Source: Eledone cirrhosa (Eukaryota). Taken from it: DNA of 64,000 nt. Below, one piece after another: positions 1 through 64,000 of the stretch (position 1 is its first letter; the number at the start of each line of letters is the position of its first letter). The stretch covers positions 219,170,001-219,234,000 of the forward strand of contig OZ024742.1 of the NCBI GenBank assembly GCA_964016885.1. Direction: 5' to 3'. The notes under the pieces are model-generated. The model worked only from the letters and a program-made list of their open reading frames with translations, was not told the DNA's origin and ran no database searches. Position numbers and translations under genes: made by a program.

Positions 1-216
1 TTGAGTGTCTTTGGTGGAGCTAAATCTCCAATTTGAAGATAACTGCCGTCCTTTTTTTCTACCAGTTGTGGAACCCTAAAGAAAAAAAATAAAATCTTAC
101 AGGTGCAGCCCTTCCCTTCTAAATTAAATGTTAAAAAAAATAAGAAATGGTGTGAATCGTCTGATTTATTGATATTGTTTCATTTTATCTCATTTTTATT
201 TGTTTTGCCTTTCTAG

Positions 217-6133
<5,917 letters not shown>

Positions 6134-6263
6134 AACACTTCTTAATTAGGAATATTCTTCATTTTTTTAAATTAATTATATAAGCAGCCAGCCAGCCAGT
6201 CAACCAGCAACTAGCCAAACAAACAAAACAAAATTATATTTATAAAGATGAAAGAAAGAACGC

Positions 6264-6269
6264 AATAAA
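6264..6269 (+). promoter_or_regulatory. Candidate polyadenylation signal of the PKG gene
   Basis: First AATAAA ~130 nt after the stop codon; further AATAAA hexamers follow in the AT-rich 3' UTR. Confidence 0.4.
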
Positions 6270-6577
6270 CATTGAAATTAAAAATCAATATTGTAGGGTT
6301 TGTCCCTTACAATAGCTGGTCAATAGTTACAAAGACAATGTCTTCTTTTTTTTTAAATAAAAAAGGGAAAAAAAAACCAAAAGAACGCTCCAAAATAATG
6401 ATTTTGAATACATGGGAAAAAGCATATATTTAACTATTTTAACATAAATATTTTCATAAACAGTATTTTTTCAATGCTTGGCTTCAAGTTGAAAATTTGT
6501 TACTATTTAGAGTTTTACAACTAAATAAATAATAAAGTTTTAAAACATTTTTATTGTTTTGTTGGATCTTTTTTTTA

Positions 6578-6697
6578 ATAATTGTTTCTACTTTTGGCAC
6601 AAGGCCACAATTACCGAGTGCATTACTGGTACTTTATTTTATCGACCCCGTAAGGATGAAAGGCAAAGTTAACCTCGGCAGGATTTGAACTCAGATC
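6578..6697 (-). mobile_element. 5'-truncated tRNA-derived SINE (family A)
   Basis: Reverse complement of tctgagttcaaatcc.gccgaggttaactttgcctttcatccttacggggtcgataaaataaagtaccagt..ggccttgtgccaaaagtagaaacaatta. Absent from the matching site in copy 2 (~18275). Confidence 0.85.
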
Positions 6698-6864
6698 TGT
6701 TTTCTTAATAATAAAACATGTGTAGGCTAGTCTGTGTTTGTCTGATGTGTGTGTATGTGTGTGTGTGTTGTTAAGGAGTTTGATTTAGAACTATGTAGCT
6801 CTATGTTCAATATCACTATGCCGATATTCAGAAAATATTTTTTCACTAAAACTTCAGATTGCCT

Positions 6865-9260
6865 ACAGTGATGACAAAAACCTTACAGTTAGCTGCCAAA
6901 ACCCCCTCCAAATGTTTTCAATGCCACAGGCTGGAAAAGGTAGTTAACCAACAGATCTTGGTATTTCAGAATTTTATTCTGTTCGGCTACGGAAGCTGTA
7001 GCTATCACCCTAACCGCAGTATCCAGGATCTTGGAAGAAGAAAATCAGTCACTAAATGTGACCTCGCAGATAAGACACCTGCCTCTTATAAAGAGGCGCA
7101 AGGTAAGACCGTCAGTCCTTTTCCCATCAATTCTGGACAACCCAGACAGTTCCAAAATTGAGGGAATGTTTGCCCGAGCCAAAGCTCTCTTGATGATGAA
7201 GTTTAGCTCAGTGTGACACATGAAGCGACTGAGATTCAGATGGCAAGATAGACTGTGAAGGCCTGTGGAGTCGAGGAGCCTACCACACCGATATTTCAGA
7301 CCTGTACAGACATCGGCTTCCACTCTGAGGGCAATGGAGACATGAAGATGGTCCAAGCTGAGTAGGCCACTGATGTTAGCCATGGGTAGGGCATCAACCC
7401 AATCACGAAAGTATTTGATGCTAGCAGATAATAAGCAGCACCCTGAGAACTGATCTGACTGTTCAAAGAGAGAGTCAAAGGTGGCTTTCAAATGTATGTT
7501 GTCCCAAACTCTCTGTCTCAAATTTTTCTGCCATCTTGTGAGGAACAGACAAACCCAACTCTCTCCATCATAGAAGAGCTTCATCCATCTCCCTGTTGGA
7601 ACTAGTCGATGTTGGAAAAAAGAAGGTGTTACCCACCAGGGTGGAGGAAAGGAAGCAAGGGAGAGAGAGGGACGAGCATTCACGTAGACCGAGGCCCCCA
7701 AATTGCTTGGGCAATGCAGCCTGACCACGAGACTCTGGAGAGAGTCTGACATTGATCAAGCACTCGGGTCTCTCGAAGATTAGGTTGTCAAAGCATTGGA
7801 GACATGACAAAAATCTGTGAGATGGCCTAACCCTGAGCATATATAGAAGCTTAGGAATGAATAGGTAATGAAAAAACCTTGATGGGGCTCGATTGCCTCA
7901 ATGTTCTTCAATAATTGCTCAAGGTTAACGATCTTAGATTGGAAAATTGATTTAAAAGCTCAGTCTGTAATTGGGGCTCCTAAGGAGCACCATGTTGACA
8001 GGGGGAGGGGCCACAATAGAAGGGAATGACTCTGCAAACAAGTCTATTGTCTGTTTATGTTGAGAAGCTGGGTGGTTAAGAATCCAGAGCTCACATTTGG
8101 AGCTATTGACCTGGAGACTCCGATGACCAAGCTCTTCAATCATTTTTTGCTATTTATAACCTATCTGGATGTCCCCACAAACAAGCATCAATATACCAAA
8201 CGTTTAAATCCAGCTCAACCTCCATCTTGGTGATGTCATCAATGCCCAGTGCAAACAGAGCGGGCCCAAGCGGGTCACCCTGTCGAACTCCTGAGTGAAC
8301 TGAGGACGGCATCACGGCCGATGGAATTGAAGACATATGAGGATGACTCTGGAGAACTTGGAGGGCAAGTTGGTAAAGGCTCTGGTAGCGTGGGCAGCAG
8401 CCTTACATCACAGCTTGGTACCCACCTCTAACTGGATAACGAAAAATTCCTCCGACAGTGAATCAGAGACCGATAGCAAACACAAAAAATCGACGAAGGG
8501 TACAACCAACCGCAATAGGGCGCAGTTCTCCATTGAATCCGAATAGTTTCGCACCGAAGAACAATGGACAGATATAGGGGAAAACATTCTCTGAAGGGGA
8601 CTGATTCTCAAACTGAGTCAGACTCTCCAAGAGCTTAAGTCCGGCATCACCAGCCAATAAGAAGATACCCTCCTTGAGGTACCAAGGTTGTAGACCGTCA
8701 ATCATAACCATCGGGGAAGGATGCAATCACCTTTCTGATGTTATCAGTAGTGTAGACGAGTCTTGAGTATTCTGGTGGTTTGAGCTGGAGTAGCTGGTCA
8801 TCCGGAGAGGCCGATGGGCACTTCTCTTTCAGCTGCTTATTAATGCCGATGCTCATGTGGTAGCTTTGGCGACACAGATGACATTTGATTGTCTTCAGGT
8901 ACCGACTTATGCGGGCACAGAGAGATAGCTACCGACGGTAGAAGGTCAACATTGGAATTTGAGCAAGGGAGTGGTAGGAGTGAACTAGCAATAAAGGCAT
9001 GGTAAACAGCATTATCTGTAACGGTGGGAGTCTAACGGAGGTTAGGCAATGCTGGGGGTGGGCTAGCTGTTATAGGAGTGGTGGGGTTGAGCAGGGTTAG
9101 TTCCATTCGAATGCAACGGTGGACAGAAGGGGTGATAGGAGACAAGTTAGCTTCTCTCGTGTGTGCCAAAGTTGGTGGAGAATGAGAGGTCGAAGGCCGA
9201 TCTGTTGTCACAAAGTCATTCAACCATGCAGGTCTCTGAGTCGCTCGACGCATGCCTCCA
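6865..9260 (-). mobile_element. Decayed CRE-like non-LTR retrotransposon (RT + CCHC + restriction-like endonuclease), copy 1
   Basis: Frameshifted pieces LRPIAVGCTLRR, SGVRQGDPLGPALFALGID, LDLNVWY.D, LPKQFGGLGL, YRCGRLLDSTGLHSLSC..HTELNFIIKRAL, GLSRIDGKRTDGLT (RPDG-type RLE). Confidence 0.8.
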
Positions 9261-10929
9261 CCAGCTAAAGTCGATTAAGTTTAAGTGATCGCAACTTTAT
9301 TTATCAGCAACAGCCAGTGATAATCCGGCCAGAACATCGGACAGCTAACGGGGCATGCGAAGACAGGTGGTTCGTGCGCGAGGTCGAAGTTAGGAGTAAG
9401 CGGATGAAAAGAGAAAAAGTGGAAAAGCGAAACGAGGAGGGAAACAAAGGAAATTAAAAGGGGGATCGAATTGTGTGTGTGTGTGTGTGTGGAGATGAGT
9501 GTGGCCTTGTGAAAAGCAGATAAATACAATGGAAAAAAAAAACCAATGAACATGTAAAGAGATAGGTAAAACATTAGGAGAAGCAAGGGAGCAGGGGGTT
9601 CATTTCCCTCCCCTAATTTTTGAAGAAAAGAGAGAGGACAAATGTGTTTGTGTATGTTTTCACAGAGGCGAATCAATTCAATAATTGTAAAGACAGTGCA
9701 AAAAAACAAAAAAGTGGTGATATTAAAACATTGAAGAGAGGAAGTTAAAACTGAAAAAATAATTTTGAGATGTACCAAATACGAGGTGAGGTCGTAGACA
9801 AAATTATGATAATACAGAATATATTTGGCAGGTCAAAAAACAAGAGAAGTTACTACGTTGATTTATCAATAATTATTTAATGCAAGGGAGATAACTGGAA
9901 TAAACGTAAGTTACACAAAACTTAAACACACATACACACACATATATATTCAAAAGTACTAAAGGAAAATCAATCTTTTTTCAATAAAAAATAGTTTTTA
10001 ATCGCTTACAAATGTTTCAGGCAAACTATAACATCGGTTCATTTAAATGCTGTATGAACGTTACTTGTTTTCGTTGTTGAAAAACTTAAAGCGAGTCTCA
10101 AATCACAATCTGCCCTCTTCAGAGTGACAACAAAATCTATTTCAATGATTAGTGACATAAACTACTTTTTCTCTTAAGCATTGGACATCTCAGAACATTT
10201 ATCATAATAGGACCCAACAGAAAATAAATTAGAAAAACATTTTTTCTGGGTTTTGTTGAATTTATGAATTGTCTTTCTTTATCGTTCAGTTACAGTATGT
10301 ATGAGTCGATGAAATAAAGTACTAGCAATGCACTGGCGTCGATTTAATAGACATTCCCCTTCCCCAAAAGTGTTGGCCTTTCAGTGAAGCGGAGAACAGG
10401 ACCTGCACATCAGGGGTAGATCGCTCTTTCTTACGTTTGTCATTTAATAAATAATTCAACAAATCAGTTTGTTCTTATTTTGCATATAGTTTAACTAAAG
10501 CTACAATACCATTAAAAGGACAAGATATGCATGGCTGTAACACAGGATTAAACAATAATTCTGCCATAAGATATATTCTGTTGTGGTTTAGCCCTGATCA
10601 GGCAGACCTTAAAATGTGGATCCTGCCAGAAGCAACCATCTCTAATCGATCTGGTTGGATCCCCAAGGGTGTACAGGAATGCATTATCTAATGAGTCTTC
10701 TTTTGTTTGGGTTTTTATTTTCTTTCAAGATGTGATTTATAAGAGATTTGGCTGTTATTTCTAACAGGTCAAGTTTTCACTTACATCATCAAATCTTGTA
10801 GTCTATTTCTTTAATAAGCACTGTCACACCACTGAAGACTTCGGTTTGGGATTCGCCAGTGCTTACTGGCAAGTAAACCAACTATTAAAATAAATATAGA
10901 AGTCTCTGAATATTTTAAGCACTTCAAGC

Positions 10930-11310
10930 ATAAGACTCTGCAAATCTAAAACTTGCTCTTGGGCAAGGTTCTCTTGCCAATACACTTCAGGTGGATCCAC
11001 TGAAGACAACTGTCACGGAGTACAGAATCCATGTTGTTCAAGTCACACAACTGCTGTGCTGACGATCTCAAGGCTCCCTCACATGTTCCAAAGCCTGCCA
11101 ACAATCTGGATCAAAATATCTGTAGATCTTCTGGATTGACACATTTTCATCCAGACATCCTGTTGGTATTGCAGAAGGATTTTGTTCCACAGTATCTTCA
11201 GAGAGAAGTTCCCCCCACATAGTATGAATGGCATCTTTATCAGTGACAAAGTAGCCAAGTATCTGTAGATCCCTGTTACTGGATGATTTCCTAATGAATG
11301 GAGTTGGCTT
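10930..11310 (-). pseudogene. Decayed C-terminal part of the MULE transposase ('LDENV' region + PHD finger) behind the 371-aa ORF, copy 1
   Basis: The +1 frame after the stop reads KPTPFIRKSSSNRDLQILGYFVTDKDAIHTMWGELLSEDTVEQNPSAIPTGCLDENVSIQKIYRYFDPDCWQALEHVREP*. Further on: SVL(R/C)DSCLQWIHLKCIGKRTLPKSKF*ICRVLC, a PHD-like Cys/His pattern with W changed to stop. Confidence 0.7.
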
Positions 11311-11311
11311 A

Positions 11312-12427
11312 TCAAGTATTGATTTTTTTCTTGGGAAGTTCTGTGACAGTACGATTTGACCCTTTGGGTTTACCCCTTTTCTTTGATTTTGGAGGCAAAG
11401 TGGTATTGTCCAAGATAAGATCAGCAGTTTCTAGAAATGCACATGGCTCTAGAGCTGTAGGTGATTCTGGTTCTTGTTTGATTGCAGATAGTTCTATATC
11501 AGTAGGAGTTTGCTGATCATTCTGTAAATCCGGCAAAACATCCTGTGTTGTGTACCCTGTCAAGTTAAGGTCATGGTAAATTGACATGTTAGTTGGTGGT
11601 GGATCCTGCACAAAAACTCCTATAATTTCTGCCTGTTTTCCTGCTTCCCATATCTTTCTTAACTTTTCTAACACACAAAGTCTTTCCTCATAGTGTTCGC
11701 CACACTCTGAAGCTAAGGAAGCCAGTTTCTGTCCAACTAGTAAAGCCCTCATGTATTTGTCATCTGCAGTCAGGTGACATCTAGGGGTGAGACTGACACT
11801 TGGCTGTTCAGAAATGCTGCCAGCTAGAGGCTTAAACATCTGGTGACCTGTCATGTAGTTCTGCATAGTCCAACTTTTAGCTTCTGTGGATGGTTTGGAC
11901 ATGGCAGTAGTGGCAATGTTGTGAATGTCCTTCATGAGCAGGGGTTTGCCTGTGGTCTCAGTGAGTTGTTGACAAACCATCTTCTTGTTGCTCGTAACCT
12001 TTAGCATTTCAGCTGCTCTGTCTTTGTCAGACTGGTCTAGGCGTCTTTGTGCTGGCAAGAGGTTGTACAGTGGCTCGGATACCTTATGGTTGTGATCACT
12101 AACGTACTTTGTGAGGACTAAGCTCTGTCCATCTTCACTGGATCTCAATTTCAGCTGGAATGGGCAGTTAACCTTGAATGTAGATTGGTTTGGTCGTTGG
12201 CCTTGGGATCTACTTATATATCTTCTGCCACCATGCACACAGGAGTACCACAGCTCATAGTACTTGATGTCAGGATTGAACTTGCGATTCGGCATTCTCT
12301 TCCGAGCTGCAGCAATTGTTCTACTGTCTCTTTTCCACAACTGCACGTAGTTGGTGGACTGGTAAATTTTCAGTATTTCTTCTAATTCAAAAAATGAACT
12401 GAAAGTATCTCCAACACCGAGTTCCAT
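11312..12427 (-). CDS. 371-aa MULE-transposase-derived protein (ZSWIM3 N-terminal/FAR1-like Zn DNA-binding domain, no catalytic core), paralog 1
   Basis: Intact single-exon ORF with a gccATGG Kozak context. Motifs: YSCVHGG..C(P)FQLKL..HNH Zn motif, QRRL, KDIHNI, KSWT..NY..HQMF, QKLASLASE..ERLCVLEKL..W, IKQEPESP, KKRGKPKG. Confidence 0.85.
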   Translation of the reverse strand: MELGVGDTFSSFFELEEILKIYQSTNYVQLWKRDSRTIAAARKRMPNRKFNPDIKYYELWYSCVHGGRRYISRSQGQRPNQSTFKVNCPFQLKLRSSEDGQSLVLTKYVSDHNHKVSEPLYNLLPAQRRLDQSDKDRAAEMLKVTSNKKMVCQQLTETTGKPLLMKDIHNIATTAMSKPSTEAKSWTMQNYMTGHQMFKPLAGSISEQPSVSLTPRCHLTADDKYMRALLVGQKLASLASECGEHYEERLCVLEKLRKIWEAGKQAEIIGVFVQDPPPTNMSIYHDLNLTGYTTQDVLPDLQNDQQTPTDIELSAIKQEPESPTALEPCAFLETADLILDNTTLPPKSKKRGKPKGSNRTVTELPKKKINT

Positions 12428-13073
12428 GGCTATACTGAATGGATGTTGTTACGGTTGAGAATTTTTATAATCGGAGATTTGGTTATTTCACCGGTAACTT
12501 AAGAATTTTAGCAGAAAATCAAATATTTACCTTATCCTTGTGTAATTAATACCTGTGATTAACTCTCCCGCCTAAAGACTGTAGTCACTCCTAGGGTTCT
12601 AAAACACTATATTTAGCGGTAAAATAAGCTTAAAAAGCATCTTTGTCTATTTTACCGGGTCGGGCTAGAGTTGCGGCCCTTTATGGTCTCTAGTAAAATA
12701 AGCTTAAAAAACATTTTTGTCTTTTTTTCCGCACCGGCTAAGTAGCCTATTCCTTAATTCCAAGCAAGTTTTTTTTACTATTTACAGATATCGGAAAAAT
12801 ATAAAATAAAATAAAAAAAATATCCGCTACACAATATTTTGCCGTTGGGACATCAATATTGAAAACACCGTTTTACCGTAAACGAAAATGTTTTTCTTTT
12901 TAGTAATATTTACTATGATTCAATCTTGCGACATTTGAAACTTATATTTATCCCTATATGATATATATTTATTGTTATTATTTTTAGTATGTATTTATAT
13001 ATATTTATTACCATTATATCTCTTGTTTGTAAATACAACATACACATTACGATTATTCCAGTTTGCGATAGCT
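12428..13073. promoter_or_regulatory. Candidate bidirectional promoter between the MULE-derived gene and the USP39 fragment, copy 1
   Basis: Divergent ATGs at 12427(-) and 13074(+); two ~56-bp direct repeats (12618-12674, 12692-12746); possible 5' UTR intron 12435-12530(-). Confidence 0.55.
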
Positions 13074-14129
13074 ATGGCTGATCAAGTCAACGGTAAACAT
13101 CTTCTTGAGAAAACTTCTACTGCAAATGGTATAGTATAGTTAAGTAACTCCTGAGGGAGACGTAGGGGCACGATATTGACATAGCGTTTCTTAGACATTT
13201 TAAAAACCTGTGGCGCTCTTCCCTCGCCAGGTCTGAACACAGCTTATTTCTTCCAGAGAAGGATAGAGTAAGAGAGGGGAAATGAGAATGAGATACAGGG
13301 GAAAAAAATCGAACCTAGTACTGGACAGGTACTTTTTTTTTTATCGACCTCGACAGAAGAAAAGGCAAAGTTGACCTCCGTGGTATTTGAACTCAGAGAG
13401 CAGAGAGCCGGAACAAATACGGCAAAGCATTCTATCCGACATTCTAACAATCCTGCCAATTCATTGCCTTCTATGTATGATAACCAACATTTAACTAAAA
13501 GAAATTAAGTTAATGAAGGAACCTCTACATGGTTGCTCAACCTACTTAATAAAGCAAGTTAATCCCCTTCAAATCCCACCCAATTCTCTTTAAAAAGAAA
13601 GCAAAGTAATTTGATATTTTAAATACATTAAATCTGAAAAATAAGATGGTGTGGTCATGGTTGGAATATCTTTTGATAATAAGACTTCTTGTAACTTGAT
13701 CCTAAACAGCTTATTTAGAATTTTTAAAAACTCAACCTTTTTGTCCCACGAAGGAGTCTTTTCTTACCAGTCAAGGTGAACTTGGAAATGTGAACTTAGA
13801 AAATACAATTTTATAGTGCTACAGCATCCTGTTACATCTATTTAGTTGTTGAGCATAAACTGTCTAGGTTCATATTAGACATCATAATGCTGGTGTTAAA
13901 ATATAGACTGCCACCTTCACTGCTATTTAAACCATATCAATTTCCATTATCTCTTTATATTATATTTAAAAAAATCAATAGTATTGCTATTTAAGTTAGG
14001 AAAAAATAATATACTTTTTACTCTTTCATTTCCTTGTAGATCTGTGCTGGACTTTGATTTTGAAAAGCTATGCTCTGTTTCATTATCACATATCAATGTT
14101 TATGCCTGTTTGTGGTAAATACTTCCAAG
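13074..14129 (+). pseudogene. USP39: Truncated USP39 duplicate (exon 1 stub + exon 3)
   Basis: 13074-13128 matches the first 55 nt of USP39 exon 1. A ~4.5-kb deletion then removes the rest of exon 1 and all of exon 2. Exon 3 (14040-14129) has a 5-bp deletion giving TGT TTG TGG TAA in the native frame. No later exons are present. Confidence 0.9.
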
Positions 14130-14214
14130 GTAGGTATTTTTGAAAAGATAGAATTAATTGCTTATTTTCTTACATTTCCTTTTAATTAAAGATAATTAAG
14201 GAGTGATTTTTTAC

Positions 14215-15916
14215 TGGAAAAAGGCTCACAAAAAATTTGTTTCTCACGAAAAGTCAAACACTCATAAACTTGCGACATCTAACATCCTTTTCAAAAAGAA
14301 ACAAGAAAGTACATGGTCAAACTGCAAACAAGCCCACCATGATAATCAAAATAAAGCAAGGCATACTTTGCTTAAGGTAATATCTTCTTTGAAGTATTTA
14401 GCCAAGCAAGGGTTGGCAATTCAAGGAAAGCATAGTGACAAGGGAGCTGTTAAATTTTCGATGTGAAGATGTACATGAGCTAAGAGTTTGGTGGAACAGA
14501 AATCACAGCTACACCAGTGCTGAAATCCAAAATGATATTTTAAAAACAATGAGCCATATGGTTTTGAAAGGCATAATAAAGAAACTTAACAAAGATAGTC
14601 AGGATAAGGAACAGCAGGTCATTTGTGTTCATGTAAATGATTATTTTGAAATTAAAGAGGTTTTTGGAATCTACAATATAGATAGTACAACTGGTAAATC
14701 TCTTTATCAAATGATTCTTGATGTACTTCTATGCCTTCAATTACCAATTCAAACTCTTCGATGTCAGACATGATAGTGCAGCCATATGGCAGGTAAACAT
14801 CTTGGTTGTCGAGCAGAAATAAAGAAGCATCAGCCTCTGGCCCATTACGTGCACTGCGGCATTCATATTTCTCAACTTATAGCTGAGTCCGTTCAACAAG
14901 CTTCATTTATCAAAAATGCTCTCAATTACATGAATGAATTGGGGAAACTATATAGTACATCATAGAAATTTAAGCACGTATATTTATCACAACATTATGA
15001 AGAAAATGAAGTATTGTCACTACGCTCCTTAAAACCTGTGTGCCCTACTCGATGGCTAACATGACTTTCTGCAGTCAAAGCCCTTCTTGAAAATTATTCA
15101 GATGTCCTCATTTCTTTACAAGAGGCAACAAATGAGTTTGGCACCAACATTGCATCCAGAGCTAATGGTATTCTTACGTGTCATTCTTCGGGCCAATGTG
15201 TTCTTGGATTGCATGTTAACTCTTTGAAGGATTGAACAAATCTTTTCAAAGTACCACCTTCAATCTAGGTAGCATGTTGCATAGTGTCAGACTGGTGCAG
15301 GAGGAGCTAAAAATTCTACGCAGTGAAGAAAAATTTCAGGAGCTATTCAATACAGCAGAAAAAATGATTCATCAATTCAATATTTCTCCTTTGGAGCTAC
15401 CCAAGCAACAAAAAGTTCCTAAAAGATACCAGAAAGGAAATGAGTTAAAATATCAACACTGCACTGTTTTGGATCATTACAGCAAATTTGAAAGATTATT
15501 TTTTTTCACAGGATTTAGCAAATTATGAAAAACTGAGCAATGGAAATGTTTGTGCTGAAGTGATGATGCAGTATCCAGAGCTTGATGAATTTTCTTTAAG
15601 GAACGAAATACTTTTTTATAGAAATCATCATTGTGGATCATCTCTCGAGGATCATCATAAAATATTCAGTGAAATGCAACCAGAAGTCTGGCTGCTTTTA
15701 GTGTTTCTAACCAGTTCTTGTGAAGCTGAAAGATCTTTTAACGCTCTGAGGAGACTCAACATTTGCCTGCGATCAACCGTAACTCAGCAAAGGTTGAATT
15801 ATATTCTAATATGCCATGTTTATAGAGTTGTTTTGAAAAAGATTAGTTGTGAAGAAGTTGCTAAATTATTTATTGACAGCAATGATGCGAGATATAATAC
15901 ATTTGAAAAGTTCTAA
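14215..15916 (+). mobile_element. Decayed hAT transposase (ZMYM/ZNF862-like, TTF-type finger)
   Basis: WKKAHKKFVSHEKSNTH, SSLKYLAKQGLAIQG, YTSAEIQNDIL, LRCQT*D, YVHCG.H, CPTRWL, SCEAERSFNALRRL..LRSTVTQQRLN (hAT dimerisation domain); multiple frameshifts and stops. Confidence 0.85.
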
Positions 15917-15992
15917 AAGACAAATTTACTTTATATTTTTTTTATTCAAACGTCTATGTTTTATTTTTTGTTTATTTGATATATCTATCTAT

Positions 15993-16170
15993 CTAAGGCG
16001 GGTAAAATTCCCGAGATCCATGGACGAGTTCTCTCCAGCGGTCTCTGTCCCTCATTATCGCTGCCATATCCTGCATCTCCAACAGACCAGTGTCTGTCCT
16101 TAGGGCATCAACATATGTTAACCTTGGTCTTCCTCTTCTAGTGTGTCCATGTAGGGGCTCCCAAAGCTTA
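15993..16170 (-). mobile_element. RTE-like LINE 3' fragment
   Basis: LWEPLHGHTRRGRPRLTYVDALRTDTG..MRDRDRWR followed by a (taga)n tail. Confidence 0.6.
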
Positions 16171-16319
16171 TTTTTTTTATATCTGAACTTCATTTGAATA
16201 TATAAAATTTAATTAGCATAAAATGTTGTTTATGTGATAGAGTCCGGGAAAAGCACCATCAGCAATACTAACATGCTCCTTTAAGAATCAACAAATGTTG
16301 GTTTGCCCCTCTCACATTT

Positions 16320-17000
16320 TTAAGGCAAACGAGGCCCCTGCAAACAATAGAAAGTTAGTTAAAGGAAAACGATCTCCACATAAACCAAAAAAGAGGTATA
16401 AGGATTTGTTGAAAGCCTCCTTGAAAGATGCTAACATCTCTGCTGATACATGGGAAAGCGTAACTGCTGATCGTAATAAATGGTGAAAGACTACATGAGG
16501 GGAAAGTTGCTTTTGAAGCATCTCAAATCGCATACAAGAAAGTAAAAAGGGACGTCAGGAAAAGCATTCCTGTTACATTTCCAGACAGCAAAGGTCCTCC
16601 TATGGCGCTGACATGCAGCGTCTGTGCAAGACTCTGCCCCAGCAAAGCTGGACTCAAAAGTTGTCTTCGCAGTCATAAAGTGAGACTAGTAGTTGACTAT
16701 CAGGCTGCTGTCAGAGATGCTACTCATCATACCTGTCAAGCATGCGGAAAAGAGTGTAGATCAGCAGGAGGGCTCAAACAGCGTGCAAAAGTACATGAGG
16801 TCCAACCACAGCCGACTATTGCCAGTGAATGTTTTCATCATGGATGCCAACTCTGTGCAAGACATTTTAGATCATTGGCTGGGCTAAAAAGCCACATTCG
16901 ATCACAGCACCGCTAATTATTAATATATGTGTGTCTATTTGTTTTGTTTTTTTATCGTGCAATGGCCATACTCAATTACAAGGGGGCAGCCATCATATCT
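16320..17000 (+). mobile_element. LINE (RTE-like) 3' end with three C2H2-type zinc fingers
   Basis: GKRSPHKPKKRYKDLLKASLK..TWESVTADRNKW, then CSVC..GLKSCLRSH, CQAC..GLKQRAKVH, CQLC..GLKSHIRSQH*, followed by a microsatellite tail. Confidence 0.65.
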
Positions 17001-17304
17001 ATATATATATGTGTGTGTGTGTATGTATATATATTTGTGTATATATGTGTGTATATATATATATATCATCATCACCGTTTTACGTCCATTCTTCCATGTT
17101 AGCATGGGTTAGACGGGTTGTCCTGTTGTGGGCAGTGCCCAGTCAGCCGACTTTGTCTTGCTCATACAAGAACTGATTTTGGCTCGATTTCTACAGCTGG
17201 ATGCCCTTCCTAACACCAACCTCATTTACTAGATGCTTTTTTGCTGTGACATCTCCACGACCACTTTGCAGTGGGAGGGCGTGGGGGTATATTGTCTATA
17301 TGCT

Positions 17305-17820
17305 TCAGCTACGGCTTGTACCCGTGGGAAGTTGGGTCTTCTGTATTACTGCATGATGCCAGAAGTCACGTTCCTGTGACATCACCTTTGAGAGGTGCAA
17401 TTGGGTAAGGTCGGCTTTTATCACTTCATCCCAGGTCTTCTTGGGTCTCCCCACTCCACGGCTTCCATAAACTTCCAGTGCTCTGCACCTTTTTATGCAG
17501 CTGTCATCTTTCATACGCATCACATGTCCATACCAACACAACCTTCTCTCCTGCACACAGCTTTTGGTTCCTTTTATGCTCAGTCTCTCTCTCAATTCAT
17601 TTATATATATATATATCGTTGGGGGAGTAGACAGCTATGTTTACTTAGGAAGATGGTGACAAAGGACGGCGACCTTCTCCCGGAGATCAAAAGAATTACG
17701 CTTGGATAGGCGGCCTTTGGAAAGGTATGTAACATCATGAAGAATCCCAAGGCCACCATGCGAATAAAGCGGAAAATCTTCAACGAGCACATCTTGCCAG
17801 TGAAACCTGGGCAATGAATA
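17305..17820. mobile_element. Two RTE-like LINE fragments in opposite orientation
   Basis: (-) VQERRLCWYGHVMRM..GRPKKTWDEVIKADL; (+) YVYL..KDGDLLPEIKRITLG..AFGK. Confidence 0.6.
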
Positions 17821-18639
17821 ATAGATATATATATATAGAGAAAGAAGGTAAAGACCCAACCGCAAAGCAAAGTGGTTTTGGCTTGTATTCAGTCTGGTTT
17901 TTACCTTCCTCTATACCCACTATGCTTCTTCTCATGCATTGAGTACTCTCTTGATTTATAAAAATAAAAGAAAGGGAACACAAACATTGAAATTAAAAAT
18001 CAATATTGTAGGGTTTGCTCCTTACAATATCTGGTCAATAGTTACAAAGACAATGTCTTTTTAAATAAAAAAGGGAAAAGAACGCTCCAAAATAATGATT
18101 TTGAATACATGGGTAAAAGCATGTATTTAACTATTTTAACATAAATATTTTCATAAACAGTATTTTTTCAATGCTTGGCTTCAAGTTGAAAATGTGTTAT
18201 TATTTAGAGTTTTACAACTAAATAAATAATAAAGTTTTTAAAACATTTTTATTGTTTTGTGGATCTTTTTTTTTTAATGTCAAAAAAATTGTGTAGCCTT
18301 GTCTGTCTGTGTGTTGTTAAGGAGTTTGATTTAGAACCATGTAGCTCTATATTATCACAATGCTGTATATTCAGAAAAATATTTTTTTCACTGAAATTTC
18401 AGGTTGACGAATACTGTGTGAGAGTTATTTGGATGACAGAAACTGCAGGAGTCTATCACACAAACATACAGACACACATACATATACATAGACACAAGAC
18501 ATACACATACTCACATACATGTCCAACCATTGGTAGCATGAAATAACATGAAAAATTATCAAGATGATTATGATGATGATGAAGATGGTGTGTGTGCATG
18601 TTTGTTAAGAGAAGTCTAAAAAGGCCTATCTAATATATA

Positions 18640-18815
18640 ATTGTTTCTACTTTTGGCATAAGGCCAGCAATTATCCCAGTGTATTTATTTTATCGACCCT
18701 GTAAGGATGAAAGGCAAAGTTAACCTCGGCGGGATTTGAACTCAGATCATAAAGGGAGGTAACTCTATGCTTCAAAGCAGCGTCCGACCCTCTACCGATA
18801 CTGCCAATCCACCGT
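18640..18815 (-). mobile_element. Full-length tRNA-derived SINE (family A)
   Basis: The reverse complement begins ggtggattggcagtatcggtagagggtcggac (A box) .. gagttcaaatcccgccgagg (B box). Confidence 0.85.
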
Positions 18816-19239
18816 CTGGAGAACTGTGAGACTGTGTCAGAGTTATTTTTCTGAAAACGTTATTAAAATGAGTTGGATTACTTTGATTAAATCATGAATG
18901 AATATTATGTAATTTATCTACTAAATTTCGTAGCTCTTGATTAAACATAAATATTCTTATATAAAATGTATTGCTTATTTCAAGATTCACTTCTTTTAAA
19001 GTTTTCAAATATCAACACTTCTGTTAGCATTCGTTATATCATTTTCATAACATTTCACCGTAATCCCATTTAAATATGTCATCTTTTTAAAATATATCAC
19101 GGATTACTTTACTGATTGCAAAAGAAACTGTAACACAGTCTTCATTCAAGTTCTGTGCATATTGTCAATTACGATTTTATTTACAGTTGTGTAAATACCG
19201 TTACAAATGTAGTTTTGTTTTATTGTTTCACTAACATAA

Positions 19240-19510
19240 GAAAAATAAGAAAAGAGAAAGGAAAAAAATAAAACACACAAGCAGGTAATTCACACATCTA
19301 GGACCACATACAACAAAGGCCAGGCGAATGGGGTGGACAAACGAACCACTGCCAAAGCAAAAGATAACAATATTGTGAGGAACACTGGGAAACCTCTTTA
19401 ATAGTTTTTGAGGCAAGCCAGCATTACCTTGGATCATGGCGAGGCTGATGCACTGGAACAGCCAAGCATCACCATCACCAGTTACCTCTGGCGAGCCATC
19501 AGGGAAGACA
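19240..19510 (-). mobile_element. Short 5'-truncated 3' end of the same CRE-like family
   Basis: Similar to 20610-20870 (3' ORF end and 3' UTR: catctaggacca..aaccactgcca..cactgggaaacctct). Confidence 0.65.
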
Positions 19511-20619
19511 ATTTACTTTTCAATTTACATATATCTATATGCATATATTGTGTATATATCAATATGCACACTAAATATGCTAGCAGAAAACTGCCCGCAG
19601 GGTTGTTTTTCTGCTCGTATTGTATAATTTAAGAGTAGTCTAAAAATCCAATGAGTTATTGTTGTGTTCCTTCATGTCCTGTAACATAGTAGTACAACAG
19701 AGATTGATAATTACCAGACTGAAAACAAACAGTAGTAGTAGTAGTAACATCAGCATCGCCACTACTACCACCCCAATCACTACCAACATCACCACCACTA
19801 CCACCATCAGCATTATCTCACCACCACTACCAACATCATCATCCTTATCATTACCATCACCACCGCTACTGTCACCATCATCGTTGACATCAACATTGTT
19901 GTATGTCCACTTTCTATGCTGACATTGGTCAGACAGGTCTTTACAGTTTGAGTCAGTTCTTAATTGGAGTTACTGCACTTCTAAATGGATTGGAGAATCA
20001 CATTTCACTGTTATATTCCTATTTTGGTGGAATTTGTATGGTTGGATGCCCTAATACCAACCAATTTACAGAGTGTACAGGGTGTATTTTACTGGAGCAT
20101 TAGTACTAAAGATGTCATATTTTTAATAAGACTAAGGAATCCTATCTACACATTCTCATCAATAACTTTATAGTGTAAATGAATGTTCAAACCTTACTAC
20201 TGTTACTGAGTTGTGCACTTGGGCCTTTAACTCTTGATATAATCGTGGTGGACGCCTCTTGATACACGTGTCTAGGGCATTCTTTTAAACCTGGCAGAGT
20301 CCATTCATCTCTGGGTCAGAACACAGCCTATATCTTACAGAGAAATTATTAACATTTGAAACAAAATTATAAAGATCTATAAATTTATTCCTCAAAATAA
20401 ATGTGAAGTTTCCACGAATTCCACTAGTTATGTATTAATTTCTGTATTTTGATACGTAGGGAAAAACAGACTTTGTTAAAGAAATGTCTTCAGATTGTAG
20501 ACTTGAAATTCACCATCAACCAATTAGTAAATAAACTTTTTTTTTTCTCTATTGAAAAATATAACTATATTGACAGTAGTTTTATTCACAATTGTATAAA
20601 TAATATTACAAATAAAAAA

Positions 20620-23300
20620 AGAGAAAGCACACACAAGTAGGTAATATACACATCTAGGACCAGATACATCAAAAGGCAAGCGAAAGGAGTGGATAAACAA
20701 ACCACTGCCAGAACAAAAGATAATATTGCGAAGAGCACTGGGAAACCTCTCTATTAATTTTTTAGGCAAGTCAGCATGCTCGCAGTGTAACCTTGGGTGA
20801 TGGTGAGGCTGATGTGCCGGAACAGCCAAGTGCCTTCACCAGTTACCTCAGTTAGGCGAGCTGCCAGTGATGACAAGAACCTCGCAGTTAGCGGCCCAAT
20901 TCTCCCAAATGTCTCAAATGTCACAGGCTGGAAAAGGGAGTTAACCAACAGATCTTGGTATTTCAGGATTTTATTCCATTCGGCTACTGAATCTGTAACT
21001 CTTGCTCTGACCACAACATCAAGGATGAGAGACAAAAATGTGTCACTAAATGTGACCTCCAAGATAAGACACTTGCCTTTTATCCAGGGGCACAGGGTAA
21101 GACCGTTAATCCTTTTTCCATCAATTCTGGACAACCCAGACAGTTCCGAAAGGGAAGAGATGTTTGCCCGGGCCAAAGCTCCCTTGATGATGAAGTTTAG
21201 CTCAGTGTGACGCATGAAGCGACTGGCATTCAGATGACAAGATAGACCGTGGAGTCGAGGAGCCTACCACACCGATATTTCAGACCCGTACAGACATCGG
21301 CTTCCACTCCGAGGGCAATGGAGACATGAAGATCGTCCAAGCTGAGTAGGCCACTGATGTTAGCCATGGGTAGGGCATCAACCCAATCACGAGAGTATTT
21401 GATGCTAGCAGACAGTAAGCAGCACCCTGAGAACTGATCTGACTGGTCAAAGAGAGAGTCAAAGGTGGCTTTCAAATGTATGTTGTCCCAAACTCTTTGT
21501 CTCAAATTTGTCTACCATCTTGTGAGGGACAAACCCAACTCTCTCCATCATAGAAGAGCTTCATCCATCTCCCTGTTCGAATTGGTACATGTTGGAAAGA
21601 AGAGGGTGGAGGAAAGCAAGCAATGGAGAGAGAGTCTGACAATGATCACGCACTCAGGTCTCTCGAAGATTAGGTTGTCAAAGTGTTGGAGACATGACAA
21701 AAATCTGTATGAAGGGCTAACCCTGCGCATATATAGTAACTTCGGAATCGATAAGTAATTCCTGAGTATAAAAAAAACCTTGATGGGGCTCGATTGCCTC
21801 AATGTTCTTCAATAATTGCTCAAGGTTAGCCATCTTGGATTGGAAAATTGACTTAAAAGCTAGGTCTGTAATTGGGGCTCCTAAGGAGCGTCATGCTGAC
21901 AGGGGAGGGACTGCAATAGAAGGGAATGACTCTGCAAACAGGTCTATTGTCTGTTGATGTTGAGAAGGTGGGTGGCTAAGAATCCAGAGCTCACATTTGG
22001 AGCTATTGACCTGGAAACACTGACGACCAAGCTCTTCAATCATTTTATTTGCTGTTATAAAAACCTTATCCGGATGTCCCTCAAACAAGCATCATTAAGA
22101 TACCAAACATTTAAATCCAGCTCAATCCCCAGCTTGGTTATGTCATCAATGCTCAGTGCAAACAGAGCGGGCCCAAGTGGGACACCCCGTTGAACTCCTG
22201 AGGCAGAAATGATGATTTGGTCACCAAAAGAGAGGTAGAAGGGGCTCCAATAATCCTGCCAAGCAAAGTGGTAGAGTTGTGGAACCCTCTCTCTTACTGA
22301 GCTGAAGACGACATCACGGCTGACGGAATTGAAGGCATTCTTGAGGTCAAGTTTGAGGATGACTCAGGGGACTTGGAGGGCAAGTTGGTAAAAGCTCTGG
22401 TAGTGTGAGCAGCAGCCTCACATCCCAGCTGGATGACAGAAAATTCCTCCGACAGTGAATCAGAGACTAATAGCAAACACACCTTTGCAGTAAGATGACG
22501 AAGGGTGCAACCAACCGCAATAGGGCGCAGGCCTTCATTGGGCTTTGTGAGTCCAATTAGTTTCACACCAAAGACAACCGATTCTCAAACTGAGTCAGAT
22601 TCTCCAGGAGCTTGAGTCCAGCATCACCAGCCAATAAGGAGATACCATCTTTGAGGTACTGAGGTCGTAGACCATCAATCCCCACACCAGAACCAGCGGG
22701 GAAGGATGCAATCGCCTTTCTGGTGTTATCAGTAGTGTAGATGAGTCTTGAGTATTCTTGTGGTTCAGGCTAGTGTAACTGGTCATCCAGAGGGGCCGTT
22801 GAGTGCTACTCTTTCAGTCACTTGCAAGAGAAGAAAGAGTAGAGAGGAGACGGACAGCCCCTTTAATGTCAAATTCACTGAGCTTAGCATTAACAGCATG
22901 TTTTAGGTTTATCAGTTGCCTGTTGATAGACACCGAGCTTGATTCCAATCTGAGGTGAGAAGTTTTTTCGGTGAACTCAAACAGCTGGAACTGTTACCTG
23001 AGAGACGTGAGGGAGCCAGATTTCATATTGTGCACATGGAGAGAGATGAGAGGGAACAAAAAGGTACCGACTTATGCAGGCACAGAGAGACCAATTAGGT
23101 GGTGAGCTTATAGCTACCGACAGGAGAGGGTCAACATTGGAATTTGGGCGAGGGAGCGGTGGGAGTGAAGTAACAATAAAGGCATGGTAAACAGTATTGT
23201 CTCTAACGGTGGGAGTCTAACGGAGGTTTGGCAATGCTGGGTGTGGGCTAGCTGTTATAGGAGTGGTGAGCTGAGCAAGGTTAATTCCATTTGAATCCAA
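20620..23300 (-). mobile_element. Decayed CRE-like non-LTR retrotransposon, copy 2
   Basis: KPNEGLRPIAVGCTLR, GCEAAAH, RHTELNFIIKGAL, GLSRIDGKRINGLTLCPW..EVTFSDT, KILKYQ..FQPVTFETFGRIGP. Colinear with 6865-9260, with reciprocal deletions. Confidence 0.8.
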
Positions 23301-25506
23301 CGCTGGAGAGGAGAGGTTAAAACATTGAAGAGAGGGAGCTAGAATTAAAGAAAGAATTTTGAAATGTACCAAAAAAACAATGGAAAAATTTGGGTTTTTT
23401 TTAAACAAAAACGATGGGAAAACAAAAGGTGTTAATTAATTGACCGTGTAGTTAATAGGTCATTCAATACCTTAAAGACAGTGCAAAAGTAGAGTGGTGA
23501 TATTAAAACAGTGAAGAGAGGAAGTTAAAACTGAAAAAAGAATTTTGAGATGTACCAAATATGAGGTGAAGTCGTAGACAAAATTATGTTCGTTTTCTTC
23601 TAGTATGTTTTCTTTTTTTCTTTGTTACCATGCTGTTTGGAAGTTACTGTATTTATTGCGTTGCCTGGTCACCAGTAGCAAAACCAGAGAAGGTTGCATT
23701 CAGAAATATTGTGTGCTCGATAGTGACATGAATAGTATCTAAAATTGGAATAAATAATTGGAAATGTATAGTTTTGTGGATGTCCAGTTTGGGAACACGA
23801 CACTAATTGATTCAAAATAATACAGAATATATTTGTCTGGTAAAAAAACAAGAATAGTTATTACGTTGATTTATCAATAATTATTTAATGCAAGGGAGAT
23901 AACTGGAATAAACGTAAGTTACACAAACCTTATAGTACGTACTGCGTGAATACGAGAAAAATGATTTTCAGCCGTGACGTTTTTGACAGCGTACACACAC
24001 ATACATACAAACAATGAGTTATTTGGTTTGTTGGTTATTCAACAAAGTTAATTTTACAACAGTTTAGAAGCACTCAACAAGAGTTGAGTATCAATAGTAT
24101 TAATAAATGGAAAATATCTTTATAAAACTATATTTTATTATACGTATTTCAAGGGAACTAATATATATATAAGTACTAAAGGAAAATCAATCTTCTTTTA
24201 TTAAAAAATAGTTTTTTATCGCTTACAAATGTTTCAGGCAAACTATGACATCGGCTCATTTAAATGCTGTATGAACGTTACTTGTTTTCGTTGTTGTAAA
24301 ACTTAAAGCGAGTCCCAAATCACAATCTGCCCTCTTCAGAGTGACAAAAAAATCTATTTCAATGATTAGTCACATAAACCACTTTTTCACTTAAGCATTT
24401 ATCATAATAGGAACCAACAGAAAATAAGTTGAAAGAAAATTTTTTTTCTGGGTTTTGTTGAATTTATGAATTGTCTTTCTTTATCGTTCGGTTACAGTAT
24501 GTATGAGTCGATGAAATAAAGTACTAGCAATGCACTGGGGTCGATTTAATAGACTTTCCCCTTCCCCAAAAGTGTTGGCCTTTCAGTGAAGCGGAGAACA
24601 GGACCTGCACTTCAGGGGTAGATCGCTCTTTCTTACGTTTGTCATTTAATAAATAATTCAACAAATCAGTTTGTTCTTATTTTGCATATAGTTTAACTAA
24701 AGCTACAATACCATTAAAAGGACAAGATATGCATGGCTGTAACACAGGATTAAACAATAATTCTGCCATAAGATATATTCTGTTGTGGTTTAGCCCTGAT
24801 CAGGCAGACCTTAAAATGTGGATCCTGCCAGAAGCAACCATCTCTAATCGATCTGGTTGGATCCCCAAGGGTGTACAGGAATGCATTATCTAATGAGTCT
24901 TCTTTTGTTTGGGTTTTTATTTTCTTTCAAGATGTGATTTATAAGAGATTTGGCTGTTATTTCTAACAGGTCAAGTTTTCACTTACATCATCAAATCTTG
25001 TAGTCTATTTCTTTAATAAGCACTGTCACACCACTGAAGACTTCGGTTTGGGATTCGCCAGTGCTTACTGGCAAGTAAACCAACTATTAAAATAAATATA
25101 GAAGTTTCTGAATATTTTAAGCACTTCAAGCATAAGACTCTGCAAATCTAAAACTTGCCCTTGGGCAAGGTTCTCTTGCCAATACACTTCAGGTGGATCC
25201 ACTGAAGACAACTGTCACAGAGTACAGAATCCATGTTGTTCAAGTCACACAACTGCTGTGCTGACGATCTCAAGGCTCCTTACACATGTTCCACAGCCTG
25301 CCAACAATCTGGATCAAAATATCTGCAGATCTTCTGGATTGACACATTTTCATCTAGACATCCTGTTGGTATTGCAGACGGATTTTACAGTATCTTCAGA
25401 GAGTTCTCCCCACATAGCATGAAAGGCATCTTTATCAGTGACAAAGTAGCTAAGTATCTGTAGATCCCTGTTACTGGATGATTTCTTAATGAATGGAGTT
25501 GGCTTA

Positions 25507-26622
25507 TCAAGTATTGATATTATTCTTGGGAAGTTCTGTGACAGTACTATTTGACCCTTTGGGTTTACCCCTTTTCTTTGACTTTGGAGGCAAAGTGGTA
25601 TTGTCCAAGATAGGATCAGCAGTTTCTAGAAATGCACATGGCTCTAGAGCTGTGGGTGATTCTGGTTCTTGTTTGATTGCAGATAGTTCTATATCAGTAG
25701 GAGTTTGCTGATCATTCTGCAAGTCCGGCAAAATATCCTGTGTTGTGTGTCCAGTCATGTTAAGGTCATGGTAAATTGACATGTTAGTTGGTGGTGGATC
25801 CTGCACAAAAACTCCTATAATTTCTGCCTGTTTTCCTGCTTCCCATATCTTTGTTAATTTTTCTAACACACAAAGTCTTTCCTCATAGTGTTCGTCACAC
25901 TCTGAAGCTAAGGAAGCCAGTTTCTGCCCAACTAGTAAAGCCCTCATGTATTTGTCGTCTGCAGTCAGGTGACATCTAGGGGTGAGACTGACACTTGGCT
26001 GTTCAGAAATGCTGCCAGCTAGAGGCTTAAACATCTGGTGACCTGTTATGTAGTTCTGCGTAGTCCAACTTTTAGCTTCTGTGGATGGTTTGGACATGGC
26101 AGTAGTGGCAATGTTGTGAATATCCTTCATGAGCAGGGGCTTGCCTGTGGTCTCAGTGAGTTGTTGACAAACCATCTTCCTGTTGCCCGTAACCTTTAGC
26201 ATTTCAGCTGCTCTGTCTTTGTCAGACTGGTCTAGACGTCTTTGTGCTGGCAAGAGGTTGTACAGTGGCTCGGATACCTTATGGTTGTGATCACTAACGT
26301 ACTTTGTGAGGACTAAGCTCTGTCCATCTTCACTGGATCTCAATTTCAGCTGGAATGGGCAGTTAACCTTGAATGTAGATTGTTTTGGTCGTTGGCCTTG
26401 GGATCTACTTATATATCTTCTGCCACCATGCACACAGGAGTACCACAGCTCATAGTACTTGATGTCAGGATTGAACTTGCGATTCGGCATTCTCTTCTGA
26501 GCTGCAGCAATTGTTCTACTGTCTCTTTTCCACAACTGCACGTAGTTGGTGGACTGGTAAATTTTCAGTATTTCTTCTAATTCAAAAAATGAACTGAAAA
26601 TATCTCCAACACCGAGTTCCAT
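25507..26622 (-). CDS. 371-aa MULE-transposase-derived protein, paralog 2
   Basis: Intact ORF of identical length to paralog 1; 16 aa differences by manual count; all Zn ligands and the IKQEPESP motif are conserved. Confidence 0.85.
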   Translation of the reverse strand: MELGVGDIFSSFFELEEILKIYQSTNYVQLWKRDSRTIAAAQKRMPNRKFNPDIKYYELWYSCVHGGRRYISRSQGQRPKQSTFKVNCPFQLKLRSSEDGQSLVLTKYVSDHNHKVSEPLYNLLPAQRRLDQSDKDRAAEMLKVTGNRKMVCQQLTETTGKPLLMKDIHNIATTAMSKPSTEAKSWTTQNYITGHQMFKPLAGSISEQPSVSLTPRCHLTADDKYMRALLVGQKLASLASECDEHYEERLCVLEKLTKIWEAGKQAEIIGVFVQDPPPTNMSIYHDLNMTGHTTQDILPDLQNDQQTPTDIELSAIKQEPESPTALEPCAFLETADPILDNTTLPPKSKKRGKPKGSNSTVTELPKNNINT

Positions 26623-27272
26623 GGCTATACTGAATGGATGTTGTTACGGTTGAGAATTTTTATAATCGGAGATTTGGTTATTTCACCAGTTACTTAAGAA
26701 CTTTAGCAGAAAGTAAAATATTTACCTTATACTTGTGTAATTAATACTTGTGATTAACTCTCACGTCTAAAGACTGTAGTCACTCCTAGGGTTCTAAAAC
26801 ACTATATTTAGCGGTAAAATAAGCTTATAATGCGCCTTTGTCTATTTTACCGGGACAGGCTAGAGTTGCGACCCTTTATGGTCTCTGGTAAAATAAGCTT
26901 AAAAAGCATTTTTCTCTTTTTTCCGGGATCGGATAAGTAGCCTATTCCTTAATTCTACTCCAGGCAAGTATTTTTGACGATATACAAATATCGAAAAAAA
27001 TATAAAATATAATTTAAAAAATCAGTTACACAATATTTTGCCGTCGGGACATCAATATTGAAAACACCGTTTTACCGTAAACGAAAATGTTTTTCTTTTC
27101 AGTGATATTTACTATGATTCAATCTTGCGACATTTGAAACTTATATTTATCCTTATATGATATATATTTATTGTTATTATTTTTAGTATGTATTTATATA
27201 TATTTATTACCATTATATCTCTGGTTTGTAAATACAACATAGACATTACGATTATTCCAGTTTGTGATAGCT
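26623..27272. promoter_or_regulatory. Candidate bidirectional promoter shared by the MULE-derived gene and USP39
   Basis: Only 650 bp between the divergent start codons; direct repeats at 26813-26869 and 26887-26941; possible 5' UTR intron 26630-26725(-). Confidence 0.6.
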
Positions 27273-28841
27273 ATGGCTGATCAAGTCAACGGTAAACATC
27301 TTCATAAGAAAACTTCTACTGAAAATGTCCCAGTTAAAAAACTTAAAAAGGACAATAGATCTGGAGAAGGTAAATGGTTGTTTATTATTATGAGGTTAAT
27401 ATTTATATATTTTAAATTTACTTTTTCTAGAACACTCTAGACTTAATCTACCGCTCGCTTTATTACAACCAACTGGCTCTTGTGTCCCTTTATCGGTGTC
27501 CACTCTGTTGCAAATCTTCAGGTCGAACTTCCAGTTTAAAGACACCTTCTGTCATCCCTCCCATCTGTCTTGGAAACCCTGGAAAAGATCATGAACACCT
27601 AACTCCCCTTCCCGGCCTAAAAGTATATTTAAAAAAATAATTTCCCCTCTAGCCAGTTAAACTCTTCTCTGTTTTCAACTCAACCACAAAAATAGAGTTT
27701 ATTAACCCACTAAGCTGAGGGTTGATGTCAAAGGCCCAAACTGGGGATAGCGTGTCAAAGACCTATTGTGGTTCTTATAGCTGAAACAACAACGGCATAA
27801 TAATAATAATGGTTTTCGGAGGAGCATGACGATTAAATTAACACCAGTGCGTTACTGGTACTCTATTTTATCGACTCCGTAAGGACGAAAGGCAAAGCAA
27901 ACACCAGCGTGATTTGAACTCTAAACAGAAAGAACCACAAATACCGCAGCGGGTAAATTTACAGGAAAACACCCCTCAGACGTTTGGATTTTGAGATTGA
28001 TTTATTGAAAACAACCGAAAGAAAAAAAAATTCATATCAAATAAACCTCTGAGGGTACCCCACCACTCGCCCTCAGTTTTTTAGGGGAGAAAATGGGTCG
28101 TTTCCGACTGATGTGGAGCTCATATTCGTTGAAAATTCCCCACTGAACTGAGGGGTGTTTTTTTCTATAAATTTACTCTACAAGGCATCTTGTCTTACGT
28201 TTTACCGATATTTCCATAATACTAATAATGGATATCCTCACCTTCAGATGAAAATATCGTAAAATTCCTTGGAGTCCCAGTGCCCCTACACACTATCATC
28301 ATCGTTTTTACGTCCGTTTTGCCACTCTTGCATGGGTTGGAAAGGTCTTTCTCAGCACCGCATCTCTCCACTCATCGCATTTCTTCATCATCTCCTCTAC
28401 CAGTCTTAGTGATTTGAGGTCTGCTCTCGCAACCGCTGCCCAGGTCTTTCTTGGTCTTCCTCTACTGCAGCTTCCTTCACCCAGTGGTCATTATCTATGC
28501 GCATCATCTAAGTTCAAATCCCGCCGAGGTTGACTTTGCCTTTCATCCTTACGGGGTCGATAAAATAAAGTACCAGTAATGCACTGGGTAATTGCTGGCC
28601 TTGTGCCTAAAGTAGAGACAATTATCTATGCGCATCACATGTCCATAACAACGCAGTCTTCTCTCCTCCACACCACCTCGGATTCCTCTTAAACCCAGCT
28701 TCTCCCTCAGCTCGTTCAAGCTCTACCTTTCTCTCACACTTAAATTGTACATCTAACGAAGAATGGTTGCTTCATATGTCCTGCAGTCACAGCCCATGTT
28801 TCACTACCATGCAGCTTCGCGCACAGGCATTATACAACCGT

Positions 28842-28920
<79 letters not shown>

Positions 28921-31900
28921 ATCAAGAGATTATGAAATAAACAGACCTGCTTTTTCTCAAAGAAATCTTTTTCGTTTCTGCCCCTGCTCTCTCTTCTCAT
29001 TTTTCTATTTCTTCTTTAATTTCTAATTCTGTCTTCGTATGAAAGACTAGCATTCGAAACATTAAGACTTTTCCTACTTTATTAAGTATGAAACTAATAA
29101 ATATCTTCATTGTTCTTCATCATCTGCTGTGTTTTCGTTTACTTTTCACACACATATATATATATCGACACGACAGTGAATATTTGTCCATGGGATCCTG
29201 TTTATCTATAAACGATATATATATATATATTCGAATCCAGTAGATTTTACAAGATATTTACAGTTTCTTTTTTTGGTAGGACAATTCTGTCTAATTCTTT
29301 CCTTTGCACATCCACATGTTCAATAAATCCAGCATATATATCAGTACAAGATATTTTTCTGTTCTTATTTTGAGATGTAAAGGTAAGGTTATCCTAGTGG
29401 CTATATTCTCTTTAAACCACTACTTTGTAGCCTTGTATTTTTGAATGCCATATAATGTGATTAACAAGAATAGGTATAGCAGGTATTACAGTATTAAATG
29501 GCAGAGTGGACACCTCATCTGGGATATTACATGTTGACACCTCTAGTGGTAACCTGCTGAATTCTGCTACCAGCCCAGGCTTCGCTGCCCGCCAAGCCGA
29601 AGAGGGCAAAACACTGTCTAAGTATTGGCCACTCTTTGATAGGTTTGTGGTTGAGCTTGTAGCAGTGGAGACTTCCGGTTTTCTTGGTCCCTGAACCACA
29701 TCCCTGCTCACTGCTATCGGAATGGAGCTGATTGCCTATAGGTGCAAGTCCCGCACATCTCCCTCACCTTCCCCCAGGGCAATGTTGTCTCCACCCTGTC
29801 AGCCGAGACCATGAGGTGGACAACATATTAGGGCAGGAGTAGTTGGTAGTTTTCAGACGAAAGGGTTAATAATGCTGACACATGCACACACAACTATATA
29901 TACCATTTAAACATTATAAATTAGGAACTGATAGTTGCTGTTTTGAAGTGAAATGCTGTTTTTTTTTTGTGCTATGATGATAATTGTTTTCTCATTTTTT
30001 AATTTATTGAACACTTTACAGGTTCCTTTTTTTTAAATGAGTTTACCTCTCAGGTTATTAATTATTCAAGCATGCCTTGTCATATAATTCTGTTATATTT
30101 ATATTTGTATATCATCAAATACAGTTGGTGCCTTGTATTGTTATCATTGTTATAACAATGTCTGTCTAAGATAGAGGTTCTCAAACCTTTTGGGCCTCCG
30201 TGAGGCCCAAAAGATTTGAGAACCTCTATCTTAGACAGATATTGTAATACACTCAGCGCCCCCACCCCTATTTCCAGAGAGACTTGCCAACATGCAAATT
30301 GGATTTGAATTCAGAACGTAAAGAGCCATAACTCTATGCTGCAAAACAGTGTCTGACGCTCTACCGATACTGCCAATGCACAAATTTACAACGCATATTG
30401 GAGAATAGTGTACCACTAAAACCACCCATCCAGATAGGTATTAGGGAGAGGATTCAATGAGAAAGATGAGTTTGGTGAAGTGAAAGTAGCCTCTCAATCT
30501 CAGGCTGAATTGTATTAAGAATAAGTCTGAGATCTCGCTCTGTAATTCGGAGCTTGCACCGCTGCTTCGTATGAAGGCGAGTGACTGCACTGAATCCTCT
30601 CTCAACTAAATATGATGTTGGAAAGGCAATGAAGAACAATGATTTTTATTAGAATATTGTTCTGATAGCAATCTAATGTCTCTAAAGTTGAGAAAATTTG
30701 ATGAATCTGGCCCTGGGTAAAATGTTAAGTAGAAAAAAGAATGCGAGACTAGTTTTCACACTTACGGGCACGTTCACTTGCATGGGTGAAATTGCACGTA
30801 CAGCCTCTCCATTCCTCCCAGCGCCCCCCTGGACATTCTCAATGGTAGCACCCACTTTGAGAACCTCTGGTCTAAAATAACATTAAGAGAATATAACAAT
30901 ATCCCAATCATGTTTGGGACACACTAAAATAAGTGATTTTCGTGATTTTCAATGTATATCATCAGTAAGGACCAAAACACTTGCTTGAGGTGGGTGGGTG
31001 GGGGGTTCTTTTCTGAAGACCTTCTGCTGTTCAGCTCTCCTGAGAATTTCTTACCACTCTCATTAGTCTTCATTTATTTATATTTTTATATCATTAAATA
31101 TCATCAATATTGACTCACTCACTTACTCTGTCTCTCTTTCTCTCTTGTATATTTTCTGAAATATATATATATAATTCTGATATATTTCAGCTATGTATTC
31201 CCTAAACAGTACAAAACTTCAAAGTTATTTGTAATTGCCATATAATCTGTTTTCTTTCATCTGTTTATTTACCCAGCTTCTGGCACTGGAACTGACCGTA
31301 GTCGGTCTTGTCCTTACCTTGATACAATAAACAGGTAAGCTATTCTTTATGACATTAAACACTATAGTTGTTTAGCTCTGAACTCGACTCTGCTTTCACT
31401 GAATAGACCTATAATTAAATCTTTCACAACCCTATCCTTTTGTATACTCAAAATGACAAAATTCAATGTATTCTTCTTTTTTTAAATGTGGATTTTGCTG
31501 CTGTTCCTAGTAGGTCAAGGAGACTTATAGAAACTCCTTCATTGGTTCAAGTTCAACAATGTATATTAGCAGTTTAAAATGGTTAAAAGAAAAAAATAAA
31601 GAGTAGGTCACTAATGTATTTTAAACTATTGTATTGATATATAGATAGGACATGTTTGTTCAAGCTCAAGTCAGCCTTGATCCATTAGATCTGTTATCAA
31701 AAGCATTGCAGCCAAGACCACCTCCTCTTTTTAAAGGTATCTATCACTACATTAACCAATGCACCATTTCCATTCTATGATAATGGAGGTGTGATCTGAT
31801 GGAGATTTTGTGGTTATTGGTTATAATTGCATCCCAATCACTCCTTATGTATTCCCCAATATAGTTCCGTAACTCCTGAGAGAGTCATAGGGGCACGATA

Positions 31901-34900
31901 TTGACATAGCATTTCTTGGGCATTTTGAAAACCCGGTGCCGCCCTTCCCTCTCCAGGTCTGAACACAACCTATTTCTTCCAGAGAAGGATAGAGAGAGGA
32001 AATGAGAGTGAAATACAGAGGAAAATCGACCCTAGTACTAGACTGCTACTTTTTTTTATCGACCTTGACAGAAAAAAAGGCAAAGTTGACCCCTGCGGGA
32101 TTTGCACTCAGGGAGCAAAGAGCCAAAACAAATACTGCAAAGCATTCTATCCGACGTTCTAACGGCCCTGCCAATTCACTGCCTTTTATGTAGGATAACC
32201 TAATATTAAACAACAGTTATACATATTAGCATCCTAGATAATAGTAAATGAATCACTAACTTCTTATGGACAACTGACGCTGCACACCAGGTCCGAACAC
32301 AGGAGAGCCAAACTTCCACTGTCATCCCTTCCATCTCTCGCCCTCCCCATTTCTCTCTATTATGAGCAAATGGGGTCCCATGTGCTGGCCGCCCCGCGGC
32401 CCCAGCGGACAGGATGCGCTGGAAGAGCCATTCCTTTTCGCGAGGCTCACATCTGCGGCTGGCCAGCTCAGCGCCTATGGTGGTGAGTAGGGAGGTAGCG
32501 CTAGGTGCCAAGCACACCAGAAGTCTCCACTGCTGGGGGCTCGAGTGCTAACCTGTTGGAAAGCGACTGATACTTGGAAAGTTTACTCACCTCAGCCCGA
32601 AGCGCAGCAGAACCTGGGTTAGAGCCAATGGCTTGAGCGGGGAGGGGAAGCCTGCAGTACTCAAGCCATGCTTTATGACCTCGTTGAGGACAATTTGGCA
32701 TGGAAGGCGGCCAGCACTGTAGCGACAGAAAAGCGGGTGAAGACCGAAAGAGTCCACTGTGGATCCACACCAACATTTGTGTAGCTCGCAGATCTGGAGG
32801 CCAAACCCTGATGCGCAGGCTATCATTGTCCAGCTGCATCCCAGTGGAGAAGGAGGGCAAGGCATGGAGCCAGGCACCGCTGTGGTGTTGTGAGGCCACG
32901 CGAAAACATGCAAGGCGGTGCTGGTCGAGCTGGCGCGCTAGCCTGCCTGAGGCCCGGTTGCACTGGATGGCATCTCAAATACTCTGGGGGGACTTGGCGT
33001 CAGCAGGGGGGTAGGAGAAAGGACGTCTACTGGGCTAAGTCCAAGCCAGTTCTACGTCTAGCAGGTGGTCTCACGTTCCTCAATCACAGTGGGTTCCATT
33101 GTGTTTAGGTCAACCTTGTTGATGAGGACGCAGCATGAGGTTATCAACGAAAGAAACACTGGCAAAGCCAGCGAGATTGAGGACCAGAGGCCAAGGTCAC
33201 CATATCTAACAGGTAAGGTGGCCTGTTGCCATACAATGTCGTCCAGAAATTGATTAAATGAAGGAACCTCTACATGGTTGCACAACCTAATAAAGCAAGC
33301 TAACTTACCTGAAATCCCACCCAACTCTCTTTAAAAAAGAAGCAAAGTAATTTGATATTTTAAATACATTAAATCTGAAAAATAAGATGGGATGGTCATG
33401 GTTGGAATGCCTTTTGAATATAAGACTTTTTGTAACCTGGCCCTAAACAGCTTATTTAGGAGTCTTTTCTCACCAGTCAAGGTGAACTTAGAAAATACAA
33501 TTTTATAGTGCTACAGCTGTTTACAACTGTGAACAGTACCACCATCCTGTTACATCTATTTAGTTGTTGAGTATAAACTGTCTAGGTTCATATTAAACAT
33601 AATGCTGGTGTTAAAATATAGACTGCCACCTTCACTGCTGTTTAAACCATATCACTTTCCATTAACTTTCCCTTTCATCCTTACGGGGTCGATAAAATAA
33701 AGTACCAGTAATGTACTGGGTAGTTGCTGGCCTTGTGCCAAAAAGTAGAAACAATTATCTCTTTATAATATATTTTAAAAAATCAATAGTATTGCTATTT
33801 AAGTTAGGAAAAAAATAATATACTTTTTACTCTTTCATTTCCTTGTAGATCTGTGCTGGACTTTGATTTTGAGAAGCTATGCTCTGTTTCATTATCACAT
33901 ATCAATGTTTATGCTTGCTTGGTTTGTGGTAAATACTTCCAAGGTAGGTATTTTTGAAAAGATAGAATTAATTGCTTATTTTCTTACATTTCATTTTAAT
34001 TAAACATAATTAAGAAGTGATTTTTTTACAACATGACTAACTGCTAAACAAAGAATCAGTGTATTGTGTGTTTCTAACTATTACTCCTAGTCTGTCCTTC
34101 CAATCTCCCGCAGTCTGTCCTTCCACTCACCCCCAGCCTCTCCTTCCAATCGCCCCCAGCCTGACCTTCCACTCAGCTCACCCTATTGGATAGAGAGGCT
34201 CTTCAGTTGAGTTGATGACCAACAATCTCTAGTACTTGTGCCATGAAAAATGCATCCAGTACTCCCTGTAAGGTAGTTGCTGACAATGGAAATAACCTAT
34301 AGATGAGGGAGATCAAGTAAGTGGTGGGGTGAGCTGATAAGCTCATGTTTCAGTCTGTTTGACCCCATAAATACTGTAGACAACTAAACCATACCAGTAA
34401 AGTAAAATAGATGTTAAAATAAAGGTATTAACTCCTATTGTTGTTGTTTGCATTAGTTTTAAGCTAATTATAAACTCAGAGAAATGTGTAAAGATTGTTT
34501 GCTCTCTGGGAATCTAACCTACATCTGTGAAATAACCCAGTGCATTATCAATTCTGCTACATATACTACTGCTGCCAAAGAAATGTTACCAGCTTAACCC
34601 TTTAGCATTTAAACAGGCCATAACCAGCCAGAATTCTCCCATCTCTTTCTGTTCAAACTGGCTGTAATTGGCCACTCATACTAATGTTAAGGTATTGTTC
34701 TCAAAATAAATAATATCGAAATCTCATAGATTCGATATTATATGAGATAATTGTGTATGATAAAGCCTTTACCATGAAAATACAATAGTATATATAGAGT
34801 AATGTAAATGTTAAAGGGTTAAACTATGTCTACAAAATGTAACTATAGTGATAAACTTAATCCTTAACTGGGTTTAATACAATTACCTAGTCCTTGGGTG

Positions 34901-36738
34901 CTTTTACTGAAGTTGTTTTTGTTATAAGCGTTGAGGCCAGGATCTGAGGATAACTTTCACCTTCCTTTCCTTCCACTGGTCCAAAGAAATAAAGGTTTGT
35001 AGATGCTACCCTTTTCTCCCTGACTAAGCAGTAAAATATTTTTTTAAGTGTCATCTGTCATTTGTTTATTTTTGAATGCACAATTTTAGCAATTAAATCT
35101 TTGTGTAACCTTTATGCTGTCTGTGGTTGGTTATCAAAAGACTGATTAGATTTGATGAAGTTTGACAGTTATAAGATGTGTCTTGGTAGTTGGACATAAA
35201 TTCCTCAAGTCTTTCAATGAAATGGAATTTATTGCATAATGTTACTCTGCCATAACTTTGTTGTGAATTTTAACTTTCATTTTCTTTGTTTTCTACAAAC
35301 TTTAGGTCGTGGTACGAAATCTCATGCCTACACTCACAGTGTACAAGATGGACATCGGGTTTATCTAAATTTAAGAACGCAGAAATTTTACTGTTTACCT
35401 GATAATTATGAAATTATAGATTCCTCACTAGAAGATATTATTGTAAGTATTTCAAAAGACAAGTTTCTTCTCTCTCTTTCTCACACATATATATGTGTAT
35501 GTATGCAAGATATCTGCAGATAAAAGATCAAGGAAAACAATGCCCAAACTATTACAAAAGAGCTTGTTTAGTATAAGGAAAGTTTCATATACTTAACATG
35601 TATGTGCGACCTTAGGTTTCAGGGTCCAGTTATGAGAGGCTAGTATTAAAGTGGCTCCTCCACTGTACAGTGTTGGCCATAACTGGACCCCGAAACCTAA
35701 AGCCATGCACACATGTTATGTGTATGAAACTTTACTTATACTATATATATATATAGAGAGAGAGAGAGGGAGAGGGAGCACCCAGCCCACACTGTAAAGT
35801 GGTCATATAGGTGTCACAACAAAAAGCATACAGCCCACACTGTAAAGTGATCATGTAGGTGGCACAACAAAAAGCACCCAGCACACACTGTAAATATGGT
35901 TGGCGTTAGAAAGGGCATCCAGCCATAGAAACCAAGCCAAAAGCAGCTCTGTGTGAGCATGAAACAGTCACCTAACCCATGCTAGCATGAAAAAATGGAC
36001 GTTTAACAATAATGATGATATATATACATTTGTACCCCGGTATTCGCAGGGGTTGCATTCCTAGAGCACCCACGAATATAGGACGTGGACCATAAAAATG
36101 CCTATAAGCATAAAGATATAACATAAATATAAAATGATGTGAAGAGGCATCCAATAGGCCGGCAAATATGGTATCATCATCATCATCGTTTAACGTCCAT
36201 CTTCCACGCTAGCATTCTTCCACTCCTACAGGTCAACAAAAGAGGGGTTTACTGTTAGCTAGGTACTTCTCCTGTAATTGCCGTACAAGGAAAAGAGCAT
36301 CCGTGGTACTTTTACCTTGCACAAACCCAAACTGCATTTCATCTAGATCAATTTGGTCTCTAATCAGTTGAGTAATAACTCTTTCTGTGACTTTCATGAC
36401 TTGGTCAACTAACTTAATGCCTCTATAGTTTCCTCTATCCAGGGCGTCTCCTTTGCTCTTGTAACAGTTGATGATGCTGCTGCTACGCCAGTCATTTGGT
36501 ATGACCTCATTCTGTATTACTTGGTTTACTATATATTCTTATTAATAATTTAATATAAAAAAATCTATATTGCCACGAAAAAAGCCATAAAAAAATCACA
36601 GAAGATATTTACGATTCCGCGAATATGCGGAGGTTTCCATGAACAATTATTAGTTAGTTTTCTAAGGCAAACTCTGTGAATAACTGGGACCGTGAATGCT
36701 ATGTGTGTGTGTGTGTGTATGTATATATATATATATAT

Positions 36739-36779
<41 letters not shown>

Positions 36780-39700
36780 AAAAGTTATAATACATACATG
36801 CTGATATATATTTTGAATTTTTTTTTAAAAACATGTTTTTTAATATTTATTAATCTCCTAAATCACATGTGATATTTGTTTAATATTCATTCTGCTGTTA
36901 TTTTCTTTCTCCCACAGTATGTATTAAATCCAACTTTTAACCATTTCCATATTAAGAAGTTAGATGCCAACCCTAAGTTATCTCGTGCTTATGATGGAAC
37001 TACCTACCTACCAGGTAAATAAACATTTTATTATTTTATGGTGGTAAGTGTTGCTGGCCTTGTTATAGCTATGCTGTATTTATTTAGATACCTTTAGCTT
37101 TTGAATTTTAATATTGACAATTTCCATGTTGCTTTTTTTTCTCAAGCTATAGAGAAAATAAATACCTGCCATGTACTCGAGTTGTTTAAATTAACTCTTT
37201 TCTCAAAATGTATAGCTTTGTACAAGATTTAGAAATCATTATTGTTACTCTTAGGGCAGTGGATTGGCAGTATTGGTAGAGGGTCGGACGCCATGCTTTG
37301 CAGCAAAGTGTTACGGCCCTTTATGGTCTGAGTTCAAATCCCGCCGAGGTTAACTTTGCCTTTCATCCTTACAGGGTCGATAAAATAAAGTACCAGTAAT
37401 ACACTGGATAATTGCTGGCCTTGTGCCAAAAGTAGAAATAATTATTGTTACTCTTAGTAATTCCTTCTAGGCCATCATTTAACTGTAATTAGAGTTCACA
37501 GCTTGTTTTGCTTTTTAAATATCAGATTATGAAAGGTGACAACAGTCTAAATTGACCATAGTGTCTTATAAGAACCTGCTAGAAATAGCAGCAAAATCTC
37601 CTTCAAACCACACCATATCTTAAAAAAAACATTGAATACTGTGTTTCTAGTTGCTCTGTGCATTGAGGAAAATGGGATGATCACCACTTAAATGCTTTTG
37701 ATTGAAGGACTGTTCAATTTGAGCTGACCTGGGGCTAAACAACAACCCATGTAAACGGGTTTAACAATGAATACCTATTTTCATATTTTCATTAATTAAT
37801 GTGTGTGGCTAATTGGTTAGAGAATTGGATTTGCAATTGTGAGGTGAGTTTGATTCCTGGACCATTATGCCCTTGAGTAAGACACTTTATTTCACTTTGC
37901 TCTTTCTGCCAAGAGTTACAACTGGTAGATAGTGTCGACAATGGAAACATTGTTTCCTTGGTCTGATTTAACAAGTTCCACTCCATTCAGTGAGTGAGTG
38001 ATGTTTGGGATCTTGTTGATCTTTCTAAAAAAAAAAAAACTACTTTGTGCAAATTATGTTGCCAGCATAATTGTGTAGTTAAGAGTTTTGATTTGCAACC
38101 CTGTAATTTCAGGTTTGATTTTGCTGTTCTGTACCTCAAGCAAGTATCTTCTACCATAGCTGCCAAAAGCTTTCAGATTATGAAAGGTGACAACAGTCTA
38201 AATTGACCATAGTGTCTTATAAGAACCTGCTAGAAATAGCAGCAAAATCTCCTTCAAACCACACCATATCTTAAAAAATTTGTGCAGAAATTTATCATTA
38301 AAAAAATAATGTTGTTAATATTAAAATTGTTGGTAGCACAGTATTGTAGAGTATTTGTATGTATTTCATTGTCTAACATTACCTTCTGAAATTAACTCAA
38401 TTTTATCTAAATAATGTTTAGGTAAACTCTCTATTTCTGTTCATATCTGTAGGTATTGTTGGTTTAAACAATATAAAAGCCAATGACTATTGCAATGTCA
38501 TCCTTCAGGTAAGCAATTTCAGTAGACTCTTTCAACAATCATTTGTAAATCAAGGTATTATCTTGAACATACATGTTATGATGAGGAATTAATTTCACTA
38601 TGTTATTATGTTCTGATGTACACAAGTGGACATATTTATAAGAGTTATTGGTAGGGCCTTATGCATTTTATTTGCAGGAAGTGTTTTGATGTGTAGAAAC
38701 ATTAGTATTATTACTATAATTCATTGTTTTACTTTTATTCATTTAGAGTCCATTTGGGTTCTGCTTCTTAATACGGGGACTCTTCAGCTATGTCAAAACA
38801 TATCAACCTCCCTAGTGCTGGTGCCACACTAAAATGTACTAGGTAGAGTGCAAAACATATGTAAACGAGATGCAAACCTATCTGAGAGATTAGTCATTCT
38901 GCTTCAGTGCTGACTTCGTCTGTGACAACCAGTCTAAGCCTTGCTTGCCAGAAAAATGGACATTTGATAATGATGATATGTATATCTAGACACAGGATTA
39001 TATAGAGATGTAGGCATAGTCATGTGGTTAAGACATTTGCTTCACAACTGCATGGTTCTGGATTTGATCCCATTCTGCAGCACATTAAGCACATGTCTTC
39101 AAATTGATCAATATCTTGTGTGTGTATGTTTGTGTCTGTCTGTCTATCTAATCCTCTATACTCCTGCTAACTAGTGCATCGAAGTATGTCCCTTTACACC
39201 AAATAGTAAGTTAGCTATTCAATACAGATTGGTAGAGTAAGTACAGCTGTTTATATGATTGACTAAAAACCTTGAAGGTTATGCCTTATCTTGGTAGCAG
39301 TCCAGTAACAGAATATAAACATAGTCTACATTGTATGAACAATTAAATTTTTCAATATTATGTCTCCCATTTCTTTTTCTAGGCTCTTTCTCATGTCCCC
39401 CCTCTACGGAACTACTTTCTGCAAGAAGACAGTTATAAAAGTATTCGACGTCCTGCTGGGGATCAGATGTTCCTCCTTGTCCAAAGATTTGGAGAACTCC
39501 TACGCAAATTGTGGAATCCTCAAAATTTTAAAGCCCATGTTAGTCCCCATGAAATGCTTCAAGCTGTTGTCCTCTGCAGCAAAAAAAAGTTTCAAATTAC
39601 AGAGCAAGGTTAGTAAATATAGCTACACCTTTTATATTATTTTAGTTATCAAGGTTGATGGATTGGCAGAATTGTTTGTGCATTGGCAGAATGCCTTTAT

Positions 39701-42700
39701 TTGGTTGCAGCCCTTTATATTCTGAATTAAAATCAGAGCTAATTACCTTCTTCAGTTAAGCCTTTCATTACCATATTTCTAATTGACAGACACTGCCTAT
39801 GATGTTCAATTAATTTTTAAAATAATCAAGAATTTTGGAAGGTTTTAGTAATATAACTTTCTCATTATTAAGTAGATGATTTAAGAATGACTTGAAAGTT
39901 GTTGCATAAAATTATAATGGAAGATTTTTTGATAAATATACATTTTACAAGAAACAGCTTTGTATTAGAACCAGGAATGGTTTTAGGTGGTTTTGTATCA
40001 AAAGAGTTAACTTTGGTAAATTTTCTATTTATTCTAACATTGTCGTTTTTGTGTTACATTTACATAAAACCAATCAAAAATGTTGTCTTTCCTGTATAGA
40101 TTAATAAATGCCCTTTGAACTTTTCCTCTACAAATTTTGCAGATATTTAGCATTCCTTGCTATACAACTTAAGTCTAACATACAAGCCATTGAGAGAGCA
40201 ATGGTCATTTATTTTCTAGAAACAGCAGCCAAATTTTCCTCAAATTACAACCTACTGTCTTAAAAAATGATACATTAGATAATGTAGTCCTACATACCTC
40301 TAAAAAAATGATGTGGTTATAGTTGGAATTCTTTTTTTCATAGATCTTTTCATTTAGGGTTGACTTGGGGCTAAACATCAATACCAACATGTTTAGCCTG
40401 TCATAATTTGTATAGTCTGCCTTTTATATTGAAAGGATTTTGTATAGAATATTTGATAAGTCAGTTATTTCTGTTTCTGTTCACACGTTGCATTTAAATA
40501 TATGGTTGTTTATGTATGATTCTAGATAATTTAACTCCTGATATTAGTAGTGGAGGGCGGTGGATTGGCAGTATCAGTAGGGGGTCGGGCACCATGCTTT
40601 GCAGCAAAGAGTTACGGCCCTTGCCATTCTGAGTTCAAATCCCGCTGAGGTTAACTTTGCCTTTCATCCTTACGGGGGTCGATAAAATAAAGTACCAGTA
40701 ATACACTGGGATAATTGCTGGCCTTGTGCCAAAAGTAGAAACAATTATTATTATTAGTAGTATAATTTCAGTCACCCATTCAGTTGTTTATTTACAGAGT
40801 AATTTATTTAACTGAAAGTATCATTTTAGTCATCCATTTGGGTGTTTTATTTAAAGAGTTTACAGGTTTACCCATAATCCATCCCTGCTTCATTTGTTAC
40901 TTAAAAAGGAAATATACATACACCATGCCTCACGTTTTTAACAGTTTCCACAGAAAGAAGAAACTTGTGGATGGCATAAATAACATATATGAATTTGGTC
41001 GAGGTGAGATATGTGAGATAAAAAAAAGTATAAAGATATAAAGAAACGGCTGCAGATAATTATTGAGCGATATAGTCCTGAAAATAAGATTAATTTTTTA
41101 CGAGTGATAGCTCATAACTTTCATTATTATTGAAGCTTTCAGTAATATTTTTATGTTTTACTGAATTGATGATGATAAATAATAATAATAATAATGATGA
41201 ATTTCAACATTTTATTTTTTTCTAATATTGGGAGTGAAATTGAAAGGTAGTCAAATTACCGCAGTCCCAATACCGGCTACTGTTTATGTATATACATAAC
41301 CTTGTCTGGTAACAGCATCTTGAAGGATGAACAAATGCACTTGTTCTCATCTTAACTTTTGGCTCTGGGATATTTTTCAGTCAGTCACACCCTGATAGCT
41401 GCATATGGTAGCAGTTTAAAGTCAATGAGGGATTGGACACTTGGAGAGGAGATGGGCACTACCAAGCATTTCTAAGGCTCACTGAAATGCCATGATAGAC
41501 ACACAGTCAAACATCTTGAGTTTGAGAAACTTCATAAGTTGCACTAGAATGGTAGACTATCAAGTGATCTATTTTCATCATCATCATCATCATCATCATA
41601 TTTATGTCGGTTTTCCATGTTTGCATGGGTTGGACAGGTTCTTTCAGCACAGCTTCTCTCCTCTTGTCACGTTCCTTTGTCATCTCCTCCGTGAATCTTA
41701 GTGATTTGAGATCAGCTTTCACCACCTCTGCCCAAATCATCATTTGTCTACTTCTACTGTAGCTTCCTTCCACTGGGATTTCCTGGCACTTCTTCACCTT
41801 ATGACCATCATTCATGCACATCACATATCCGTACCAACACAGTCTTCTCTCTTGCCCACCACTTCAGATTTCTCTTAAATCCAGTTTTTTTCCTCAGTTT
41901 ATCCAAGCTCTGTCTTTCTTACTTTAAATTATGTGGGGAGGGGGTGATCTTTGCTTTTTGATAAAGAAAATACCAGTTATGTAGCCAGGTCTAATTTCTA
42001 AAAATCTAAGTTTATTTTGACTTTTCAATTTTTCTTTCAAGATTTATTACAATGTTGTACAGTACAGTAGTGTGTTGTATGACATTTTCACTTGATCTTA
42101 CTAATTTCTTTTCATCTCAAACAAAGTCTTATGTTTGCACATTTGCTGCTGAAGAAGAGGAGGAGTAACTTCTATTTGATACAGGGTGCTTCTTTGAAGA
42201 AAACAAAACCAAACATATAATGTGTGTGTGTGTGTAGTGTGTAGGAGCATTTTAGGTAGAGCCCTTTATTGACAAAGCAACAACAACAAAAAATCCCCAA
42301 TTTTTTCAGATTTGTTTTCATCATTATCATAATGCCCACTTTCTTTGCTTGCAAGGGTTGGATGGACCTAGATAGACGAAGTCAGTACTGAAGCAGGGTT
42401 ACCGATCTCCTAGACAGGCAAGGGATCTGTATTTCACTTATGTATGGTCTCTCCTATGTAATATGTTTTTGTTTATTTGTTTCAATATAATTCTAGGTGA
42501 TGCTGTGTACTTCATGTCTTGGTTTCTCAATGCTTTACATGTTGCTTTGGGAGGAAACAAGAAACTTTCCAGTAGCATTATCAACAAAACTTTCCGTGGT
42601 AAGATGACAGTTTATTCTCGGAAAGTGCCACCATTAGATCTTGTAAGTTCAGACTTTGAAATGTTACTGTTATAATAATCAATTTAATTAATTAACATCA

Positions 42701-45700
42701 GCTAACCAGTCATCAACCAAATTTAGTATGCACCCATGTCCTTACATTCCACCCATCGCCAGCTGAGAGACCCGCTCTACATACACACACCTCCCCCACC
42801 CCAGCCCCCAGTCCACACCGAAAAGTGGTTGTGTTGGTGACATGATAAAAAGCTCCCAGTCCACACTATAAAGTGGTCTTGTTGTCACAACAAAAAGCAC
42901 GTAGTCCACACTGTAAAGTGGTCATCTTGATATCATGATAAAAAGCATCCAGTCCATACTGTAAATGTGATTGGCATTTGTAAGGGCATCCAGCCCTATA
43001 AACCAAGCCAGAAACAGTTCTGTATGAGCAAGACATGGTCATCTGATCTGACTTTTCTCACAACAGGACAACTCATCTAACCTATGAAAAGCATGGAAAA
43101 ATGGACGTTAAACAGTGATGGTGATGATGACGATATGTATTAAATTTTGGAAATTTTCTTTTTCAGAAAGAAGAAGAAAAAGAAAAGCTACTTCAAATGG
43201 AAGAGTACCAAGGTAAGTTCTTAACAACTGGAACCAACAGTATCAACAAAAATTCTATCTGGATAATTCTAAATTAGTATTCTTGTTTGTTAAATAATTA
43301 ATGTATTTACAAGAACATATGAGCAAGACATGATTCTGCAGCCAGTCTAGTCAACTTATCTAACCCTTACCAGACATGGAATGATAATATGATGAAGAAC
43401 ACTTTTTATAAAGTTATCACACACTGTAAATGTGGTTGGTGCTAGGAAGGACATCCAGCCGTAGAAAACCAGCCAGAAACAGTTCTATATGAGCGAGACA
43501 CAGTCACGCGACCCAACTTGCCTCAAGTGGGACAAACCCCGTCTAACCCATGCTAGCATGGAAGATGGACGTTAAACGATGATGATGATGATGATTAAAC
43601 ATATAACAAGATTTATTCAAATTTCTTGAATACTACATTGTCCTAGTTCCTATATAACTACTGCCAGAAATAGGTTGTCTAATTGTCATGATAGGGTAAT
43701 ATTAGTATTACTAATCACCTTTGATAGATATATCATCATCATCATTTTACATCCTTTGTTCCATGCTTGCATGAGTTTGACGGGTCATTCTCAATACAGC
43801 ATCTCTCCACCTGTCGTGTTCCTTTGTCATCTCCGCCATAGGCTTTAGCGATTTTAGATTAGCTCTCACCAAGAAAAGTCAAGCAATTGACTCTAATATT
43901 GGAGGAGAGAAGACTGAGATTGTATGGACATGTGATGCGCATGGAGGATGTCCGCTGGATAAAGAAGTGCCAAGAAATCCCAGTAGAAGGAAGACGCAGT
44001 AGAGGAAGACCACGAAAAACATGAGCGGAGGTGGTGAAAGCAGACCTCAGATCGCTGAAACTCACGGAGGAGATGTCGAAGGACCATGACAAGTGGAGAG
44101 ATGCTGTGCTGAATAGGACCTGCTCCACCCTTGCAAGCAGGGAAAAGCGAACGTAAAATGATGATAATGATTGGAGTATGCCATACCTACAAGAGTTGAC
44201 TGAAAAGTTCATAAGCTGACCAAGATACTCTCATGGAATATTGTAATTCTATTTGAAGTGACAATGGTTTCAACTCAAATTGATTTCAGATTTGAAACTT
44301 CTAGGAGTAATTTGGCTGAGGGCTAACATCAGTAGAATAATTTGCATTCCATTCAGGATATTTGCTGCTTCTTTGGAACCTCATATTTGTCTTCTGATGC
44401 TTCTAAGTGGTTAGTACCTTTAGTGTAATAAATGTAGTTAATTTCTTAACCATGTTAACCTTCTATGTAAAGTAATAGATGTGACCTACATATTTTTACA
44501 TTTGTTGTGAACATCACATATTTGATTAAATGACTTTACAATACAATTTATAAATGTGATTAGTGTTAGGAAGGGTATCCAGCTTTAGAAATCACGCCAG
44601 AAACAGTTCTGTATGAGCAAGACACAGTCACCTGATCTGACTTGTCTCACAATGGAACATCCTGCCTAACCCATGCTAGCATGGAAAATGGACATTAAAT
44701 GATGATAATAAAATATTAAAGAACAGGAAGAAGAAAGGCTCATTATGAACAGTGATGTACAATAGAGTCCAGTTGAACCACCAGTTGACAACACTAATGT
44801 TTTGGTGGGTCGTACAATGTTTCATAAGACCCAGGAAATTTTTCTTAAATTGGTTCTTGTTGGGAAGGACAAAATGATATACATGAGGGTGACATTGTCC
44901 TCTTCTGTCCCCTCTAGTAAGGCAGTAACTAGACTAACAACCTGCCCAATCCATGCAAGTGTGGAAAGTAGATGTAAAATAATGCCATAGATGAATCATA
45001 AGTAAACACTGTTAAAGGCCTCTATAATACCTATTTAGAACACATTTATAGGCTTAAAGATCCTATTGACCACTTAACCCTTTAATGTTCAAACTGGCCA
45101 GAATTCTATACCTCTTTCTGTTGAAACTGGCTGTAACCGGCCACTCAAACTGATGTTAAGGTATTGTTCTCAAAATAAATACTTTCAAAATCTCATAGAT
45201 TCGATATTATGTGAGATAATTATACAAGGTAAAGTCTTTACGATGAAAATATAATAGTATATATAGAGTAATGTGAATGCTAAAGGGTTAAAGTTAGTGG
45301 TTTAGTGATATAGATTCTATTGATCACTTATAGTTAGTGATTTACTGACATATTGATCCCTTATAGTTAGTAAGATGTAGACCCAATTGATCTTTCATAG
45401 TCTGCATTTTTTTTTGTCTAATTTTATCAGATAACCGTTTAACAATTTGCAATTTTACTTCTATCATATCATTACATCCACTAAAAATCCAAATTGTTTG
45501 TGGGGAGTGAAAATACAATTAAAACTGATATATACCATGTTTGAGGGGAATGAAAATACCATTAAAACTGATATACAATATGTTTGAGGGAGTGAAAATA
45601 CCATTAAAACTGATACACACTGTGTTTGAGGGGAGTGAAACTACCATTAAAACTGATATACACCATGTTTGAGGGGAGTGAAAATACCATTAAAATGATA

Positions 45701-48700
45701 TACAACATGCTAGTCAGTTAGTTGTCTACTGCCATCTTCCAATAAGGGAATTCATTTTTGCAATTATGTGTATTTTCTAAAAAAAAATTTGTTGGTGATA
45801 CTTTCTGTTTATTTACTATCTATTATTATACTAGTAAGTATAATTTGCATACTTCATTCAGAGGTAATATAGAGGAATTCAAATTACTGTCTAGCATAGC
45901 TAACTCTCCTCTTGGTTCAAAATAATTGGCTTATAAAAAAATGTAACCTTCATCTTCAAGGATCCATAGTAGATTTTAGAGAGTTTATTTCAGAAAAAAA
46001 AAGATATATCTTAAACTGTTAATTGTTTCAGTTTCTTCTTCATATATATTTTCTGTTCATTTTGTGTACTTTATAGAAACAGCAGAAGATACTCAATTTC
46101 TGTATCTCACGTGTGACTTGCCTGCACCTCCACTTTACCCAGATGACTTACGAGAGAATATCATCCCACAAGTACCTCTGGCTAACATTCTTGCTAAATT
46201 TAATGGCATTACAGAAAAAGAGTATAAAACCTACAAAGATTCTACAATGAAGAGATTCAAAATTTTCAAATTGCCACCTTATATTATCCTCTATGTTAAA
46301 GTAAATATTTAATAATTCATCCTCCTTGCAATTAACTCATCACTGCCATCATTATCATCATCATCTTTTATTCTCATCCTGTTCTAAGCTGAAGGCTCAT
46401 CAGGATGCTACTTATTCTCAGTTTCCTTAGCGCTAAGCAACTGATAGTACAAGACTGTCCTTGGATAGGATGCCGGTCTATTGTAGGTTTAACTCCCCAG
46501 CTACTGCTGAAAATAGCAGGCAAATCTCCCATAAACCACACCCTACTTTCTTAAAAAAGGATACATTGGGCAATTTAATATTAGATATACTGTATCTTAA
46601 AATAAAATTAAAATGATGGAATGTCTTTAGATCCTAGCTTGATCAGAGCTGACCTGTGGTTAAACAGTAATGACTGATCAGATTATGAAATCACTGTATG
46701 TTAGATTGTGCAGTTTTGTTGTTAGCTAAATGCAGTATGTATTATAATACACCCCGTCCCACCACCCCCACCCCATCCACACCGCCCCCTTCTATGTAAA
46801 GTTATGTTGGTGCCACACCATCCAGGCCGAAACAAATGAGATCGTGTAGGTGTCACGACAAAAAAACACACAGTCCACGCTGTAATGTGGCCGTGTAGGT
46901 AACATGGTAAAAACCTCCCAGACCCACACTGTAAATGTGGTTGGTGTTAGGAAGGGCATCCAGCTGTAGAAAACCTGCCAGACAGTCCTATGCGAGCAAG
47001 ACAATCACTCTTGCCTCAAGTGGGAAAACCCCCGTCCAAACCCATGCAAGCGTGGAACACGGACGTTAAACATTGATGATGATGATGAGGATTATGGGAA
47101 GATGGTTGTGACACAGTTTATCACTTAACCAGCTACCTGTGTGTAATAGGACTGTTTGATCGGATCTTGGGCTACAGAGTAACAATTACAATATTAGAAA
47201 TAATAATTGTTTCTACGTTTGGCACAAGGCCAGAAATTACCCAGAGCATTACTGGTACTTTATTTTATCGACCCCGTAAGGATGAAAGGCAAAGTTAACC
47301 TCGGCGGGATTTGAACTCAGACCGTAAAGGGACGTAACTATGCTAGAAAGCATGGCGTCCGACCCTCTACCGATACTGCCAATTCACCAAATAATAATGG
47401 TTTCTTATATAGGCACAAGGCCAGAAATTTTGGGGGCAGGGAAAATCGATTAAATCGACCCCAGTGCATGACTGGTACTTTATTTTATCGACCCCCGTAA
47501 GGATGAAAGACAAAATTAACCTTGGCGAGGTTTGAACCCAGATCATAAAGAGCCGTAACTCTATGCTGCAAAGCATGGCGTCCGACCCTCTACTGATACT
47601 GCCAATCCACCGCCCCCAGAAATAAGGATAATCATCATCATCACCATCGTTTTACGTCCGTTCTTCCACGCTAGCATGGGTTAGATGGGTTGTCCTGTTG
47701 TGGGCAGTGTCTGGTCGGCTGACCTTGTCTTGCTCATACAGGAACTAATTCTGGCTTGATTTCTACAGCTGGATGCCCTTCCTAACACCAACCTCATTTA
47801 CAGTGAGTGCTGGGTGCTTTTTTCCATGGCGCCTCCACGTCCACTTTACAGTGTGGGCTGGGTGCTTTTTTGCCGTGGCACCTCCGCGACCACTTTGCAG
47901 TGGAATGATAGGGACCGCAGTCCTATCATCTCATTTCTACAGCTGAGTAAACTGGAGCAATGTGAAATAAAGTGTCTTGCTCAAGGAAACAACACATCAC
48001 CCAGTTCGAGTATTGAACTCACAACCTTTCGATTGCAAGCCCAATGCTCTAACCACTAAGCCATGTCTATTTCTTGTTTTACTCTATTTTCAGCGATTCA
48101 CTAAAAATTATTTTGTCTCTGAGAAAAACCCAACCATTGTAAACTTTCCTATCAAGTAAGTCACTTTAACTTTCATCTTACTTTTGAGTACATTTCCACT
48201 GAGTTTCTCTTTCTCTCTCTGTCTCTTACTCCCCCCCCCCCTCTCCATTACTTTCATACAAAAGTTTAAAAAATCAAGACATCATTGGGGGGAAGTTCAT
48301 TTAGAATGTTAGTCACACATGTGCCCTCACAGAAGAAAGAGGCATGGAAATGCCTTTATCAGTGTTTGTTGAACATGGAAAATTCATGGGAGAAAGAGGA
48401 CATATCCCAAATAAACAATAGGCACATCATCATCATTTAACGTCTATCTTCTACGTATAGTCATTGAGATACTGAAAATATTTGGCATGGTAGGTTGGTC
48501 ACTAATCATGTGCATAATGAATCAGGTAATAGAGGATAGTAGGACAGTGTCATACTGAATTTCTAGTTCAGCAGTTTTATCCTCTATTACTATAAGGGCA
48601 AATGAGATGTGCTTAAAGAGAAGAAACTGTAGAGGCACCAAGTTAATGGAGGAGCTGTTGGGAAGTGTTATATCTCAACTGATTACAGCCAGAATAAATC

Positions 48701-51700
48701 TAGATGAAATGCAGTCCAATTTTGAGACAACTGCAAAGAATGTTCTTAGCTAGGAGTAAGCCTCTCTACTAGGTGTTAGGTGAACTGGAAAAAGGCTTTT
48801 GACAGGATACCAAGTTCTATAAGCTAGGGGTAGATGAATGTCTTTTGAAGGTTATGCAAACCATATACAGAGGTACAGCTAACAACATGATAGTTAAGTG
48901 TCACAAATTTAGCATGCAGATATCAGTCTTCCAGTCCATATCAAAAGAATTCAAGATCAGTTGTCCATGGGAACTCCTATACACTGATGACTATTCTTAT
49001 AAATGAATCAGTGGTGGCAACACTATGATCATCTCAGCTATTCAACTGCTATTTCTAGCATAATTATATAAGCATCATTACCACTTGTTTTGAGGTAGAA
49101 TTTTATGACTAGATGCCCTTCCTTATAGCAACCCTCACTTGTTTTTTAAGTAATGTATGGTTCTTTGCATGTCTAAAATGTTGAGCAACACGATCTCTAT
49201 TTACATGAAATTATTTTGTTGTTTGTTAATTCTATTTATAGAAATATTGACTTTGGAGATTTACTTACACCTGAAATCCGAGTGAAACATCCTTACACTA
49301 CCTATGATCTTATTGCAAACATTGTTCATGAGGGAGAATCAGGATCTGATAAAGGAACTTATCGAGTACACATTTTACATAAGGTAATTATTTACTGTAT
49401 ACTATAGGTTCTGTTATATCTTGTTAACTATGAAGTGTTGTAATAGGTATGTATGTATGAGAGAGACAGACCGATAGATAGATAGATAGAGTACTACATG
49501 TACTTATATCAGTACCTGCTTCTTGAACAACTATCAGGAACATTTATGTCATTCTACCTGCTAGAAATGACAACCAAATTTCCTTCAAATCACACTGTAG
49601 TGTCTTAAAAATGTGGAGAGCAATGCATCCTCTTTTGGGCAAACCAACAATGTAACCTCTACAAGGTGACTCAAATTGTTAAAGGTAACAGCCAAATTTC
49701 CCTCAAATCACATTCTACTGTCTTTAAAAACCTAACAACTCTATCATGCCCCTGGTCAAGCTAATAAGGGTGCCTCTACATGGGCACTTAACCTACTAGA
49801 TATAACAGCCAACATTTTCTCATATCAAGCAAAACTCTTAAATAAGTATATATTGTCATAGACATAAAAAACCAGTTGATCATGGCTGGAACTTCTTTGA
49901 TCATAGGCCTGCCCAACTAGGTTTGGCTACATCAGCCCATTTGAAACCTATTTTGTATTCTATTGAATAAGACATTCTCATTATAGCAACACTGTTATAC
50001 TAAGGATTAGGTAAAATAAATGGCAATATGAAGATTTATAGTGGAAATGCAACCAAACTATCAATGATAGTAAGTTCTGAACAGAGAACAACATGATGGA
50101 GAACACACATACACTCACAGTGTCACTTAACTGTCAATTTTCATAGATATGATGTCCCTGAATACACACACGCACACATACACTAGCTAGTGTGTTTGTT
50201 CTGGGAATATTAGACAAACCTCACTGAGGACAATGTTGCCAGTCTGGGATTGCTTACATAATCAGTTAGTTGTGCACATGCTACTGCAATAAACAGTTAG
50301 TGCATTAGAAACCACCTGGTCTGGGTAATTATTAATTGTATTAATCCCTTTTGCTTAGTTCCTGTATTGTTGTCTTCCTGCTAAATCTAATGACTCTACC
50401 CTGATTCAAGAATGCCCAATATATGCTGTAATGTAGTTGGCATTAAGAAGGGCATCAAGCTGTAGAAAACAAAAAAATGGATCTTATGAACAAGACTTGG
50501 TTACCTGATATGTCTGACCTCATAACATGCAAGCATGGAAGTGGAAGTTAGGCATTAAATAGTGATGATGACAATGATAATGATTTTTAAATGTTCCCAT
50601 TAATTTTATTTTTCATCACCCCAATATTTTATGAAAATACTCTATTTTCACATTTAATGTTAGTAAATCTTCATTTTTTTTTTTATATATTAAAACACAA
50701 CTTTGTGAATATAAATCATAGTTTTTATTTATTTGTTATTATTATGAATTATAATAATTTCAGGGTACTGGGAAATGGTTTGAACTGCAAGACTTACACG
50801 TTGCTGACATTCTACCTCAAATGATTACTCTCTCTGAAAGTTATATTCAGGTAAGCATAGGTTTCTCTTTACCTTTACAGCCTCCCTTAATCCGTATAGT
50901 TGTGGAAGGAAGCCACAGTTGAGGAAGACCTAGGCAGAGGTGGTGAGAACTGATCTAACATTGTTGAGACTTACTGAAGGAATGATGAAGGAATGCGGCG
51001 AGTGGAGAGATGGTGTACTGAAAAGGACCTGTCCAACCCATGCAACCAGGAAAATAGTCTGGAGCTCTCACAGCCTCATCCAGTCCTCACAATTTGGATT
51101 TATCCCTAACTCCAGCTGTTGTGATCAGCTTATCGAGTTCCTTGAAGACATTACCCGGATCACTGACAGCGGCTCATAGGTGGATGTTGTTTACCTTGAC
51201 TTCGCTAAGGCTTTTAATTCTGTGCCACACAAAAGACTTATGGCGAAACTCTCTGCAATGGGTGTGAAGGATGATTTTTTTAACTGGTTGAAATCCTTCA
51301 TTCTCAGCCGAAAAGAGGTAGTCACGGTTCTAGGACAGCATTCTTCACCATATGAGATCTCATCTGGTGTACCACAGGAATCTGTTCTTGGTCCCCTTTT
51401 GTTTGTGGCATATATTAATGACATAGATGCCAACTTAAAGAATGCCACAGTACTGAAATATGCAGATGACATCAAGCTGTACCTTGAAATCAAAAGGACT
51501 GATCCTGAAATCTACAACTCTTTCCTACAATCAGACCTGGACACAATGCAGCAATGGATCATAGACTGGCAACTGAAGCTGACTGTGGACAAGTGTACCA
51601 CCATGCATTTTGGGAGGAAAAATCCAGCGTCCACATACTCCCTCCACAACACTGATATCAAGAAGTCCTCTTGTGAATGTGACCTGGGCATTACTGTCAA

Positions 51701-54700
51701 CAGCGATTTACGTTGGACAAAGCATGTCTCTAAGATTGTCAAGAAGGCCGAGGGTGTCTTGGCATCACTCAGCAAGACCTTTGTTAGCCGCTCTCCAGCC
51801 ATCTATTTAAAGCTATATACAGCTATGGTACGACCACACTTGGAATTCACATCATCAGTCTGGAACCCCTATCTTGCTCAGAACATTGACCTCCTGGAAA
51901 CTGTTCAGAGACGTGCAACCAAGCGCATACCCTCCATCAGACACCTACCATACTCTGAACGCCTTGCTTCCCTGGGCATGGATTCATTGAAGCTCTGACG
52001 TCTGGCAACGGACTTGGTAAACACCCACAAAGTTATTAACCATCTCGCCAACAACAACCCTGAGCACCTTTTTGATCTCCATGTGTCTAACACACGTGGA
52101 CATACCTACAAAATCAGAAAACAACACAGCTCCCATGACTTTCGGAAACATTTTTTCACGCTTAGAATTGTTGAAGCATGGAACAAACTGCCTGCGTCAG
52201 TTGTTAGCTGCCGAGACTCTGCATCCTTTAAAACCCTCATACTTCCTGAAGTTCGCCAAAACTACACCTGATGTACCCATTCCATACACATGCACACATG
52301 TGTATATCATGACTCATGCACTGTTCATTTTCCTGATGTTTGTACATTACCCTATGTACTATACATACACTTTTGATGATGAGTTATAGTGCACCTGAGC
52401 ACTGTACACAATATTTTCATTATTATTATTCATCCTTACGGGGTTGATAAAATAAAGTACCAGTAATGCACTGGGTAATTGCTGGCCTTGTGCCTAAAGT
52501 AGAAACAATTATTATTATTATTTTTAAAAACGACTATGATGATGATGATGATCCTCTAAATCTATTTTGATTGGTGTGATCTTCATGAGATGATAATGAT
52601 CCTGTGAATTATTACCTTGAGTTTAGAAATAAAGGTTCTTAGTTCAATCCATTCTGGAGCTAGGTATTCATACAGGATAAAACACATCATGATGGGTGTT
52701 TTCCAGAACAGCATCCCTCCATATGCTGTGGTCTTTTGTCATCTCATCTATGCCTAGTTTCCTTAGGGACCTCTAGACAACAGATTGTAGCACTCTGTTA
52801 AAGGCCTTCTTTAGATCAACAAATGCTAAATGTAGTGACTCACACTCACCTGGGAACTTCTCTTGCAGTTGTCTCACTAGGCATCTGTGGTGCTCCTTCC
52901 TGGCATAAAACCAATCTGTAAATCATCTAATTTGACTGCTTCCCTAATTAGCTATGCTGAAACTCTTTCTGTTACTTTCATAACATGGCCCATCAGTTTT
53001 ATGCCCTTGTAGTTGCTCCTTTCTAATATATCACCTTTTCCTGTGTAACAATTAGAGGTAGGCTTTGTATGTAACAGATGCACAGGGATAGTTGATCGTA
53101 AAAGTATCAGTAAATAAAAATTTTTCCATCAGAGGAAGGATCAATGGAATTGATTGATAGATTCTGCTACTTAGTTGATCTAATTAGCAGTAAAGGAGAT
53201 TGCTAAGAGAGCATAGTAGCTAGAATAAGAACAGGATGGAAAAAGTTCAGGGAACTACTACCTCTGTTGACAACAAAAATGTTCTCTTTATTAAACAGAG
53301 GCCGGCTGTTTGATGCATGTGTGCAAGGAGATATGGACAGAGAATACGAAGGTTAGAGAGAAATGAAGAGAGCATTCTTTAATCGATGTGCAACAATAAT
53401 GTGCATGACTAAGCATTGATGAGCTGAGAGAAAAGTTGGGAATCAGATGTAGCATGCAGGAGAGAAGGCTGTGCTGGTATGGATGATGATCATTAGATGA
53501 AGTGCCAAGAAATCCCAGTGAAACAAAGCTACAGTAGAGGGAAAGCAAGGAAGATTTGGGCTGAGGTTATGAGAGCTGATCTGCAGTCACTAAAGCTCAC
53601 AGTTGAGATGATGAATGACTGCAACAAATGGAGAAACTGTACTTGAAAAAAACCCATACAAGCATGGAAAAATGGATGTAAAACGATGATGATGACTGCT
53701 GTGCCAGTCAGTCAGTAGGTATGACACCATCATGTATTACCTGATTGATTATATGGGTGATTAATTCAACACACACTTCCCCAGATTTCAGCTTCTATCT
53801 CTGATGGACTGACAGCTTTATCATTTTTCATCTCCTTGATCTCTCTGCTGGGTCAACTGAGGGGGAGGGGGTAGTCTTTCTTCCTCCCTCCCTCTCATTC
53901 TTCACATTTATCAGCCTCACATAATAGCATTTTCAAGCTTTTTTTCTTTTCAGCATCAGTTATGCTAAGTGTCATTTTGAACTCACTTTTGCCCAACTAC
54001 ATCCTGATTCACACTGACACACTGCTTTGTGATATGGAGCACCTCACATCGCAAAACATTAGCAAACCTCTTCTTTTCAGCTTCTTTGCATGTTTATGTA
54101 TACCTGTCATCTAGCTTCTCTTTTAGATACTTGGTACTGATCTTTGCTGCCTCCATTTTTTTTCCAGTCTTTCCACACATCTCTTGGCTTTCATAGCTCT
54201 ATTCATAGTGCTGTTCCACCAAGTCAGCATCTGTTTGGTTGGTGTTTGCTCCAACAACAACTTTCATTTGTAGCTTGCAGTAGGCTGTCTTATAAAAACT
54301 TCCAATTGTCCTCTATGACACAGGGTAGAGAGAATTCTTCATTCCTGTCAAACAACTCCTCTAGTGCAGGTGGCGCCCAGTCCATACTCTAAGGTGGCTG
54401 GTGGCAGGAAGGGCTAAAAATTAAGGAAAGTACAACAAATAACATTCATGCAAATTGTATATATAAGACTAACACTAATCATGTTAATGTTGCATATGGT
54501 AGTTGGGTGGCTAACCTAACGATATGTGAAAAACCTTCAGGTACAGAAAGCTACTATGAAAGGACAACACTACTACCACTGTCAGGTAACACATCTGGCT
54601 GCCACTCTTAATGTTGACACACTGAAAGGTGGATCTAGCAAAATTGTAGAGATGCTCAAGAGGATATGAGTGGATGTATGTTGTGTTCAAGAGGTGAAAT

Positions 54701-56170
54701 GGAAGGGCACTTCAGCAAGACTACTCCCAGGCAAACAGCAAAAATAGAAGCTTTTCTGGGTAGTAAATGATGATAGGGTAGAAAGAGTAGGTATTTTACA
54801 AGCTAGTCATAGTGACAGAATTAGATTAGTCATAGGTAATAGAATGATGATAATTATCTCTAGCTGTGCACCACAAGCAGTACTATGTAAGGAGCAAAAT
54901 GACTGCTTCTATGAGGAATTCCTACAGGCAACCTTAGCTACAGATGGCAGAGACCTCATCCTTGCTGGTGATTTCAACAGACATGTTAGGCAGCACCAAT
55001 ATGGATACACTGGGGTACATGGTGGATATGGTTATAGTGCAAGAAATGAGTGAGCAAGACTCCCAGAATTCTGTGATGCAAATGAAATATTTGCAGTGCT
55101 AACTTCAGGAAATCACCCAGCCACTTGATCACCTACCAATCAGGTGAACACACAAGCCAAATTGAATTTTTACTCGTTAAAAATGCATGACAGGCAGATG
55201 ATTATGAGAGAAGAATGCACAACACAAGTTACTTATTAGTAACATCAGAATAAACATAAGATAGAACAAGGACATGCTGTAAAATATAGAGATGGAGATT
55301 ATGGAAGTTAAAGGAACTGTCTGTTAAATAGGTTTAGAAAAGTCCTACATGATGCATATGACAAAAGGGAAGTTTCTACAAGAAAACCTACTACAGGTTA
55401 TTGATGAAACTTGTGCTGGAGCAAAGCACTAGCTAGACAGAGGCTGATCTGGTGATGGATATAGATGTTAAAGAAAAGAGTCAGGTGTGGAAAAACTGGA
55501 AAAATAGGGTAGCAAAGATCGATATCAAGTAGCTAAAAGAGAAGCTAGACAGGTATACATAACACTAAAAAAAGTCTTGCAACATGAGGATCAGAGACAT
55601 GAATTGTTTTGCATTTCTAAGCAGTGTGTCCATGGTAGCCAGAACATTGTTGAGGAAAAGTGTGATAGAGACCTAGAAATGCTATTACAAGAGGTTGATG
55701 AATGTGGAGAATGAGTGGGATGAAGAAAGATTCGCCCCAGCTAACCATTTAATCTGCACATCTCTGATTAAAATAATTAATTCACAGGGTTGTTAGAGCT
55801 TCAGAGAGAAGGCTTTGCTTTTATGTTCCAGATTGCAGTTCTCTGACTTCAGATCACACCTCCATCTTTTCAGGGTTAATAAAGTACCAAATACTGAGGC
55901 TGTATTTTCTCTCTGTTTTTCTGAAATGGCTACACTGTGCTCTGAGTGATCCACCTCACAGCAACCCTTTATGTAAAAGTAAGAGTTAAACAAGTGGTTA
56001 TCAGCCTCTTCCCATAGAAAAACTGATATGTTTGTGGGATTGTCCAATAACAATTGAAAATAAAGATTAATTATTGCAATTTTCTTTCATGTGTTTTTCA
56101 GATTTATGAAATTCGAAGAGATATTCCTAATCCATTTTATAAAAAAGAGCCGGATATGGACACAAGTTAG
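27273..56170 (+). CDS. USP39: U4/U6.U5 tri-snRNP-associated protein 2 (USP39/Sad1), 14 coding exons, 513 aa
   Basis: Exons 27273-27369, 31277-31334, 33849-33943, 35306-35442, 36918-37014, 38453-38508, 39383-39608, 42497-42642, 43167-43212, 46077-46300, 48094-48155, 49242-49383, 50764-50850 and 56102-56170. All are GT-AG and phase-consistent (1542 nt). Motifs: CPYLDTINRSVLDFDFEKLCSVSLSHINVYACLVCGKYFQGRG (ZnF-UBP), GIVGLNNIKANDY (Asp in place of the catalytic Cys, typical of USP39), HVSPHEMLQAV, EKNPTIVNFP, YDLIANIVH, WFELQDL..ILPQMITLSESYIQI. Confidence 0.95.
27951..28178. mobile_element. TIR element (MITE) nested in an old SINE
   Basis: gggtaaatttacaggaaaacacccctcag ... ctgaggggtgtttttttctataaatttactc: ~29-bp imperfect TIRs. 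Confidence 0.6.
28295..28830 (-). mobile_element. RTE LINE 3' fragment with a nested SINE
   Basis: (cat)n..ttttacgtcc..catgggttgg tail and RRLRCYGHVMR-type sequence. The SINE at 28507-28620(+) is flanked by the 17-bp TSD attatctatgcgcatca (28490-28506, 28621-28637). Confidence 0.75.
28844..28920. repeat. (TA)n(TG)n microsatellite
   Basis: Seen directly. Other TA/CA/CAT microsatellites occur at ~410, 1225, 17000, 19730-19880 and 36700-36777. Confidence 0.95.
29490..29815 (+). mobile_element. CRE-like retrotransposon 3' (RLE) fragment
   Basis: SATSPGFAARQAEEGK..SKY..VAVETSGFLGP. Confidence 0.6.
30172..30869 (-). mobile_element. Internally deleted hAT/Charlie-type DNA transposon
   Basis: TIRs (t)agaggttctcaaa / tttgagaacctctg, near-identical 8-bp flanks gtctaaga / gtctaaaa, and transposase C-terminus FPTSYLVERGFSAVTRL.TKQR..ERDLRL..HQTHLSH at 30454-30639. 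Confidence 0.75.
32205..33255 (-). mobile_element. CRE-like retrotransposon fragment present only in copy 2 of the duplication
   Basis: WQQATLPVRYGDLGL, HSGAWLHALP, HKCWCGSTVDSFGLHPLFC, AVETSGVLG, REKEWLFQR. The flanks are contiguous in copy 1 (~13490-13515). Confidence 0.75.
34089..34175. repeat. Short tandem repeat, ~22-bp unit x4
   Basis: agtctgtccttccaatctcccgc-like units. Confidence 0.75.
34598..34818. mobile_element. piggyBac-type MITE
   Basis: TTAA|CCCTTTAGCATTT...AAATGTTAAAGGG|TTAA; second copy at 45078-45287. Confidence 0.85.
35571..35741. mobile_element. TA-flanked MITE with ~64-bp TIRs
   Basis: TA|gtataaggaaagtttcatatacttaacatgt..ttaggtttcagggtccagttatg ... cataactggaccccgaaacctaa..acatgttatgtgtatgaaactttacttatac|TA. 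Confidence 0.85.
37255..37440 (+). mobile_element. Full-length SINE (family A) with a 17-bp TSD
   Basis: A box tggcagtattgg, B box gttcaaatcc; TSD attattgttactcttag at 37238-37254 and 37441-37457. Confidence 0.9.
39760..40006. mobile_element. Older TTAA-flanked (piggyBac-like) MITE
   Basis: ttaa|gcctttcattac ... gtatcaaaagag|ttaa; a related reverse-orientation relic lies at ~2730-2960. Confidence 0.5.
40552..40751 (+). mobile_element. Full-length SINE (family A) with a 10-bp TSD
   Basis: TSD tattagtagt at 40542-40551 and 40752-40761; (att)n tail. Confidence 0.9.
41575..41920 (-). mobile_element. RTE LINE 3' fragment
   Basis: VKKCQEIPVEGSYSR..WAEVVKADLKSL..; catg..atggaaa..(gat)n tail. Confidence 0.7.
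43733..44170. mobile_element. Pair of RTE 3' fragments in inverted orientation
   Basis: 43733-43860(-) and ~43895-44170(+) both end in the RTE tail (LEERRLRLYGHVMRMED..GRPRKT). Confidence 0.7.
45078..45287. mobile_element. piggyBac-type MITE (second copy)
   Basis: TTAA|CCCTTTAAT...AATGCTAAAGGG|TTAA; interior matches 34598-34818. Confidence 0.85.
45495..45709. repeat. Minisatellite, ~43-bp unit x5
   Basis: tgtttgaggggagtgaaaataccattaaaactgatatacacca repeated five times. Confidence 0.9.
47203..47617 (-). mobile_element. Two family-A SINEs in tandem (short and long variants)
   Basis: 47203-47389 and ~47390-47617, each with A and B boxes; the second has an extra segment in its 3' half. Confidence 0.85.
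48590..49000 (+). mobile_element. Highly decayed RTE reverse-transcriptase fragment
   Basis: LDEMQ..RQLQ..LEKAFDRIP..KLGVDE and CPWELLYTDD traces. Confidence 0.55.
51060..52430 (+). mobile_element. 5'-truncated CR1-clade LINE (RT + 3' UTR), relatively young
   Basis: QFGFIPNSSC.DQL, VDVVYLDFAKAFNSVPH, SGVPQESVLGPLLF..YINDI, KYADDIKL, YTAMVRPHLEF..VWNPY, VQRRATK, TRGH..K, FF..RIV.AWN.LP. One frame with two point stops (51177, 51996) and an (att)n tail. Confidence 0.9.
52690..53697. mobile_element. Two decayed RTE fragments in opposite orientation
   Basis: (-) QIGFMPGRSTTDA..RQLQEKF..AFVDLKKAF; (+) ARIRTGWKKFRELLPLL..ERRLCWYG, then a (gat)n tail. Confidence 0.65.
54590..55730 (+). mobile_element. 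Decayed RTE 5' part (APE endonuclease)
   Basis: LNVDTLKG..VDVCCVQEVKWKG, ILAGDFNRHV, HGGYGY..RNE, HLITYQSG. Confidence 0.7.
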
Positions 56171-56285
56171 CTGACCAGTAACATTACATTACTGTTAAAC
56201 ATTCATTGACATTTCATTTCAGTATATTTCTATGTAAAATGTTCACACAGAAAGACTATTTTGTATACACTTATAATGAAAATTC

Positions 56286-56291
56286 AATAAA
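56286..56291 (+). promoter_or_regulatory. Candidate USP39 polyadenylation signal
   Basis: AATAAA 115 nt after the TAG, followed by GT/T-rich sequence. Confidence 0.6.
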
Positions 56292-56464
56292 ACACTCATC
56301 ATATCATCATCTCGTTTGAGTGTCAATTATTTATTTATTTATAGGTTATAGTTCATAATCTTATTCTTATCATTACCTCCCCAATCTGACTAAGGACACA
56401 ATGATTATCCAAATGTTGTAATAAGGTAGCATTGGTGACATGATAAACACACCCAGTGTACTCT

Positions 56465-58810
56465 GTAAAGTGCATGACCCTGGCAGCCAGACCACATCTG
56501 CAGTTGATCTCTGGGGTCAGGTCTCCATTGTTGGTGACTGTTGAGCCCAGGTAAATGGAACTGACAAACTCTTTCATATCAGGGCCAATATGAAGTGGGG
56601 AAGAATCTGAGCCATCACCGACATGCATCAGCTTAGCCTTTGTCCAACTCACCTGAAGGCCAAGTTTTGCTGATTTCTCTCTATGTATGGTCAGTGCGTT
56701 CCTGAGCTGATCGATTGTGTGGTGGCATCTGTGTACTCCAGCTTGGTAAGGTGGTAGTTCCCAAACGTAACGCCAGGAACTTACTCACAGTCTATTCTGC
56801 AGTGGGCCAACAACCCGCCCTGAAGAAACCGAACTGCCCAACATCAGAACGAACTCTTGCATGCTCCCCACCAACGAGAAATTGACTTAAACTACAAAAT
56901 TTGTGTTGTCACATAGAATGTCCTGTCGCCCCAAAGCAGCCACTCTACTGTCGGAGAGCTATCCCACTACAACATCACACTAGCGGGACTCTGCGAGACT
57001 TACTGGCAAATTTATTGCGGGAGTCCACAGCCTCATTTGAGTGGGCCCCAAGGACAGACGTGCTTCACCGCATGGCACTGGCCATGCCCAAACATGACTG
57101 CAAGTTTCTCATTAGCTGGAATAAGGTGAGCAACCGTTTGCTCTCCACCTGTTTTCTCTACTGGCACAGGAAGATGACTATCATTGTTACCTATGCCCCT
57201 ACAGATGTCGCAGAGGACATTGTCAAGGATGACTACTACGACCAGTTTCAACAGGTTTTAGGACAACTTCCACCCCCGTGACATCTCGATCATCCTAACA
57301 GATGCCAATGCTACCATCTCTTTTGCTAGGTTCTCTCCAACCAACCTATTGCAGACTTACCCCTTTGGCACAATTTTCACTGACCCATCGATCAATGACA
57401 ATGGTAATCACCTACTGCCCCTGTGCCACCACAACAATCTGCGTATCACTGACACCTGGCTCCCCAACAAACTCATCGATCACTGGTCTTGGTACAGTCC
57501 AGATGGCTACACTCGCAAGGTAATCGACCACATCATCATCTTCCACCGCTGGAGGTTATTTGCCACCAATTGCCTGGTCTATAGAAGAGATCAACTTGGC
57601 AATACCGACCATCGGTTGTTGGGTGTGGCACTGAAGCTGAGGTAGGCAGACCCTGACACCAAGTACCAGCCCCACCTTGACTTATCCTGTCTTTGTGATC
57701 CCAATTTCACCTCTACATTTGCATGTTCCATCACCGAAAGCTTCAGCATCCTGGCCGACAACTGGGAGATCTTTAAATCTATGTCAAACAGCCTGCATGT
57801 TACATCCTGGTAAACTCAAGCCCTCTTCCCAAATGGCCCCGGATTTCACTGCAGACGCTGAAGATAATTGCAAGGCTCACCTGCGCTACGACATGAATGA
57901 GTACCGTCAGCTTAACCAGATATACAACAAAGTCATCACAGATGCCCGAGAGAAGACAAGTGCCTGGAGGTAGTGGTAAGGAACAATGACCTCAGCCATG
58001 TGTTCAACACACTCTGCAGAGCCCGTGCTGGTTCCTGTGTGAAGACAGCCCTGGTGAAGGATACCAATGGCAACGTCATCACAACTGAAACCACCTGCTT
58101 CAAATGCTGAAAGGAGCACTTCAGCCTTCTTCTTCATCACTCACCTGTTCCAATCCCTGCCTAACTATCACCACAGATACGGCTGCAGACTTATCCTGTC
58201 AACATCAATGAAGTCAGAGCTGCCCTGAAGAAGCTCAACAACTGCAAAGACCCTGGAATCTGCACTATCACCACAGAGATGTTGAAGGCAGATGATGGAG
58301 ATAACACAATTCAGTGGTTCACCTGCATCAACAATATACGGGTGTCAGAACGGCTCCCAAATGACTGGACCCGGGGGCATCATCTTCCCCTTCTGTAGCA
58401 AGCACATCCCAAGCAAGCCCTTCACCAAGATCCCTTTCGGCCATGCTCTTCCCACCATTAGAAGCAGAAGTTACCCACAAGTTGAATTCATGCCAAATTA
58501 ATCTACCACCGACCACATTTCTGCCCTCCATCTCATTATTGAAAGATCTTATGAGTTCTGCAGAGATCGCCACCTCTACATCACCTTCATCAACCTCAAG
58601 GCAGCTCAACATGGTCGACCACGCATCCCTCTGGAAAATTCTCAAGCCCATCACCGCTCTTCCCCCAAGATCACCATGCTGTTCCAGTGGCTCTATAGCA
58701 GTGCCAAGAGTTGCATGCAAGTGAACAGGAAGGACTCTGACTGGTTCCCCATCAACAATGGGTCATACAGGGCTGCATGGCTGCCCTCAATCCCTTCACT
58801 GGTGTCGTAC
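56465..58810. mobile_element. RTE-like LINE with an internal inversion
   Basis: (+) ~56900-58810: YAPTD, WSWYSPDG..KVIDH, TDHRLL, GVIQGC. (-) 56465-56790: PGVTFGNYHLTKLEYTD, SWTKAKLM, YLGS..NGDL.PEI. Confidence 0.75.
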
Positions 58811-59269
58811 TAGAATCTTTGCTGGTAGCTAATTTCACTAAGATATTACATTGTGCACTAGCCAATTGAAATATAGAAAATACATTTAAAAAAGTGTAAA
58901 CAGCCACACTCATACACACTTTTTCTCTCTCCAGCATACTTTCTCTCCCTTTCCCTCTCTCTCTTACATTCTCTCTAATTCCTTTAGAAAGATGGTTGAT
59001 GTCATATTGAGTGTAAAGTGTGTGTTGCTTCTATTGTATTACTTCAGAGAGGTGTTATGAGTTATTTAGAGGTGTGATAGATAATGCAAGGAAGTGATGG
59101 TAGTATTTTGGTTGCATATATAGATATGTTTACATAAATTTCATTATAATAAGGGTTCTTGCAGAAAGTACACAAGGCAGTTCTGATTATATTTGACCTC
59201 ATCAGGAAAGTATAGCCATCACTGTACTTGTTGAAGTAGCTATGATAGAATAATTAAGCATATGAACAA

Positions 59270-60545
59270 GGTATACTCAAGAAGTTTTGAGATTTGTTCT
59301 TTTCAGGCATTTTTAATTGACCTACATAATTGTTACTCTAATACATCCTTGATATAGTTTTAATAAACTAACATACCAAATCGTTTTTTTTTTTCCAGGT
59401 TGAAGGTTCAAGCTGCTACAGCACTTTAAACACTACTTATCATACATGTCTTATCACAGCTGACTGGTTCCACAATACATTCAGGACATGAGGACAATTG
59501 GAGGCTCAATATGCAATAAAGTTTTGTCAAGCTCAGCAAAAATACTGTAAAAACCTATGAAATGGTCAAAACTGCTTATGGACTAACTTTCACAAGCCAA
59601 GTAACTGTTTTCCACTGGCACAAGAAGTTCCAGGAGAGCAGGGAGCAGGTGATGAACAACGAGATGTGTGGGGTCATCAGGACACCAAAGTTGGTCGATA
59701 AAATTCACAAAATTCTGATTGAGGACCATTGTGCATCTCTTCTGACGATTGTTAAACAATTTCAAGTGGCTGAGGGCATGGCACAGAATCATTCATGACA
59801 ATCTGAACATGCGCAAAGTTTGTTCCCAGTGTACTCAAGGAAGATCAAAGGTAGAGGTGCATTGATGACAGCAGGGAGATAGTTGAGTAGTCTTTGAGTT
59901 TCTGGTAACCTTTGATGAGAGCTAAGTCTACTGTTATAATCCAGAGACCAAGAGAGAGAGAGTGCCAGTGGAAACATTCTGACTCTCCAAGACCCAAGGA
60001 GGCTAGGCAAAACAGGTCCAATGGAAAGCTCATGATGATCCCATTCTTGAACAGCAAGGGCATCATCTAAATCCACTGGCTCCCCCACGGCCAAACAGTC
60101 AACAAATGTAGAGGTTTTGAGGCAGTTTAGAAAGAGATTTTGTCGCAAGAGAACAGAACTCTTAAAATCTGGTCAGTCATATCTACACTAGGACAATTCC
60201 TCCCCCCCCCCCCCCCTACCATCACCAATCCTACCTGGTAACCAGCTTCTTGGCTGATATTGGAATCAAGACTGTCCCTCATCATCCCTACAGTCCAGAC
60301 TTAACCCCATGCAATTTCTGGATATTCCCGAAGCTGAAGGAGGATGTGGAGGAAATGAAGGAGGCTGTGACAAGCACCCTGGACACTTTCACTATGGGGG
60401 ACTACAAGGGCCCCTTCCTGAAGTTGCTAGAGTGCTACAAGTGCACTGAAGTTGGAGGATCCTACTTTGTGGGAGACTAGAATTTGGTGTTGATCTGAGT
60501 TAAATAAATGTCTGATTAAAGTCTCTAAACCTCTTACAATATTGT
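59270..60545 (+). mobile_element. Decayed mariner (DD34D-type) transposon
   Basis: YAIKFC, TYEMVKTAYG, VFHWHKKF, HDNLNMRKV, YNPETKR..QW, PHHPYSPDLTPCNFWIFPKLK; degenerate TIRs aagaagttttgagattt / aagtctctaaacctctt. Confidence 0.85.
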
Positions 60546-60844
60546 ACATTGGTTTATGTACAAAAGAGATTTTTTTTTATTCTTAACCTCTTGTAATGAT
60601 TCAGCAGAAAATATCTAAAAATAAGTTTGTTAATTCAAATATTTATAATAGCTTTACTAGCGGGCAAATAGTTGTAAGAATTTACAATAAACTAAAATAA
60701 CGACTGTTTAATGTGATGCAATCATAGTGATTTTTTTGTACATTTCATGAATGTCTTGCTAATGTGATACAGGCTGTTGAGTGTTAAATCATAAGTAACA
60801 TAGAGTCGCCCTCTGCATGATGGCTGTTAATTCATTTACATATA

Positions 60845-61210
60845 CTTATCTTCTTCGCTCACATATTCTTGAGAGGGTCATGGGGGCAGGGTCCTCAAAC
60901 ACTCCTTCCATTGGGTCCTGCCAGAAGCAACTGTTTCCAACTAATCTGACTGGATCCCCAAGCGAGACCAGCCAAGCTCATGGATGTTATCCAACCATCT
61001 TGCTTGAGGTCTACCCCTGGATCTCCTATCGATTGATTTTGCCCATAAAATCTGTCCAGCGTTTCTTTCTTGAGACATTCTAACCATATGCCCATTGTAC
61101 CAGAGCTGTGATCTCTCAAATCAGAGAAGTAGCTGCTCTACTTGGAGTGATTTTCTGATCCCTGAGCTACACACTTTATCGAGTAATGTTACTCCATATA
61201 CTCTTATACT
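60845..61210 (-). mobile_element. LINE 3' fragment (RTE-like)
   Basis: GRPQARWLDNI-type coding trace; its 3' UTR is related to 62370-62520. Confidence 0.45.
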
Positions 61211-62930
61211 TGTCTACTGTAAAAATTATTCTTGTACACTAGTTGAAAGAAACCAATTAGGACTAATTGCAATTAGCTGCAAAGTTCATTGCATTGCAGC
61301 AAATATATAGATGAAATTTGGTAAGAAATTTAATAATTAAATAAAAGATTTATATCAAAAACAATCAAAACAACAAAAATGCAGGCTTATTTAAGCAATT
61401 GTTTTATTTCATGGGATTTTTCAAATAATGATTCTCTGAAATAGGCTTGCTGTTGGTAGTAATGTCATCATGTGGAAGACCTATCCAGTTTATCTGCAAA
61501 GAAAAGTATTTAAAAAGATTAAAATTAGATCTTTAAAATATTGATATATACTCAAAAACAGTGTTTGCATTAGTACATTTATGTTATATCAGGCTTCTGT
61601 CTACTACTGCTACCATGTAACCCAGTACAGCCTGCTTCATGGTTGAGTGGTCGCTGACTAAACTGGCTCCTCCACTAGGCCCTGGTCTGTTGAAGAATGT
61701 ATGTGGAATTCCAACGGCACAAAAAACAAGAGTTATTGTAAGGTAAGATGAACTCCTTAGAATCCACAGCCATCCACCTCTACTATTGGTTAAATAGCCT
61801 CATCAACCTGCAATAAACCAAGTATAGTGATTACAGACACACCCCTGAAGACATGACCAAAACCAAACAGAGTGTGGTGGAGGTCAACCAAGGAGGGCTT
61901 CTTCCAAAAGGAGTGAGAAGACCCTGGATTGGATTGGATTTATGTAGATCTAGTGGATCATATCAGGTTACTATACAAAACTATTTACATAATTCCAGCC
62001 ATAATAATGAAAAATACGCAAAGCAAACCCCCCCACCACCACCAAAAAAAAAAAGATCTGGAAAAACTAAAGATAACTATTAATTATGCTGAACATCTGA
62101 TAGACATTGAAAATAATTGTTTATGGGTGAATCAGAAGAAAACACCCTAAAATTATTACCTGCCTAAAGGGTTTATGATGATAATATCTCCCAAAATACT
62201 GAGACATATTTTAAAGATATTGTGGTATATTTTCCTAATTTGAAGAATGTTTTCTACACATACAAATGCTTGATTGTTCATTAGCTCATCTGAATATCTA
62301 TTGAAACTGAAATAATAATATCATGGAATGGTAGAGTCTATTTTAGCTGTTTAAGGACACAACAACTGAACTCATGGATGTTATCCAACCATCTTTCATG
62401 GTTTTGGATGAAATGGAGTGACAGTTGCTTCTGATAGTACTCATTGGCAGGCATGTCTGAGTACTCTGCCACCACAACCCTCCCAGGAATAAGTGGGAGG
62501 AGGAGAATGTGATGATGATGATGACTAAACTGCCATTAGTTTTTGTTTAATGATCAGTTTACAATGCAATGGTGCAATGAAAATGTTGACAATGAATAAT
62601 GAATATAACAGCTTTTGTATGCTTCTTTTAAATAGCTAAAATGGCTCTTCTATGATGTAAAAATTATTTACTGAGGACATTTACATTTAATATAGTTGAT
62701 AAGAATACTTACTACAAAAGTGAAACATAAACTGTTTATTGGCTGTAGACAACTCATCACACTTTGTATTTTCGTAACATACATCAAATTCATGGTATTT
62801 TCTGGAAAATGAATAATTTATAATTAGATGAATCAATATTTTATTAAAATACTAACTTTGTCAACAATAAATAATCTCTGTTATTAATCTAATCATAGAC
62901 ATTGAAAAGAATTGTTTATGGGTGAATCAA

Positions 62931-63116
62931 GGCGGTGGATTGGCAGTATTGGTAGAGTGTCGGATGCCATGCTTTGGCGCATAGAGTTACGGCCCTTGCC
63001 ATTCTGAGTTCAAATCCCGCCGAGGTTAACTTTGCCTTTCATCCTTACGGGGTCGATAAAATAAAGTACCAGTAATACACTGGGTAATTGCTGGCCTTGT
63101 GCCTAACGTAGAAACA
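62931..63116 (+). mobile_element. Full-length SINE (family A) with an 18-bp TSD and an extra 5' segment
   Basis: TSD gttattaatctaatcata at 62880-62897 and 63117-63134. Confidence 0.9.
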
Positions 63117-64000
63117 GTTATTAATCTAATCATATCTAGAGCCTTTTGTATGTCTTGTAAGACCATGGATTTGCACCTCTCCAAGGTGTAGGTCAAAGTA
63201 ATTATTTTTTGTGGAATATCAGTAGTCATCTATACATGTCAGTCTTCTTTCTTTACGCCATCAATGTTGTCCAAGAGAAAGGTAAAAGCCCGATACAACT
63301 TGGAACTGGTGCCATCGCAGATGAACTCAGAATGAAAAGGACTAAAAGAGATACCATAAAACAATCTGTCCAACTCTAACAATTCTTCTAATCCATCACC
63401 CTAGACTGGTACTTTATTTTATCAACCCCCCAAAAATGGGGAGCAAAATTGACCATGGTGAGATTTTAAATGAGAGCACAAAGAGCTGGAACAAAAATGA
63501 TTATGCTCAGAATGCAAACACAAGCAGTTTATATGAGTTTGGATATAAAATATGTTTACTACCATTTCAGAGTGGACTCTATTGAAGAACAGTGTAGACT
63601 TCACTAGAGCTACAGAGCATTCATCTAGTTACCACAATGTTATAGTAAATTGAGTGTTAACATACTTAATACAAGAATTTGATGAGGTTATTGATTTTAT
63701 CTAAAAATCTAGAAAAAAAGCACACTTACATTTCTCTATATAAATTGACTATAAAATTTAATGCATTAAGCTTTCACTTACTTGCATGGAACAAAGAAAT
63801 CTTAACTAAATATTGATCAACTGATATTAACGGAATTCCCTTACTTGTTGTTTTTAGAATTTAACCAACCATAGAAGGAGTTTTTGTCTAAATAGTAAAG
63901 TAAGTGTTAACATAATGTATGAAGCCAAGAAATTATCATTAATCAAAATTTAACCTAGAGTGAGGAAGAAAAAAAATCATTATTTTAATTATCAATTCTG

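Follow-up and report, generated by a model that had tools for sequence, protein, structure and literature searches.

Two open reading frames (ORFs) of 371 amino acids each lie on the minus strand of the window, the 64,000-nucleotide stretch of Eledone cirrhosa DNA analyzed here, at 11312-12427 (copy 1, P0001) and 25507-26622 (copy 2, P0002), the latter adjoining the complete USP39 gene. Zero indels separate them, and a recount gave 28 codon differences, 16 of them replacements and 12 silent, as an earlier note had estimated by eye. Both encode a MULE/ZSWIM3-like transposase with an internal deletion and a C-terminal truncation. Compared with the 886-amino-acid full-length relative P0008, they lack the block containing the DDE core and SWIM domain (P0008 residues ~186 to 554), with identities of 79 to 80% over residues 5 to 184 and about 65% over P0008 residues 555 to 748. 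As P0008 bears MULE and RNaseH-like domains and the retained parts align to it, the ORFs are of MULE origin. The loss of ~370 codons is in frame, as had been proposed: in the alignment to full-length relatives, STE is joined to AKSW at 11880/11881 in copy 1, and the copy 2 junction lies at 26075/26076 (both on the minus strand). Splicing as the source of this junction is not favored, since the residues of the relatives permit no AG acceptor in phase. A search of metagenome contigs for DNA of a full-length relative gave 11 pattern matches, none of them confirmed. The junction alone is no evidence for a host gene, because L003, a sister derivative that is dead, is likewise joined in frame.

The frames had been called intact, which holds for the 371 codons but not for the ancestral protein. 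A frameshift in an A-run at ~11323-11329 takes both copies out of the parental frame and cuts off ~135 residues, including the PHD finger seen in P0008. The C-terminal domain and PHD finger persist as a dead tail on the minus strand, broken and out of frame, at 10936-11311 in copy 1 and at 25138-25506 in copy 2, where the tail carries additional breaks of its own.

What is retained resembles a DNA-binding protein. A WRKY/GCM1-type zinc domain, as previously suggested, occupies residues 3 to 129 (12041-12421, minus strand) and matches Pfam ZSWIM3_N over residues 5 to 114 (E = 5.5e-19). Its zinc ligands C63, C88, H112, and H114 are retained and invariant. The structure model (pLDDT mostly >90) resembles AFT2 (4lmg; Foldseek E = 3.9e-4; VIA Z = 7.4, rmsd 2.7, 88 aligned), and model and ligands together display the four-stranded fold and C-C-HxH ligands of the WRKY-GCM1 superfamily. 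It is followed by a three-helix, HTH-like subdomain at residues ~128 to 180 (11888-12046, minus strand), whose helices appear in the model and gave middling VIA matches (Z = 4.5 to 7.4) to HTH, Myb, and transposase DNA-binding domains, the helix arrangement being a common one. Together, the two modules are predicted to form a DNA-binding head. A helical hairpin at residues 221 to 272 (11612-11767, minus strand) is predicted to pair with itself, with a score of 0.54 versus 0.02 for the best of three controls, a pLDDT of at least 67, and contact agreement of at least 89% between runs. In a microbial benchmark, 21 of 30 pairs but 0 of 23 single chains attained the mark used for dimers; in a eukaryotic one, 17 of 29 pairs (7 of 16 in animals) and 0 of 30 single chains did so. 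An ESM Atlas search with residues 185 to 285 returned only matches below 0.9. Farther downstream, the basic AT-hook-like motif of the earlier note is present in position (KKRGKPKG, 11360-11383, minus strand) with a degraded core, reading RGKP versus RGRP in three full-length relatives.

Terminal inverted repeats (TIRs), which had been reported as not visible, were detected at the 5′ ends. The 5′ TIR and subterminal repeats span 12498-12753 in copy 1 and 26693-26948 in copy 2 (both on the minus strand), with outer ends at 12753 and 26948 and a ~40-bp TIR beginning with GGAA, and they are shared with a dispersed MITE family. No 3′ TIR was found, as the MITE sequences matched nothing downstream of either ORF. 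Both TIR arms are present in 10 of 13 MITE loci examined. Among eight loci, 9-bp target site duplications (TSDs) were perfect in two, agreed at seven of nine positions in three (AT-rich), and agreed at four to six positions in three; for the window copies, no 3′ end was found to compare. The MITEs differ pairwise by 8 to 12%, and the burst is thus old; the retained 5′ TIR differs from them by 14 to 15%. A 17-nucleotide inverted pair at 9893/13047 was rejected as TIRs, being outside the element, with one of its arms immediately ahead of where USP39 starts. The repeats at 10384-10506 and 10616-10671 belong to other dispersed families with no MITE link.

The element stands head-to-head with USP39, ~320 bp from its start codon. 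Judging from its sequence, 27273-27369 (plus strand) is the likely USP39 exon 1, with an ATG 324 bases past the TIR end and a phase-1 donor that fits the exon at 31277-31334. The CpG observed/expected ratio between TIR and USP39 is 1.6 to 1.9 versus 0.37 for the whole window. CpG depletion of the ORF itself was discarded as a sign of transcription, since the dead copy L011 is depleted to the same degree (0.14). There are two ORF copies because a tandem duplication of host DNA (6238-34026; ~6238-14212 matches 17954-34026, with later insertions) carried the element along with its flanks. The co-duplicated USP39 copy is indeed broken: its exon 1 (13074-13128, plus strand) is cut off at 13128, and another exon (14041-14130, plus strand), 5 bases shorter than its intact counterpart at 33850-33944, is frameshifted to a stop.

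If copy 2 were an assembly artefact, with two haplotypes placed in tandem, the paralogues would be alleles. Copy-specific letters do occur at about half the local depth in sequencing runs X1 and X3, where the true single-copy depth is uncertain, and a second species, here organism B, has one contig over the ORF. However, copy-specific and flanking contigs have similar depth (about 6 to 10) and the near-identical stretch has about double (15 to 17), only one unit carries the cut exon 1 and the frameshifted USP39 exon, and kilobases of insertions differ. We regard the artefact as highly improbable.

In a quick tree, the ORFs nest with P0008 and P0003 (SH-aLRT 98). Searches scoring only the best candidates found two coding copies, both on the common host flank, and not the many TIR-flanked copies of a young nonautonomous element, in line with the low copy number that had been anticipated. 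With neither a DDE core, a SWIM domain, nor both TIRs, the copies are not an autonomous MULE, and with two copies on a shared host flank and no 3′ TIR found, they do not have the features of a mobile nonautonomous element. Protein searches revealed no close annotated orthologue. Same-family deletion derivatives exist in the genome, namely, L003, whose in-frame junction goes with an open stretch of 154 codons, and L011, a DDE fragment. Their existence favors a neutral explanation, in which a Mutator family that has died out left an ordinary deletion derivative and the 371 codons have escaped disruption by chance, aided by slow local change and by gene conversion between the tandem copies.

Several tests bear on this explanation, which we consider quite possible. 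All four independent frame breaks in the history of the two copies fall within the last 130 of 501 codons (P = 0.0045), which argues against it, as does, once indels are allowed for, the probability of neutral frame survival over the 28 inter-copy differences (0.012 at the adjoining indel rate and 0.096 at one third of that rate; 0.29 without indels), with the reservation that such tests are inflated because the locus was chosen for its open frame. The dN/dS between copies, previously suggested to be below 1, is 0.36. It is significant in a Fisher test on Nei-Gojobori counts (P = 0.009), a significance that is lost once transition bias is counted (transition-weighted neutral simulation, P = 0.065; binomial test, P = 0.10). 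Outside codons 1 to 114, 12 of 25 changed codons are silent (P = 0.044); within them, there are 3 replacement and 0 silent changes. In the neutral explanation's favor, the divergence of the ORF (2.5% overall) equals that of the 3′ flank (2.3 to 2.5%). Divergence between the copies also varies along the sequence, from 0 to 22 differences per 200 bases, which points to gene conversion and muddies dN/dS.

Comparison with the family gave a similarly mixed picture. The zinc domain retains its family-invariant residues (0 of 53 changed in copy 1 and 1 of 53 in copy 2), counter to neutrality, and over residues 5 to 184, 3 of 70 invariants are changed, whereas L011, which is dead, has changed 16 of 93 (P = 0.013). 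The folded parts and the dead tail of the element itself show no difference in changed invariants (7 of 91 versus 7 of 63; P = 0.57). In the region equivalent to P0008 residues 555 to 746, 15 of 65 invariants are changed, the AT-hook among them, and the basic residues following the SWIM position have decayed, as expected of a relic. Polarized against P0008, residues 5 to 51 changed in the window lineage (4 of 47) as fast as in dead L003 (5), while only about 6.5 of 112 residues changed in the lineage's own dead tail (18 in L003), so that no slowdown is visible in residues 5 to 51. With a tail so little changed since the L003 split, few breaks may be expected under neutrality. Overall, the selection evidence is weak, though mostly concordant, and hints at purifying selection.

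Divergence between species points the same way. As anticipated for a syntenic copy, organism B has the same insertion and the same deletion, on a contig that runs uninterrupted through the junction and has the host flank 12827-13128 in common with the window. The ORF and 5′ end differ at 127 of 1,450 bases (8.8%) versus 185 of 1,606 (11.5%) in three noncoding pieces (P = 0.012; P = 0.07 against the tail piece alone), with 20 gap letters in 1,460 versus 64 in 1,622. The 20 gap letters sum to a net −10, so that the reading frame in organism B may or may not be open. The alignment ends 11 bases past the stop codon. This lower divergence, the fewer gaps, and the break-off at the stop codon speak against a neutral relic. 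Runs X1, X3, and X4 behave as DNA, and X1 and X3 contain an additional copy (~88%) whose match ends at the junction, for which reason an undeleted relative may still exist.

Alternatively, the ORFs could be a past repressor in decay, KP-like: as long as the parental transposase was at work, selection would have favored a dimeric DNA-binding stump that blocks TIRs, and it would have lapsed once the family died. This would fit the predicted dimer, the age of the MITE burst, and the finding of no intact transposase of the parental family in G000. Interrupted transposase and retained DNA-binding domain, the two properties described for P-element repressors in the available part of PMC12393704, are also both present. 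The constraint signals, however, are late (between recent copies and between species) rather than early, and the additional copy leaves room for a persisting undeleted relative. We consider a repressor past unlikely.

We favor, at close to an even chance, the reading that an immobilized, internally deleted MULE lies by USP39 and has become a young host gene, its open frame likely being maintained by weak purifying selection. The gene would encode a predicted dimeric, noncutting DNA-binding protein. The locus is about as likely to be a young exaptation as a lucky relic. Of the earlier view of a catalytically dead, transposon-derived factor, four points stand, namely, descent from a MULE, absence of the catalytic core, few copies, and synteny in a second species, while purifying selection has several weak tests for it and one against. 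A Mutator-like element that has lost the DDE core and SWIM domain and, by frameshift, the PHD finger was inserted head-to-head with USP39 and later duplicated together with host DNA. Transcription might start from the TIR or, divergently, from the promoter of USP39, and the protein could bind its family's TIR motif, at scattered MITE ends and at its own 5′ end beside USP39, acting as a competitive repressor or a modulator of nearby transcription. An effect on transcription rather than transposition is proposed because no intact transposase was found, which likewise weakens the suggested present-day role as a transposon repressor.

Transposase domestication is well known, and yet we know of few young cases in which the parent, the TIR with its MITE family, the dead tail, and a sister species are all still readable. 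Should selection and expression both be borne out, the locus would offer a direct test of whether a new factor inherits the dispersed ends of its transposon as targets; as a relic, it would be no more than an ordinary deletion derivative. Among 184 proteins examined, 15 further clusters, spread across animals, have the same architecture without the DDE core. The suggestion that the factor is cephalopod-specific is thus compatible with this insertion only, as the architecture recurs across phyla. The recurrence of a DNA-binding part plus hairpin in unnamed animal genes suggests how little of a MULE transposase is needed for it to be useful. More broadly, and rather doubtfully, animal Mutator transposases may repeatedly drop DDE and SWIM to become dimeric WRKY/GCM1-HTH-hairpin transcription factors, with several independent origins from sponges to fish, this locus being a young one that runs off a captured housekeeping promoter and finds ready binding sites in its own MITE family. 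P0167 and P0178 were rejected as proof of a conserved new C terminus, their AT-hook being further decayed, and remain a lead only. A literature search, mostly without subscription papers, found no paper on the locus or on the DNA-binding-plus-hairpin architecture.

Among known systems, the nearest are the animal MULE/ZSWIM3-like transposases (ZSWIM3_N, ZSWIM1-3_RNaseH-like, MULE, SWIM, and PHD domains), represented by P0008, Palaemon P0003, and Littorina KAK7114682.1. The window element shares with animal MULEs the ~40-bp GGAA TIR and related MITEs with 9-bp TSDs but differs in its missing DDE core and SWIM domain, out-of-frame PHD tail, degraded AT-hook, and lack of a detected 3′ TIR. A 2023 survey of metazoan "FHY3" candidates (PMC10027918), reportedly by Mukherjee and Moroz, lists candidate animal transcription factors that stem from MULEs, Octopus having one; its Aplysia and Amphimedon rows, unlike our ORFs, carry the DDE region, and two peptide motifs of the window protein are absent from the five supplementary files searched. 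Plant FRF1 to FRF4 (FRS-related factors) are described, in the available text of PMC13306707, as MULE-derived proteins that keep the FAR1-type DNA-binding region, have no MULE or SWIM domain, and are proposed to be competitive or dominant-negative modulators. Our ORFs are alike in derivation and domain loss but are of independent animal origin (the ZSWIM3-like lineage), retain the HTH and hairpin, and have no full-length host paralogue that we found for the protein to compete with. Membership in FAR1/FRS/FRF is not indicated (FAR1 Pfam profile, 23.6 bits, under the 28.1 cutoff; nearest relatives animal transposases), and the earlier analogy to FAR1-related factors extends at most to an FRF-like way of working.

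The Drosophila KP protein dimerizes, and stationary P neogenes are the P-derived comparison case. Like KP, our ORFs have an internal deletion, a retained DNA-binding domain, and a repressor logic; unlike KP, a THAP protein that is mobile, multicopy, and found alongside active elements, they belong to another superfamily, WRKY/GCM1. Insert-type WRKY-GCM1 solo factors, such as yeast Aft2/Rcs1 and the solo Caenorhabditis copies, are, as far as the available part of PMC1702500 goes, transposase fragments probably recruited as transcription factors. The zinc domain studied here matches the AFT2 fold, but the ORFs are far younger, with TIR, dead tail, and MITE relatives still present.

Two 371-aa ORFs are present on the minus strand (copy 1, 11312-12427; copy 2, 25507-26622), as the earlier note had claimed, and its tally of 16 replacement and about 12 silent differences agrees with our count of 28 base differences (16 replacement and 12 silent codons) and no gaps. 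ORF residues 5-114 match ZSWIM3_N (Pfam, E 5.5e-19), and a FAR1 match falls below the Pfam cut-off. A search for longer proteins recovered P0008 (an 886-aa full-length relative), P0009, and P0010 from Littorina. P0008 contains ZSWIM3_N, RNaseH-like, and MULE domains and a weak PHD match, with a SWIM motif seen in the alignment. The window ORF corresponds to P0008 residues 5-185 (79-80%) fused to residues 555-748 (64-65%); therefore, about 370 codons with the DDE and SWIM were deleted in frame, which bears out the excision proposed earlier. The description of the ORFs as intact does not hold: the parental frame runs about 135 residues further, a point that had been missed, and both copies exit it within an A-run that immediately precedes the stop. 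Sequence for the C-terminal domain and PHD follows right after both ORFs but is damaged: copy 1 has one additional frameshift there, copy 2 has a frameshift and a stop, and the two copies share the loss of 15 bases and a late stop. That late stop also occurs in L003, a dead derivative of the same family, and is therefore older than the window insertion. Two 100-aa Logan proteins (P0167 and P0178), 59% identical to ORF residues 272-371, share this frameshift-derived ending, and the new C-terminus thus probably occurs in a further organism.

In the 3.0-Gb assembly, the ORF gave three DNA matches from three candidates (itself in copy 1 and copy 2, plus a 147-base fragment matching at 85%), and a protein search was concordant on ORF copies. 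The 708 bases upstream of the ORF match at least 41 other places (40 scored of 240 candidates), which are MITEs of 440 to 890 bases with TIRs starting GGAA. This family (L020-L032, on many contigs) is Mutator-type with TIRs of about 40 bases; both arms are present in 10 of 13 loci examined, and among eight MITEs measured, two have a perfect 9-base target duplication and all eight keep the transposase start-codon motif. MITEs differ from one another by 8-12% and from the window ends by 14-15%; L026 and L027 form a duplicated pair 12 kb apart. Thus, both copies have kept a 5' TIR, starting at 12753 (copy 1) and 26948 (copy 2) on the minus strand by match to MITE TIRs, where no TIRs had been reported as visible; a 3' TIR was not found for either copy with MITE sequences as queries. 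No intact transposase turned up in the assembly with P0008, P0022, and P0023 as queries, a count that is a floor since the P0008 search had a stricter first look. L003 (C3:152623626-152624226, 152.62 Mb), which joins residues 3-52 in frame to residue 730 and beyond and has lost its start codon but kept a 5' TIR remnant, is an independent deletion derivative of the family with an in-frame junction; L011 (C2:93.07 Mb) is a DDE piece with two stops. Two more distant ZSWIM3_N domains, in frames that stay open for 185 and 225 codons (L050 and L051, C4:298.04 Mb and 338.88 Mb), are possible older host genes of similar type. Reads of DNA runs X1 and X3 over 11148-11879 indicate a further copy, about 88% identical, with single-copy-like depth and a match ending at the deletion junction; it is possibly an undeleted relative and was not found in the assembly by DNA and protein searches with ORF and transposase queries.

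Both copies fall within a tandem duplication (about 6238-14212 versus 17954-34026) between USP39 and the end, near 6100, of a cGMP-dependent protein kinase gene (3' exons at 707-6130, plus strand). Judged from sequence, the first exon of USP39 likely starts at 27273 (plus strand), 324 bases beyond the copy 2 TIR and opposite in strand to the ORF; the exon at 31277 fits its phase-1 donor. In the copy 1 unit, the same start recurs at 13074 (plus strand), is cut at 13128, and is followed by a frameshifted later USP39 exon. The copies have host DNA outside the TIR in common. A false duplication is very improbable. CpG o/e is 1.6-1.9 across the TIR-USP39 interval versus 0.37 for the window. Octopus methylation is described as marking gene bodies and sparing many promoters and transposons (PMC9476566), so this would be consistent with an open promoter should the host resemble octopus, and Mutator elements are reported to favor sites upstream of genes (PMC6719617). 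The ORF may be transcribed from this interval. A 106-base exact direct repeat (37522-37627 and 38173-38278) lies in a USP39 intron region. Other repeats include broken hAT/ZMYM-like transposase pieces (14402-15916, plus strand; weak DUF4371 and hAT dimerization matches), covered a few hundred-fold in organism A but sparsely in organism B, and non-LTR retroelement fragments at 6866-8832, 20865-22817, 32501-32974, 51180-51998, and 56353-57645 (RVT_1 at 22058-22363 and 51180-51998). The members of the 6866/20865 pair match each other at only 73-87%, a greater divergence than that of the MULE block. A 150-codon frame with C2H2-like fingers (16464-16916, plus strand) sits inside a very high-copy repeat, probably a LINE end, and a 70-residue frame (20428-20637, plus strand) has a likely artefactual, composition-driven Pox_F15 match (27.4 bits; cut-off, 25.7).

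A syntenic copy, which the earlier note had proposed seeking, was found in a second species (organism B, run X4, among four runs aligned of seven listed). A 2,930-base contig aligns to 11301-12760 with no jump at the deletion junction and also to the tail and host flank at 12827-13128; with junction and flank the same, insertion and deletion are older than the species split. The ORF and 5' end differ at 127 of 1,450 bases (8.8%; 20 gap letters), versus 185 of 1,606 (11.5%) in three noncoding pieces (P 0.012). A fourth piece, the promoter/exon-1 flank (15/301, 5%), was kept out because it is probably constrained, and the contrast would be weaker with it included; with the tail piece as the sole comparison, P is 0.07. 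The implied dN/dS is 0.16-0.57, a range set by the assumed 5'-end rate. The AT-hook-like motif noted earlier is recognizable in altered form, its core being RGKP versus RGRP in all three full-length relatives; at position 353, organism B carries arginine, which makes the change a recent one in the window lineage.

This species comparison is the only selection test free of open-frame choice; within-genome tests are inflated because an open frame was the reason for picking this locus. A dN/dS below 1, as first suggested, stands by Nei-Gojobori (0.36) and weakens in transition-aware tests (P 0.065 and 0.10). For selection, all four frame breaks are confined to the final 130 of 501 codons (P 0.0045); under neutrality, the frame would survive with a probability of 0.012 if indels occurred at 0.15 per substitution, 0.096 at 0.05, and 0.29 with none; and changes at invariant residues, defined from three sequences only, number 0/53 and 1/53 in the zinc domains of the two copies and 3/70 over residues 5-184, versus 16/93 in the dead L011. 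Against it, the ORFs have diverged as much as their 3' flanks; divergence along the duplicated block is patchy (0 to 22 per 200 bases); codons 1-114 have three replacement and no silent changes between copies; residues 5-51 have 4/47 changed, versus about 6.5/112 in the dead tail of the same lineage; invariants changed in folded parts (7/91) compare with 7/63 in the ORF's own tail (P 0.57); and protein-database searches found no close orthologue. Weighing these, we put a young exapted gene at close to even chances, a neutral relic at a considerable though lower probability, and a repressor that has since lapsed as unlikely.

In the structure model (mean pLDDT 71, pTM 0.50; about 95 in folded N-terminal parts), a WRKY/GCM1-type domain is followed in turn by a three-helix unit, a hairpin of two helices (221-270), and a disordered tail. 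Foldseek ranks yeast AFT2 bound to DNA first (E 3.9e-4) and WRKY domains next; by VIA, AFT2 gave Z 7.4 (rmsd 2.7, 88 aligned), with middling HTH matches. Two chains of residues 208-280 scored 0.54 in complex prediction versus 0.02 for the best control (at least 89% contact agreement among runs, pLDDT at least 67). The dimer mark was reached by 21/30 pairs and 0/23 single chains in a microbial set and by 17/29 pairs (animals, 7/16) and 0/30 single chains in eukaryotes; the prediction thus supports dimerization by the hairpin region. Among 184 proteins classed by module, a DNA-binding domain and hairpin without DDE or SWIM occur in 15 other clusters, 12 of them from Oscarella (2, transcriptome ORFs), Nematostella, Macrosteles, Maniola, Ceutorhynchus, Sitophilus, Uloborus, Meganyctiphanes, Palaemon, Anneissia, and Gymnothorax; some may be spliced isoforms or gene-model errors. 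On a quick 51-row tree (17 DDE-less proteins and 34 transposases, after removal of near-identical members of clusters and of proteins belonging to neither class), the DDE-less label changes 12 times, versus a shuffled mean of 14.5, with at least three changes forced by starred branches. The window pair nests with P0008 and the Palaemon relative P0003 (support 98), and thus its DDE-less form arose independently and recently. Three other DDE-less proteins (P0086, crinoid; P0087, shrimp; P0070, eel) group in one supported clade (SH-aLRT 99) that could represent either a gene family of greater age or a DDE-less element that is mobile.

Most of the history is documented: a MULE appears to have inserted at the USP39 promoter, to have lost its DDE and SWIM, tail frame, and 3' end, and, so shortened, to have been duplicated together with host DNA. 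If the locus is an exapted gene, its product would be a dimeric, noncutting protein. Its targets would be copies of the family's TIR motif, located at MITE ends and at its own 5' end, and it would modulate transcription nearby. Animal MULE-derived candidates have already been reported, with one listed for Octopus (PMC10027918). In its mode of action, the window protein would resemble plant FRFs (PMC13306707), solo WRKY-GCM1 factors (PMC1702500), and the KP repressor (PMC12393704) as described in the respective sources, although it is not a member of any of these groups.
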